Part shown: in pieces, positions 1 to 45,376 of the stretch | Layout of the letters: every line of letters begins with the position of its first letter | How positions within the stretch are numbered: the stretch's first letter is position 1 | Virus record (IMG/VR): IMGVR_UViG_3300029714_000015 | Reading direction: 5' to 3' (one strand) | Origin: a virus | DNA length: 45,376 nt | Notes under the pieces: generated by a model | Told to the model about the DNA's origin: nothing | Databases searched by the model: none | Seen by the model: the letters and a program-made list of their open reading frames with translations, nothing else | Translations under genes and position numbers: made by a program

Positions 1-108
1 CATAACTCTTTTCTTTTTTATTCCCGGGAAACCGCCCGGTCGATCATCTTTGATATTGCAAATATAAGCACTTTGTTTTAATTACCAAAACTTTTAACCA
101 TTTTTTGT
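1..108 (-). promoter_or_regulatory. Conserved promoter/leader cassette, copy A. The same physical element as 45269..45376 if the contig is circular. Read on the minus strand it has a -33 TTTG, a 19-nt spacer, a TATATTTG -7 box, a leader hairpin CCGGG-N6-CCCGG, an A-rich RBS region and an ATG (cat at 1-3).
   Basis: 100-bp element repeated at 4450, 10940, 38807 and 45269 with about 97% identity. Fits the Bacteroides sigma-A promoter consensus TTTG-N19-21-TAnnTTTG. The ttcccgggaa palindrome and the ccggg/cccgg stem are seen directly in the sequence. Confidence 0.6.
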
Positions 109-758
109 TCTCCGTTTTTATTTGCCTCATCATATATTTTTTGTTTTAATTCTATTATACCTAATTCTACTAATGGCTCAACGCATTTAAAGAGTGCTCT
201 AACGTCTTCTATTGCATTATGCGCCTCAAAACTTTCTCCCGGAAATAACTTTGTATAAAGCTCATCTAACTTTGGGTATTTGTTCGGTTTGCCATTCGGA
301 TAACGTGCGCCAACAAATTTAATGGTACTTTTCATTGTATCTATACGTTTTCCCTTAAACAATGCCTTTTCCGCTTTTTCTTCATAATATTCGCGCCCCA
401 TTACACGCAAAATCATCGCTTTAATAATCGAGGTGTCAAAATAAATATTATGCCCAATAAGCAAATAAGCGTTATTACAATCGTCTAAAAATTCGTCTAT
501 TATTTCAGAAAATTGTACCCCCTCTCTTAATGCTCTCTCGGTTGTTATGCCGTGTATTTTTACTGTTTCGGGGGGTATTATCCAATTTTTAGGGTATATA
601 ATATAATTACGCTCTTTACCATTAAAAGACCATGCCAATTGTACTATATTGGGGAAAGTTATAAAATCGGTTTCCCATTTCTGCCCTTTTATTGGTATTC
701 CGGTTGTTTCGCAATCAAACACACAAATGTTTGATAAATCTATATTTCCCATAATCAA
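78..758 (-). CDS. DnaQ-like DEDDh 3'-5' exonuclease
   Basis: Exo I FDCETTG, Exo II GHNIYFD, Exo III HNAIEDV. 226 aa. The stop codon lies inside cassette copy A. Confidence 0.8.
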   Translation of the reverse strand: MIMGNIDLSNICVFDCETTGIPIKGQKWETDFITFPNIVQLAWSFNGKERNYIIYPKNWIIPPETVKIHGITTERALREGVQFSEIIDEFLDDCNNAYLLIGHNIYFDTSIIKAMILRVMGREYYEEKAEKALFKGKRIDTMKSTIKFVGARYPNGKPNKYPKLDELYTKLFPGESFEAHNAIEDVRALFKCVEPLVELGIIELKQKIYDEANKNGEQKMVKSFGN

Positions 759-1186
759 ATAGTATTAGGATCATCGATAAATAAATAAAATTCCTCGGCT
801 GCCAGTTGTTTTAATGTCTCTATATGTTCGATTAATTCGGCATTGCTTAACTCGCTAATCTCCCTTAACCGTGCTTCATATTTCCCGGCATCATTTACCC
901 ATTCTTCCAACATTATAGGAGAATATTCTCGCAATCTTTGTTCTGTCTGTTTTTCTGTTAATCGTTCTCCATTATCCAAAAATGCAGACTTAAACATTGG
1001 CACGATGTAATTATAGTAATATCCGCGTAACGCTGCCGATGTTCCGGGATTGCTAACTATAAAACGTGCTATAACCTTTTTGCCGGCGTGCATTGCAAAG
1101 AATTGTTTTAATTCTCCCATATACATAGATAACGCCCCGTTGTTGTTAATAACTCCGGTTGCGCATATTTCTTTCTTTTTCATCAA
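755..1186 (-). CDS. Hypothetical protein
   Basis: 143-aa ORF in series with its neighbours, with a 4-nt overlap to the downstream gene. Confidence 0.5.
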   Translation of the reverse strand: MMKKKEICATGVINNNGALSMYMGELKQFFAMHAGKKVIARFIVSNPGTSAALRGYYYNYIVPMFKSAFLDNGERLTEKQTEQRLREYSPIMLEEWVNDAGKYEARLREISELSNAELIEHIETLKQLAAEEFYLFIDDPNTI

Positions 1187-2195
1187 GAATTAATGTCTTT
1201 ATTGTTTTATTAAATGCCTCATCACCTATTTGTTTTATAATGGTTCTTTCATTGGAGCTATAACCACGACTTATTTTATTTATAACGTCAGTATATAAAG
1301 AAATAAAGTCATTTACATTCATATCTATAAACGGGTCTATTGGCGACGCTTTACCATTAGATATTACATAACGATTCTTTCTAATCGTCTTTAACTCTTT
1401 TAAGATGTTAGAAACATGGACATAAAACATTTCCATTTTTAAAACATCTTCTATTTTAAGTTTTGACACTGGAATTATATCATTTTGTTTTTTGCTGTTA
1501 ATACCATAACCAAACAATGCAAAATCGCCCTTACAAGGATCTCCCGGGAAAACTTCATTTAATTTACTTGTAATTTCTTTTGCCGTTATTATATCCGCTT
1601 TTTTCCTCTTTGTTAATCCTAACTTTAATGCTTCTTGCAAAACATGTGTATCAACCGGAATAATTAACGATGCCGAAGAAAATGTTTCCCATATACCAAA
1701 ATCTACCGGGGATTCTTTACGCACAACCCACCGCAAAAACATATTCAAACGTTTACACGCCGATCGGGTATCTTCATTTGGTACGCCGTTTACATCATGA
1801 AAATAATATTGTAACGCATCTAACGGGGAATTATCTATTGCAGTCTCCATGTCCGGATATAAACGATATATATGTTTTAAACGCTCACAAAGTTTATAAA
1901 AGTCTTTATATCTAAAAGTCCGATAAAGTATTTCATCTTCATTTTTAATACTCGGATTAAAATTTAATATATAATCATACGGCCGTCCATTGAATAAGCA
2001 TTTATCTACAAAGTCAGCTTTTTTAATGATTTGTTCACGATTACCCCATGACAACCACGATGTAACAAACGCCGAAATTTCAATGTCTTGTTTAACAGTA
2101 TATCTATGAGGTATTTGTATAGGGTCAAATTTTATAAAATCGGCTGTCTCATACTCTTTTGCCCAAAACTTTAATATATCTTTAATAGTAGCCAT
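1146..2195 (-). CDS. HhH-GPD superfamily DNA glycosylase-like protein (DUF2400/TIGR02757-like). Start moved to the internal Met MATIKD.
   Basis: GIWETFSSASLIIPVDTHVLQEALKLGL resembles the HhH-(V/I)DTH(V/I) element of EndoIII/MutY. The downstream FPGDPCKGDFALFGYG is a Gly/Pro-rich loop with a candidate catalytic Asp. The first 41 codons of the long ORF read as non-coding and overlap the upstream gene. Confidence 0.55.
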   Translation of the reverse strand: MATIKDILKFWAKEYETADFIKFDPIQIPHRYTVKQDIEISAFVTSWLSWGNREQIIKKADFVDKCLFNGRPYDYILNFNPSIKNEDEILYRTFRYKDFYKLCERLKHIYRLYPDMETAIDNSPLDALQYYFHDVNGVPNEDTRSACKRLNMFLRWVVRKESPVDFGIWETFSSASLIIPVDTHVLQEALKLGLTKRKKADIITAKEITSKLNEVFPGDPCKGDFALFGYGINSKKQNDIIPVSKLKIEDVLKMEMFYVHVSNILKELKTIRKNRYVISNGKASPIDPFIDMNVNDFISLYTDVINKISRGYSSNERTIIKQIGDEAFNKTIKTLILDEKERNMRNRSY

Positions 2196-2205
2196 TTTAT
2201 CACTT

Positions 2206-2751
2206 TTATACAAAATCAAAAAAACGAACAATGGAATAATCTTTTTTAGAAAAAGCTCTTTCTTTTTCTCTCCTTTTCTTTCCTTTGAGAAAAGGATCAA
2301 ATATCGGTACTGGCGCATGGCAATTTATCTCGCCCGTCTTTATCAAAGAGCAATATTCATTATATATTTTATGCCAACTTCTTTTATCGCTTATATAACA
2401 ACAATTCGGGTAATAAGAGCGTAAAAATTCTCCTTTCAAAAAGTCTAATTCTTGCTCTATTTTGTTAGAATCGCCTCTATATCCTAATTTATTTTCGAGA
2501 ACAATTCTATAATAAACATTGGCACATTCAAGTATTTTTATAGCCGTTAACACATTAATATTGTATTCGACCAATCCATGACAAACAACATATTTACCGT
2601 TTTTTATTCTCAATCGTATATCAAAGAATTTTACCCCAGCATTTATTTGCTCATCGATACCTTTTTCTTGACATCGCGAAAATGGTTGTAAAAGTTTCAT
2701 ATACCACCGTTTTACCGGATATGCGGTTAATGAATTATGAGATGCGTACAT
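2206..2751 (-). CDS. SHN-motif protein, AT-rich paralog A. Possible PLC-like phosphodiesterase (PI-PLC X-box-like GSHN..Y, FD.R, CHG).
   Basis: About 45% identical to ORF 13443..13988 along the full length (MY.SHN..TAYPV.RWYM..LQPF.RCQ...FD.R.R....V.HG...LEN...R.VLEN...LKG.FL..SDKR.W..YN...DFV). The function call rests only on motif resemblance. Confidence 0.35.
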   Translation of the reverse strand: MYASHNSLTAYPVKRWYMKLLQPFSRCQEKGIDEQINAGVKFFDIRLRIKNGKYVVCHGLVEYNINVLTAIKILECANVYYRIVLENKLGYRGDSNKIEQELDFLKGEFLRSYYPNCCYISDKRSWHKIYNEYCSLIKTGEINCHAPVPIFDPFLKGKKRREKERAFSKKDYSIVRFFDFV

Positions 2752-2753
2752 AA

Positions 2754-4166
2754 TTATTGTTTTTCTGAATATTCCTCTATAATTAAATCTTCTTGCCCTC
2801 TTTTAACTTCCTCTATAAAGCCTTGAAACCCGTTTTTTTTCGCGATTTCTATAATTGTTTTTAGCCGTTTTTCGCCTAAACTTTCGCCCCGGGCTATTCT
2901 AAATACCTTAACTGTTGGATTGCTCGCAATTATTAGCTTCGTTGCGACTTCCATTATTTGCGAATCAGACACTTTCCCAGCAATAAACGGTACTCCATTT
3001 AACTCTAATCCCTCATCTGTAAACGATAATCCAGTAATGGGCAATTTAGATGTAGATATAAGTGTTTCACGTTCGGAAAGTAACCCATTTATTTTATCCT
3101 CTAATATATCGACTTCTTTTACCTTATCTTCTTTTATTTTCTTCTTTGATAAGAAATCCTCGACTTTGGCGTTCATTTTGTTGTGTTCTTCCGCCTCGCG
3201 TATCTGCTCGGCAATATTAACCTTTTCCAGATCGTTTTTATCATACTCCGCTAACCATTTATCCGCGTTATTTTTACGTGTCTCTAAATCATTTTTTTTG
3301 TTTTCGATCTCGGCCAAACGATCTTTATAAGACCTCTCAACAACCTTACTATTATCGTCGAATCTCTTTAATATTTCTTGATAATCTCTTTCCGCTTTTT
3401 TGCGCTGTTTGTCTATATCTCTCATAGCTTCTTTATATTCTTTCTCGGCGCACGAAAGAAGTACCGGTATTTCCTCTAATTGTTTTATACGTTCTTCTCT
3501 TGCACTTCTCACCGTTTTTGCCTTTTCCAAAAGTTGCGCATTTAGCCGTTGTTCTTTTATTAAAACGGAAATATCTCGCGGTTCTGCATACTTTTGCAAG
3601 TCATTCGTATTTAGCCCTTTTTCCGCCGCCGAACATATTGCCGAATATGTTTTTATCTCTCTATTTAAATCGGTTCTTTCTTCTTTTAATTGAACAACAT
3701 TTTTATCTATTTCGTCGATGCGATTTCGGACATCGATAGGCAATAAAGATTTTACGACATTTATTTGTCTCCGCCTACCCTCTGCCGTTTCCGACCAACG
3801 GGAAAATTCCACAGCGTCATAATCGGTATATCCAAAAACACTTTGCAACATCGATAAATTATCTGAACGAACACCGGTTGTTTTCTGTTTTATTGTCAGT
3901 GTTCCGCGTGGATTAGCTTTTGTAAAACGCAATTCAACTTCATATTCTTCCCCGTCATCGCCCACAATCATTTTTGCAAATCCTTTGTTTTCGCCATTTC
4001 TTAAAACAGAATCACGATTACCGGTAAGCAATGCGCCAATGGCTTTTAACACCGTCGATTTCCCCAACTCATTATCACCAGTAATGAAATAAACATTACC
4101 GCTAAAATCGGCGTTTAATTCTTTAATTACTTGGAAGTTGACCAACTCTAATTTCTTTACTATCAT
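2754..4166 (-). CDS. SbcC/SMC/RecF-like AAA ATPase with central coiled-coil
   Basis: N-terminal Walker A FITGDNELGKSTVLKAIG, a long K/E-rich coiled-coil region, and a C-terminal ABC-like region. 470 aa. Confidence 0.55.
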   Translation of the reverse strand: MIVKKLELVNFQVIKELNADFSGNVYFITGDNELGKSTVLKAIGALLTGNRDSVLRNGENKGFAKMIVGDDGEEYEVELRFTKANPRGTLTIKQKTTGVRSDNLSMLQSVFGYTDYDAVEFSRWSETAEGRRRQINVVKSLLPIDVRNRIDEIDKNVVQLKEERTDLNREIKTYSAICSAAEKGLNTNDLQKYAEPRDISVLIKEQRLNAQLLEKAKTVRSAREERIKQLEEIPVLLSCAEKEYKEAMRDIDKQRKKAERDYQEILKRFDDNSKVVERSYKDRLAEIENKKNDLETRKNNADKWLAEYDKNDLEKVNIAEQIREAEEHNKMNAKVEDFLSKKKIKEDKVKEVDILEDKINGLLSERETLISTSKLPITGLSFTDEGLELNGVPFIAGKVSDSQIMEVATKLIIASNPTVKVFRIARGESLGEKRLKTIIEIAKKNGFQGFIEEVKRGQEDLIIEEYSEKQ

Positions 4167-4176
4167 AACTTATGTA

Positions 4177-4452
4177 TTATATCATTTCTTGTAAATTATT
4201 CTCTACAATGGCACAAGCTAACACCCATGCTTGTTTTTTACTAACAAAGGCAACTCTAAAAGAAAAAGGATTCATTTTTGATAATATAGTTTCCGCTACT
4301 TTTGCCGCGAAACATTCTATTTTTGCGACCTCGTTTAATACCGTAGCAAGTCTTTCATAACCGAATTGAAAGCCGTCATAATCATATTTTGTATGACTTG
4401 ATGCACCCTCTATTGATCTTGCAACTTTGCATTTTAATTGATAATCATTCAT
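4177..4452 (-). CDS. Hypothetical protein. First gene after cassette copy B.
   Basis: 91-aa ORF whose ATG is the terminal cat of the cassette. Confidence 0.5.
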   Translation of the reverse strand: MNDYQLKCKVARSIEGASSHTKYDYDGFQFGYERLATVLNEVAKIECFAAKVAETILSKMNPFSFRVAFVSKKQAWVLACAIVENNLQEMI

Positions 4453-4548
4453 AACTCTTTTCTTTTTATTCCCGGGAAATCGCCCGGTCGATCATCTTTG
4501 ATACTGCAAATATAAGTACTTTATTTTAATTACCAAAACTTTTAACTA
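4450..4548 (-). promoter_or_regulatory. Conserved promoter/leader cassette, copy B
   Basis: Same element as 1..108 with a few substitutions (aaatcg, atactg, agtact). It ends at the ATG of 4177..4452 and overlaps the stop of the RuvC-like gene. Confidence 0.6.
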
Positions 4549-5094
4549 TTTTTTTGCATCAAATATTTTATAGTGAATTTGATTAGGCAAATTTTGCAAT
4601 ACCCATTCAAAATTATTTTGAAGAACAAAACGGCCAAAATGTAATAATAATAAAGCGTCGCAATTCCATAGAGTAACCTTAACATCAGGATAACAATCAA
4701 TGGCCGCTCTTTGAAATCTTTTTTTTCTATCCTTTCTTTCCTCTCCTTTTACTCTTACCTTTAAGGTGTTTTGCCATTTCATAGGATTAACAAGGACGAA
4801 AGGAATATCACAAACAGATATAACCGTTTTTAATATCTCAAAGTCGGCTAACATTTTTTGAATCCTAAATGCTTTTCCCGTATTATCTTCTATATCATCA
4901 GGGCGTAATTGCACTTTTTCTAAAAAAATAAGCGGATTACAAATACTTGTTATATATTCAAAATATTGCCTTAAATCTAAAATATTAGACGGCATTTTTA
5001 ACACCTCGGTTTTATAGTTAGGTCGCCATACAGCTAAACCGCCGGACTTTCCCGGATCTATTCCTATAATACAATCAATCGTTATTTTTTCCAT
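4546..5094 (-). CDS. RuvC-like Holliday junction resolvase
   Basis: N-terminal GIDPGKSGGLAV motif typical of RuvC/YqgF-fold resolvases. 182 aa. Confidence 0.65.
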   Translation of the reverse strand: MEKITIDCIIGIDPGKSGGLAVWRPNYKTEVLKMPSNILDLRQYFEYITSICNPLIFLEKVQLRPDDIEDNTGKAFRIQKMLADFEILKTVISVCDIPFVLVNPMKWQNTLKVRVKGEERKDRKKRFQRAAIDCYPDVKVTLWNCDALLLLHFGRFVLQNNFEWVLQNLPNQIHYKIFDAKK

Positions 5095-5095
5095 T

Positions 5096-5990
5096 TTAGA
5101 AGTTTATATAGTTATATATATATATATCGTCTTTTATCATTCGATCAAATGCACATTTTATTTCCCTTTTACGAGCCATTATAAAAACAGTATTATCTAT
5201 TTCCGAACTGTAAATGCCTTGTTTCTGAACTCTTAATGCGGAAAACTTGTTGACAAAGCCATTTATTGCCCTTTTTAAATATAAATTATATGCGCATTCG
5301 CGGTCTTTTTCCGTTTCCTTTATATCGTCGGCATAACCGATTGAAAACAGCCATTTATACACAAATAGATCATCTATATTTCGCAAACGTAAAACTCCTG
5401 TGTATTTATAACATAAATAAGCATGTAAACAGATATTAATAATCTGTTTGTGATATATAACTCTATCCTCATCAGATGAGGTATTATATTTCGGCAATAA
5501 ACTATACGCCTTACTTAGCACATTTATTCGCTTTCGGCAATACGCATTTAATATCCGGCCGAAATAATCAATATTAAATTGCTGGAAATGTTTTTTTTCC
5601 GGATTACCGTTTTTATCCTTTGGTAAAAATTCATCTAATTCACCAGCAATCAACATTTCAAATGACAACTTTATTTCGCTTAATGAGAGGTTGCAATAAT
5701 AAGTTTTAATAAATTGCAACAATCGACTACAAGTATATGCCCATTCGGAAGCATCAGACGGCAAAAAACCTACATCTTTGGCGATATATTTAAACAAAGA
5801 GGCCGTTTTATGTAACAATGTATTATCGTCTATATTTATTATAGGCGTTTTCAAAGATGCGTCAAAAACATTTCGTTCAATGGGAGATAGAATACTATCA
5901 ATATCCGAATAATCATTTAGAAATCTCCTTAAATTAACCGATTTCTCCGTATTATATGCGGACATCATTAAATTATCATGTTTTACTATC

Positions 5991-5998
<8 letters not shown>
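5096..5998 (-). CDS. Hypothetical protein
   Basis: 300-aa ORF packed tightly between RuvC and the initiator-like gene. Confidence 0.5.
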
Positions 5999-6815
<817 letters not shown>

Positions 6816-6818
6816 TTT

Positions 6819-7967
6819 TTAAATTTCCGGACATTCATTTAACAAATTTTCTTTACCATTCTTTTTTGCGTTTTTAGGGAGATTCACTCGTTTTTGTACA
6901 ACGGTAGATCTTTTCTTTTTTGTGGTCTTTACGGGCTTCTTTGATGCCTCTACGCTCTTTTTTGGTCTGCCCCGCTTTATCGACGGTTTTTTTTGCGGTT
7001 CTGTTTCCTCTTTTTGCTCTTTGGGAGATTTCTTTAAAAGCTCTGCTAACGTTAACGACGTTATATTTTTTGTTAAGTCCGTAGATGCGTCTAAGGTTAT
7101 AACACCGGAAACATGTGTAAAAACATTATCTTTCTTGCTGTCCTCTATTGTCGCTAATTCAAGCAAGGCAGATATTTTTTTTGCATTTGGGCTTTCTGTT
7201 TGATCTTTAAGGTTGTAAGAGGGGTATTTTTTCCAATCTTTGGGACTAAAATTAAAAACCCTGTCAATCTGCATGTTAGGGTAATTGTAATTCCAAAGTT
7301 CTTTATACATGTGTAATTGTATCTCCGCATCTTCATAAAAGCCCTTTTTGCTGCTTTTAAAGTCTATAATTGCGGTTATACGCTCTTTTTTGCCAATGCT
7401 CGATAACATTGTACAAGGGCAATCAATCATGCCGGCATATTTATAGAGTGGGTGAACTAACGCTATTTCTATCGCCAACGGTCGAACATCATAATCTAAT
7501 ACGAATTGCGCAAAAGATAAAACATCTTTCTTTAACTCATCGGCATAGTAAATAAAATCATCGGGCAATCTATTTGCCTCTATATATGCTTTTAACTTGT
7601 CTTTTAAATCGTCTAAGTTATAAGAGCTGTTTATTAACAGTTCTTCAAATGCGCTGTGCATAAACGACCCATAAGAGGCACGTTCGCTTTTATATCTTTC
7701 CGCTTCTTCTATACCCTTAGATGCGATCCAATTAATTAAGAACTCAGATTTTGGCAACGTTTGCGATAATATAGTCGTAACTGACGGGTAAAACTCCGGA
7801 ATGCCAAAATCATTGTATTTGTAATAATATCTATGCCCACAACTGTTTAACTGCCAAATACTATATGGCTGCTTAACTAACTTGTTGGAAATAAACATTG
7901 CTGTCATTTCCTCTGACGTTATATTAGGCAATATTTCAACGGGTAATTTATCGGCTATCTTCTCCAT
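6819..7967 (-). CDS. PD-(D/E)XK nuclease (YqaJ/lambda-exonuclease/Cas4-like) with a Lys-rich, AT-hook-like C-terminal tail
   Basis: IIDFKSSKK (D-x-K) and QLHMYKELW (QhxxY) motifs. The C-terminus has KRGRPKK and a K-rich tail. Confidence 0.6.
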   Translation of the reverse strand: MEKIADKLPVEILPNITSEEMTAMFISNKLVKQPYSIWQLNSCGHRYYYKYNDFGIPEFYPSVTTILSQTLPKSEFLINWIASKGIEEAERYKSERASYGSFMHSAFEELLINSSYNLDDLKDKLKAYIEANRLPDDFIYYADELKKDVLSFAQFVLDYDVRPLAIEIALVHPLYKYAGMIDCPCTMLSSIGKKERITAIIDFKSSKKGFYEDAEIQLHMYKELWNYNYPNMQIDRVFNFSPKDWKKYPSYNLKDQTESPNAKKISALLELATIEDSKKDNVFTHVSGVITLDASTDLTKNITSLTLAELLKKSPKEQKEETEPQKKPSIKRGRPKKSVEASKKPVKTTKKKRSTVVQKRVNLPKNAKKNGKENLLNECPEI

Positions 7968-7968
7968 A

Positions 7969-8169
7969 CTATTTGTCTTTTAAATCTTTTACACCCAATG
8001 CGACCATTATACCACATATAAATGCAAAAAATAACTGTGAAATGTTCCAAAAAGAACCGATTAAACAAACAATTCCCAACAAGCCAAATACAAGAATTAT
8101 CGTTTTTGCAAACGTTTCATTTGTCATCATAACCAAAAAGATAATTAGGTGTACAATCACACATTTCAC
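7969..8169 (-). CDS. Small hydrophobic protein
   Basis: 66-aa ORF with two predicted TM stretches. It overlaps the upstream HTH gene, so the start is uncertain. Confidence 0.3.
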   Translation of the reverse strand: MKCVIVHLIIFLVMMTNETFAKTIILVFGLLGIVCLIGSFWNISQLFFAFICGIMVALGVKDLKDK

Positions 8170-8350
8170 AAATAACTATTACCCATTCGGGCAAAATTCG
8201 TTTTGTTTTCCCATTACATAAACTTGTCATGTTTACTTGCTGGGTGGCGGTACTCACACCCGGGAATAACCGGGCGGCAATATCCTTTTTAAGGACTTTT
8301 TTTCCATTCGCTGCCGAAAGGGCAATTGCTTCGTTTACTTTTAACTGCAT
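8117..8350 (-). CDS. Small helix-turn-helix DNA-binding protein
   Basis: LKKDIAARLFPGVSTATQQVNMTSL resembles an XRE/Cro-like HTH. Locally GC-richer. Confidence 0.45.
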   Translation of the reverse strand: MQLKVNEAIALSAANGKKVLKKDIAARLFPGVSTATQQVNMTSLCNGKTKRILPEWVIVICEMCDCTPNYLFGYDDK

Positions 8351-8358
8351 AATTATAA

Positions 8359-8838
8359 TTATTTAATAAAACCACAATTTTTACACGTTTTTTCTTCCCA
8401 TAAAGTAGCATATTCAAAGGCCGACAAATAACCGTCTCCGCCTATATTTTTATAATCTCCGTCGGTTATTTCCATTTCTCCGCCACATATAGGGCAATCT
8501 CCATGTCCAAAGAGAACCAGATCAAAAAAAGCGTATATATCATCTTCATTTACATTTAGAATACCAACTGTTTTAAGTATATTTATTATTTCCGAGTTAA
8601 GGACAACTCTAATAAGACAGTCGTAAACACTTTCGCCGTAATTGTCCGGGCAATCCTCTACCATTCTCTGTTGTATTAGTGCACAAACTATTTGTTCTTC
8701 AACAATGGCTATTTCTTTGTTTGCCCTTTGGGCTAAATACTGTAATTGTTCGTTTTTTTTCAGTTTCATAATGATTCGCACTATCCCTGTGCGTAGGCTT
8801 AACGTTGCAAATATATGTATATTATTTTTTATTACCAA
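8359..8838 (-). CDS. Hypothetical Zn-ribbon protein
   Basis: C-terminal CPICGG...CKNCG cysteine pairs. Confidence 0.5.
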   Translation of the reverse strand: MVIKNNIHIFATLSLRTGIVRIIMKLKKNEQLQYLAQRANKEIAIVEEQIVCALIQQRMVEDCPDNYGESVYDCLIRVVLNSEIINILKTVGILNVNEDDIYAFFDLVLFGHGDCPICGGEMEITDGDYKNIGGDGYLSAFEYATLWEEKTCKNCGFIK

Positions 8839-8987
8839 AATATTTTCTTTGTTTTTTATTTTTTTACTATGGAGAAATATTTGTCCTTAATATATTTATT
8901 CCTATATTTGTGCATCTTAATGGCACATTTCTTGCCATTACATAAAATATCCGTCGGCTTTACCTCTTTTCCTGACGGATATTTTTT

Positions 8988-9932
8988 TTATTCCTCAAAC
9001 AACGTTTTAGGACGTTCGTCCGGCAAATATTTTCCCACTTTACTTAATACAAGTCTTAACGCCTCTCTATATGTAACATCGCCATTTTTATAATTCATAA
9101 AACATTCATACGCCTTTGGGTGTAACTTTAAAAGCATCTCAAATCTTGAAACTTTTTCTATATGCGCGCCAAATCCACAAAACATACAACCGGTTCTACG
9201 ATGTCCATTATCGTATAGTTCGCAATACGGGACTTTAAATTTACGCAAGTAATCCCATATATCCGCTTCTGTCCAAATGCTTATTGGATAACTTTCTATA
9301 TGATTATTTTGAAATGAATTGCAACCGCCTCGCCGTATATACTCTCGTTCTCTTAAATTGCTTTCGCCAGCCATAACACCTAAAATCGGCACTTCGCCGG
9401 TCTGTTTATTATACTTTGTAAAAGGCCGTTTTTTTAAATATTCGCAACATTGTTCTGAAATCATAAAAGGCTGTTTTATTAGAAACTGCCAACGATCGGC
9501 AATCTTACCGCTAAGTAACCCTTTACTTTTATCCGTTCCATGTAAGCGAATATAAAGTAACTTTTCGCTCTTGGTTGTTTTGGCTTGGCGTATACTGTGT
9601 GATTGTTCTTTCGATATGAGCGGAAAACCATATTTGCCGATAACTTCCCTTACCGTAATTTCCGGCCGTATTATCGTTACGTTCTCGGTGCTTCTGACAA
9701 AGCGTACTATTTCGGGGTACTCGTTGCCAGTATTGCAAAAAACACCCTTTATATCTCTATTGACAAATCGCCGCACTATATCAAGTAAAACTGTTGAATC
9801 TTTGCCACCAGAAAAAGACACATAGGGAATTTTACCCGTTTTTGCGATAAATGATTCTATTGTTCCAACAGAATGATCTATTTTTTGCGAAAGCGTCCAT
9901 TTTTGCCTATTTTTTAAGTCCTCTATTGTCAT
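8988..9932 (-). CDS. PAPS-reductase family (PP-loop ATP pyrophosphatase) protein with a Cys-rich C-terminus
   Basis: PP-loop VSFSGGKDS. C-terminal cysteines (CCEY, GGCNSF, CMFCGFG) that could ligate a metal or Fe-S cluster. Confidence 0.75.
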   Translation of the reverse strand: MTIEDLKNRQKWTLSQKIDHSVGTIESFIAKTGKIPYVSFSGGKDSTVLLDIVRRFVNRDIKGVFCNTGNEYPEIVRFVRSTENVTIIRPEITVREVIGKYGFPLISKEQSHSIRQAKTTKSEKLLYIRLHGTDKSKGLLSGKIADRWQFLIKQPFMISEQCCEYLKKRPFTKYNKQTGEVPILGVMAGESNLREREYIRRGGCNSFQNNHIESYPISIWTEADIWDYLRKFKVPYCELYDNGHRRTGCMFCGFGAHIEKVSRFEMLLKLHPKAYECFMNYKNGDVTYREALRLVLSKVGKYLPDERPKTLFEE

Positions 9933-10383
9933 TTCTTTTATATTTCATTTGTGCAGAATAAAAAATGTTCTTAACATTAATTGCTATTAAATCGCACATA
10001 TCACCAAATGATTCGGAAAATTCATCATCATTAAATGAATCAATTATTTGCACAATATTATTTGTTGTTTTAATAACTTTTTTTACATCATATAATAGTG
10101 CCAGTTCTGCGCTATCATCGGCACGGGTTAAAATAGATTGCAAATCTGTTGCCGCACTTTGTAAAAGATCTGCATATATAGTTAAAAATGTACATAATTC
10201 TGTTGCTTTATTTACATCTTCCTCCGATAAAGAATCAAATAGGCTTTTTACGGCGACTTCCCGCCGTTCTTCGTAAATTTGAGATAAAGAATTTATCTTC
10301 TTCATTACCTCAACGGCCTTAGTATAATCTCTCTTTGAAAGATACATATTATATTTTTCTCGTAATTTCTTTATTTCGTTCAT
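9907..10383 (-). CDS. Hypothetical protein
   Basis: 158-aa ORF. Confidence 0.45.
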   Translation of the reverse strand: MNEIKKLREKYNMYLSKRDYTKAVEVMKKINSLSQIYEERREVAVKSLFDSLSEEDVNKATELCTFLTIYADLLQSAATDLQSILTRADDSAELALLYDVKKVIKTTNNIVQIIDSFNDDEFSESFGDMCDLIAINVKNIFYSAQMKYKRNDNRGLKK

Positions 10384-10385
10384 AA

Positions 10386-10613
10386 CTATACTTCTTTTGT
10401 CAATTGTTTTATTAAATTCTTAATACCCCTACCGTCATTTACTGTTTTACCAGTAAACCACCCTGTATATGGATATAAAAGAACAACACTACCCTTATAT
10501 TCAAACTTTAACGTTGAAATATTTACCCTTTCTACCATAAACCCTAATTTAGATAAAACATTTATTGCATACTTTACCCTATTTTCTTGTAGAAGATCCC
10601 TTAAATAATCCAT
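10386..10613 (-). CDS. Hypothetical protein
   Basis: 75-aa ORF, in series. Confidence 0.4.
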   Translation of the reverse strand: MDYLRDLLQENRVKYAINVLSKLGFMVERVNISTLKFEYKGSVVLLYPYTGWFTGKTVNDGRGIKNLIKQLTKEV

Positions 10614-10942
10614 TATACGATATTTATTAAGTTAGCTTTTTTAAAACATCTGTACTCGCTCTTTTCTGTGTCAAAATATACCTGTATAGTATTATTTTTC
10701 TTTCTGTTGTCGTTTTTTGTTTCCGGCAACAAATCATCTCTCAATGTCCCGAACGCTTCTCTAATAGAACCGTCTACTTTTTGAAAGTAAAATTTTACGA
10801 TTCTTGCTTTTAATGCTCGATGTAACTTTATATTTGCCCATGCGCATTTTAATGCTTTTGATAAGTCATAACCATTTTGTCTAACAAATTGCCACGCCAA
10901 AATCATTACCTCTTTTAATGCACTACGTTTTTCGGTACTCAT
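10613..10942 (-). CDS. Hypothetical protein. Start set at MSTEKR, the ATG supplied by cassette copy C.
   Basis: The longer ORF continues into the cassette, and the N-terminal extension MLIFAISKM.. is the cassette read through. The same artefact appears at 38627..38878. Confidence 0.45.
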   Translation of the reverse strand: MSTEKRSALKEVMILAWQFVRQNGYDLSKALKCAWANIKLHRALKARIVKFYFQKVDGSIREAFGTLRDDLLPETKNDNRKKNNTIQVYFDTEKSEYRCFKKANLINIV

Positions 10943-11040
10943 AACTCTTTTCTTTTTATATTCCCGGGAAACCGCCCGGTCGATCATCTTTGATATTGCA
11001 AATATAAGCACTTTGTTTTAATTACCAAAACTTTTAACTA
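10940..11040 (-). promoter_or_regulatory. Conserved promoter/leader cassette, copy C
   Basis: Identical core. CAAATATA (10999-11006) is the reverse complement of the TATATTTG -7 box. CAAA (11026-11029) is the reverse complement of the -33 TTTG. The spacer is 19 nt. Confidence 0.6.
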
Positions 11041-11057
11041 TTTTTTTGCGTTAAAGC

Positions 11058-11101
11058 CCCAAAAAAGAAAAAATAAGGCCGAAGTAAAAAATACATCGGC
11101 C
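11058..11101 (-). terminator. Putative intrinsic terminator at the end of the late (structural/lysis) unit
   Basis: GGCCGA (11077-82) pairs with TCGGCC (11096-101). A 16-nt A-rich run on the plus strand follows, which is a U-tract on the minus-strand RNA. It sits between the last late gene and cassette C. Confidence 0.4.
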
Positions 11102-11121
11102 GTTAATAACAATCTTTTTAC

Positions 11122-11730
11122 CTACTTTTTTATTTGTATATATTCAACACCCATTATTTGAGTATGCGGATTTTTACTAACAACATCTATTTCTTTGTTC
11201 TTTATTTTCTTTGTTTTCCACAAGAAGCCTAAAAACCTTTTATATTTTACCGTTTCTGTTATTAGCAAACTATCTCTACTTACACATTCGCCTATAAATT
11301 GCCCGTCAGAAGTGGCACAACCGTGTAATTCAAACCAGTTATTTACAACATCGATACACCGCAAAACAATTGTATCGCCCGGCAAAAAAATAATACTATC
11401 GCGTATATTTGTTTGCAGATCTACTATTGTTTGCATTTGTGAAGTTGTTATCGCTTGCAAATCTCGATTCTTCGTTTGCAATGTCTTTATTAACGCCATA
11501 TCATTTGCCCGATACTTTTTTAACTCCGATAATTTAAGCTCTAATACACCCACTTTAACGGCGTTAAGACTATCACGCGTCTTATATTGCTTAACATCTT
11601 GTAAAAGTATCTCTGTATTTTGGCGATAACTATCCCTATCTGCCGATATATTATTTATTCGTCTTTGTTGAACGCTTATAATGGCGATAAGAATAGCTAT
11701 AATGGACAATATAATTATATACTTTTTCAT
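11122..11730 (-). CDS. N-terminally membrane-anchored coiled-coil protein, possibly spanin-like
   Basis: MKKYIIILSIIAILIAIISV signal-anchor, then a heptad-rich region. It is immediately downstream of the amidase and the 131-aa ORF. Confidence 0.35.
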   Translation of the reverse strand: MKKYIIILSIIAILIAIISVQQRRINNISADRDSYRQNTEILLQDVKQYKTRDSLNAVKVGVLELKLSELKKYRANDMALIKTLQTKNRDLQAITTSQMQTIVDLQTNIRDSIIFLPGDTIVLRCIDVVNNWFELHGCATSDGQFIGECVSRDSLLITETVKYKRFLGFLWKTKKIKNKEIDVVSKNPHTQIMGVEYIQIKK

Positions 11731-12122
11731 GGCTCTGTTGTTGCATCTCTATAAACTAATTGAGACATGCCCGCCGTTGTTGTAAGAGTTAAATTATATT
11801 CTCCGCTATCTATAACTGTTTTACCGTTTACTTCTGTTTCATTTATCTCCAAATGCCCGAATGTAATAACAAAGCCACTTATATACACTTTGGGCACGTT
11901 GTGCAACGGATCTTTATTTAAATCGGAAATAAAATTGTCTATCTCCGTTTGAGGGTTAGTAACTTTTTTTACTTGTTCTTCGTTATCCTCGACAGAAATA
12001 ACAAATACTTCCTCATTTGAAGTGATTAAATCTTCCAACAATGGTACGATGCTTAATCCTACTTGTGTACCTTGACTTTCTACGTATTTCTTTAAATACT
12101 CTCGTTGTTCTGTCTTTGTCAT
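11727..12122 (-). CDS. Hypothetical protein
   Basis: 131-aa ORF coupled to the amidase with a 4-nt overlap. Confidence 0.4.
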   Translation of the reverse strand: MTKTEQREYLKKYVESQGTQVGLSIVPLLEDLITSNEEVFVISVEDNEEQVKKVTNPQTEIDNFISDLNKDPLHNVPKVYISGFVITFGHLEINETEVNGKTVIDSGEYNLTLTTTAGMSQLVYRDATTEP

Positions 12123-12691
12123 TTTAATATATTTTTGATTGTTAAATAATGAATATTCGCTATTTTCCTACGCCCTACTTCGCTCATTATAAAACGGCAA
12201 TCCTTTTCGGTGTCCATAAAGAAATTTTCGGACAAAACGGCGGGCATTTTAGTATTGCGTAATATATAGAAATTGCTCTCTTTGTCTGGGTCGCCGTCCG
12301 TCATATCCTTTCTTATCTTCCAACCGTTAAATTCTTTCTCCGCAAAGCTATACAACATTGTGGCTATTTCATCGGCTTTCGTTTGGCCGGGCGTTGTATA
12401 ACATTCCCAGCCAGTACCGCCGCCGGCATTTGCATGTATGCTAAATAAAACACATTCGCCGACACTATCACATATATTATTTGCTCTAATACATCGTTCT
12501 TGTAGCGTTATATCTTCCAATTCTGGTACTAAAACATGATATTTTATATTGTCAGCATCTAACATTACAGAAATGCGTTTAACAATATCCCTGTTAAACT
12601 CGTATTCAAATAATTGCGAACCGTCGCACCAAATTGGCGAACGTTTCCCCGGTGTTTCTTTACCGTGCCCGTTGTCAAGTATTATTATCAT
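12119..12691 (-). CDS. N-acetylmuramoyl-L-alanine amidase (Amidase_3-type endolysin)
   Basis: LDNGHGKETPG and FSIHANAGGG motifs, characteristic of Amidase_3. Confidence 0.75.
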   Translation of the reverse strand: MIIILDNGHGKETPGKRSPIWCDGSQLFEYEFNRDIVKRISVMLDADNIKYHVLVPELEDITLQERCIRANNICDSVGECVLFSIHANAGGGTGWECYTTPGQTKADEIATMLYSFAEKEFNGWKIRKDMTDGDPDKESNFYILRNTKMPAVLSENFFMDTEKDCRFIMSEVGRRKIANIHYLTIKNILK

Positions 12692-13223
12692 TTTCTTTTT
12701 CTTCCTCCTTGTTTTTATCGGTAAATTCTTCGTTTATCTCCTCGCCGTGTTCCCGTTCGACACGCTCGACGATGCGCTGCACGTTTTCGGGCAATGCGCG
12801 TTTGAACTCGAAGCGTATCACGTGGTAGATGATGCGCAGGGCCTTGTTTGTGGGGTAGGCATGTATGAGGTTGCGGAAGGCGTTCTGCGCGTAGACGTAC
12901 ATGAAGACGTAGGTCAATGATTTCATCACGATGAGCGAGGCGGTGTCGTCGCCGCAATTCTGCATGATCGAATAGATGGTTTCCGAGATGATCAGGTATA
13001 GCAGCAGTTCGGCCAGCGCGTTCTTGAACTTCCGGAAGGAGAAGTTTCGGCACCGGACGACGGATACTCCATCGGCCCGCATGCCTGCCCATACGTTGAA
13101 GGCGAACATGGTGACGAGTGCGAAGATGAATCCTTTCGTCGGGGTGAGGAATGCCAGCACGGGGCTGAGGGCCGACACGGCAATGATGCGCCATTGTTCC
13201 CAGTTGAATATTTTGTCCATCAT
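12675..13223 (-). CDS. Holin-like membrane protein. A chimera: the body is GC-rich and the last ~15 codons are AT-rich.
   Basis: Three hydrophobic helices and a charged K/E-rich C-terminus. Immediately upstream of the amidase. The composition changes at about 12720. Confidence 0.45.
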   Translation of the reverse strand: MMDKIFNWEQWRIIAVSALSPVLAFLTPTKGFIFALVTMFAFNVWAGMRADGVSVVRCRNFSFRKFKNALAELLLYLIISETIYSIMQNCGDDTASLIVMKSLTYVFMYVYAQNAFRNLIHAYPTNKALRIIYHVIRFEFKRALPENVQRIVERVEREHGEEINEEFTDKNKEEEKENDNNT

Positions 13224-13442
13224 TGTTTACTGTGTTTATCGTTGTGTAAAGTTGTTATTCCGAGCGAGGGCGTAAGCCCGACGAGGAATCCCATGTTCAC
13301 CCTCTCTTTCCCCTTATGTCATTCCGAGCGTATGAGAGGAATTTTCGAGCAAACAAGAGCAAAAGAAAAACAGGTTTTCATTTTGCCGAGTGCCGCAGAA
13401 AATCAGCTCCGCTGAATCTCACACCGTGAGAGTGCTTGGGTT

Positions 13443-13988
13443 TCATACGAAGTCGTACCAATGAATGGTATCGGCATCGCATTTGAGGTTCAGCGAGTGG
13501 CGGTAACGATCCCGACGGTATTTCCACAGCCACAGGCGTGGAATCACACAGCCGGTGCCGCCATGCAGGTTTTTCTCTTTCAACCGCTCCGGACCGTGCG
13601 GGTTGTAGGTGGTGTTCCAGTCGCGTTTGTCGCTGACGTATAGGCAGTGCGGGTGTTCCCGGGTAAGGAACATGCCTTTGAGCCGGTCGAGGTCATCGGC
13701 AGCAGACTTCCGTCCGCCCATGACGTTTTCAAGGACGAGGCGGTAGCAGCACCCTGCGTTTTCGAGGAGGGCGACAATCTCAGGAACACAGGCCTTGTAC
13801 CCGACCCACCCGTGGCAGGCCACGAGGCCGCCCTTGCCGTCGAAACGCACGCGGAGGTCAAATGCCCGTGCCCCGCCATCTATCTGTCCCTCGACGGTCG
13901 TCCGCTGGCAGCGGGCGAAAGGTTGTAAGAACCGCATGTACCACCGACGGACGGGGTACGCGGTAAATGTGTTATGCGAGCCGTACAT
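13443..13988 (-). CDS. SHN-motif protein, GC-rich paralog B. Possible PLC-like phosphodiesterase.
   Basis: 181 aa, the same length as 2206..2751 and about 45% identical to it. About 60% GC against a backbone of about 33%. Confidence 0.35.
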   Translation of the reverse strand: MYGSHNTFTAYPVRRWYMRFLQPFARCQRTTVEGQIDGGARAFDLRVRFDGKGGLVACHGWVGYKACVPEIVALLENAGCCYRLVLENVMGGRKSAADDLDRLKGMFLTREHPHCLYVSDKRDWNTTYNPHGPERLKEKNLHGGTGCVIPRLWLWKYRRDRYRHSLNLKCDADTIHWYDFV

Positions 13989-13992
13989 ATTT

Positions 13993-15219
13993 TTATATTT
14001 TCATATCGATGGTGGCACATGCCGCCGTGCCGGAAGTGTCGATGGTTATCCGGAGTATGTTCAGATAATTCGACCCTCCGTGCAAAGCGTTCTGGTAAAG
14101 AAAAAACAACCCGTCGTTTCCCCCTGAGGTCCTGAAATGGGAAAGCAGTTTGGCCCTGATACTCTGTGAGCCGGCAGACGTGTCAAGGTCGAAAGAAATC
14201 TGAATATCGGGAATATGATAGCCACTATTAGCGGGGAAATAAGAGCTAAATAAGGCCTTCATGGCTGGGAAAACAGAGCTTCCGCTGCTGAAAGTAACAG
14301 AGGTAGAAGAGGAACCCGAAGAACCCACCGTCATTTTTCCCAAATAGAAATAATAACAACCCGACCGGTTCCACTCTTCCCACGAGGACGGCGTGAATCC
14401 CAACGTGGAGTCTTCGACCGACGTGCGGCTGTAAAGTGTCCCGTTTTTGCCGACAAACATCTGTGTGTACCGGTATTTGTATTCCCCTTCGTCGTTCTCG
14501 AACCTGAAATGGCTTTGTATGACAACGCCGTTTTCCGGGTAATTAGGAACGTTGCCGTCCGCCTGATTCCCGTTCAACCATATATAGATAGTCCCCAACT
14601 CTGCTTGGGGGTACTCGTCGATGTTGATGGCATCGTCGCTGTTGGCAAAAGAGATGCCGGCAGCGTTATCCGCCGTGCCTGCCAGCGTACCGGTAACCGT
14701 CCCGAAACAAATGTTGCCGACATAGGTACTTTCCTTATAAACCGTAGGAATGGCCGATACAATCGAAACGATATAACCGGTTATGGAGCTGCTGCCGGTC
14801 GTACCGCCCTCGCCCATGAACACGAACGCCGGGTAATCATTTCCCGCATTACTCTCAAAATAGGCATCGAATGTATCATTACCCGTCCGTACCAGCTTCA
14901 CTCGGTTGTACATTTGCGCGTTGGTAGAAAACAGGCAATAAGGGTTCATACCTTTTTCCGTATTCGTGTCGTAAATCCAGTTCACCATATACTCTGCATA
15001 ACCCATGAGAGGCGATTCGATGCCGAATCGTATGATTCCTTTTTCAGGACCTCGCTTCAAAGTCAGGAATTTATAATAACGCCCATGTGCCGAGGTCCGC
15101 GAGTATCGGAGCCGTGTTTTTGTTATGGGAGTGCTTGTTTTGGAATCTACGACGGCATCTAATATCGTTGCCGGGTAAATCGTTGCCCCGTTCTCTTTCA
15201 GTTTCTTTATCCTTGCCAT
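13993..15219 (-). CDS. Tail fibre / receptor-binding protein candidate on the GC-rich mosaic module
   Basis: 408 aa, Gly/Ser/Thr-rich and beta-rich in composition. It follows the repeat-containing fibre gene and sits on the GC-rich island. Confidence 0.45.
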   Translation of the reverse strand: MARIKKLKENGATIYPATILDAVVDSKTSTPITKTRLRYSRTSAHGRYYKFLTLKRGPEKGIIRFGIESPLMGYAEYMVNWIYDTNTEKGMNPYCLFSTNAQMYNRVKLVRTGNDTFDAYFESNAGNDYPAFVFMGEGGTTGSSSITGYIVSIVSAIPTVYKESTYVGNICFGTVTGTLAGTADNAAGISFANSDDAINIDEYPQAELGTIYIWLNGNQADGNVPNYPENGVVIQSHFRFENDEGEYKYRYTQMFVGKNGTLYSRTSVEDSTLGFTPSSWEEWNRSGCYYFYLGKMTVGSSGSSSTSVTFSSGSSVFPAMKALFSSYFPANSGYHIPDIQISFDLDTSAGSQSIRAKLLSHFRTSGGNDGLFFLYQNALHGGSNYLNILRITIDTSGTAACATIDMKI

Positions 15220-15264
15220 GTTTCAAGTATTGAAGGCAGACGGAAACCCCGCCTGCCGAGTTTC

Positions 15265-16869
15265 TCAAATCGTTATCTCCGTATAATCCGTTACGTCCGT
15301 TACTGCCGCCGCCGTCAAGTAAGTGGTATTTATCTGAGCACCCGCGCCGTCTCTTAATGCCGAGTTTGCCAAATTTGCTTGCATGGCAAACGCTGAATTG
15401 TTTACTGTTACACTGCCGTCGGCTGCTACTGCTATATCGCCTCCGCCTTTTATTATGCCCGCCACTGTTGAAGTCGCAATCTTTGGCAACTCTGTTTTCT
15501 TGGCGTAAGTGTCTACTATTTTATTGCCAGCATTGTCGTATGTCGCATTTTGCGCGTAAGTTGCAGTTGTTGCCTCATCTGCCGTACTTGCACTTCCTGC
15601 AACATCTGCATACGTAATTATAACACTGCCGTCGCTGCTAACCGATATATTTGCGCCGGCTTTTATACCACCGATTTTACTTGTTGTAGCGACCGGAACG
15701 TTTGTTACGTTCGTGGCGTTATCTGCGGTCGTTGCGTGTACTGCTTCTTCTGCCGATGCTGCATTGTTTACGGTTACTACACCGGAAGAAGAAACAAGCA
15801 CGTCGCCACCGGACTTAATGCCACCTATTTTTGAAGAAGTCGCCGCCGGAATATTATCTACTGTTGTTGCCGAGTTAACAGTTACTGTACCGTCGGACGC
15901 AACAGTTATATCATTCCCGGACTTAACAAGACCGGCGGCCGATGAGGTTGCGATCTGTGTTTTCGGCACATAAGTATTTACTATAACCCTCCCCGAGCTA
16001 TCTTGCTGTGCCATTTGTGCAACACCGGCATTATTAACAGTAACACTGCCGTCCGATGCTACGGTAATATTGCCGCCACTCTTTATACCGCCCAAAATCG
16101 AAGCCGTTGCCACTGGAAGTGTATATTTATTTGCCCCTACTTCGATGCCGTCCAATTTTGTTTTATCCTCTTTACTCATTAAGCCGTCTTGAAGCGTTGA
16201 AACATTAGGCAAAAATATTAATTGCCTTGCTTGGTTTTGAATCGATAAGTCTTTATAATTGACGACAACCCTATATCTATTTCTGTTTATACCGTCAAAT
16301 ATAAACTCTACACTATCGCCGGCCTCTGTTTTCCTTACAGAAACGGGCGATAAAAATTCGTTTACTTCCGATGATCCATTAACAGAGTTATAGGCAAAAA
16401 TAAACGCCGTTTTATTTATAAAATCGTCTATAATTGCCTCGAAATCGGTTGTTATGACATCATCTATACTTATCTTAGCAATTGTATCATTGCTAAACTC
16501 AACGCGCAAAAAGAATACCGGTAAATATTCGACGTTCCAAATATCTTTAAGGTGGGCAATTTGATTGTCAATTGATATTTTAGACCAACTTCCATTATAC
16601 ACCAATGCGGCCAACTCATTATCATTAACTTGTAGACCGCCGAAATTTGCATAAGTGCCTTTAACACTGGCTAAATAAAAAACATTTGAATCGCCAACTA
16701 TTGGATTAGTTGTTGTTGTTGCACCGCCCTTAAATAAATACCCACCGTCTTGTAACAATGATACCATTTGTAGCAAGGTATCTTGCATTATTTGACCGGT
16801 TATTTCTTGGTTGTTGTTTGGTTTTATATCCGATATTATCTTATTTCGGATATTAGAATAATTTGCCAT
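15265..16869 (-). CDS. Tail fibre protein with five internal repeats of about 27 aa (IGGIKSGG.I.V.SDGSVTVNNA)
   Basis: Repeats seen in the translation between about aa 250 and 505, which maps to DNA at about 15357..16122. Confidence 0.5.
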   Translation of the reverse strand: MANYSNIRNKIISDIKPNNNQEITGQIMQDTLLQMVSLLQDGGYLFKGGATTTTNPIVGDSNVFYLASVKGTYANFGGLQVNDNELAALVYNGSWSKISIDNQIAHLKDIWNVEYLPVFFLRVEFSNDTIAKISIDDVITTDFEAIIDDFINKTAFIFAYNSVNGSSEVNEFLSPVSVRKTEAGDSVEFIFDGINRNRYRVVVNYKDLSIQNQARQLIFLPNVSTLQDGLMSKEDKTKLDGIEVGANKYTLPVATASILGGIKSGGNITVASDGSVTVNNAGVAQMAQQDSSGRVIVNTYVPKTQIATSSAAGLVKSGNDITVASDGTVTVNSATTVDNIPAATSSKIGGIKSGGDVLVSSSGVVTVNNAASAEEAVHATTADNATNVTNVPVATTSKIGGIKAGANISVSSDGSVIITYADVAGSASTADEATTATYAQNATYDNAGNKIVDTYAKKTELPKIATSTVAGIIKGGGDIAVAADGSVTVNNSAFAMQANLANSALRDGAGAQINTTYLTAAAVTDVTDYTEITI

Positions 16870-16884
16870 AAGGTTAAATTTTTA

Positions 16885-17718
16885 TTAGTAAAAGTCCTCG
16901 TTAAAGTCGTTATTATAATCGTGTTTTGATACGCCCAAATACCCGCATTTCTTCATTACGGTTGAAGTTGTGAAACTCGCTTCTACACTTGCTAAGTCTC
17001 CTTGATCTTCCCATTTTGGGTTTATTTGAAAAGTATCGGCGCGATAAGTATTGCCGTATTTATCTTTTATCATAACTATATCGCTTAACTGGGCAATTCT
17101 CAACACGTCGCACGTTGCCTCATCTGCCAAAATATTAAACTTGTATGTTTTATAGCTTAACAGTTTTTCAGGGAAGAAAAAACCGTCCCTTTCCTCTCCC
17201 TCATCTTCAAATGTATATTCGGGCTTCCCCAACTCGGTTATAAAATACATAGTGTTTTTATAATCGGATTTATATACTATTGCCCCGGCTAGGAATATAA
17301 AATCGCTCGTGTCATACCATTGTAGGCACAAATAAGGCGATAAATCTTTGATAGGAACAATTATATCCGAATACCATACATTTACACCGTCGGAAAAGGT
17401 TAAATAACATTGGGATTCGGGTAAATATAAATTTATATTTCCCCCGTTATATAAAAGAATATCATAGCCATAGTCCGGAAACGGATAAACATCTATGTTT
17501 AATGATATTACTTTTACTAACCTACCGGTAAACGGGTTCATCACACGTATATTAAAATCTTTTGAATCTGTGTGAGATCTTATTATCTGAAACGGTAATA
17601 AACTGTTTGCAGATACGAATATAGGGTAGACATTTCCATAAGCATAGCTACGCCTATTCATTTGCTCATTTATATTTCTATAAAAGGCGATAGGACTTAA
17701 ATTATTATTCGGTATCAT
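16885..17718 (-). CDS. Hypothetical tail/baseplate protein
   Basis: 277 aa, in the tail module. Confidence 0.35.
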   Translation of the reverse strand: MIPNNNLSPIAFYRNINEQMNRRSYAYGNVYPIFVSANSLLPFQIIRSHTDSKDFNIRVMNPFTGRLVKVISLNIDVYPFPDYGYDILLYNGGNINLYLPESQCYLTFSDGVNVWYSDIIVPIKDLSPYLCLQWYDTSDFIFLAGAIVYKSDYKNTMYFITELGKPEYTFEDEGEERDGFFFPEKLLSYKTYKFNILADEATCDVLRIAQLSDIVMIKDKYGNTYRADTFQINPKWEDQGDLASVEASFTTSTVMKKCGYLGVSKHDYNNDFNEDFY

Positions 17719-20239
17719 ATTTTAAAGTCGTTTCCGCCATTCGGCTTGTTAAAGATATAGATATTTTTTTTATTACGCCCAACCCTAAGCCGGTTTTTAC
17801 AAATCCATAAATATTTGGATCATCTTCCCCAGCCGGAAAGGTTATTTCTTGATTTTTATTTTTCGCAACCATTTTCGCTTCTGTCAACTCGTTGTTTATT
17901 CTAAGCCTTTTTGCCGGCATATTATACACCCAATATTTAGGTTGTAAATCAACAAAAGCCAAATATCCATTTTGTAAAAAATATCTCGCATTATTTGCCG
18001 ATAATTCTACAAAGGGTAATTCATACGCACCGTCTACAAATAACCCCGTTACATACGCTTTCATATTACCATTTTGAATACGGAATACTAACTCTTTTAT
18101 ATTGGCGGGTATTGTTATTTTTATTCTTTGTGCCCCGCCGTTCATTTGAAAACCGGTTATATTTACAATTGTATCGTTATTTGTTACGCCCGATATATAT
18201 CCTGTCCCATTTGTGCCCGTAGAGGTAAATTGCAATGTAGCACTTCGACCATAATACCGCGTATCTATACCATAACCCGGGGAAGAACTTACCCAATTCC
18301 CGGAAGCACTCGCCGAAGTACCGCCAAAACCCGGATATTGTTCGCTATCATCTTCTAACAAAGCATTTGCAACGATTGCCGCCATTGCGCAAAAACCGTC
18401 TTCGCTAATGCCCGAGGATTTCAACAACATATAATCGACATCGGTAGTTATGTTTGATATATTTTTTTCTTCTATTTTCCCTTTCTCAACATAATTACTT
18501 ACAATTTCAATTGGTAGCCCCGTAAATGATTCGCTCACCTCATCTGCCCATGCAAATTGGTATTTTTGCGGCATATCTTCTTTATTGAAAGAATATTTGT
18601 TCTTTTGATAATCCCATGTTAGATTATTTCTTGTTACTACTCGTTTGTTCAGATTTATTGCCGGTATATCTTCGGGTGCATCATAAGAGCCGCCATTCTC
18701 GAAGAATGAAATATATTCTATCTTAAATTTATTGTCCTCAATATACCAATAACATTGAAATACATTCTTTAAAAAGTCTGTCAAAGTCCGTAATGTTACC
18801 GTTGCCTTTGTTGCAGGTTGCGTGTATTCTCCGGCGGTTATATTTGTTTTTTGAGTGAGATATAAATAAAACTTATCTCCACTTATAGGATTCTTATCAC
18901 CATATAAGAATTGGCTATATTCTTTACTCGCTTTATGCGTTATATTTGGGGAAATTTCTTTTAACAACACGTTTATACATGATGCAAAAGAGTAAGCGTC
19001 CCGCAAAGTATAATACTTGCGCCCGTCTTTCTCTAACTCATTATCGGCAAGGAAGTATGAGAACCAAATCGACCAATAAGCGTTCCATGTGCTTTGGGCA
19101 ACTGGATAAAATGCCGTACTTCCGGGCAAATAAGGCTTCATGTAATATTTCCCTAAACTGGTTTTACCATATTGCGTTGGATCATCTGAAAACATTGTAG
19201 AAATAGAAATGACTTTTATACTATACGGAAAAACACGTGTATAATTTCGCGTATCGGTAGATACATCTATTTGCTCAATCGGATAGGTTGTACCTCCCCG
19301 ATAATTTTCCACATCTAACAAATAACGCGCCCATATACCACGTATAAAACTTGTAAAATAATAATTACCCTCTCCCATTGTACCGGTATAATCTCGTAAT
19401 TCGGCCACTTGTGGCGGTACAACGACACTCCCAACAGCCGTACCGCTTAATGTTTGTGCCTCTATTGCCAAATATTGTACGCCTGTATCAAGTGTAAAAT
19501 AATACGAAACTATCAACTTATAATCGGGATTATCATTCGCATATAATGTTCCCTCAAAAATAATTCTTATATATCCTCCGTCAGATGATATTCGGGAAGA
19601 CAAACTACCTGCATAAACGCCCGTAACGTTATAATTTGCACCGGGCGCAATCGTTAAAGTTACTTGGGCAATCGCTATTTGAGGGTAAAAATGATAAAGT
19701 GTATATAACCCGTTTGGATCGCCAATAACATTTGCTTCGCTTTCAAAAGAAGCCCCGCCGCCTATAAAATTATTAATTATTTCGTCATACTCTTTGTATA
19801 TCTGCAATATAGGACGTTTAGCGATTGAGATACTATCCATATCCGGCAACAACTCTATAAGATTGTATTCTGCGTCCATTTCATTTATTATATCGTCGTA
19901 ATCATCATAAGACGACATTTTTACCTCTATTGTTTTATCATCTTCACTTATAGTGCAATCCGTTCGCATAAACTTATATTTGTGGTATTCTTCGTAAGTC
20001 ATACCCCAATCATTAGACTTTTCAATATACAACTTATAAATTGTATCAAAAGGAGCGGACATAATTAAGTCGTAATCATCTCTAAAAAAAAACATAGTAC
20101 CGGATAAAGAAACCCGGAAAAATTGTTCTCCCGATTCTTTTTCATAATCAACCGATAAATCATCTTTATAGGACGGATATACTTGAGTTTTTTCTCCGTT
20201 ATCCTCTGTTTGTATATAAAACTTATATATTGGTGTCAT
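17705..20239 (-). CDS. Large tail protein (distal tail/baseplate or central fibre candidate)
   Basis: 844 aa, immediately downstream of the tape measure gene. Confidence 0.4.
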   Translation of the reverse strand: MTPIYKFYIQTEDNGEKTQVYPSYKDDLSVDYEKESGEQFFRVSLSGTMFFFRDDYDLIMSAPFDTIYKLYIEKSNDWGMTYEEYHKYKFMRTDCTISEDDKTIEVKMSSYDDYDDIINEMDAEYNLIELLPDMDSISIAKRPILQIYKEYDEIINNFIGGGASFESEANVIGDPNGLYTLYHFYPQIAIAQVTLTIAPGANYNVTGVYAGSLSSRISSDGGYIRIIFEGTLYANDNPDYKLIVSYYFTLDTGVQYLAIEAQTLSGTAVGSVVVPPQVAELRDYTGTMGEGNYYFTSFIRGIWARYLLDVENYRGGTTYPIEQIDVSTDTRNYTRVFPYSIKVISISTMFSDDPTQYGKTSLGKYYMKPYLPGSTAFYPVAQSTWNAYWSIWFSYFLADNELEKDGRKYYTLRDAYSFASCINVLLKEISPNITHKASKEYSQFLYGDKNPISGDKFYLYLTQKTNITAGEYTQPATKATVTLRTLTDFLKNVFQCYWYIEDNKFKIEYISFFENGGSYDAPEDIPAINLNKRVVTRNNLTWDYQKNKYSFNKEDMPQKYQFAWADEVSESFTGLPIEIVSNYVEKGKIEEKNISNITTDVDYMLLKSSGISEDGFCAMAAIVANALLEDDSEQYPGFGGTSASASGNWVSSSPGYGIDTRYYGRSATLQFTSTGTNGTGYISGVTNNDTIVNITGFQMNGGAQRIKITIPANIKELVFRIQNGNMKAYVTGLFVDGAYELPFVELSANNARYFLQNGYLAFVDLQPKYWVYNMPAKRLRINNELTEAKMVAKNKNQEITFPAGEDDPNIYGFVKTGLGLGVIKKISISLTSRMAETTLKYDTE

Positions 20240-23200
20240 CTTCTTTTTATTATGCGTTTATGATTTCCGTTTATTATAACCGTATTGCCGTTTCCGTCTA
20301 TATATCTCTTTGATTCATTTTGCTTTCGTATGGCTCTTATATCTTTGCCCATTTCGTCCAAATTGGGTGTATTGTCTATTTGAACATTTACACCGTCCAT
20401 ATTATAAGAGTTTAAATACTTATGCGCAAAAGTACCATTATTAAAAGACTTAATCACATCGGGGATATAACGCCTAAATCGGCGGGAATTTCGCTTGTTT
20501 ATAACGGCAAAAAATTCTCCGCCCTCTGCCCGTCGGCGTGTTCCGTCCGGCTTTGTCCCTAAGTCTATATCATTCCCCGATTGATGAGAACCGCCCGACA
20601 ATAATTCTACCGTTCCCTCACCGTATGTTTCTTGCTGTTTTGCTAATTGTGCGGCTTTTATTTTTGAAGCGGCAAATGATGCCCACATTATAGCAATAGC
20701 GGGTATAGCTGCGGGAAACCCCAGTTGCGACCAAATTAACGCGGTAGATGCTACAAGATTACCCATTTCTTGTACTGTTTGTATTGCTTGCTGTTGTTTT
20801 AATGCCTTTTGTTGTTCTTGTAACGCTTTTTGTTGGTTTCTTTTGGCTAATTCTAATTCTTTTTGTGCATTCTGAACATTATTAGCGTAACCTTTATCTC
20901 GTGCAGTAATTTCGGCGTTTAATACTCGTTGGGCATTTTCAACTTCTTCATCTGCTCTTTCAAGATTTTGATTTGCTATTTCTACCCGTTTTTCTGCAAA
21001 AGTGGTTAATTGCTCCATTGCAAAATCAATAGATTCATTTATTGCTTCTTTTTGATCATCATTGAGATTTAAACCGAATAAATCGTATATATCGTTTGGC
21101 TGCTCGGCCTCTTTTATTTTTTGATCTACTGCCCGTATTTGTGTTTCTGTTTCTTTTATTTGTTCAGCTGTGAATGAATTACTATATTGTTTTTGTAAAG
21201 CTAATGTTTTTTCTAATCGTTCTTTTTCCGCTTTTAATTTAAGTACTGTTTTCCTTTTTTCAGTTGTATCGAGCAAATCTATTTCGGCTTCTGCTTGTTG
21301 TTGTTGCTGCAATAAAAAATTTAGCCTATTTTGATCGAAATTAGTTGTTGTATCGGCTGATTGTTTATCGAATCCTGCCGATATTACCCCCACATCTTGC
21401 CGTTCACTTTCCGGTAAAGCTGCATTTTGCCTTAAAGCAATAGCTTTATTTACTTGTATTAATTGTAATTGTAGCTTTTTTTCTTCTTCACTACCTACTT
21501 TAACAGCTGCCAATCTTAATTCAAGACCTCTTTTTTGCGCCTCTAACATTTTTTGCTGTCTTTCTTCCTCTATTTTTAAAAGTGCATTTGTTTGTTGTTT
21601 TTCAAGGGCTTTAATAGTATTATTTATGGCTTCTTTGTCAGCTACTGTTAAATTCTTTTCAGTAGCTAATTGATGCTTTAAATCTTCTATCTGTCTTGTA
21701 TATCTATTTTGTGTTTGTTTTTTGCGTTTCTCCCACTCGTCTTTTTCCAATGCTAATTGCTCATCTTCCATTTTACGACGTATCGATAATGTGCGCTTGT
21801 ATATATTTTCAACGTCCGTATCGCTTGCATCTGTATTGCCTCCATTCGCATTACTACCGTTTGTATTTTTATTATTATTCGTTGTAGATACATCGGCATC
21901 TCCCACAATCACCGGGATAGTTATAGGCTTTAATTTTTTATCAATATCGTTATAGCGTTCTTGGAATATTTCGGCGGTTTCTTGGGCTGTGTCTGTAATG
22001 AAATCCACAACATTATTACCAAATCTATTAAGAGCATCATTTAACCCGCTAAAATCCAAAGTGAACAAAGAAATTAAAGCGTCTCCCATATCTCTTAATG
22101 TCTGAAACGCCAATTTTGCAATATTCATTTGCATATTATATATAGTCTGAAATGCTCCGATAAGAGACATTACGACCGTTCTAACCTCAACACTGCTATT
22201 ATACCATTCTACAACAGCGTTATATATACCAATTATTTTATTTAAAAGACTTGTTAACGTGTCATTTACAAACACTTTTATTTTTGTTGTTAGTGTTTCA
22301 AATCCGCCGCCCGTTTGGTCAAAAATAGCTGCAATAGTATTATCTAATTGTACTTGACTTTGTAGCAATTCTTCTTGAAGTGTACCCAGTTCACCGGTTG
22401 ACTTTTTTACTTCATCTAAATTTAACTCTATATCTTTAAGTGTTCGTAAATATTGCAATCCTGCATCTTCTCCCGGGCCACCGAATATATCCGCAATAGC
22501 TGTACCAACAGCCGATGCCGAAGACGGCAACTCATTTAACCGCATTGATACTTCTTGCATTATGTCAAATGTTGTTTTTGCGCCCGTTTGTAATTCTTCT
22601 TGAACTTTATCGGACGATATGCCAATTCCCTCTAATGCTTCGGCCGTTGCTGTTGTCATTTCTCGCAATCGTATATTGGCTTCTTTTATCGCGTCTACAC
22701 CTTTGTCGGAGAAAATACCCATTTTGTTTGTTTGGGCGACTATCGCAATAAATTGATCGGCTGATATTCCGGCCTCTTTGAAATATGCCGGGTATTCTTT
22801 CAACGAATCTAAAAATTCGCCGTTTGCATCTCCCCCAGCAATAAAACCGTCTTGTATTAACTTTAAAGCATTATCGGCAGATATACCGAATTGTTGCGCG
22901 ACAGCATTTGCGGCAATTAATGTTTCTTTAAAATCAACATTAAAAGTTTCCGATATTGCTTGCACTTGGTTTCTATACGCTTTTAAATCATCTCCTTGCT
23001 TTTGCGTAAATTGTTGCGTTAATCGTGTTGCCTCAACAAGACCGGAATTATAATCGTACCAAAATTTAAACGCTGTACCAGCGGCAGCAATACCGGCGAT
23101 CGCTAAAAACACCGGATTAGACATTAAAGAAAGTAGAGTTTTCCCTAATGCCTTTGCGCCGTCTGCCATTGCTTGAAATATGGCCTTACTTTGCTCGCCG

Positions 23201-23841
23201 CCTTTTCCTAATGATAAAAGGCTTTCCCCAAACGCATTATTTAAACCTAAACTTTCTTTTAATCTATCTCCATAATTGATTATAGCGTCGGAAACTTCGG
23301 AATAATTACCAACATTTAACTGGCTTTTCCCGGTTTCTTGCTGTAATCGGTTCATTTCTTGATATAATTCTTTCGTCTTACTTATTAAGCCCTCTTGTGC
23401 TTCTGCCGCTTCCCTTTCGGCTTTCGTCATGTTGTTAATATAAATCTTATTCAACGAATATTGCGCCGAAAGTCTGTTATAACTGCCCTCTGCTGATTGA
23501 TTTATCTTTACCAGCAACTTATTTATTTGGTTGGCTTCCTGTTTTGCGATATTTAATTCCGATATTCTTTTTGCATTTTCACTTTCCGCAAAGGCCAATT
23601 CTTTTTGCGCCCGGGCTAACCTGTCGGCATCATCGGCGGCTTTCTTTGTTGCCCTACGCCCTTCTTCTGTTGCCCCCGATACTCTTTGCAAAATAGATGC
23701 TAATTGTACAGCTTCATTTTTTATATTTTGCAAAGCATTGGTGTAAGAATCGGAAAGCGTATCTAATTGCTTTATCAAATCCGTAATAGAATTATCCGGA
23801 CTTATCAAATCACTGTATTTTATAGGATTGTTATTTACCAT
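20236..23841 (-). CDS. Tail tape measure protein
   Basis: 1201 aa with long coiled-coil segments and a hydrophobic core segment (AIAGIAAAGTAF), plus a GGPGEDAG-type motif. The position matches that of a tape measure gene. Confidence 0.75.
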   Translation of the reverse strand: MVNNNPIKYSDLISPDNSITDLIKQLDTLSDSYTNALQNIKNEAVQLASILQRVSGATEEGRRATKKAADDADRLARAQKELAFAESENAKRISELNIAKQEANQINKLLVKINQSAEGSYNRLSAQYSLNKIYINNMTKAEREAAEAQEGLISKTKELYQEMNRLQQETGKSQLNVGNYSEVSDAIINYGDRLKESLGLNNAFGESLLSLGKGGEQSKAIFQAMADGAKALGKTLLSLMSNPVFLAIAGIAAAGTAFKFWYDYNSGLVEATRLTQQFTQKQGDDLKAYRNQVQAISETFNVDFKETLIAANAVAQQFGISADNALKLIQDGFIAGGDANGEFLDSLKEYPAYFKEAGISADQFIAIVAQTNKMGIFSDKGVDAIKEANIRLREMTTATAEALEGIGISSDKVQEELQTGAKTTFDIMQEVSMRLNELPSSASAVGTAIADIFGGPGEDAGLQYLRTLKDIELNLDEVKKSTGELGTLQEELLQSQVQLDNTIAAIFDQTGGGFETLTTKIKVFVNDTLTSLLNKIIGIYNAVVEWYNSSVEVRTVVMSLIGAFQTIYNMQMNIAKLAFQTLRDMGDALISLFTLDFSGLNDALNRFGNNVVDFITDTAQETAEIFQERYNDIDKKLKPITIPVIVGDADVSTTNNNKNTNGSNANGGNTDASDTDVENIYKRTLSIRRKMEDEQLALEKDEWEKRKKQTQNRYTRQIEDLKHQLATEKNLTVADKEAINNTIKALEKQQTNALLKIEEERQQKMLEAQKRGLELRLAAVKVGSEEEKKLQLQLIQVNKAIALRQNAALPESERQDVGVISAGFDKQSADTTTNFDQNRLNFLLQQQQQAEAEIDLLDTTEKRKTVLKLKAEKERLEKTLALQKQYSNSFTAEQIKETETQIRAVDQKIKEAEQPNDIYDLFGLNLNDDQKEAINESIDFAMEQLTTFAEKRVEIANQNLERADEEVENAQRVLNAEITARDKGYANNVQNAQKELELAKRNQQKALQEQQKALKQQQAIQTVQEMGNLVASTALIWSQLGFPAAIPAIAIMWASFAASKIKAAQLAKQQETYGEGTVELLSGGSHQSGNDIDLGTKPDGTRRRAEGGEFFAVINKRNSRRFRRYIPDVIKSFNNGTFAHKYLNSYNMDGVNVQIDNTPNLDEMGKDIRAIRKQNESKRYIDGNGNTVIINGNHKRIIKRR

Positions 23842-23935
23842 AACTTTAATTCATTTGTTTTATGCCCGCTATTTCGTTTTTATTCCTTTGAGTATATCCA
23901 ACATCGCAAAAAGAATAAAAGTGCCGCAAATCGGC

Positions 23936-24709
23936 CTATTTTGCCTTTTTCTGCATTCGCATTTTCCGCGCCGTCTCTTTAATATACTCAAATGCGTTAT
24001 AATACTCTAAAACATTAAAATCTTTCGGATTCACGTGTAAATTTTGCGATAACAACAAACACATATTTTCAAACTGCTTATCGTGCTTTATCTCTACACT
24101 GTCCGAACCCATAAAATTTTGCGGATTAAAGTACGTGATCAATGATGCTGTAATATCGTCAATCTCCTTTTCTTCTTTTTCACTTGCTTCTCCGTTTATT
24201 ATGGTTTGTAATATTATTACCGTTCTCCGCTTTAATCGGTCGTAATACTCTTTTAAAGTCGTATCTTCAAAGAGCTTTGGGAAATATAATCGTAGTTCCT
24301 CATCTATTTTTTTTTTGACCGCTTCTAATTGGGCGGTCATTTCTTTATTCGAGACATCGGATAACTCTTGTATTATCTTTTGCAATCCCTCATCTGATAA
24401 GTCATTACAAACTTTCCCGTCTATACTTTTAACCAATGTAGCAAAGGCCAAACAGCGAGGCGAAATATGCGATTGCATAAAATATAAATTTTGCCTCATG
24501 TTTTCTAACTCTGTAACTGCCATTTCTGGTGTTTTCCCGTTTAGAAAACCTATTATTTTTTCGATATGTTTGTCAAAATCCGACAAATCCGACCCAATAC
24601 CCGCATCTATCAATAGCATTTTATTATACTTGTGAAAGCGCAATATTGGTAAATCCTCTATTGCATCGTATATCTCTACTTTCTTCCCGGCTAATTTTAT
24701 TGTTCTCAT
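23936..24709 (-). CDS. Hypothetical protein in the tail-assembly-chaperone position
   Basis: 257 aa, directly upstream of the tape measure gene. Confidence 0.3.
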   Translation of the reverse strand: MRTIKLAGKKVEIYDAIEDLPILRFHKYNKMLLIDAGIGSDLSDFDKHIEKIIGFLNGKTPEMAVTELENMRQNLYFMQSHISPRCLAFATLVKSIDGKVCNDLSDEGLQKIIQELSDVSNKEMTAQLEAVKKKIDEELRLYFPKLFEDTTLKEYYDRLKRRTVIILQTIINGEASEKEEKEIDDITASLITYFNPQNFMGSDSVEIKHDKQFENMCLLLSQNLHVNPKDFNVLEYYNAFEYIKETARKMRMQKKAK

Positions 24710-24972
24710 AGCATTTTACGTGTTAAGGCTGTTGCACAAAATGGGACAATCAAATATATAGGGCACATGAAAATAATAGCCACGATAATAGCTAATATTA
24801 CATTTGTCCACCATGATAAGCAAAAATCACAATTAAACATTTTAGAAAAAAAGTCGTTACCATGCACTTGTATATACTCGATTATACCAACTTTACGAAA
24901 TAAAGATAGCAAAAAAGCCGCCGTAAGAGCGTTTAATATCGTGATATTTAATATTAACAATAGAATAATCAT
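24706..24972 (-). CDS. Small membrane protein
   Basis: 88 aa with two or three hydrophobic helices. Confidence 0.3.
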   Translation of the reverse strand: MIILLLILNITILNALTAAFLLSLFRKVGIIEYIQVHGNDFFSKMFNCDFCLSWWTNVILAIIVAIIFMCPIYLIVPFCATALTRKML

Positions 24973-24984
24973 AGGACTTATATT

Positions 24985-25563
24985 TTAAACTGTACATGTT
25001 TCTGTTATCTCTAAAATACCCTCAAAGCGTAAACCGCCATAAGGGTGCATAAGAAATTGATTATTGATTTCATCTAACGAAAATTCCTTATATATATTCT
25101 CGGCTAACTCATAAATACGATTAAGAGTTATACGACCACTTTTTAGCCAAAATCCGCCATTTAATACATCTAAAATCTGTTTTTTCAAAGCCTCTTTATT
25201 TCTCTCATTTGGGTTGTTATATATAGTTCTATAATCAAACCAAAATATTAACGCAAATGATGTTTTTATTCCGATATACATTTTTGGCGTCCAATCTATT
25301 GTTTGCGGATCTTCTACCCAAAAGAAAGAAAAGTTTCCTATGTTCGCATCGGGACTAACTTCTATATATTCATTCCCGCCGGCATATACATTTGGTGTGT
25401 ATATTTTTTTATTGTTGGCGTTATATTTTACTAAACGCTCGGCACGTCCAAACGCTTTATTTAACCACCCTATATTATCAATTAACCCGCTTTGTATATT
25501 ACCAATAATCCGATCTAACAATTCGGGATTTTGAACAATCGGGGCATTTATATTATTTCCCAT
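24985..25563 (-). CDS. Hypothetical virion protein
   Basis: 192 aa, in the head-tail joining region. Confidence 0.35.
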   Translation of the reverse strand: MGNNINAPIVQNPELLDRIIGNIQSGLIDNIGWLNKAFGRAERLVKYNANNKKIYTPNVYAGGNEYIEVSPDANIGNFSFFWVEDPQTIDWTPKMYIGIKTSFALIFWFDYRTIYNNPNERNKEALKKQILDVLNGGFWLKSGRITLNRIYELAENIYKEFSLDEINNQFLMHPYGGLRFEGILEITETCTV

Positions 25564-26011
25564 ATATATTATTTTTTACTGCTTTATTTAAATCTGGATA
25601 GATATACTGCCAAATCAATACATAAATATTTTCATCTGTTAATCCTAATATTTGACGGCCATACTTCTGTATTAATTCTTCCGTTTTCCAATCGGACGCT
25701 TTTATTTCAAATTGAGTATTACCGACTTCTAAAAAAAACGAAGATTCAAAATCGCCCTCATCTCTTAAAGTAACTCTATTTGTCGGCTGACCTTTTGATT
25801 GCTTTATTTCAATCGTTAAAGGAGAATAAGGCGCATAATCTGCAATATCGACACCCAAATTATTAATACCCTGCTCATATAATTGGATTTCTGCGTTCAT
25901 ATCTACGATATAACTTTCATTATCCAAAATAATTTGCTGTATTAATTTACCGGTCGTCAACAAATTATTAAAATCTATTACTCGCTTTCTTAAATCGGTT
26001 ATAAGTTTCAT
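25553..26011 (-). CDS. Hypothetical virion protein
   Basis: 152 aa. Confidence 0.35.
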   Translation of the reverse strand: MKLITDLRKRVIDFNNLLTTGKLIQQIILDNESYIVDMNAEIQLYEQGINNLGVDIADYAPYSPLTIEIKQSKGQPTNRVTLRDEGDFESSFFLEVGNTQFEIKASDWKTEELIQKYGRQILGLTDENIYVLIWQYIYPDLNKAVKNNIYGK

Positions 26012-27330
26012 ACAGTTCTATACTTCACGCCTTTATTGTTACAACTTAAACAAATCCGGTCTAATCCTTGTGTATCCAATTTTAAAGCCTCATACGCTTT
26101 CTTCAAATCATAGCCCAATCCATTAGGTCTTACCCCTGATGTATTACCGTCCAATTCGTACAAAATATCCATGCGTGTTGCATTAGATTGATTCCTATTT
26201 ACCCTTACATCGGGATTCATTGCCAAAGTGCGCAAAGCTATTGCCGCAACTTGCCGCTGTATTACTGTTTGGAATATTTGCCTTTGTGATATTATAAAAT
26301 CCGTCAAATCACACCCGATTGTTATTTCACAATTAAGCCCGTAATTTTGGGTATTGGTATATGTGGTTAAAGCAATATCCCATAATTCCGGATATTCTGT
26401 AAATGTTTCGGGCGCATTATACATAAACGGCGTTACTTGTAAATATTTTGTCATTTCTCGCCAAACTTCAATAGACCCTATATTACAAGTACCACACGGC
26501 TCTCTACTCCAATCCTTAGATACATTTATTGCTTCCATGCCGGCCGGCAATTCGTCTTGATTATAACAAATAAACCATGATCCACCGGCGTTATTCATAT
26601 CGCTAATATAAGGCAAATAACAATCGGTAAGCGTAAACCATTGAAAGCCACCATTTGTTACCGTAAAATCTAAATCAAACGTTTTTATCGGATCTATTTG
26701 CGAAGAATGGAACAAATATATACGGACTTTCCCCGTTGCTCCGGTCATTTGTAGACCGATTCTCTCAATTTTAGACGTAACGCCCAAAGCCCTAACCGGA
26801 ACAATTTCAAAACCTACTAATTTATGTGAGTTTTGCAAAGTAGCCCGAATACGTCCTGCACCGTCAAAAAACGTTTTACGTTCTAATAAATTACGTGTTT
26901 CCTTGTCGAGCTGTTTTATTTGCGTAAATGTTTGTACAACAGTGGTTATTCCGTTGCGCGTTAACCGCTCTAAATAGTCCGACAATATATTATATTTTTT
27001 CCAAAATGGAGAATCTTCGGTAGGTATCTCATTCGTATTGTCCGATACAGCTTTCCAATATAATTTTTTCCCCTCTATATCGTTGGCGTAATGAACTACT
27101 ATACCCGCCTTATACGCTTCTGTATTATTCCAATCCGGGTATTTATATCCCCAATCGTCCGGCATTATAGATCGTATATTATCTAACGTCAAAAGCGGGT
27201 GCGCCCCTTGAAAGGTTAGCCCGCTTTCTGTTTGTGTCAAACTTTCGTCTATTGCATTTGCCGGGTTGTACGATTGTTCCCAGCCGCAAACATGCAATAA
27301 CGCATCTTGTATTTCCTTAACTCTATACAT
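26008..27330 (-). CDS. Hypothetical structural protein (major tail protein candidate)
   Basis: 440 aa, between the MCP and the tail genes. Confidence 0.35.
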   Translation of the reverse strand: MYRVKEIQDALLHVCGWEQSYNPANAIDESLTQTESGLTFQGAHPLLTLDNIRSIMPDDWGYKYPDWNNTEAYKAGIVVHYANDIEGKKLYWKAVSDNTNEIPTEDSPFWKKYNILSDYLERLTRNGITTVVQTFTQIKQLDKETRNLLERKTFFDGAGRIRATLQNSHKLVGFEIVPVRALGVTSKIERIGLQMTGATGKVRIYLFHSSQIDPIKTFDLDFTVTNGGFQWFTLTDCYLPYISDMNNAGGSWFICYNQDELPAGMEAINVSKDWSREPCGTCNIGSIEVWREMTKYLQVTPFMYNAPETFTEYPELWDIALTTYTNTQNYGLNCEITIGCDLTDFIISQRQIFQTVIQRQVAAIALRTLAMNPDVRVNRNQSNATRMDILYELDGNTSGVRPNGLGYDLKKAYEALKLDTQGLDRICLSCNNKGVKYRTV

Positions 27331-27332
27331 AT

Positions 27333-27375
27333 AGCAAAAAAATAAGGGAGTGAGGGATATTCCCCACTCCCTCGG
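27333..27375 (-). terminator. Intrinsic terminator/attenuator immediately after the major capsid gene
   Basis: AGGGAGTGAGGG (27345-56) pairs with CCCCACTCCCT (27362-72) around an ATATT loop. The plus-strand A-run at 27336-27343 is a U-run after the hairpin on the minus-strand RNA. Confidence 0.5.
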
Positions 27376-27395
27376 TTAATACTCAAAAGAATACT

Positions 27396-28508
27396 TTAAG
27401 CTCCTGCCCCTCCGGAGGGAAATTCGGTCGCGTTCGTAACATAAACCGGCATTCCGAGCGGTTGATTTGCTGCACGGTCAGCGATTTCGGCTTTGATAAC
27501 GGGGTTGGCCACCGTTACGGGGGCGCTATTATAAGCCACCAAGAAAGCGACATCTACACTGAAACCGAAATATTCCTTAACGGCGCAAGTTAGATCGGCC
27601 GTTGCCTCTCCGGCAATTTGCGACTGGTCGCCTACGGCTGTATAATAGTGAGATCCTACGGGCAAGTCAATATAAGGCAAACGCACTACGTCCCATTCAT
27701 GGAAATTTGCACGGGTACGGCGCAAAGCCTCTCTATCCACACGGGTAAGTACTCCTACATTTCCGTCGGCAACAGCAAAGAATGTACCGTTTTTACCTTC
27801 TTCGTTCACGACATTATTAGTATAATGCAATACTTTGTTATCGTATTCCATTCTCTTGTTAACATCGTTATATACCCCATGTTGTGCGAGCTTTCTAATA
27901 AGGCTATCTACACCGGCATTTCCTATAATATGGATATATTCGGGGTAACAGTTGGCGCGCATTATAGGATTAATATCTCCTAAAATTTCCGTAGCCATTT
28001 GGGTAGGTACTTCCACAACATTACCCTTAACCGTATAGTTTAGCTTGTCCTTAAATACTTGCGTTTTACTGGCTTCCAACATGGCAACCGCGCCCTTGTC
28101 CAAAGCGTCAGCTAACGCGCGAGTAGTTTTCTCCATTTTACGGAAAAAGTCATGTTCATAGGATATTTCGTTGTTCATATAAGAGGCGGGAACCATTGTA
28201 AAGCCTATCGCATAGGTAGCCCACACAACCGTATAAAGTGCCGATGTATTTTCGTCATCTGCAATTACACAAGTACGAACGTTAGAAACTTGTACATTTC
28301 CGTCGTAAGTAATTACGGGGATTTGTACGGTATTACCAATCGACGCAAAAGCGCGTTCGCGCAATTTGGGCGATAAAATAGAGCTTGCAGCATTAGTTTG
28401 CTCAATAAAAAAATCTAATGCTCCATACTCGCATGGGCGGGTCATGTTACGGTCAAATTCCGGGTTTTCAATCCGCCAATTTTGAAGTCTTGTTGCTACT
28501 AAACTCAT
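27396..28508 (-). CDS. Major capsid protein candidate
   Basis: 370 aa, GC-richer with codon usage that hints at high expression. It is downstream of the scaffold-like gene and followed by a strong hairpin. Confidence 0.45.
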   Translation of the reverse strand: MSLVATRLQNWRIENPEFDRNMTRPCEYGALDFFIEQTNAASSILSPKLRERAFASIGNTVQIPVITYDGNVQVSNVRTCVIADDENTSALYTVVWATYAIGFTMVPASYMNNEISYEHDFFRKMEKTTRALADALDKGAVAMLEASKTQVFKDKLNYTVKGNVVEVPTQMATEILGDINPIMRANCYPEYIHIIGNAGVDSLIRKLAQHGVYNDVNKRMEYDNKVLHYTNNVVNEEGKNGTFFAVADGNVGVLTRVDREALRRTRANFHEWDVVRLPYIDLPVGSHYYTAVGDQSQIAGEATADLTCAVKEYFGFSVDVAFLVAYNSAPVTVANPVIKAEIADRAANQPLGMPVYVTNATEFPSGGAGA

Positions 28509-28561
28509 AATTGTATTTTTTAATTGTTGTTTAATGCGGGTTTACCCTTTACCCGGTTAAT

Positions 28562-29509
28562 TTATTTCTCCGGCAAAGAAGATATGTTATTATCTTTCCA
28601 TGCTTGTGTCATTGCGGCACTAAATTGCTCTGATCCTACGGTTAAACCTTGCGCCATAAGATTAGATGCTATTGCGTCGTATGCTTCGGTTCTTGTTTTT
28701 ACCCCCGAAACGTCAATCAAGCCACCGGTATTACCGTTATTAGCATTTGGAGGCGTTGTGCCGCTACCGCGTTGTGATTGTCCCTTATCCAAGACACCCA
28801 TAATTTCCAATTCTTTTGTCAACAATTCCGCCGGACTAAATGGGTTTAACTGGTTATTAGGATTTCGCAATATCGCGCCGTCATCGCCCTTAAATGCCAA
28901 AATTTTACCGCCGTTACCGTCATCAATCATTTCGGGATTCATACCTTTTATTTTTTCCATTGCTTGCTGCAAAATAACGCGCGTAACATTATCGGGCAAA
29001 CCGGCTTTAAACTTCATATTCGCCGATGCTATTTGCAAAGCATTATCTACCCGTACGCCAAAAAGCTCTTTTTCGTGATTGGTTAACGCCTCTTGATACC
29101 TGTTATTAAGATCGTTATATTGCGCGGTAATACTGGTCAAATCGGCTTTTGTTTGCTTTAATACTTTTGCGGCCTCTGCATCGTTTGCGCCGTCGGCAAG
29201 AGCTTTTTCTAAACGTGTTTTTTCTTTCGACAGATTGTCTATTTGAGACTGCAAACCGATTATGCTTTCCGCTTTCGTTTTTATCTCTGAAAGTACGCGC
29301 TTTACATATTCATAGGTTTTTTCCGTCCCATTTTTAGCAATCCCGGAAACGCTTAAAATATCTGCATCTAATGCACCGTATATTTCACCCGTTTTTTTTG
29401 CTATAACGCTGTTTTCGTCGTTTTGCGACAACGTTGTAATGGCTGTTATTTGTTCATCTGTCAACCCAGCCAAAGCCGCATTTGCAACGATAATTTCTCT
29501 TGTTAACAT
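28562..29509 (-). CDS. Scaffolding-like coiled-coil protein
   Basis: 315 aa, alpha-helical and heptad-rich, between the portal-region genes and the MCP. Confidence 0.4.
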   Translation of the reverse strand: MLTREIIVANAALAGLTDEQITAITTLSQNDENSVIAKKTGEIYGALDADILSVSGIAKNGTEKTYEYVKRVLSEIKTKAESIIGLQSQIDNLSKEKTRLEKALADGANDAEAAKVLKQTKADLTSITAQYNDLNNRYQEALTNHEKELFGVRVDNALQIASANMKFKAGLPDNVTRVILQQAMEKIKGMNPEMIDDGNGGKILAFKGDDGAILRNPNNQLNPFSPAELLTKELEIMGVLDKGQSQRGSGTTPPNANNGNTGGLIDVSGVKTRTEAYDAIASNLMAQGLTVGSEQFSAAMTQAWKDNNISSLPEK

Positions 29510-29526
29510 AAATCTTACCCTTTGAT

Positions 29527-29799
29527 TTAATTCAATTCTATACTTTCCGCCATACCGGTATTAACGTCCATTACCGCAATGGTATATTTGGGGGCATTAG
29601 CCGTCGTTGTATCAACTTCATAACCCAAAACTTTGCCATAATTGGTTTTATTTGCTGCCTCAACAGATATAACAATAACATCGGTAATTGTGCCGGTCTG
29701 AATGCACGATATAAGTTTCTGTTTCGTGTCAGCGTCCATATTTGCAAGTGCGCCACTTATTTGGATATACAAATTGTCTTGTTGTGCTATTTGTGCCAT
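29527..29799 (-). CDS. Hypothetical head protein
   Basis: 90 aa. Confidence 0.4.
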   Translation of the reverse strand: MAQIAQQDNLYIQISGALANMDADTKQKLISCIQTGTITDVIVISVEAANKTNYGKVLGYEVDTTTANAPKYTIAVMDVNTGMAESIELN

Positions 29800-29819
29800 A
29801 ATTTTAATTTTTATAGGTT

Positions 29820-30326
29820 TTACTCTGTTATGTCTTGATTCTCTGTTTCTGATGTTGTTTCGGTTAAGGCTTTTTTCCGGCCTCTTTTTGTTTCTGATGT
29901 TGTTTCGGTAGCCGCTGTTTCAGTTGAGGCGGGTATTATGCCGGCCATTTTTAATTCTTCTATAATTTCCTGCTTTATTTGCTCCCTTTCGGCGGCTTTG
30001 GCCTCTATGGCTTTTTCTTCTGCCATTTTTGCCGCCTTTTCTTTGGTCTCTTTAATCCATTCATTAGGATCGTGCATTATATCCACCGTATAACCATGCT
30101 TGCGCAAATTATGCAATCCGAATGTTTCAAATATTTTTTTTCCAAAAACTTGCATTCGAGGTTTTGACAATCTTTCCCCACTCTCCGGATCAAATTTTTT
30201 TATTTCAATACGACAATGGTATAGATGTTCTTCTCCTTTCGGAACAATAAAGTTTTCCGGGGTAACATTTAAAATGCTCACATCTTTAAATTTTCCCTCA
30301 ATTTCTGTTTTCACTTGCATAGTCAA
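29820..30326 (-). CDS. Hypothetical K/E-rich protein
   Basis: 168 aa with a low-complexity T/E-rich C-terminus. Confidence 0.4.
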   Translation of the reverse strand: MTMQVKTEIEGKFKDVSILNVTPENFIVPKGEEHLYHCRIEIKKFDPESGERLSKPRMQVFGKKIFETFGLHNLRKHGYTVDIMHDPNEWIKETKEKAAKMAEEKAIEAKAAEREQIKQEIIEELKMAGIIPASTETAATETTSETKRGRKKALTETTSETENQDITE

Positions 30327-32055
30327 AAAATTTATTGGTTATTATTTCTACTTTTTTAGTGAGTGGTATTTGTGATCCAAACTCCAAAATATTTGTGTTT
30401 TCCCGCTCAAATCTACGAACAAAATTTGCAAAATTCAACTTTATAAACAATTCTTCTCTTGTTATTAGCTGTTTATCATACAAATTCATAACCTCATTAC
30501 GGCTTAAATGTCTATACGGCTCTAATTCTGCCAATATAAGCATTCTTTGTAATTGAGTAGGGTTGTTTCTGTATTCGGTTTCGAGTATTTGATTTTGCAA
30601 AGCATCTAATTCGGCTTCACTCGCGCCGCTTTCTTTCGCAACTTTATACCTATTTCTCAATGTATTTATATCATACAAATAAAATTCAGTACCCAAATTT
30701 ACTTTTGCAGACACAAACATATTGCCATATCTCAACCGGCAAACAGTTTCATCTACAAATTGTTGTGCTTCCTCAAAACCTTTTTTTACTCGATTTAATA
30801 TTGTGCTTTGGCTTTCAAAATTAGCCCTTATTTGTTGCTCGTTTAATGCGTCCCTCGTGGTTATTTCCTCATTTGTACCAACAATCGCGGTAATTATATC
30901 CGTTCGTAGGCGTTCTTCTTCACTAACATTGTAGTCAAGGCTACTTTTATCGACCGTTAATATTTGAACGGGGTTTCTTAAATCGGGTTGTTTATCGCCG
31001 TCGGGTATAGGTATTTCAACAAATGATCCAACGCCGGCAATACGTTTATCTCCACATTTGGGGCAACGCATTAAGATGCCCGAAGCATCGAATTTATAAA
31101 AGCCTTGTTTGTCTTTTAAAAATCCACCGTCGCAATAATCACCATTTTCCCCGTTACTAAAATCGCAACTTTGTTCATATCCGGAATATATAGGATAAGC
31201 TCCGTACAAGTCCAAATGTCTTTTGGATATATGGTAAAATAAATACCAATCCAAACATTCTAACTCTTTTGTCAGTGGCGATGCTTTTATATCGGGTTCT
31301 TTTAAATTTATTGGCTCGTTCCAAAAGAATCGTGCCGGGCAATAGCCCAAGTTATGCGGATTATCAATCAACAACTCGCCGATATTTCCCTTTTCTTCTC
31401 TGAAAATTCTATATCGCTCATCATCTATAACCGCAATACGTTTATCATCTTGACGAAAGATAATATACTCCATAACGCCCGTCATACTATCTGCCTCAAA
31501 AGTTATAACACTCTCTATTGGCAACCAATAGAAATATGGCATAGGGTATTTATCTTTTTGTTCCGTTGGTAGATCTACAATTAAAACGCTGTTTATTTCC
31601 GTTTTAAAAAAATCCCACCCTTTTGTGCTCCATATTGTCGGCTCTTTTAATACGTTTAGCCGGTAATACTCCCAATCGTCCCGTTGCTCCGTATTTTGAA
31701 ATTGATAATTAAAAGCGGGGTTTCTTCCGTCAAATATACGGCTTAACTTATCAAAACAAATGCCCGTTACCTCGTTTGTTTTAACGGGGTAACGGAACAA
31801 TGTTTTAAAGATCTTAAATTTGTCGTGTGGGATAAGATTAGAAACAAATGCTAAAAAATCCGTTGTTGGCTGATAGATATAGGGCGTTAATATCGTTTGC
31901 GCATGAAACTTTATGCGGTTTTGGTGCAAAATAGCCCTATTTATCACAGTCCGTTTCTTCGGTTCTGCTATTTGGTTTCTTATATTTCTTATATCTAAGC
32001 CCATTTTCCTTATCAAATTCAAAACTTGTTTTCTCGGGTAACTGCCAGCCGCCAT
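30298..32055 (-). CDS. Portal protein candidate
   Basis: 585 aa, the next large gene after TerL. Start uncertain, since a 72-aa ORF overlaps its 5' end. Confidence 0.4.
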   Translation of the reverse strand: MAAGSYPRKQVLNLIRKMGLDIRNIRNQIAEPKKRTVINRAILHQNRIKFHAQTILTPYIYQPTTDFLAFVSNLIPHDKFKIFKTLFRYPVKTNEVTGICFDKLSRIFDGRNPAFNYQFQNTEQRDDWEYYRLNVLKEPTIWSTKGWDFFKTEINSVLIVDLPTEQKDKYPMPYFYWLPIESVITFEADSMTGVMEYIIFRQDDKRIAVIDDERYRIFREEKGNIGELLIDNPHNLGYCPARFFWNEPINLKEPDIKASPLTKELECLDWYLFYHISKRHLDLYGAYPIYSGYEQSCDFSNGENGDYCDGGFLKDKQGFYKFDASGILMRCPKCGDKRIAGVGSFVEIPIPDGDKQPDLRNPVQILTVDKSSLDYNVSEEERLRTDIITAIVGTNEEITTRDALNEQQIRANFESQSTILNRVKKGFEEAQQFVDETVCRLRYGNMFVSAKVNLGTEFYLYDINTLRNRYKVAKESGASEAELDALQNQILETEYRNNPTQLQRMLILAELEPYRHLSRNEVMNLYDKQLITREELFIKLNFANFVRRFERENTNILEFGSQIPLTKKVEIITNKFFDYASENRN

Positions 32056-32159
32056 TATTGGGCAATCTCAACAATCTTTCGGCATGGCTTATTTCAAAAT
32101 CTTGTGTTATATTATGCGCTGGGCAACATAATGTAACCATTGTAATTTTACTCATAATA

Positions 32160-32810
32160 TTAAGCCGTTCGCAAATCGGTAAGCGGATTAAATTCGGGCG
32201 AAATAATAACTAAGTCGTCCGACCAATTCGGCAAAAACGACCATTGTATAGCGTTGCTGTCCGGAGCTTCCAAACCGCCCAACGTTTTATCACCAACAAA
32301 GAACGACCGAATAGGAATAGGATAATATTTTGTAGCGGTACTTTCGTCTTGAATTGCCCCGATAGCTCCGTTTTCATCAAAAAGATATATACCCAAGTTA
32401 TCACCCCAACTTTCGCACTGTAATTGTTTCAACAACTTAATTACTGATTGCGGAGCTTTCCGTATCACTCCGGTAAAAGTCGTTGCTTCTCGACCTATAA
32501 TTTCTTCAACGCCGCCCAATGTTTCATTTCCACCGCCAAACGTTCGTGCCGCTCCCGCCTCTGCTGTCGGGGCTTGAATGTAGGGAGAAAGAACTATTTT
32601 TGTGCTATCGCTTGCCGTTAAAAACGTAGTCCATGAAGCCAACGCTTTTATATCCTTTGCCGGTTCTGCTGCACTGTCGAAAAAGTTTTTGGTATTATCG
32701 TCTTTGTATAGACGCTGAAACGCTACTTTTTGAATTTGCCCAAATGATTCGGGGCAGGAAATTGCCGGAATAACTGGTAATGTGGATTCCGCAGGACATT
32801 TACAAATCAT
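32160..32810 (-). CDS. Hypothetical protein
   Basis: 216 aa, between TerL and the portal candidate. Confidence 0.4.
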   Translation of the reverse strand: MICKCPAESTLPVIPAISCPESFGQIQKVAFQRLYKDDNTKNFFDSAAEPAKDIKALASWTTFLTASDSTKIVLSPYIQAPTAEAGAARTFGGGNETLGGVEEIIGREATTFTGVIRKAPQSVIKLLKQLQCESWGDNLGIYLFDENGAIGAIQDESTATKYYPIPIRSFFVGDKTLGGLEAPDSNAIQWSFLPNWSDDLVIISPEFNPLTDLRTA

Positions 32811-32923
32811 AATCTCAAAATTTTAATGGTTATAAATACTGTTATTTATAGGGCTACCCTTATCCCCTCATCTGCAAAGATATAAAATAAATCGAAAAAC
32901 ATTTTGTAATTCCAATTATTTTA

Positions 32924-34480
32924 TTAATTACGACGCTTTACCCCTCTTGTTGCTTGACTATACGGATATATATTACCGTCTGATAGCTCTTTTTCATACA
33001 CACCCGTTAAAGCGTCTTCCGGGTCATCATGCGTATTTGCCGAAAAATCACGCAAAAATGTGGTTATATGATTATATATATCTTTATACCTATTCTCCCA
33101 ATTAAACGGCATTATTATTTGAGAATTAACCATTGCCGAAGATGTTATTATACGGCTCTCTTTATTCCCTTTTTGATAAAAGGGTACAGTTATCGCACGC
33201 ACTTTTTTAGTTATAACCTTTTCAAAGCTCGAACCGCCGTTATTACTCTCTATCCATGCTTTTTGTGTGCCATTTCTATTTATCATTGCCGGTATAGTTA
33301 CGGTTGTAACATCTAAATTTTCTTGTGTCATCTCCATATCCGTAACTAACGCATATAATATCGGCTCAAATCGTTTCGTCTTTTCATTAAAGACTTCGTT
33401 ATTGCTTTTATATACATCATAACATACCGAAAAAGTATAATCGTCGCCCTCATCGGCTACGTCTGTATAATTTCCGGAACGCACATATTGCCCCCAATCA
33501 TCTTTTTCTATCCATGTTTTAAAAGCGTGTTGATATAAACGCCCCTCGGCATTACCCGGGTTTCCTTGATACAGACATTGAAATTGTACCGGGTCTAATG
33601 CTTTTTGCCCCTCTAATTTCTCGCGGCTATGTCTGTTCTCCCATAATGCTACACCACATTTTCGCGGGTCTATTTCTGTCGGGTCGCCACTTTTTAACCC
33701 CTCAAAATTTATTCTAACCCATGCCCCAGCGGGAATATCTGTTATATCGTTCCATGTTTTTATATCAATGATTTTTTCTCCGCTTTTCTCTATTCTCCCG
33801 ATCAAGTCATCTTCATGCCAGCGGGTGAACACTATTAATTCTTGCGAATTATTATGCAATCGAGTTCTTACTACTGTTGTGTACCATTTCCAAGCCGCAT
33901 TGCGAACAACTGGGCTATTTCCCTCTGCATAATCCTTATAAACATCGTCCAATATAGATACATCTACTGTTTTCGATGTTAAAGAACCTCCACGCCCAAC
34001 AACACGCAAACTACCTTTTTTCCCTACTATTTCTATAACGTCAGAATTTCGCAAATAGGTATTTGCCATTGTTACCACGTTTGAACCATTTAAATACGTA
34101 TTTGGAAAGATTTTATGATAACGCGGTGTATCTATTATTCTTTGGACATCTCTATTGAAATCTCGGGCAATGGTAGCGGCATACGATCCGATACAAATTT
34201 TTAAATCGGGATTTAATCCCAGCATAAAAGCCGGCAATTTACGGCTTGAACCCTCTGATTTACCATGTTGCGGCGGCATTTGTACAATCATCTTTTTTAT
34301 TTCCCCGTGTGCGAATTTATCTAACAAAGTATAATAGACAATGTGAAACGGCATTAACGATAAATCATCTTGCATATACCTTGCAAAATTGATTAATCTT
34401 TTTCTCGCTGCCTCTTCCACCAATATATTAGGATTATTTTTAAGTGCTGCGTATATCTTTAATAATTCTTTATTGTCCAT
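32924..34480 (-). CDS. terL: Terminase large subunit
   Basis: Walker A QMPPQHGKSE, Walker B VDVSILDDVY, and a C-terminal nuclease-like domain. 518 aa. Confidence 0.75.
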   Translation of the reverse strand: MDNKELLKIYAALKNNPNILVEEAARKRLINFARYMQDDLSLMPFHIVYYTLLDKFAHGEIKKMIVQMPPQHGKSEGSSRKLPAFMLGLNPDLKICIGSYAATIARDFNRDVQRIIDTPRYHKIFPNTYLNGSNVVTMANTYLRNSDVIEIVGKKGSLRVVGRGGSLTSKTVDVSILDDVYKDYAEGNSPVVRNAAWKWYTTVVRTRLHNNSQELIVFTRWHEDDLIGRIEKSGEKIIDIKTWNDITDIPAGAWVRINFEGLKSGDPTEIDPRKCGVALWENRHSREKLEGQKALDPVQFQCLYQGNPGNAEGRLYQHAFKTWIEKDDWGQYVRSGNYTDVADEGDDYTFSVCYDVYKSNNEVFNEKTKRFEPILYALVTDMEMTQENLDVTTVTIPAMINRNGTQKAWIESNNGGSSFEKVITKKVRAITVPFYQKGNKESRIITSSAMVNSQIIMPFNWENRYKDIYNHITTFLRDFSANTHDDPEDALTGVYEKELSDGNIYPYSQATRGVKRRN

Positions 34481-34482
34481 AT

Positions 34483-34722
34483 CTAATATTTCTTAGAGAT
34501 TATTTTTAATTCGCCGGGTTTCTTTGGAATCCAAAATTGACACGCAAATTTACTTCTCACATTATCATAGGTAGAATATTTACAACGGCAACAAATAGGT
34601 TTTTTTTCAAAATCTAAATTTTGAAAATCATAAAACCAAATACCATGTCCACAATCGCCGCAATAATGTTGTATTTCGTTTGTTTTACTTGTTTTCTTCA
34701 TCGCTATATTGTAAATATACAC
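34483..34722 (-). CDS. Small Zn-ribbon protein
   Basis: CGDCGHG...CCRCKY cysteine pairs. Confidence 0.4.
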   Translation of the reverse strand: MYIYNIAMKKTSKTNEIQHYCGDCGHGIWFYDFQNLDFEKKPICCRCKYSTYDNVRSKFACQFWIPKKPGELKIISKKY

Positions 34723-34736
34723 TATATGTGTTTTTG

Positions 34737-35360
34737 CTACTCGCGTTTTAAATTATCTTGTAATTTATCCACAACCGAAAATAATAAATCGTCCGGAATA
34801 GATTTTATATCATATTGTGGAAGATCTTCATTTCTATTACCATTTGGAATATCTATTTTTATCGGCGCATCAAAGCCTAACATTTTTGCGCGTCGTTGCT
34901 GAACATTTAAAAGCAAATCTAAAAATTTAGGATTGCCCGGTGTCGTCTCTGTTGCTTCTTCAACATTCGTACAATACACTTTATCATTTCGCCCGCTTAA
35001 TTTGCGCATTTTACTTTTACTTTTTTCCTTTTTTGATTTTTCCCACGCGCACCATAATTCAACTTCTATTTTATCAAGCTTGCGTAATTCTTGCGTTATA
35101 TAATCATCTATATTATCCATTCGCTCACGTTTCCAATCTATAAGCAAATTTTTAATATCGATAAATATTGCTTGTGCGGTTATTGTATAATTAGAGCCAT
35201 TCTCCGCATTTACTTTGTTCAATTCTTCTGCAATCTCCCTATATGTATATCCACGCAAAAAAAGATTAGAACAAAACAATACATCTCTATCGTATTGTGC
35301 GCGTGTCCGTTTACATAATTTAGGTTGGCGACCTCTTTTCCTTTTATGCTCATATTCCAT
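34737..35360 (-). CDS. Putative terminase small subunit / DNA-binding protein (start at MEYEHKRK)
   Basis: Basic N-terminus KRKRGRQPK. Positioned directly upstream of TerL. Confidence 0.3.
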   Translation of the reverse strand: MEYEHKRKRGRQPKLCKRTRAQYDRDVLFCSNLFLRGYTYREIAEELNKVNAENGSNYTITAQAIFIDIKNLLIDWKRERMDNIDDYITQELRKLDKIEVELWCAWEKSKKEKSKSKMRKLSGRNDKVYCTNVEEATETTPGNPKFLDLLLNVQQRRAKMLGFDAPIKIDIPNGNRNEDLPQYDIKSIPDDLLFSVVDKLQDNLKRE

Positions 35361-35448
35361 ATTAAAGCTTTTTATATGTAAATAATTTATATAACAAATA
35401 TAGTGCCTTAATCGCACATTAAGACACTATATAATAAACATTGACCGA

Positions 35449-36300
35449 TTATATTTCTATGCCCGTAATATCTTCAAATATATCCGCATCGAAGTTAGGC
35501 AACGTTTTAAACAATTCCTTTTGATCATCTGTAAGCTCCGACCAAAGATTAGCCCACGCTTCTTTATAAGTATAAACACGCAAATAGCCGTAATTAACAT
35601 AAGCATCTGGATTATTTTCTTTTTCTTCGTCGGACATATCGTCCCAATCGATCCAGTCAGTTAAAACAAATAAATCCTGAACAATACGATATACCTTATG
35701 TCTGTACCAATCCTCCCAAGTAAAAGAAGATTCTTTATTAAAGAAAAATATTTTATCGCCTCTTTTTCTATTGCAAAAAACGCCGCTGTTTCGGTAGCCG
35801 CTGTTTAGGTCGCCGCTGTTTCGGTCGCCGCTGTTTCGGTCGCCGCTGTTTAGGTCGCCGCTGTTTCGGTAGCCGCTGTTTAGGTCGCCGCTGTTTCGGT
35901 AGCCGCTGTTTAGGTCGCCGCTGTTTCGGTCGCCGCTGTTTCGGTAGCCGCTGTTTCGGTCGCCGCTGTTTCGGTAGCCGCTGTTTCGGTCGCCGCTGTT
36001 TCGGTCGCCGCTGTTTCGGTAGCCGCTGTTTCGGTCGCCGCTGTTTCGGTAGCCGCTGTTTAGGTCGCCGCTGTTTCGGTCGCCGCTGTTAAAAAGACCT
36101 GTATTTTCTCTCCCTGTAAAAAACAATTCCGGGCGTTCACATTCTCTTATCCAATCGGCATTAATAGGATAAAAATCTTCTCTGTCTTTTATCACATTGG
36201 CAAGTTCTTCATAGGTTGCCACATTGCGTACCTCATCGCCAAATTCTTTGTTCCATTCATAAGCCCCAATAATTTGGTCTTTTAATTCTTCTAAGTTCAT
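35449..36300 (-). CDS. Protein with about 21 tandem pentapeptide units NSGDR/NSGYR/NSGDL
   Basis: Encoded by the 15-bp tandem array at 35771..36090. Acidic/aromatic flanks. Confidence 0.5.
   Translation of the reverse strand: MNLEELKDQIIGAYEWNKEFGDEVRNVATYEELANVIKDREDFYPINADWIRECERPELFFTGRENTGLFNSGDRNSGDLNSGYRNSGDRNSGYRNSGDRNSGDRNSGYRNSGDRNSGYRNSGDRNSGDLNSGYRNSGDLNSGYRNSGDLNSGDRNSGDRNSGDLNSGYRNSGVFCNRKRGDKIFFFNKESSFTWEDWYRHKVYRIVQDLFVLTDWIDWDDMSDEEKENNPDAYVNYGYLRVYTYKEAWANLWSELTDDQKELFKTLPNFDADIFEDITGIEI
35771..36090. repeat. About 21 copies of a 15-bp tandem repeat (CGCCGCTGTTTCGGT / AGCCGCTGTTTAGGT variants)
   Basis: Seen directly. Three unit variants are interspersed. Confidence 0.9.
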
Positions 36301-36318
36301 AGTTTTATATTTTTGATA

Positions 36319-37119
36319 TTAATAACTGGCCGTTTTTTGTTTCGTATTTGCTACAAAGGTTTTGTTAGATCCTTTGAGATTAATTTCTCCCAAATTTTCA
36401 AAATCCCCGTTTGCCCATACTTTGGTGATGCAAGAACCTTTGTATTTGTCGTCAATTTCATGCCCGCACCAATGTATTGCGACGGATTTCGCTTCAAGGA
36501 ATCGATGAAAGGTCATTGAAAGATGTTTCTTGACCCGATCGAATGCTTCCGAGAACTTTCGTTTGGCATTCTCGTTCTCGGCTTTTGTCGCGGCCGGGAT
36601 AATCCGGTCCGGATCCGTCCAAATAACTATAGTACCGGAAGCAAGATTATCCAGTTCATGCTCGAAGCCTCCCGGAAGCCAATGAACCAGTTCCCAACGG
36701 TCGCATCGAGCAACATGATCCAGACTCCATGTCCAGAATTCGGGAGATTGTCCCTGAATTTTACTCATAACGGTCAGTGTCCGACATTGAGAGAAGGATG
36801 CGGTTTTCAGACCGAGACCAAAACGTCCCAGATCCGTCGCCGATCGTTCTTCCAGAGGATTCTGCGCCCCGGGGCGCATGGCTTGGATTATCTCTTCACC
36901 GGACATGCCGTGTCCATCGTCCTTGATTGTTATGACGGATTCTCCTCCCTTCCAGATTCGATTGATCCATACATTTTTGGCCAATGCAGATATTGAGTTA
37001 TCAACGATATCTGCAACAGCCGTTTCCAAACTGTAGCCGATGGCTCGAAACGTTTCAATCATTGCTGCTGCTCTTGGAATGGCTGAAGCTGTTTTTATAT
37101 ATGTGAAATTATCATACAT
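36319..37119 (-). CDS. GHKL (HATPase_c) ATPase fragment. It looks like a truncated partner of the methyltransferase. The GC-rich N-terminal ~200 codons are fused to an AT-rich tail of ~65 codons.
   Basis: Bergerat-fold motifs: N-box ADIVDNSISA, G1 DDGHGM, G2 GRFGLGLKTAS. Composition changes at about 36520. Confidence 0.55.
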   Translation of the reverse strand: MYDNFTYIKTASAIPRAAAMIETFRAIGYSLETAVADIVDNSISALAKNVWINRIWKGGESVITIKDDGHGMSGEEIIQAMRPGAQNPLEERSATDLGRFGLGLKTASFSQCRTLTVMSKIQGQSPEFWTWSLDHVARCDRWELVHWLPGGFEHELDNLASGTIVIWTDPDRIIPAATKAENENAKRKFSEAFDRVKKHLSMTFHRFLEAKSVAIHWCGHEIDDKYKGSCITKVWANGDFENLGEINLKGSNKTFVANTKQKTASY

Positions 37120-38420
37120 ATCTGGTTATTTATAACATCTTTTTAATAGCTTCAGCAATCTTCTGAGCTAATACGACTGGTACGGCATTGCCAATCTGTT
37201 TAAAGGCGGATGTACGGCTACCTTCAAAGTAATAATCATCAGGAAATGACTGAAGACGCGCCGCCTCTCGAACCGTAATGGAGCGTACCGTTTCCAATGT
37301 CGGATTTAATGTCGGATAAATATAGTAATGTCCGTCCATGGCAATGTGTGCAACTACCGTGTGACTGCATCCGTAAGGATCGACGACATTGAAACGGTTG
37401 AGAAAGATCTCCTTGTTTCGATGAGTCTGCAATTCGACCGGCAGTTGTGCATAGTTCAACCGATGGTGTTCATTCAACCACTTTTCGACGGCTATCTTGT
37501 ATATTTTACGATCGTTTTCGTTGGTCGGTCTGGCTACATGTTGAGTTGTAAAATCCAACTCGCCGCGTATCCCGGACTGATTGAGATATGGCATCTCGGA
37601 CAGATGTTTGACATACGATACGGTTTCGCAAAATTTTCCTTCTCCCGCTTTTCGTGCTGGCAAATCCGAGAACAGATCCCTTAGAACTTGATATGGACAC
37701 TCCTCCACTGGTAGTTCCGGGTAATGGTATGGGCTTTTCAAGCCTTTTACAGCGCGCTTCCAGCCTACGATAATAACTCTCTGCCTATTTTGCAATACCC
37801 CGTGTTGGGATGCAATCTGAACTTTGCAGTCCATATCATAGCCGAGCTTGTCAACCAGTCGTTTGAGATCAGCAAAGGGTTCTCCCCGTTTGGCAGTCAA
37901 TAGACCCAATACGTTTTCAAATACGAACATCTCAGGGTCATAGTGCTCGATAAATTGTACGTAGTATTTGTACAGTTCGTTTCGAGGATCCTTCTCGACC
38001 TCTTTGCCCATACGCGCTCTGCCTGCGACGGAATAGGCCTGACAGGGAGGACCTCCGATGATGATATCCACCTTGCGTTTGCCTTTGAGTTCATCCACGT
38101 TCTTGAAAATATCATCAATCGTATTTTCTCCTATTGTCGCGCAAATCGTGGTATTGATTACGCTTTTCGGAACCTGACTCCAAAGTTTTCGCCCGTCTGT
38201 CCCTTCTTCCTTATGCTTGAGATAATCTTCATAGATTGGAAGCATCCCATTTTTCTGAAGATAATGAAATGCCGATCGTGTTTTCAGCGTGTTACAGGCG
38301 TCCTTGTTCATCTCGATATACGCAATTGGCGTATACCCGGCTCTGATGAAGCCTTCAGAAAGTCCTCCTGCTCCGGCAAACAAATCTATGAATGTATATG
38401 TTTTTTTCATCAACTGTTGT
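36520..38420. other. GC-richer island carrying the C5-methyltransferase and the GHKL ATPase fragment
   Basis: Composition change at about 36520, inside the GHKL ORF, and at about 38415. Confidence 0.65.
37130..38413 (-). CDS. DNA (cytosine-5)-methyltransferase
   Basis: Motif I FIDLFAGAGG, IV GGPPCQAYS, VI FENVLGL, VIII QNRQRV, X GNAVPV. About 45-50% GC, so foreign to the backbone. Confidence 0.9.
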   Translation of the reverse strand: MMKKTYTFIDLFAGAGGLSEGFIRAGYTPIAYIEMNKDACNTLKTRSAFHYLQKNGMLPIYEDYLKHKEEGTDGRKLWSQVPKSVINTTICATIGENTIDDIFKNVDELKGKRKVDIIIGGPPCQAYSVAGRARMGKEVEKDPRNELYKYYVQFIEHYDPEMFVFENVLGLLTAKRGEPFADLKRLVDKLGYDMDCKVQIASQHGVLQNRQRVIIVGWKRAVKGLKSPYHYPELPVEECPYQVLRDLFSDLPARKAGEGKFCETVSYVKHLSEMPYLNQSGIRGELDFTTQHVARPTNENDRKIYKIAVEKWLNEHHRLNYAQLPVELQTHRNKEIFLNRFNVVDPYGCSHTVVAHIAMDGHYYIYPTLNPTLETVRSITVREAARLQSFPDDYYFEGSRTSAFKQIGNAVPVVLAQKIAEAIKKML

Positions 38421-38444
38421 ATTTACAATATTCAAGTTAATACT

Positions 38445-38711
38445 TTATTGCTGATTTTCATCCCTATATTGTTCTATAAAAAATCGCTTCTGTTGTTCTA
38501 TCTCATTTCGTAATTCTTCCTCGGTTGGCATATAGGTCATATACTTTGTAGCGTAGAGCTGCTCATTGTCATGAAGTACCGAATATCGTGCAATAGTGTT
38601 GTCCGTATCCGTACAAAGTAGAACACCTATGGTCGGCGGATATTTTTTTTGATTAAATCCTTTGCAGGCTTCAATGAGTAGAAAATATATGTATCGTTCC
38701 ATGTTTCGCAT
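38445..38711 (-). CDS. Hypothetical protein
   Basis: 88-aa ORF that overlaps the 60-aa ORF upstream of it. One of the two may be spurious. Confidence 0.3.
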   Translation of the reverse strand: MRNMERYIYFLLIEACKGFNQKKYPPTIGVLLCTDTDNTIARYSVLHDNEQLYATKYMTYMPTEEELRNEIEQQKRFFIEQYRDENQQ

Positions 38712-38809
38712 TCTACATCATACTCCCATTTTTTTAAGTCCTTATTAAATTTATCCCCTATATATTTATGACATATAGGCTCGTTAAAATAAATAGTGTA
38801 AGTTTTCAT
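38627..38809 (-). CDS. Small hypothetical protein (start at MKTYT, the ATG supplied by cassette copy D)
   Basis: Same cassette-to-ATG arrangement as at the other copies. Confidence 0.35.
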   Translation of the reverse strand: MKTYTIYFNEPICHKYIGDKFNKDLKKWEYDVECETWNDTYIFYSLKPAKDLIKKNIRRP

Positions 38810-38936
38810 AACTCTTTTCTTTTTATATTCCCGGGAAACCGCCCGGTCGCTCATCTTTGATATTGCAAATATAAGCACTTTGTTTTAATTACCAAAACTT
38901 TTAACTATTTTTTTTGTTCTCCGTTTTTATTTGCGT
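38807..38936 (-). promoter_or_regulatory. Conserved promoter/leader cassette, copy D. It shares an extra ~25 bp with copy A.
   Basis: Identical core. One substitution (gtcgctcat) in the leader. Confidence 0.6.
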
Positions 38937-39428
38937 TTTTATGTATTCCCACCCCTTTTTATCAATTATTAAATTACGCGGATATTCCATTATTTCACCC
39001 TTTGTGTACACCAAATTATAAATGCCTAATTGCCCTTTTATGGGCACTTCTACTACCTTGCGCGGATTCCGCAATAACCAGCCATACCCATTTGTAATAT
39101 TAGGCCGCTTATCTCTCGGAATACGTGTTTTATCCCAGTCGTCGATAGTAAAATCTTTTATCGGCTTGACATCATATAATTCGACTAATCCTAATGTTAC
39201 ACCGCTTTCCATACCCGGTATTACCGGTTTTGAAGAAGAACAAATAAGTATATCACCACGATAAGAAGTATTTCTACTTCTTACTTCTATCGACTTAACA
39301 CCATATACAAGACCCTCACAATCCATATATGCGGGCGTTACTATATCGTTTGCGTATGGCTGTTTTACTGTTAATGCTCGCCAACGATCATGTTTTACCG
39401 GATCGTAGCAACTATTTTTAAACTGCAT
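38901..39428 (-). CDS. ASCH-domain protein (start at MQFKNS, after the hexamer repeat)
   Basis: LTVKQPYANDIV....KSIEVRS resembles the ASCH beta-barrel N-terminus. The upstream ITITIT.. translation is the hexanucleotide repeat read in frame. Confidence 0.5.
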   Translation of the reverse strand: MQFKNSCYDPVKHDRWRALTVKQPYANDIVTPAYMDCEGLVYGVKSIEVRSRNTSYRGDILICSSSKPVIPGMESGVTLGLVELYDVKPIKDFTIDDWDKTRIPRDKRPNITNGYGWLLRNPRKVVEVPIKGQLGIYNLVYTKGEIMEYPRNLIIDKKGWEYIKTQIKTENKKNS

Positions 39429-39624
39429 CGTTATCGTTATCGTTATCGTTATCGTTATCGTTATCGTTATCGTTATCGTTATCCATAGGCGGAGCAAAAC
39501 CTATTTTTTGCCTCACTTCTTTTGTCTCGAAAACGACAATAACGGTATCTTTTTCTGTACGAACACCGATTAATTCGCTGTCCTCGGGTATTATCATAGT
39601 AATTTCAAATTTCTTTCTCATCAA
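39418..39624 (-). CDS. Small protein ending in a (DN)9 tail encoded by the hexamer repeat
   Basis: 68-aa ORF coupled to the SSB gene by a 4-nt overlap. Confidence 0.3.
   Translation of the reverse strand: MMRKKFEITMIIPEDSELIGVRTEKDTVIVVFETKEVRQKIGFAPPMDNDNDNDNDNDNDNDNDNDAV
39429..39484. repeat. (GTTATC) hexanucleotide microsatellite, about 9.3 units. On the minus strand it is GATAAC.
   Basis: Seen directly. It lies at the junction of the 68-aa ORF and the ASCH gene. Confidence 0.9.
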
Positions 39625-40016
39625 AACGGCAAATCATCATTTTCGTCTTCCGGCTCGGGAGCGGGAATATTATTACGATTATTCTTTGAAGATAACATTT
39701 GCATGGAATAACCGTAAATTTCCGTTACATATCTCTGTATGCCTACATTATCCGTATAATTACGTGTTCTTAATTCTCCCTCAATATATAATTTATCTCC
39801 CTTTCTTACATATTGGTTTGCTATATCTGCCAACTTATTAGATAATACTATATTGTGCCACTCTGTTTTATCCGGGATTGTTACACCTTGTTTGTTAGTA
39901 AAACCTTTTTTTGTAGTTGCTACCGAAAATTGTGCAATTGTTCCGCCATTTTCAAAGGTCTTATAAGTGGGATCGCCGCCCACATTGCCAATTAATATTA
40001 CTTTATTTACGCTCAT
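39621..40016 (-). CDS. ssb: Single-stranded DNA-binding protein
   Basis: OB-fold SSB signature VILIGNVGGDP, WHNIV, YIEGELRTR, and an acidic C-terminal tail ending DDLPF. Confidence 0.85.
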   Translation of the reverse strand: MSVNKVILIGNVGGDPTYKTFENGGTIAQFSVATTKKGFTNKQGVTIPDKTEWHNIVLSNKLADIANQYVRKGDKLYIEGELRTRNYTDNVGIQRYVTEIYGYSMQMLSSKNNRNNIPAPEPEDENDDLPF

Positions 40017-40131
40017 AACAGAATTAATATATAGTTAATAATACATGAAATCGTCCATATATAAGACACAACCGTAAATGCCACGAACGACCAAAATACA
40101 ATTTTATAACCGGTTTTTGTTTTTATCTTCA

Positions 40132-40479
40132 TTACTCTTTAAATTTTACACAATCAAACAAATACTTTTTTTTATTATCCGACCAACCGGCCGCTATATT
40201 CAAAGCAACCCTATCATTATCATGTACAAATTCGCAATAAAATTCAGAGATACTAATATGTTCTACAATACGCACCAATTTGCCAATCAAATAAAAACGG
40301 AAACCATAATAACCGCTATTTTCCCCTACAAATATTATTCGGCGAATTTCATTTACTTGTGGCAAATTTTCTCTCTGTGGGACTTTATTAGGGCTATAAC
40401 GGCTTTCTCTACTTATAAAATCCCTTTGTATAGAACGCCGGGAAATAGCCCTAAAATCCGTATTTTTTTTTACCCTCAT
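40132..40479 (-). CDS. Hypothetical protein
   Basis: 115-aa minus-strand ORF. Chosen over the overlapping plus-strand ORF because every other gene is on the minus strand. Confidence 0.3.
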   Translation of the reverse strand: MRVKKNTDFRAISRRSIQRDFISRESRYSPNKVPQRENLPQVNEIRRIIFVGENSGYYGFRFYLIGKLVRIVEHISISEFYCEFVHDNDRVALNIAAGWSDNKKKYLFDCVKFKE

Positions 40480-40913
40480 CTATATAACATTTGATATTCT
40501 GTTTTTAACAACTCTATTAATTTCATATTTGAATTATATATCCGCATATTTTTTCTATCGCCATTTTCCCAACGGTTGTGTGCTTCAAAACAAAGAATAT
40601 TTATATTTCTCGGATCTGTCGCCATTTCGGGAAATGCTCCTCGGGTCAAAATATGAGAGCAATATACAGAAGAATAATTATATAACGGGCGTAATGTTTC
40701 CTCGCAATAATGCGGCTTGTTTGCCCAAACCCAGCGGAAAAATTTCTCATTCGATTGTGCGGTTTCTATAACGCCACGCCCAAATAATTCTTGTTGGATT
40801 TCTACACGTAAAAATATATCCAAAGAAAAACGTTTGTCTAATAGAGGGGAATACCCTCTATTAATGACAAACAAATATTCTTCTCTATTGGTTATTTTTA
40901 TCGGCTCAATCAT
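40476..40913 (-). CDS. HNH-like endonuclease candidate
   Basis: CSH...NINILC..EAHNRWENG. The spacing is compatible with an H-N-H motif. Confidence 0.35.
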   Translation of the reverse strand: MIEPIKITNREEYLFVINRGYSPLLDKRFSLDIFLRVEIQQELFGRGVIETAQSNEKFFRWVWANKPHYCEETLRPLYNYSSVYCSHILTRGAFPEMATDPRNINILCFEAHNRWENGDRKNMRIYNSNMKLIELLKTEYQMLYR

Positions 40914-41590
40914 TCGCTGTATTCTTCGTCGTTCTCGTTATTTAACAACCCGTTATCGGCTTCCGGTGTTGGTTCTCCGTTAGGATCAAATAATTCTAAT
41001 TGTGCTTTTTTCCCTTTAAACAAGAAAAGGTAAGTTTCTTGTTCTATTTCCGATATAATGTTTTCTAATTCTTCTTCAAATCCGAAACTATCGGCGTTAA
41101 ATTTTATCCTCGGCGAATTAATAGCCGTTTTATAATTATTAGCAACCGTAAACAAACCGGTAATTACAACCCCGACATTATCATCTTTCCCGGACAAAGA
41201 AACGCCCCTTATTTCTATATTTTGTAATGCTTCTTCGGCAAAATCCCGGGCGATATTTTTTTGCTCCTTAGTTGCCTTAAAATCGGGCGTTTCTATCATT
41301 GACAAAAAAGATGTTATATTAAAGATTCGCCCCATTATTGGCACTAATTGTGTAAAACACCGCGCCAAATCCGGGTGTATATCTTTGGCACTCTCTACGT
41401 GATACTTATTGTTATAAGAACTCATACCAACGACTTCTACAACTTCGTAATGAACATCTAAACCACCCTCTTTTAACAACTTTACTTTGGTTAGACTAAA
41501 TGATTTTTCCGACGGGATAATCATTACATTCTTTTCTTCACTCATAATTCTTTTTTTTAAGTATTCGACAAAAATAAAATTTAAATCCAA
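40910..41590 (-). CDS. Hypothetical protein
   Basis: 226 aa with an acidic C-terminus. Directly downstream of the ParB-like gene. Confidence 0.45.
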   Translation of the reverse strand: MDLNFIFVEYLKKRIMSEEKNVMIIPSEKSFSLTKVKLLKEGGLDVHYEVVEVVGMSSYNNKYHVESAKDIHPDLARCFTQLVPIMGRIFNITSFLSMIETPDFKATKEQKNIARDFAEEALQNIEIRGVSLSGKDDNVGVVITGLFTVANNYKTAINSPRIKFNADSFGFEEELENIISEIEQETYLFLFKGKKAQLELFDPNGEPTPEADNGLLNNENDEEYSE

Positions 41591-42177
41591 CTTTTGGAAA
41601 ATTCCTCATCTTTAAATGCCTCGGCAAGTCCAGTTATTTGTTTTAATCTTAAAACTTCGTCCGCGTCCATGCCTAATTCTATACCAATTCTCGCATTTGT
41701 CCAATTATGCTTTTTAAGCATTGTAATTAACTTTGCAGATAATTCTACTTGATGCGTACCCCGGGCAAGATTATGCCTTACCGTAGAAGTTATACGATCT
41801 TCTATCGATTTATTTAACCGACTTACCGGAATATATCCATACAAACTATTATTTATATCCTTATCTTGTTGTATTACTGTCGTTCTATGGAAACCGTCTA
41901 CTACTGTGTAAGGATAATCTTTATTATCGGGCGTATCACAAACTACAATCGGCATTGTTACACCGTCCTTTTTAATGGATAGTTTTAACAGCTTCATTTC
42001 CGGCGGTGCAACCTTATTCGGATTATAATCATTTCCTATGACTTTATTTGCAGGTACTAATTGAACATTTAGTACTGGGTGATTTATACCCAACCAATCA
42101 TATAGTTCCTGTGTAATCGTATTAAATACTTTTACCTTATCTTCAAAAGGCATATCTTTTAAAACATTTTCAATCAT
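41581..42177 (-). CDS. ParB/Sulfiredoxin-like nuclease domain protein (IbrB-like)
   Basis: VVDGFHRTTV (ParB box-II-like GxxR). 198 aa. 4-nt overlap with the IbrA-like gene. Confidence 0.65.
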   Translation of the reverse strand: MIENVLKDMPFEDKVKVFNTITQELYDWLGINHPVLNVQLVPANKVIGNDYNPNKVAPPEMKLLKLSIKKDGVTMPIVVCDTPDNKDYPYTVVDGFHRTTVIQQDKDINNSLYGYIPVSRLNKSIEDRITSTVRHNLARGTHQVELSAKLITMLKKHNWTNARIGIELGMDADEVLRLKQITGLAEAFKDEEFSKSWI

Positions 42178-43379
42178 AATTCTTTCCCGTATCTTGTTAT
42201 CATTTCTATTTGTTTCTCTAACTCTTTTTTTGTTTGGGAAAAAGATAACCCCTTACACCAATAATCATTCTTTAAAAGAACCTTACAAATTCTACGCCAA
42301 GAGGGTATTTTCTTTGTTGATTCCTGTTTCATATCGGCAAAATCCGGTATTTGTGCTATTCCCTCTTTTTCCCACCAAGAAAGAAATTTCTTAATCTTTA
42401 TGCTATAATGTTCTGCAAGATATGGCGGCATAGTACTTAATAAAAATTTTGCATAAGATTCGTATGTATGCCCCTCGGGTAAATTAACTTTATAATTACC
42501 GAGTGTCGTTTTATCATTTTCGGTATATCTATTTCCAAAATTAGCCCCCTCTACTCTATTGACAACTTTTGCCCATGTTTCCGGCTCTAATATTTTAAAC
42601 AAATATAACCCTTGTCTTTGGTCATCTCCATACGGTTGGCAAAGTCGCATTTTACTAAGCGGCACACCCGCCATATTCATTATATCATATATTTTATTAT
42701 AATCATATTTCATTTTCCCATTACAAGCCCAAATATCCCTTACTTTCCAATCATATAAGGGGTAAAAATTATATATTTCTTTATCGGTATTCGGGAACAA
42801 TTTTGTTGTAAACATATACTCTTTATAAGGTACTTTATGTTCATTTTTTATTGTCCTAAACCTGTTTAAACTTTCGTCGGCTCTAATACCTACAAGGCAA
42901 GCCGTGTTTTTCCCCTCGCTGAACCATTCAGCAAACGCGGGTACAAATTCTTCAAATTCCATACCCCGATAAAAGAACGGGAAAAACTTCTCATCTGTTA
43001 TAACATTTTTATTTTTCGGATATTCTCTAACCCATGCCGAACGTTTTTCTTTATCCCAGCAAAGCCAATAAGGGCAATATTGTGATACAGCATTACGCAA
43101 ATGAATAGGTAAACAAACCCAATACCCTACTACCTCATCACGATTAAACATTCTTTCCGTGTAGTCTATCGCATGCTTATATTGTGCCTCCATGTCTATA
43201 TATAAGACATGTACGGGTAATTTCCCCAATTCTCGCGCGACATCTATTGCCAAATTAAGCATAACGCCGCTATCTTTACCATTAGAAAAAGAAATATATA
43301 CTTTTTCAAAATCGGTAAACGCTATTTTTATGCGTTCTTTGGCCGCTTCAAATACATTTTTATCTTGATATACTTTCAT
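42174..43379 (-). CDS. PAPS-reductase / PP-loop protein with a C-terminal extension (IbrA / DUF3440-like)
   Basis: PP-loop ISFSNGKDSG. 401 aa. Overlaps by 4 nt on both sides. Confidence 0.7.
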   Translation of the reverse strand: MKVYQDKNVFEAAKERIKIAFTDFEKVYISFSNGKDSGVMLNLAIDVARELGKLPVHVLYIDMEAQYKHAIDYTERMFNRDEVVGYWVCLPIHLRNAVSQYCPYWLCWDKEKRSAWVREYPKNKNVITDEKFFPFFYRGMEFEEFVPAFAEWFSEGKNTACLVGIRADESLNRFRTIKNEHKVPYKEYMFTTKLFPNTDKEIYNFYPLYDWKVRDIWACNGKMKYDYNKIYDIMNMAGVPLSKMRLCQPYGDDQRQGLYLFKILEPETWAKVVNRVEGANFGNRYTENDKTTLGNYKVNLPEGHTYESYAKFLLSTMPPYLAEHYSIKIKKFLSWWEKEGIAQIPDFADMKQESTKKIPSWRRICKVLLKNDYWCKGLSFSQTKKELEKQIEMITRYGKEL

Positions 43380-44578
43380 AGATCCTTTTCCATTTGTTTA
43401 ATTGATACAGTTTTAAAGTAATCTATCAATGATATTTTTCTATTTATATTTTGATCGATTAATGTTTCTAATCCCACATCTCCGGTAAGATTAAAATAAA
43501 AACAATTCTCTTTCTGTCCCATTCTAAATGTACGTCGCTTTGCTTGCTCAATTAGCCCAAAATCAAATATTTTATCAAAGAATATTGTATAACAATAATC
43601 TTGTAAATTTAATCCGAATGCGTCCCTTTGATAAGATAAAACCACACATTCGGGGTACATTTTTTTACACTCAATCTGACTTAAAATATATTTACAAAAG
43701 ATAATTGTTTTACTTTTTTCAATACGGCGGAACAATTTATTTAATGCCTCAAATTTCCCGCCTGTTATGCAGTAAGAATGTTGCATCTTTGTTACCATTT
43801 CCATATAAATAGAATCATTTCTACTAAAAAGAAAATCGATCGATAAATATTTTGATTTTAAATCATAATACTTTTGTTTACTCTCATCGTCTATATTATA
43901 ATACACATCTTTAAATACTTGCGACACATTCAAATTCAAATCACATTGAAAGACATAATTTTTTATCAACGAAAAAAGATAATCTATATTATCATAGCCT
44001 TTTATATACTCTCTTATCATTTTCCCGTTTTTATAAACTTGAATATAATCGCAAAATATGTTTTTATATTGGCTGTAAGACATGTTTAATATTAACGGCG
44101 ATAAAAATAACATTTGCGGATATAAATCTAATAAATTCTTTGTTATTGGCGTTCCGTTCAAAATCAACTTATTTTTAACCAATTTCCCCAACTCTATAAT
44201 CCTTTTTGTCCTCTTCGCCTGTATATTTTTTATTTTTAAACTCTCATCTACAATTAAGAAAACATCTTTAAACGTGTTTATAAAATCTATTGCCTCTAAA
44301 TATATGCGATTTGAAGATTGCAAACTTTCTGTACCAATATATTTTACCGGGCAATTAAAACCGCCCCATTTATTAACCTCATCTATAACCGTTGTTATGT
44401 CTTTTGACAACGGTTTTATTGTGCGTAATGGAGCTATGTATAAAACAGCTTTTATATTACTTGTTTCATTCACTATATTTACCGCGACATGCGTTTTACC
44501 CGTTCCCGCTTCCATAAACAACGCACCTACACGCCAATCACGTAAATGCCTTTTTGCTTCTAATTGATTATCATTCAT
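43376..44578 (-). CDS. Compact SNF2-family ATPase/helicase
   Basis: Walker A EAGTGKTH, motif II LIVDESL, motif III LNGTPITKNLLDLY, motif VI QAKRRTFRMGQ. Confidence 0.65.
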   Translation of the reverse strand: MNDNQLEAKRHLRDWRVGALFMEAGTGKTHVAVNIVNETSNIKAVLYIAPLRTIKPLSKDITTVIDEVNKWGGFNCPVKYIGTESLQSSNRIYLEAIDFINTFKDVFLIVDESLKIKNIQAKRTKRIIELGKLVKNKLILNGTPITKNLLDLYPQMLFLSPLILNMSYSQYKNIFCDYIQVYKNGKMIREYIKGYDNIDYLFSLIKNYVFQCDLNLNVSQVFKDVYYNIDDESKQKYYDLKSKYLSIDFLFSRNDSIYMEMVTKMQHSYCITGGKFEALNKLFRRIEKSKTIIFCKYILSQIECKKMYPECVVLSYQRDAFGLNLQDYCYTIFFDKIFDFGLIEQAKRRTFRMGQKENCFYFNLTGDVGLETLIDQNINRKISLIDYFKTVSIKQMEKDL

Positions 44579-44891
44579 TTCTTAATTCGGGTATATAGTT
44601 ATTAACCACTGAATATTTTTGCGGAACATGGTGTTTTATCTCCACAAAAGGGTATTTATTCCCTCTTTCATCAAAGAAACATTTCTTTTTATCCGAATAT
44701 TGGATATTCTTTTTTTCTAAAATCCACGCGGCAACCCAATAAGAAAGCCCCTTTGTTTCTGTATCTATACCATAGATTTGTGATGCGGGAAATACATCTA
44801 CCATGCCATTAAAAGAGAATATTTTATAAGCCTTATCGGTTATTTTTTCTATCCTCTTTATTTTTACCGAATAACACAATACTTTCCCCAT
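44571..44891 (-). CDS. Hypothetical protein
   Basis: 106-aa ORF. Confidence 0.45.
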   Translation of the reverse strand: MGKVLCYSVKIKRIEKITDKAYKIFSFNGMVDVFPASQIYGIDTETKGLSYWVAAWILEKKNIQYSDKKKCFFDERGNKYPFVEIKHHVPQKYSVVNNYIPELRNE

Positions 44892-44932
44892 AAACTCTTT
44901 AATTGGATAAAAGAAGGGTAATTACCCTTCTT

Positions 44933-45271
44933 TCATTTACCTATTATAAACATTTCACTTTCTTGTTTGCTTGTAAATGGTATTTGATGCGTTTTAGATT
45001 TAAAATCCACTTTCGACAATTCAAATTGCTTATCTGTAAAGAACCTCACTTCATAAGCCGCCGATAAATTATTTTGTTGAATATTTTTTACATAATCTAT
45101 CGCGCGCTCGCTTGTCATAAAATGTTCAAATACTTTGCTTGTATCAATGCAATTTCTTTGTGTATAACCGCTTCTAATGACTTTTAAATCTTTTTTCGGT
45201 ATCTCTTTCCCGTTTACGCTTTTAAATTCAACCCATGTGATTTTGTACGCTGAAATTTCATTTGTATTCAT
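44933..45271 (-). CDS. Hypothetical protein. First gene after cassette copy A/E.
   Basis: 112-aa ORF whose ATG is the terminal cat of the cassette. Confidence 0.45.
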   Translation of the reverse strand: MNTNEISAYKITWVEFKSVNGKEIPKKDLKVIRSGYTQRNCIDTSKVFEHFMTSERAIDYVKNIQQNNLSAAYEVRFFTDKQFELSKVDFKSKTHQIPFTSKQESEMFIIGK

Positions 45272-45376
45272 AACTCTTTTCTTTTTTATTCCCGGGAAAC
45301 CGCCCGGTCGATCATCTTTGATATTGCAAATATAAGCACTTTGTTTTAATTACCAAAACTTTTAACCATTTTTTGT
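45269..45376 (-). promoter_or_regulatory. Conserved promoter/leader cassette, copy E. 108/108 identical to 1..108, consistent with circular closure.
   Basis: Direct comparison, including the distinguishing aaccatttttt variant found only in these two copies. Confidence 0.6.

Follow-up and report, generated by a model that had tools for sequence, protein, structure and literature searches.

What does a phage gain from carrying one block of sequence, running from promoter through leader hairpin to start codon, at four positions in its genome, each ahead of a different gene? Gene regulation in the phages of Bacteroidota, which dominate the human gut virome, is almost unstudied, and in their hosts transcription relies on an unusual sigma factor and translation starts without Shine-Dalgarno pairing. 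The window analyzed here, the whole 45,376-nucleotide stretch of IMG/VR virus record IMGVR_UViG_3300029714_000015, is the genome of a PDS1-like Bacteroidales siphovirus (~45.27 kb) with every gene on the minus strand. It is circular or terminally redundant; two independent IMG/VR contigs run uninterrupted across the closure (window 786..1 / 45376..). PDS1, the nearest cultured relative, has been described as lytic (PMC10773633); two papers on PDS1 describe no phage promoters, hairpins or phage transcript maps.

A direct-repeat search of the window returned a single repeat family, at 1-108, 4449-4556, 10941-11048, 38808-38915 and 45269-45376. The first and last members are 100% identical and thus leave four distinct loci, as an initial annotation of this DNA had proposed. 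The four copies measure 107–109 nt, with gapped pairwise identities of 92.6–98.2%. The value of about 97% quoted in that annotation holds for cassettes A, B and C but not for D, the most diverged copy (~93-94%; loop CGATTT). The 23-nt hairpin core occurs five times in the window, against 0.00 expected from shuffles. The cassettes are:

45269..45376, minus strand: cassette A, repeated at 1-108 via the terminal redundancy; promoter 45357..45327, hairpin 45307..45292, ATG 45271..45269.
38807..38915, minus strand: cassette B; promoter 38896..38866, hairpin 38846..38831, ATG 38809..38807.
10940..11048, minus strand: cassette C, upstream part; A-rich block 11048..11030, -33 TTTG 11029..11026, -7 TATATTTG 11006..10999.
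The same cassette C, minus strand, downstream part: hairpin CCGGG-CGGTTT-CCCGG 10979..10964, A-rich initiation region 10963..10943, ATG 10942..10940.
4450..4556, minus strand: cassette D; promoter 4537..4507, hairpin 4487..4472, ATG 4452..4450.

All four follow one order: an A-rich block, TTTG-N19-TATATTTG, 19 nt, the hairpin CCGGG-CGGUUU-CCCGG, ~21 A-rich nt, and the ATG. The sequence TTTG-19 nt-TATATTTG is exact in 4/4 cassettes, and the promoter pattern has 12 matches in the window where 2.2 are expected. The Bacteroidota sigma-A (sigma-ABfr) consensus comprises a -33 TTTG, a -7 TAnnTTTG and a spacer of ~19 nt (PMC7366714). As judged from the letters, the putative promoters of the cassettes, together with that of a fifth element described below, match this consensus exactly, and relatives keep the entire promoter block, including the conserved AAAATAAAAGA upstream of the -33 element; this fits the earlier promoter call. 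We infer promoter activity and the position of the transcription start from this match; the 19-nt distance to the -7 box then predicts that the hairpin stem begins at ~+14, behind a single-stranded 5' tail of ~13-14 nt. The 5-bp hairpin is present in the MFE and centroid folds of every leader, the stretch before the ATG is unpaired, and the folding energy is ordinary (z about -0.1 to -1.1). In Bacteroides thetaiotaomicron, 5' UTR lengths peak at 23 nt, with A enriched at -6 and at -11 to -15 (PMC7366714). The cassette leader carries A at the same positions, which fits the A-rich initiation region without a Shine-Dalgarno sequence that had been suggested for it. Rfam gave 0 matches in the whole window at gathering thresholds, and around cassette C only sub-threshold, chance-level matches, with nothing meaningful at E up to 10.

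Every copy ends at the ATG of a small ORF (112, 60, 109 and 91 aa in the order A to D), and these share no protein family, in agreement with the annotation. The first genes, the fifth promoter and the candidate ends of transcription are as follows:

44933..45271, minus strand: ORF A1, 112 aa, followed by an accessory block that includes SNF2-like and PAPS-reductase/DUF3440 genes.
38627..38809, minus strand: ORF B1, 60 aa, followed by a YhcG remnant and Dcm methyltransferase, HATPase_c_3 and pentapeptide-repeat genes.
10613..10942, minus strand: ORF C1, 109 aa, with a WYL_2 / Sm-like SH3 domain.
4177..4452, minus strand: ORF D1, 91 aa, followed by a conserved RecN/SMC-like ATPase gene at 2754..4166.
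8767..8839, minus strand: fifth promoter and leader; TTTG-N20-TATATTTG at 8839..8808, class 2 hairpin CGCAC-AGGGATA-GTGCG at 8793..8777, then 7 nt and the ATG at 8769..8767.
11058..11101, minus strand: intrinsic terminator, GGCCGA...TCGGCC and a T-run, closing the lysis/late block directly upstream of cassette C.
8940..8990, both strands: bidirectional terminator hairpin, ATATCCGTC..GACGGATAT, with a minus-strand TTTTAT and a plus-strand T8.
44907..44932, minus strand: hairpin AAGAAGGGTAATTACCCTTCTT then TTTAT, directly after ORF A1.

These features revise the proposal that the cassettes define four transcription units. The window holds at least five sigma-A-type promoters; the fifth had been overlooked, its leader hairpin differs from that of the cassettes, and it heads an ORF at 8359..8769 followed by a conserved small HTH gene (8117..8350). 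No terminator lies upstream of cassettes A, B and D, each of which contains the stop codon of the preceding gene; upstream transcripts should therefore read through these cassettes, and the units are not isolated. The cassette B block itself continues into packaging and structural genes. The terminator at 11058..11101 is real, but the unit it precedes was mislabeled as late, since cassette C heads an early-type block. Nor is it the only upstream terminator, since a second (~8981..8940) closes the cassette C block and precedes the fifth promoter. Directly behind B1, C1 and D1 a scan for a hairpin plus T-run (filter -8 kcal/mol) found no terminators. The hairpin at 44907..44932, noticed by sequence inspection only, failed the -8 kcal/mol filter; it may attenuate or terminate transcription after this first gene of cassette A.

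The hairpin is shared well beyond this genome. The form ACGA-CSGGG-CGUUUU-CCCSG (class 1) occurs in phages of Bacteroides, Parabacteroides, Alistipes and Elizabethkingia, the pattern ACGANNGGGCGTTTTCCC has matches in at least 120 IMG/VR stretches, and 6/6 sequenced relatives carry 3-5 promoter-plus-hairpin elements per genome. Among 119 unique contexts, 84 hairpins lie 18-19 nt after TTTG-N17-21-TAnnTTTG, and the remaining 35 have no promoter and sit between cistrons. The distance from hairpin to ATG is 18-23 nt in nearly all 119, promoter-bearing or promoter-less, and the element invariably lies on the coding strand. The spacing is simple, with 19 nt between -7 box and hairpin and ~21 nt between hairpin and ATG in the cassettes, and offers a testable handle on leaders in bacteria that do not use Shine-Dalgarno sequences. 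Matches to the hairpin motif in bacterial genomes are chance-like, except for phage-like contigs of ~42-46 kb binned into MAGs; the motif as a host-genome element was accordingly rejected.

On balance, we consider the cassette to be probably a portable expression start whose hairpin acts at the RNA level as a boundary or stabilizer, and which has been reused as a patch of homology for recombination; we hold this reading with modest confidence. A host sigma-A promoter of the Bacteroidota type, preceded by the A-rich block, would start a transcript that opens with ~13-14 unpaired nucleotides and a hairpin (5-bp G+C stem, conserved hexaloop) and continues through ~21 nt of A-rich, unstructured leader without a Shine-Dalgarno sequence to the ATG. 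Whether placed behind a promoter or a cistron, the hairpin would stand as far upstream of the start codon as a standard Bacteroides leader is long. There it could serve as a 5' boundary and stabilizer, shielding the message and giving ribosomes a defined, unpaired region to land on, with the conserved loop and 5' flank leaving room for a specific binding partner. The role of stabilizer or boundary is, as we infer it, the most likely one for the hairpin. It has precedents in the 5' stabilizers of the Escherichia coli ompA 5' UTR, Bacillus phage SP82 and ermC, and in intercistronic protective hairpins, which likewise place a small stable hairpin before an unstructured ribosome-binding stretch. 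Unlike in ompA-type stabilizers, however, the predicted 5' tail of the cassette transcript is longer, and loop and flank are conserved rather than just the stem. Two features count against stabilization: a tail of this length exceeds what classical 5' stabilizers tolerate, and the folding energy is unremarkable. As a unit, the cassette could become a strong expression part for Bacteroides engineering.

The loop CGUUUU and flank ACGA are exactly conserved, even in the Elizabethkingia phage, whereas in relatives the loops of nearby intercistronic hairpins vary and are GNRA- or UUCG-like. Such conservation goes beyond the need of a generic structural hairpin, and favors either a specific ligand or pairing between flank and loop. 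The hairpin with its loop and flank may form an operator for a trans-acting RNA-binding factor. It could serve translational repression or activation at the border of the ribosome-binding region, as the operators of T4 gene 32 or gene 43 do, or antitermination of the lambda nut kind, with the factor loaded onto RNA polymerase just behind early promoters and behind the first cistron. We regard this as possible, if rather unlikely, and the same grade applies to its consequence, that the identical cassettes constitute one co-regulated post-transcriptional regulon. The near-invariance of loop and flank across phages of four host genera speaks for such an operator, as does the absence of the motif with its context from bacterial chromosomes, which points to a system specific to the phage family. 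Its placement, just after promoters and just after the stop codon of a first gene, mimics lambda nutL/nutR, which, like it, form a 5-bp G+C stem capped by a small conserved loop in nascent RNA and occur in phages with long same-strand operons; the hairpin followed by TTTAT directly after ORF A1 also suits antitermination. In contrast to nut, the hairpin has a hexaloop (CGUUUU) in place of a GNRA-like pentaloop and keeps a fixed, tight distance to the next start codon, for which antitermination has no need. Moreover, no boxA-like conserved block is evident beyond ACGA, and few downstream terminators would need read-through, B1, C1 and D1 having none directly behind them. The RNA-operator reading also comes without a candidate protein. 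A tie between the hairpin and the WYL_2/Sm-like protein encoded by C1 was rejected because the protein is missing from 5/6 relatives that bear the hairpin. At the WYL_2 loci of other phages (n=80) the leaders differ from that of the cassette, and the homolog in Riemerella phage RAP44 has an unrelated upstream hairpin and a different leader.

The flank could itself be a partner of the loop. The flank AACG is complementary to the loop CGUU, and this flank-loop helix is paired in 93% of cells, with one pair changing on both sides (A-U to U-A or U·G), in the window lineage only. The complementarity suggests an H-type pseudoknot, which, with the unstructured leader, would resemble the operator of the T4 gene 32 mRNA, where a compact structure also lies upstream of an unstructured, A-rich initiation region. 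The cassette structure is much smaller than that operator and would serve several operons in place of one autoregulated gene; in one close relative, a G·G mismatch interrupts the putative helix at all four copies. A bolder version, which we find doubtful, is that the class 1 hairpin, possibly pseudoknotted with its ACGA flank, is the operator by which a large family of gut Bacteroidales phages runs a post-transcriptional regulon that has so far escaped recognition. Standing exactly one leader length before the AUG, the hairpin would be read by a phage RNA-binding protein or by the ribosome, which would thereby set, time or position SD-independent initiation on all cassette-led operons simultaneously, with gene conversion keeping the operators identical.

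Both the boundary role and an RNA operator place the hairpin in RNA, an option raised in the initial annotation that covariation supports. In 107 of 119 phage contexts the free outer positions of the stem are complementary (CC/GG in 80, CG/CG in 27), compared with ~14% among the ~80 matches listed for bacterial genomes, and lower when MAG-binned phage-like contigs are left out. In class 1, 96% of cells are paired against at most 79% in slid controls, a signal that derives essentially from one covarying pair (CG<->GC) and few independent events. In class 2, 100% are paired against at most 51% in slid controls, and 4/5 pairs have changed on both sides. Of the single mismatches within the stem's internal positions, 6/6 read as G·U on the sense strand; these wobbles and the compensatory changes together indicate RNA structure.

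The same data weigh on whether CCGGG-N6-CCCGG works instead in double-stranded DNA, as an operator or roadblock bound by a dimeric regulator of the phage, for instance the HTH protein encoded at 8117..8350, with the promoter-less copies serving as stoperators. We consider this improbable, as we do its corollary that the four promoters are repressed from about +14 to +29. The 16-bp dyad is of operator-like size and lies just downstream of the promoter, and the HTH protein (77 aa) is kept in 6/6 hairpin-bearing relatives at 64-72% identity. Stoperators are asymmetric double-stranded DNA repressor sites of temperate phages such as mycobacteriophages L5 and Bxb1. They resemble the intergenic hairpin copies in being short, orientation-specific sites near the start and stop codons of same-strand operons, but for the hairpin the evidence favors RNA pairing. 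Both class 1 stem variants (CCGGG and CGGGG), which would be half-site variants of an operator, coexist in single genomes and are always compensated. In class 2 the stems are fully different (CGCAC, CCCGG, CCGGG) while the asymmetric loop stays, the opposite of half-site recognition. The sense-strand G·U changes likewise oppose a double-stranded DNA site, the GNRA-/UUCG-type loops of the relatives' neighboring hairpins are stability motifs specific to RNA, and a fixed distance to the ATG has no rationale at the DNA level. Nothing marks the HTH protein as a ligand of the hairpin, contrary to the earlier suggestion that it may bind there.

In addition to starting expression, a portable cassette of this kind would supply homology. 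Of the genes directly behind cassettes A, B and D, nearly all lack homologs in the six relatives, as do two genes of the cassette C block; the products of these non-conserved genes are PAPS-reductase-like proteins, a pentapeptide-repeat protein, a HATPase, a Dcm methyltransferase and an SNF2-like protein. The cassettes flag the places where accessory genes have been inserted, and many of these genes specify DNA-modification enzymes with a possible role against host defense. Within the window, the cassettes are 93-98% identical to one another, compared with 58-85% within PDS1 and TCUEAP2. At the GATGA[T/G]C site the window reads T,G,T,T, one close relative has G at 4/4 sites and another has T at 4/4, and the AAAA[C/T] site behaves likewise; the copies evolve in concert in the window lineage. 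In the wider family, the junctions of gene replacements and of one deletion fall at the hairpin. Among relatives, one promoter and hairpin precedes different first genes, and one first gene follows different promoters; in contig L139 the promoter hairpin is fused to the leader of the second gene, a deletion between two hairpins. Concerted evolution and hairpin junctions together support the proposal that the cassette is a homology block for recombination. The phage recombination system would use the shared 20-100-nt block as its patch: gene conversion in the window lineage would have homogenized four promoter sites to one sequence, and recombination at the hairpin would, across the family, have swapped or deleted the genes immediately behind, mostly accessory DNA-modification and other non-conserved genes. 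The predicted cassette-bounded gene shuffling in related phages is borne out at this family-wide level but not within the window's own lineage, where the two large indels relative to close relatives, at 36450-38686 (behind B) and 41815-44847 (behind A), end inside genes, near rather than at the cassette borders.

Concerted evolution and junctions at the hairpin could also arise if the repeat had no expression function of its own and were a selfish or neutral recombination patch, or a recombination-nuclease site, spread by gene conversion. Such a patch would accord with the speculation, made for the PeSLs discussed below, that a recombination protein binds GGGG...CCCC stems (PMC2839356). We find this very improbable, since the element always lies on the coding strand, keeps fixed distances to the ATG and the -7 box, matches the host promoter consensus exactly, and occupies promoter sites that are orthologous across the family even at the 58-85% identity level. 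Terminal inverted repeats and target-site duplications are absent at the cassette borders, and a mobile element was rejected on this basis.

The initial annotation had likened the cassettes to PeSLs, the promoter-early stem-loops of T4-like myoviruses (Arbiol et al. 2010, PMC2839356; Comeau et al. 2014, PMC4122927). Both are short repeated units that combine a G/C stem-loop with a strong promoter for host sigma and AT-rich sequence upstream, and both precede small, poorly conserved ORFs and act as homology patches for gene insertion, deletion and replacement. The architecture differs, however. A PeSL places a terminator stem-loop upstream of its promoter (PMC2839356), in the order stop codon, terminator stem-loop, promoter, Shine-Dalgarno sequence, ATG, whereas the cassette runs from promoter to leader hairpin to A-rich leader to ATG, its hairpin lying 19 nt downstream of the -7 box and lacking a U-tract. 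The cassette hairpin is not a terminator and also occurs between cistrons in promoter-less form, the cassette promoter belongs to the Bacteroidota sigma-A type, the phage is a 45-kb siphovirus type, and there are 4-5 copies per genome compared with ~60 for PeSLs. The element is equally no 3' terminator of the upstream genes, the outcome named earlier as refuting the proposal, since on the sense strand no U-tract follows the hairpin, unlike in the window's real terminators. The cassette is therefore PeSL-like in evolution and not in architecture. The reading we credit least is a genuine PeSL composite, its stem-loop ending or attenuating upstream or antisense transcription and its promoter starting it anew: G-run/C-run stems in intergenic spaces beside strong promoters and non-conserved ORFs do recall PeSLs (PMC2839356), and in relatives a moderately T-rich stretch follows the hairpin on the antisense strand, but a hairpin placed after the -7 box cannot shield its promoter from transcripts arriving from upstream, the real terminators pass the hairpin plus T-run scan, and the wobble pairs favor the sense strand. 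The cassettes nonetheless extend the PeSL idea, of regulatory cassettes as linkers of modular gene exchange, to another type of phage and another host phylum; internally they are built differently, and their concerted evolution is clear.

Some further candidates in the window were considered separately. The inverted repeat within the HTH gene (8259..8274), put forward as a related hairpin, does exist, but it is absent from the hairpin list of its PDS1 homolog and is one of ~15 chance-level 5-bp GC hairpins in the window, and was rejected as a related site. A plus-strand sRNA candidate (8916-8990) has an 8-nt complementarity to the cassette leader (CUCUUUUC / GAAAAGAG) with a duplex energy no better than shuffles, and was likewise set aside; the cassette leaders were not at the top of its target ranking. 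No late-promoter class was established. PDS1 gp43, annotated as a phage sigma factor, was rejected for the late genes because profile searches with seven homologs against PDB and Pfam gave only weak HTH matches; the position of the gp43 homolog just before the large terminase suggests that it is the small terminase.

Four near-identical cassettes, each comprising a promoter, a leader hairpin and a start codon, were located in the window:

45376..45269 (also 108..1), minus strand: cassette A
38915..38807, minus strand: cassette B
11048..10940, minus strand: cassette C
4556..4450, minus strand: cassette D

Repeat comparison confirmed that each minus-strand copy ends at the ATG of an unrelated small ORF (112, 60, 109 and 91 aa for A, B, C and D, respectively), and no family common to these four ORFs was found. 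Pairwise identity among the four distinct copies spans 92.6-98.2%; the ~97% of the initial annotation is fair for A, B and C, but D is at about 93-94%. Every copy follows the same order of A-rich block, TTTG, 19 nt, TATATTTG, 19 nt, hairpin, approximately 21 A-rich nucleotides and ATG, which bears out the Bacteroides-type promoter, GC hairpin and A-rich pre-ATG stretch first read from the sequence. The hairpin is CCGGG-CGGTTT-CCCGG, with the loop CGATTT in D. Its core occurs five times in the window and never in shuffles, and the promoter pattern is matched 12 times against 2.2 expected. For every leader, MFE and centroid predictions alike contain the 5-bp hairpin and the pre-ATG stretch is predicted to be unpaired; the folding energy of the leaders is in itself unremarkable. 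The A-rich upstream part of the cassette (e.g. 11048-11020, minus strand) also has stops in all three frames (TAG, TAA, TAA), so the cassette closes any upstream ORF joined to it; the genes preceding D, B and A each end on a different one of these stops.

All long ORFs of the genome, which has a G+C content of 37%, are encoded on the minus strand. Bases 1-108 recur unchanged as 45269-45376, and two independent IMG/VR contigs cross this junction without a break, which identifies the window as a phage genome of 45,268 bp that is circular or terminally redundant. Neither tRNA genes nor Rfam matches at gathering score were found in it. The nearest sequenced relatives share its gene order at ~65-68% nucleotide identity over alignable parts, and comprise Parabacteroides phages PDS1 and PD491P1, Bacteroides phages C1_85S2P and BKO1-3, Alistipes phage AS73P1, and Elizabethkingia phage TCUEAP2.

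The cassettes had been proposed to head four separate transcription units, a division contradicted by a fifth promoter and by the distribution of terminator-like sites (a hairpin followed by a T-run, found at four intergenic places):

~27342, minus strand: terminator-like site after the major capsid gene
~23920, minus strand: weaker terminator-like site
11101..11058, minus strand: terminator-like site before cassette C
~8981..8940, minus strand: terminator-like site before the fifth promoter
8839..8808, minus strand: fifth promoter, identified by the promoter pattern and overlooked in the initial annotation

No such site lies upstream of cassettes A, B or D, and the stop codons of the genes preceding these three fall within the cassettes themselves, which argues that the cassettes act as internal restart points on read-through transcripts, not as four insulated units. 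The terminator once thought unique to a "late unit" does precede cassette C, but another precedes the fifth promoter, and the block that C heads is of early type (WYL_2 protein, PAPS reductase). The fifth promoter is next along the strand, with recombination and replication genes behind it; it is followed by a hairpin unlike that of the cassettes (CGCAC-AGGGATA-GTGCG; class 2, the cassette type being class 1), then 7 nt and an ATG at 8769..8767.

The sole plus-strand unit of the genome is a candidate small RNA gene at 8880-8990. Its promoter reads TTTG (8880)-N19-TATATTTG (8903-8910), with a predicted start near 8916 and two hairpins, the second a terminator with U8 (8983-8990); the predicted fold has an MFE of -24.8 kcal/mol (z = -8.1). 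Two close relatives carry the 109-nt stretch at 100% identity, with flanks that are ~93% identical; blastn-short found no copy in distant relatives, and a search for pairing with the cassette leader gave nothing convincing. Elsewhere, the conserved coding region of ORF 40476..40913 contains a strong hairpin (-17.7 kcal/mol; 40822-40870, minus strand) with TTTTTCTTT after it, which may act as an internal attenuator or have arisen by chance.

A profile built from the four cassettes detected three to five promoter-hairpin elements in every relative, together with hairpin-only copies, giving the hairpin consensus ACGA-CSGGG-CGUUUU-CCCSG. A palindrome in the HTH gene, formerly suggested as a related site, has no counterpart in the PDS1 hairpin list. 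Scanning IMG/VR with ACGANNGGGCGTTTTCCC returned at least 120 stretches, mostly in contigs of ~43-46 kb, and 119 unique contexts from the matches listed were analysed. A sigma-A-type promoter lies 18-19 nt before the hairpin in 84 of these; the remaining 35 have no promoter, and most directly follow the first gene's stop codon. With or without a promoter, 18-23 nt separate the end of the hairpin from the following ATG in nearly all cases, a distance matching the commonest 5' UTR length in B. thetaiotaomicron, 23 nt (PMC7366714). At -6 and at -11 to -16 the leader carries A, in keeping with the enrichment reported for these positions in Bacteroidota (PMC7366714). In G+C-richer relatives, many other intercistronic spacers feature a G+C hairpin 16-22 nt before the ATG, with variable loops including GAAA- and GCAA-types. 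Across 596 Gb of bacterial genomes the same 16-base pattern gave chance-like matches, and those with promoter context were only ~46 kb phage-like contigs binned into MAGs, which argues that the motif is a property of the phage family, not of host genes. We found no description of promoters or leader hairpins of these phages in the literature. At WYL_2 loci of many unrelated Bacteroidota phage contigs (L014-L091), a TAnnTTTG promoter lies upstream of the gene together with another conserved leader, possibly an element in its own right, that carries repeated GATACGAAAC / ATCGAAAC motifs.

Of the 119 phage contexts, 107 show complementarity between the two stem positions that the scan pattern left free (CC/GG in 80, CG/CG in 27, both states occurring within single genomes), versus only ~14% of the roughly 80 bacterial matches listed, and fewer once phage-like contigs are removed.

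Stem pairing in the two hairpin classes
Class 1: 96% of cells paired; two-sided changes at 1 of 5 pairs (CG<->GC); best slid control 79% paired
Class 2: 100% of cells paired; two-sided changes at 4 of 5 pairs; best slid control 51% paired

Class 1 includes three G·U wobbles, and the asymmetric loop of class 2 is conserved across three unrelated stems. All six single mismatches in the interior of the stem read G·U on the sense strand, and C·A cases (6/6) are confined to the outermost pair. Variable stems around a conserved loop, sense-strand wobbles and GNRA-/UUCG-type neighbours are predicted by an RNA hairpin and not by a dyad DNA operator; because independent events are few, support for RNA is good but not conclusive.

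We regard the cassette as a real, conserved regulatory element and its hairpin, whose role we infer, as a candidate new cis-acting RNA motif of gut Bacteroidales phages. Its promoters would be used by the host sigma-A holoenzyme, with transcripts probably starting ~6-7 nt after the -7 box, so that the hairpin would span roughly +14 to +29. The hairpin would delimit, at its 5' side, a leader of standard length that is unstructured and SD-less, protecting the message, including downstream cistrons after processing, and insulating the ribosome landing region. Loop and flank are conserved exactly, which suggests a specific partner in addition, either a protein or the hairpin's own flank via a pseudoknot; we consider this reading rather unlikely. 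The ACGA flank can pair with the loop (AACG/CGUU), and the window lineage shows two-sided changes (AUCG/CGAU in D, AUCG/CGGU in A and C); as one close relative is mismatched at all four copies, such a pseudoknot can be proposed only tentatively. Readings of the hairpin as a DNA operator, a PeSL-type terminator or an antisense terminator, or of the repeat as a purely selfish recombination patch, are disfavoured, each being opposed by position, strand-specific pairing or the missing U-tract.

The same four cassettes are present in two close relatives, themselves 93-99% identical to the window, and the few polymorphisms in these cassettes follow genome, not site. At GATGA[T/G]C the bases are T, G, T and T in the window, G at 4/4 sites in one relative and T at 4/4 in the other; AAAA[C/T] is likewise genome-specific. 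Cassettes within the window are 93-98% identical, versus 58-85% in PDS1 and TCUEAP2. The promoter sites of C, D and the fifth promoter are orthologous family-wide, B has counterparts in AS73P1 and TCUEAP2, and A is extra. Gene conversion has therefore overwritten existing promoters with one sequence in the window lineage, and one copy was added.

In the wider family, differing first genes occur behind one promoter and hairpin, with the junction exactly at the hairpin's 3' end, and one first gene is found behind differing promoters. In contig L139, the promoter hairpin is fused to the second gene's leader, a deletion between two hairpins. Comparison of related phages thus recovers gene shuffling of the anticipated kind, with junctions at the hairpin, and documents the cassette as a recombination linker as well. 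Of the window's genes immediately behind A, B and D, almost none has a homolog in the six relatives, and the same applies to two genes of the C block; among the products of these non-conserved genes are a SNF2-like protein, two PAPS-reductase-like proteins, a Dcm methyltransferase adjoining a YhcG nuclease remnant, a HATPase_c_3 protein and a pentapeptide-repeat protein. The YhcG/DUF1016 PDDEXK nuclease persists only as a C-terminal remnant (38445-38711) beside the complete Dcm-type cytosine methyltransferase (37130-38413), and a 2.2-kb segment of this region (36450-38686) is missing from two close relatives. A 15-nt tandem repeat of 20.7 copies (35781-36090) in gene 35449..36300 (Pentapeptide_2, Pfam) is explained by the encoded protein itself being made of pentapeptide repeats.

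The closest analogue in evolutionary behaviour is the promoter-early stem-loop (PeSL) of T4-like phages (PMC2839356, PMC4122927). The PeSL likeness drawn in the initial annotation holds for gene exchange at junctions but not for architecture, since the defining terminator stem-loop of PeSL lies upstream of the promoter. Lambda nut sites resemble the hairpin in position, and 5' stabilisers and the T4 gene 32 operator in design; we treat these likenesses as possible leads, not memberships.

Several further features of the genome were observed. Gene 34737-35417 is homologous to a PDS1 gene annotated as "RNA polymerase sigma factor" (PHROG 645, "RNase E"); both annotations look doubtful, because profile searches give weak HTH matches only and its location immediately before the large terminase gene points to a small terminase subunit. 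A lysis-proximal, G+C-rich non-coding gap of 219 nt (13224-13442, minus strand), between ORFs 13443..13988 and 12675..13223, is unusual for a 37% G+C genome; it has no Rfam match and a folding z of -1.1. A perfect hexanucleotide microsatellite, (ATCGTT)x9.5 (39427-39483), lies at the start of the ASCH-domain gene 38901..39497 or slightly upstream of it, and might serve as a contingency tract prone to slippage. Finally, ORF 5991..6815, a homolog of the PDS1 gene annotated as "replication initiator A family protein", contains an origin-like array (6342-6535): an inverted repeat with an 11-bp stem (6342-6366), then (ATT)x17.7 (6363-6415), and lastly a 24-nt unit in 3.8 perfect copies (6421-6511), each comprising the palindrome GTTGCAnnnTGCAAC followed by a G-run.

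Follow-up and report, generated by a model that had tools for sequence, protein, structure and literature searches.

An SNF2-associated IbrA/IbrB cassette in a human gut phage as a candidate DNA-directed adenylylation module

Described systems with similar components

The closest described relatives of the locus are IbrA/IbrB of E. coli, from the ECOR-9 island and prophages, and their paralogues YbdN/YbdM in strain K-12. They have the same core, a PAPS_reduct plus DUF3440 protein beside a ParB-like protein of ~200 aa; PMC9068703 lists YbdN as a PAPS reductase/DUF3440 protein and YbdM as a protein with a ParB-like nuclease domain. The PHROG families of E. coli IbrA and IbrB are identical to those of the phage studied here, whereas the E. 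coli pairs examined have neither the SNF2 gene nor the small gene u106 found beside the phage pair. Activation of eib is their sole known phenotype. The finding that ibrAB enhances prophage eib gene expression (Sandt et al. 2002, as cited in PMC7649339) is genetic, is the only experimental datum for the family, and underlies the standard annotation "co-activator of prophage gene expression". In line with the first-pass annotation, the literature searched contained no experimental or biochemical function for IbrA/IbrB pairs, and no DNA modification was reported there for any phage that carries them.

DndC–DndB and SspD–SspE also comprise a PP-loop ATP pyrophosphatase and a ParB/Srx protein with a DGxHR-type motif, and both proteins act on DNA. 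DndC–DndB is a precedent for a ParB-like partner of a DNA-modifying enzyme, and DndC requires a three-Cys 4Fe-4S cluster and a Cys dyad (PMC10853773). In contrast, IbrA has neither, and contains DUF3440 instead. In DpdA–DpdB, as described in PMC12839542, the base-modifying enzyme needs its ParB-like NTPase partner. The Dpd system includes an SNF2-type helicase, and DpdE is the best PADLOC match of the phage SNF2 protein (1.2e-09, partial). However, the Dpd enzyme is a tRNA-guanine-transglycosylase homologue whereas IbrA is a PP-loop protein, and DpdE, a restriction component of Dpd, is about 1,000 aa long, while the phage SNF2 protein has 400 aa. Queuosine-pathway genes are absent from this phage. 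The phage thymine dioxygenase 5mYOX, which modifies DNA post-replicatively, needs a small ParB-like protein specifically for double-stranded DNA (PMC13229309), and by analogy offers the best experimental parallel to the proposed role of IbrB. Unlike IbrA, 5mYOX is an Fe(II)/2-oxoglutarate dioxygenase. Its ParB has a dimerisation domain and no obvious DNA-binding domain, and IbrB is the reverse, with a helix-turn-helix and no C-terminal domain.

The ATP-using proteins CysD, Fad1, and DndC have the GKDS-type PP-loop that IbrA also has. CysD–CysN ATP sulfurylase and FMN adenylyltransferase (the PAPS domain of FAD synthase) use a phosphate or sulfate oxygen as the acceptor of AMP. Their substrates are small molecules, however, and they lack DUF3440 and a DNA-binding partner; NCBIfam CysD models score far under their cut-offs on IbrA. 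The requirement of CysD for a partner NTPase suggests, by analogy, that IbrA may be coupled to IbrB.

Composition of the cassette

The window (IMG/VR record IMGVR_UViG_3300029714_000015, the whole stretch of 45,376 nucleotides analysed) is a complete circular phage genome from the human gut. It is read as a circular assembly because it has an exact 108-bp terminal direct repeat. The host is probably a member of the Bacteroidales. Three ORFs on the minus strand encode an SNF2-family ATPase (43376-44578), IbrA (42174-43379), and IbrB (41581-42177), and at both junctions the stop and the next start share 4 nt (ATGA). A fourth minus-strand gene, u106 (44571-44891), belongs to the same unit, and its stop and the SNF2 start share 8 nt (ATGAATGA).

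The first gene, u106, encodes a 106-aa protein. It matches phrog_5809 (9.9e-24) and gave no match in a Pfam search. It is kept upstream of SNF2 in 25 viral or phage loci, including those of Flavobacterium phages FCL-2 (gp06) and 2A (gp31), and in 5 genome loci, and was never found in IbrAB loci without SNF2. A perfect 24-bp palindrome, AAAGAAGGGTAATTACCCTTCTTT (44910-44933), lies between a 112-aa ORF and u106. It is possibly a hairpin/terminator or an operator at the upstream cassette boundary, but its role is uncertain because only the near-identical contig L002 shares it; other relatives have no palindrome, or unrelated GC-rich hairpins, at this site.

The SNF2 protein is a compact ATPase. 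Its family assignment and motifs, as first annotated, are borne out by matches to Pfam SNF2-rel_dom (39.7 bits, 4.2e-10; gathering cut-off 24.9) and phrog_62 (4.6e-61), and by the invariance of K28 (GTGKT), D111-E112 (DESLK), G142-T143 (NGTP), Q345, and R349 in 10 diverse homologues. SsoRad54 (1z63, 1.3e-14) is the closest PDB sequence match. The protein is predicted to be an active enzyme, and its lobe 2 is shortened.

IbrA contains an N-terminal PP-loop domain and a C-terminal DUF3440. Its placement in the PAPS-reductase family with a C-terminal extension agrees with matches to PAPS_reduct (2.6e-12), DUF3440 (5.8e-39), and phrog_2302 (2.5e-93, full length), and the proposed membership of the pair in the IbrA/IbrB family agrees with 43% full-length identity to the annotated IbrA of Escherichia phage PhiR5_2. 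The PP-loop S32-x-G-K-D-S37 and the family core motifs are invariant. The N-terminal domain has an ATP pyrophosphatase/adenylyltransferase fold of the PAPS-reductase/CysD/FAD-synthase branch, with FMN adenylyltransferase, APS/PAPS reductase, and CysD as the nearest folds. The DUF3440 part is modelled with moderate confidence, and comparison with known folds gave no match.

Genes with a Pfam PAPS_reduct match are routinely called sulfur auxiliary metabolic genes (e.g. PMC10434257, PMC12323421, PMC11318856), and the usual database and literature annotation would make IbrA a true PAPS reductase that increases sulfur assimilation in the host. This is hardly credible, since NCBIfam scores on IbrA are 17.4 bits for CysH (cut-off 154) and 33 bits for CysD (cut-off 195), no catalytic cysteine is conserved, and IbrA is an obligate partner of a DNA-binding ParB-like protein and often accompanies an SNF2 motor as well.

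The IbrA family as a whole has no conserved cysteine position. Streptococcus, Mycobacterium, Clostridium, and Pseudomonas phages have various substitutions at the six cysteine positions, and FCL-2 and 2A, with the same u106-SNF2 cassette, have none of the six cysteines. It is consequently very improbable that the cassette thiolates phage DNA, by Dnd/Ssp-like phosphorothioation or otherwise. Such chemistry would be in keeping with the PP-loop and ParB/Srx DGxHR pairing of DndC–DndB and SspD–SspE (PMC10853773), with a weak PADLOC match to DndC (5e-05), and with the retention of C107, C247, and C375 in 92-95% of sequences of the window's IbrA subclade. However, the DndC matches are partial and only ~20-bit, and desulfurase, DndA/D/E, and SspA/B/C genes were not found in the phage genome. 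Fusions of IbrA to an amidotransferase, rhodanese, desulfurase, or sulfur carrier were not found among the best 150 of 2,574 cluster-representative matches. The Dnd/Ssp domain logic invoked in the first-pass annotation thus holds at the superfamily level and not in cysteines, partner genes, or match strength. Sulfur chemistry for the cassette is disfavoured, given the lack of a family-wide cysteine and of Dnd/Ssp partners.

IbrB matches phrog_2159 (1.2e-62), and ParB_N weakly (18.9 bits, below the cut-off of 26.3). Its motif is D94-G95-F96-H97-R98, with D94, G95, H97, and R98 invariant, and this DGFHR contrasts with GERR in ParB. The structure model consists of a ParB/Srx NTP-binding domain and a KorB/ParB-type helix-turn-helix, and lacks a C-terminal dimerisation domain. 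The ParB/Srx fold and DGFHR motif reported earlier are retained, while the label "nuclease" has no specific support in this model of an NTP-binding domain with a helix-turn-helix.

The best fold match of IbrB is the transcriptional repressor KorB, DNA-binding domain included. This is consistent with a gene-expression module, in which IbrB, as a KorB/ParB-like switch that binds DNA, and its co-activator IbrA would turn on phage or prophage genes or lift their silencing, and SNF2 would be a RapA-type remodeller clearing nucleoid proteins or recycling RNA polymerase. The increase of Eib expression by ibrAB (Sandt 2002, cited in PMC7649339) suits a regulatory role at least as well as DNA modification, the cassette of FCL-2 is within a late operon, and HTH regulators adjoin the cassette in several phages. 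Such a module is nevertheless somewhat unlikely, as a pure transcription factor needs no strictly conserved PP-loop active site, the palindrome scan found no conserved operator-like palindrome near the cassette, and the E. coli activation could stem indirectly from DNA modification.

Linkage, distribution, and genome setting

IbrA and IbrB are adjacent in 84 of 87 viral and phage loci and 77 of 80 genome loci (~96% of 167). SNF2 is present in 41 of the 87 and 12 of the 80, so that it is a real and recurrent companion of IbrAB, yet an optional one and not the translocase these systems were said usually to need. About half of the IbrAB loci lack it; many of these have an unrelated ~130-aa protein instead. 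Many IbrAB loci have no detectable third partner, and protein P0257 is IbrB fused to the third component X.

The SNF2 clade of the window occurs almost only directly upstream of IbrA, in at least four phyla and in differing genome contexts. This arrangement is found in phages of Bacteroidota, Lactobacillales (Streptococcus, Lactobacillus), Listeria, and Clostridia (Clostridium), and in genome contigs labelled Pseudomonadota, Desulfovibrionaceae, and Opitutales. The annotated-phage SNF2 matches listed (E ≤ 3e-26, coverage ≥ 96%) all come from IbrAB-bearing groups, and SNF2 is always directly upstream of IbrA among the matches listed with both coordinates. FCL-2 and 2A have the order u106-SNF2-IbrB-IbrA, with IbrA and IbrB swapped and the adjacency of all genes kept. 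Distance matrices from 45 loci correlate at 0.84 for IbrA–IbrB, 0.71 for SNF2–IbrB, and 0.55 for SNF2–IbrA (Mantel p=0.001 each).

In FCL-2 the cassette is flanked by TerL and portal; in CHPC877 and phiCs5676-1 it separates the lysis module from the lysogeny module. In the 42.5-kb contig L095, an in-frame deletion joins SNF2 residues 1-96 to IbrA residues ~233-401, and both catalytic cores are gone. This natural deletion suggests an accessory role. A system for defence or inter-element competition carried by phages or prophages, directed at foreign or host DNA and not at the phage's own genome, would be in line with the position of the cassette in temperate phages (phiCs5676-1, S. thermophilus phages), where it fills the lysis-integrase/cro accessory slot that usually houses cargo of this kind, with the many IbrAB pairs in bacterial and archaeal chromosomes, and with weak matches of SNF2 to the defence helicases DpdE, DrmD, and ZorD. 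It is distinctly unlikely, since the cassette has no consistent link to a nuclease or other effector, PADLOC gave no system-level match and none for IbrB, and phages without integrases such as FCL-2 (PMC4541368) also have the cassette.

In this phage the cassette is inside a replication/recombination module, flanked by a DnaQ-like exonuclease, an SbcC-like ATPase, and a RuvC-like resolvase on one side and by HNH and SSB on the other. Replication and recombination genes precede it in eight related contigs. Since the window is circular and the cassette is within this module, its earlier description as part of a first, early transcription unit is a linearisation artefact. SSB, a Rad52-like annealase, DnaB, and HTH regulators recur as neighbours elsewhere. 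These surroundings, and the terminase and portal that flank the FCL-2 cassette, could reflect an accessory to phage replication, recombination, or packaging, in which SNF2 would remodel forks or annealing, IbrB would bind or nick DNA, and IbrA would adenylylate DNA ends or a protein. This is unlikely, because the cassette moves among unrelated genome modules, including the lysis-lysogeny junction, most phages lack it, the L095 deletion loses it, and the SNF2 clade travels with IbrAB and not with any replication genes.

A joint modification pathway with a second PP-loop gene (8988-9932), proposed earlier, is unsupported, because the phage distributions of that gene and IbrA do not overlap and DUF2400 is missing from some close relatives.

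Proposed function

The most likely reading, with a probability of about 0.4, is that u106-SNF2-IbrA-IbrB, an IbrA/IbrB-family cassette, is mobile, accessory, and non-essential and acts as a DNA-directed modification module by ATP-dependent adenylyl transfer. The cassette probably marks or processes DNA. The chemistry is suggested by the invariant PP-loop and core motifs and by a fold nearest to FMN adenylyltransferase, APS/PAPS reductase, and CysD. DNA targeting is suggested by the ParB N-domain and helix-turn-helix of the IbrB model, the intact SNF2 motifs, and the SSB, Rad52-like, DnaB, and HTH neighbours. Against the modification reading, no co-substrate domain was found fused to IbrA among the 150 best representatives, about half of the loci lack SNF2, and the DUF3440 fold is unmatched.

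In the proposed mechanism, IbrB would bind DNA via its KorB/ParB-like helix-turn-helix, and its Srx/DndB-type DGxHR nucleotide pocket may be a switch or phosphotransfer site. In a putative complex, IbrB would recruit or activate IbrA, in parallel with DpdB and 5mYOX-ParB, the ParB-like proteins that activate DNA-modifying partners on double-stranded DNA. IbrA, with its intact SxGKDS loop, would use ATP to adenylylate a DNA oxygen (a base carbonyl, a backbone phosphate, or a terminal phosphate), leaving either a covalent mark or a position activated for substitution by a non-thiol nucleophile, and DUF3440 would hold the substrate. The SNF2 motor and u106 may translocate on duplex DNA and give processive or distorted-duplex access, and the unrelated ~130-aa protein may replace the motor in other lineages.

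In phage-host conflict, the module would serve to mark or shield phage DNA, as a candidate anti-defence function, or to alter host DNA. The IbrA/IbrB family is already known and very widespread, its function is unsolved, and the cassette of this gut phage is one of its members.

Cassette layout and genome setting

The cassette comprises four minus-strand genes, given by the ORF calls as u106 (44571-44891; 106 aa, phrog_5809), an SNF2 ATPase (43376-44578; 400 aa), IbrA (42174-43379; 401 aa) and IbrB (41581-42177; 198 aa). The last three were described in the first-pass annotation, and their coordinates, strand and two 4-nt stop/start overlaps are exactly as given there; the SNF2/IbrA and IbrA/IbrB junctions both read ATGA. 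The fourth gene, u106, is added here and overlaps the SNF2 start by 8 nt (ATGAATGA). IbrB is separated from the next downstream gene by a gap of about 35 nt, with no overlap. A palindrome scan found a perfect 24-bp palindrome just upstream of u106 (44910-44933). It was rejected as an IbrB operator because it is not kept in relatives, and it may be a boundary hairpin. The promoter scan found 32 signals against 31.0 expected in shuffled background. Terminator-like signals number 9 against 3.2 expected, and are short and mostly located within genes or on the opposite strand. Megablast of the cassette region against 50,697 phage records found no near-identical DNA; the annotated-phage relatives of the cassette are related at the protein level only.

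An exact 108-bp direct terminal repeat (window 1-108 and 45269-45376) indicates a circular assembly of ~45.3 kb for the window, whose end genes are thus neighbours. All long ORFs lie on one strand. Related contigs carry, in order, a replication initiator, an SbcC-like ATPase, DUF2400, a DnaQ-like exonuclease, a 112-aa gene, u106, SNF2, IbrA, IbrB, a 211-aa gene, HNH, a 115-aa gene, SSB, a variable DNA-methylase island, a pentapeptide-repeat protein and the terminase. This order places the cassette inside a replication/recombination module. The earlier proposal that the operon belongs to the first transcription unit, and is hence early, is thus an artefact of where the circle was cut. The identical IbrB protein occurs on 101 contigs, the eight longest examined being ENA metagenome contigs of 41-52 kb, one of them labelled human gut. 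The closest IbrA relatives in the genome collection (75%) are from Bacteroidaceae and Prevotella MAGs. Cassette sites in different phages are unrelated: in the window the genes lie in the replication module, Flavobacterium phage FCL-2 has them between TerL and portal, and in Streptococcus thermophilus phage CHPC877 and Clostridium phage phiCs5676-1 they separate the lysis from the lysogeny/cro module. An accessory to replication or recombination is one reading of the arrangement in the window, and it is considered unlikely.

Two related contigs bear on dispensability. L095 (42.5 kb; L095:7108-7905) has a 1.6-kb in-frame deletion with flanks 99.5% identical to relatives. It fuses SNF2 residues 1-96 to IbrA residues ~233-401, so that the PP-loop domain is lost in full, as is the DExx core of SNF2. 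In L090 (L090:6090-7603), u106 and SNF2 are separated by an insertion of a tyrosine integrase and a 194-aa gene. Provided that these contigs stem from propagating phages, the cassette would be accessory rather than essential. The replication-module gene previously called HhH-glycosylase-like (1146-2318, minus strand; 349-aa start in the gene calls of relatives) was found to be of the DUF2400 family (Pfam 1.7e-63). It is missing from the close relatives L090 and L094, which have a 58-aa ORF in its slot, and is thus a variable accessory gene.

Other loci of the window have features of their own. The minus-strand region 36319-38413 contains a C5 cytosine methyltransferase (3.1e-61), then an HATPase_c_3 (MORC/GHKL-type) ATPase (5.8e-32); close relatives (contigs L088-L095) have a different C5 methylase or an N6_N4 methyltransferase in this slot, or leave it empty. 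The locus resembles a variable methylase island, perhaps anti-restriction, between SSB and terminase. The pentapeptide-repeat protein (35449-36300, minus strand; Pentapeptide_2, 7.3e-27) includes ~20 copies of a 15-nt unit at 35782-36080 that encode NSGDR/NSGYR/NSGDL. Close relatives encode versions of 218 to 313 aa or, in some cases, none, and the protein could act as a DNA mimic. The hexanucleotide ATCGTT is repeated perfectly in tandem, 9.5 times, at 39427-39483. This repeat lies at the start of the ASCH-like gene region, encodes a (DN)n tail of a 68-aa ORF, and may be a contingency or slippage locus. GC content is 0.41-0.56 at 12001-16000, relative to a genome background of ~0.33. This stretch includes the ORFs 13993-15219 and 15265-16869, lies just upstream, in transcription, of the lysis genes, and may hold horizontally acquired tail-fibre or receptor-binding genes. 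Lesser rises occur at 27-29 kb and 36-38 kb.

The IbrA and IbrB proteins

IbrA contains PAPS_reduct (PF01507; 47.6 bits, cut-off 22.5, 2.6e-12) followed by DUF3440 (PF11922; 134.1 bits, cut-off 25, 5.8e-39), and phrog_2302 matches residues 2-397 at 2.5e-93. By tblastn it is 43.1% identical to IbrA of Escherichia phage PhiR5_2 over 100% of the query. This architecture and identity, with the adjacent co-directional ParB-like partner, confirm the proposed IbrA/IbrB-family identity; PAPS_reduct, DUF3440 and, in the neighbouring gene, SNF2-rel_dom are all above their Pfam cut-offs. An IbrA profile search of 1.84 billion representatives returned 2,574 clusters at 50% identity, of which 573 reach 1e-30; their architecture is very stable, at ~380-460 aa. 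The longer homologues among the best 150 of the 2,574 clusters have no fused co-substrate domain; beyond PAPS_reduct and DUF3440 they show just one partial ABC_tran match.

Conservation in 77 IbrA sequences, which range from 27 to 100% identity, is at least 95% for the PP-loop S32-x-G-K-D-S37 and for D62, E64, R166, E169, S170, N172, R173, R175, P207, D210 and W211. Conserved Arg and Trp residues of DUF3440 include R245, W269, R275, W361 and R363. An intact GKDS-type loop is typical of the ATP-using enzymes CysD, Fad1 and DndC, where AMP is transferred and pyrophosphate is released. No cysteine column is conserved across the IbrA family alignment. In the IbrA sample, the six positions that hold Cys in the window IbrA are 74-95% conserved. 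Phage proteins from Streptococcus, Mycobacterium, Clostridium, Pseudomonas and E. coli have other residues at various of these positions. Flavobacterium phages FCL-2 and 2A, which bear the same u106-SNF2 cassette, have no Cys at any of the six. CysH relies on a catalytic C-terminal cysteine in an ECGLH-type motif, whereas the C-terminus of IbrA is DUF3440 and has no family-wide cysteine. The defining features of DndC are a three-Cys 4Fe-4S cluster and a DndC-specific Cys dyad (PMC10853773); the IbrA family conserves neither. The lack of a family-wide cysteine indicates that DndC-type or CysH-type chemistry is not the common mechanism of the family, and cysteine-based sulfur chemistry is unlikely in this role. 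The possible chemistry of IbrA is narrowed, with ATP/adenylyl transfer retained.

Model searches give a similar picture of the Dnd-like chemistry suggested in the first-pass annotation. PADLOC DndC matches IbrA at 20.5 and 19.4 bits, over residues ~154-256 only. DndA/IscS-type desulfurase, DndD, DndE, SspA, SspB and SspC were absent from the ORFs outside the head-to-lysis region (~14-28.5 kb) and from the gene tables of eight related contigs; host IscS could act as desulfurase. With these partial matches, no Dnd/Ssp partner genes in the scanned set and no common cysteine, Dnd-like thiolation is very improbable.

The first-pass annotation also connected IbrA with a second PP-loop gene. This stand-alone protein (8988-9932, minus strand) is a true PAPS_reduct member (Pfam 1.6e-25, phrog_424), and its C162-C163...C249-x-x-C252 is spaced like the CC...CxxC of the APS-reductase 4Fe-4S site. 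Relatives occur in Clostridium perfringens, Ruminococcus, Vibrio and Enterobacter phages, and in none of the IbrAB-carrying groups. The joint pathway was rejected because the distribution of this gene in phages does not overlap with that of IbrA (Flavobacterium, Mycobacterium, Streptococcus), and the gene is thus an independent module.

IbrB is the adjacent, co-directional partner of IbrA, with ~200 aa and a ParB/Srx fold. It matches phrog_2159 at 1.2e-62 and, by phmmer, IbrB of PhiR5_2 at 1.5e-43. ParB_N is matched below the Pfam gathering score, and NCBIfam parB_part gives 18 bits against a cut-off of 58. In profile alignments with solved structures, the invariant DGFHR aligns with GERR of ParB/Noc, and NDYNPN with NPYQPR. 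IbrB is hence a DGxHR (Srx/DndB/SbnI-like) variant and not a canonical CTPase clamp. Compared to the canonical ParB clamp, IbrB lacks the box II GERR, with its catalytic Glu and arginine patch, and the C-terminal dimerisation domain, since its last residue, 198, follows immediately on the HTH helices. In common with ParB, it has a predicted central HTH DNA-binding domain. IbrB is thus modelled as a ParB/Srx nucleotide-binding domain followed by an HTH, and nothing specific favours the label of nuclease that it had been given. No ParA-like gene is present among the phage ORFs scanned or in the related-contig gene tables.

ParB-like proteins also accompany other enzymes. The phage 5mYOX thymine dioxygenase requires a ParB-like activator only on dsDNA (PMC13229309), DpdB is described in PMC12839542 as a ParB-like ATPase driving DpdA-mediated preQ0 insertion, and DndB is the partner of DndC (PMC10853773). 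These cases are precedents for ParB-like partners of DNA-modifying enzymes.

The full-text literature searched contains no biochemical or phenotypic study of phage IbrAB. In the account of Sandt et al. 2002 given in PMC7649339, the sole experimental observation is that ibrAB enhances Eib expression, and this eib activation is the only phenotype behind the IbrA/IbrB name. A regulatory or anti-silencing module would be consistent with this single genetic datum and with a KorB-like fold, and is considered rather unlikely. Other papers label IbrAB as a 'co-activator of prophage gene expression', as a sulfur AMG, or as virulence-linked (PMC4541368, PMC4490671, PMC5874904, PMC10434257, PMC12323421, PMC11318856). 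A true sulfur AMG is barely credible, as the NCBIfam phosphoadenylyl-sulfate reductase (CysH) model scores 17.4 bits against a cut-off of 154, NCBIfam CysD scores 33 bits against 195, and the catalytic cysteine is not conserved. The FCL-2 paper noted IbrAB and two ORFs upstream of them in the host genome as well (PMC4541368). PADLOC models give no match to IbrB, and a phage-borne defence or competition system is quite improbable.

SNF2 linkage and partner subtypes

The SNF2 protein has the Pfam SNF2-rel_dom above the gathering score and matches phrog_62 at 4.6e-61. Among PDB sequences it is closest to 1z63, the SNF2 core of a Sulfolobus Rad54-like protein (1.3e-14). Lobe 1 contains the motifs GTGKT (K28), DESLK (D111, E112) and NGTP (G142, T143), and motif VI is QAKRRTFRMGQ (Q345, R349). 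All seven of these residues are invariant when the protein is aligned with nine homologues (20-49% identity). Pfam Helicase_C, for lobe 2, is undetected in the protein; PDB 1z5z matches residues 310-385. The protein is unusually compact, with part of lobe 2 between motifs IV and V deleted in comparison with its Streptococcus and Clostridium orthologues.

Linkage was assessed in two sets. The viral set consists of 80 loci, kept from 334 relatives in an IMG/VR scan with IbrA, and seven annotated phage regions (87 in total), and the genome set of 80 loci from species-representative bacterial and archaeal genomes. With iterated local HMMs, IbrB adjoins IbrA in 84 of the 87 viral/phage loci, the exceptions being at contig ends, and in 77 of the 80 genome loci. 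A compact SNF2 is adjacent in 41 and 12 loci, respectively. With u, S, A and B for u106, SNF2, IbrA and IbrB, the viral orders are u-S-A-B (21), S-A-B (14), u-S-A (2) and A-B-S (2), and u-S-B-A occurs in the two Flavobacterium phages FCL-2 and 2A.

The reverse test, which starts from SNF2, is more telling than counts based on IbrA. A tblastn search of the 50,697 phage records with SNF2 gave 173 matches. The listed matches at E<=3e-26 (26-50% identity, coverage at least 96%) are all from IbrAB-carrying groups, namely Flavobacterium, Lactobacillus, Listeria, Streptococcus and Clostridium phages, and SNF2 is immediately upstream of IbrA wherever both coordinates are listed. Partial matches (1e-12 to 1e-18) occur in the Vibrio (VP5-like) and Xanthomonas/Xylella groups, which are absent from the IbrA counts. 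Weak near-full-length matches at 24-25% identity occur in Pseudomonas phage tabernarius and Thermoanaerobacterium THSA-485A. By phmmer, the window SNF2 matches the gene upstream of IbrA in CHPC877 (5.9e-56) and phiCs5676-1 (7.6e-29). The SNF2-IbrAB linkage proposed earlier is thus borne out by recurrent adjacency across phage groups and genome loci. In 45 loci, distance-matrix correlations are 0.84 for IbrA-IbrB, 0.71 for SNF2-IbrB and 0.55 for SNF2-IbrA (each Mantel p=0.001); they are supportive and not decisive, because shared phage ancestry contributes. SNF2 diverges fastest in these loci, with a mean p-distance of 0.64 compared to 0.41 and 0.40 for the other two.

In loci that lack SNF2, an unrelated protein of ~130 aa, here called X, is often found next to IbrA (27 viral and 16 genome loci); examples in related loci are L081:916-1326, L082:3604-4002 and L085:6555-6953. 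The genome-locus orders are B-x-A or x-A-B, with x for X, and in protein cluster P0257 (378 aa) X forms a C-terminal fusion with IbrB. X and SNF2 nearly exclude each other, and a single locus has both. X has no profile similarity to u106 (hhalign, probability 0.1%), and no significant match in Pfam, PHROG or PDB. The picture from these gene orders is of an obligate IbrA-IbrB core with interchangeable third partners. Subtypes can be defined by this partner: SNF2, accompanied by u106 or not; protein X; or none. Mycobacterium phage Gaia gp104 (L085:5302-6198) is an IbrB homologue with an N-terminal extension of ~120 aa, annotated in its record as an ectoine-synthase (cupin)/ParB multidomain protein. 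The extension could point to the sensing of a small molecule or to an additional enzymatic step.

Proposed mechanism and significance

The cassette may be a DNA-directed ATP/adenylyl-transfer module, with a probability of about 0.4; its substrate, chemistry, complex and biological role are all what we infer. IbrB would bind DNA and switch or recruit IbrA. IbrA would then adenylylate a DNA oxygen, and either leave the adduct as a mark or activate the position for substitution by something other than a thiol. Translocation or duplex distortion would come from the dedicated SNF2 motor together with u106. The function would be accessory, and probably one of self-marking or anti-defence. A wider proposal, possible and doubtful, is that IbrA/IbrB represent an unrecognised sulfur-independent modification of dsDNA, either an AMP adduct or an amination-type substitution as made by TilS on tRNA. 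It would comprise a DGxHR ParB-like loader or switch and, in one subtype, a compact SNF2 driver, and would range from human-gut Bacteroidales phages to Asgard-archaeal elements.

Few uncharacterised gene pairs of phages and prophages are as common as IbrA/IbrB. At least 8,000 candidates were obtained in both 90%-identity searches, and IbrA members are found in many bacterial phyla and in Asgard archaea. They are routinely mis-annotated, being assigned to sulfur metabolism or called 'co-activator of prophage gene expression'. The cassette is a further member of a named and mechanistically unsolved family. The instance itself is ordinary, and dozens of deposited phage genomes already contain this cassette without its having drawn comment. 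Its cultured carriers include Flavobacterium FCL-2, S. thermophilus CHPC877 and Clostridium phiCs5676-1, and such phages, with the natural deletion variant, make the IbrAB question directly testable. If the module modifies DNA, it would be a new enzymatic route to phage DNA modification, with a bearing on gut phage-host range and on sequencing-based modification detection. Members of the family are very widely distributed, and the constraints and test systems described here bring it within reach of experiment.
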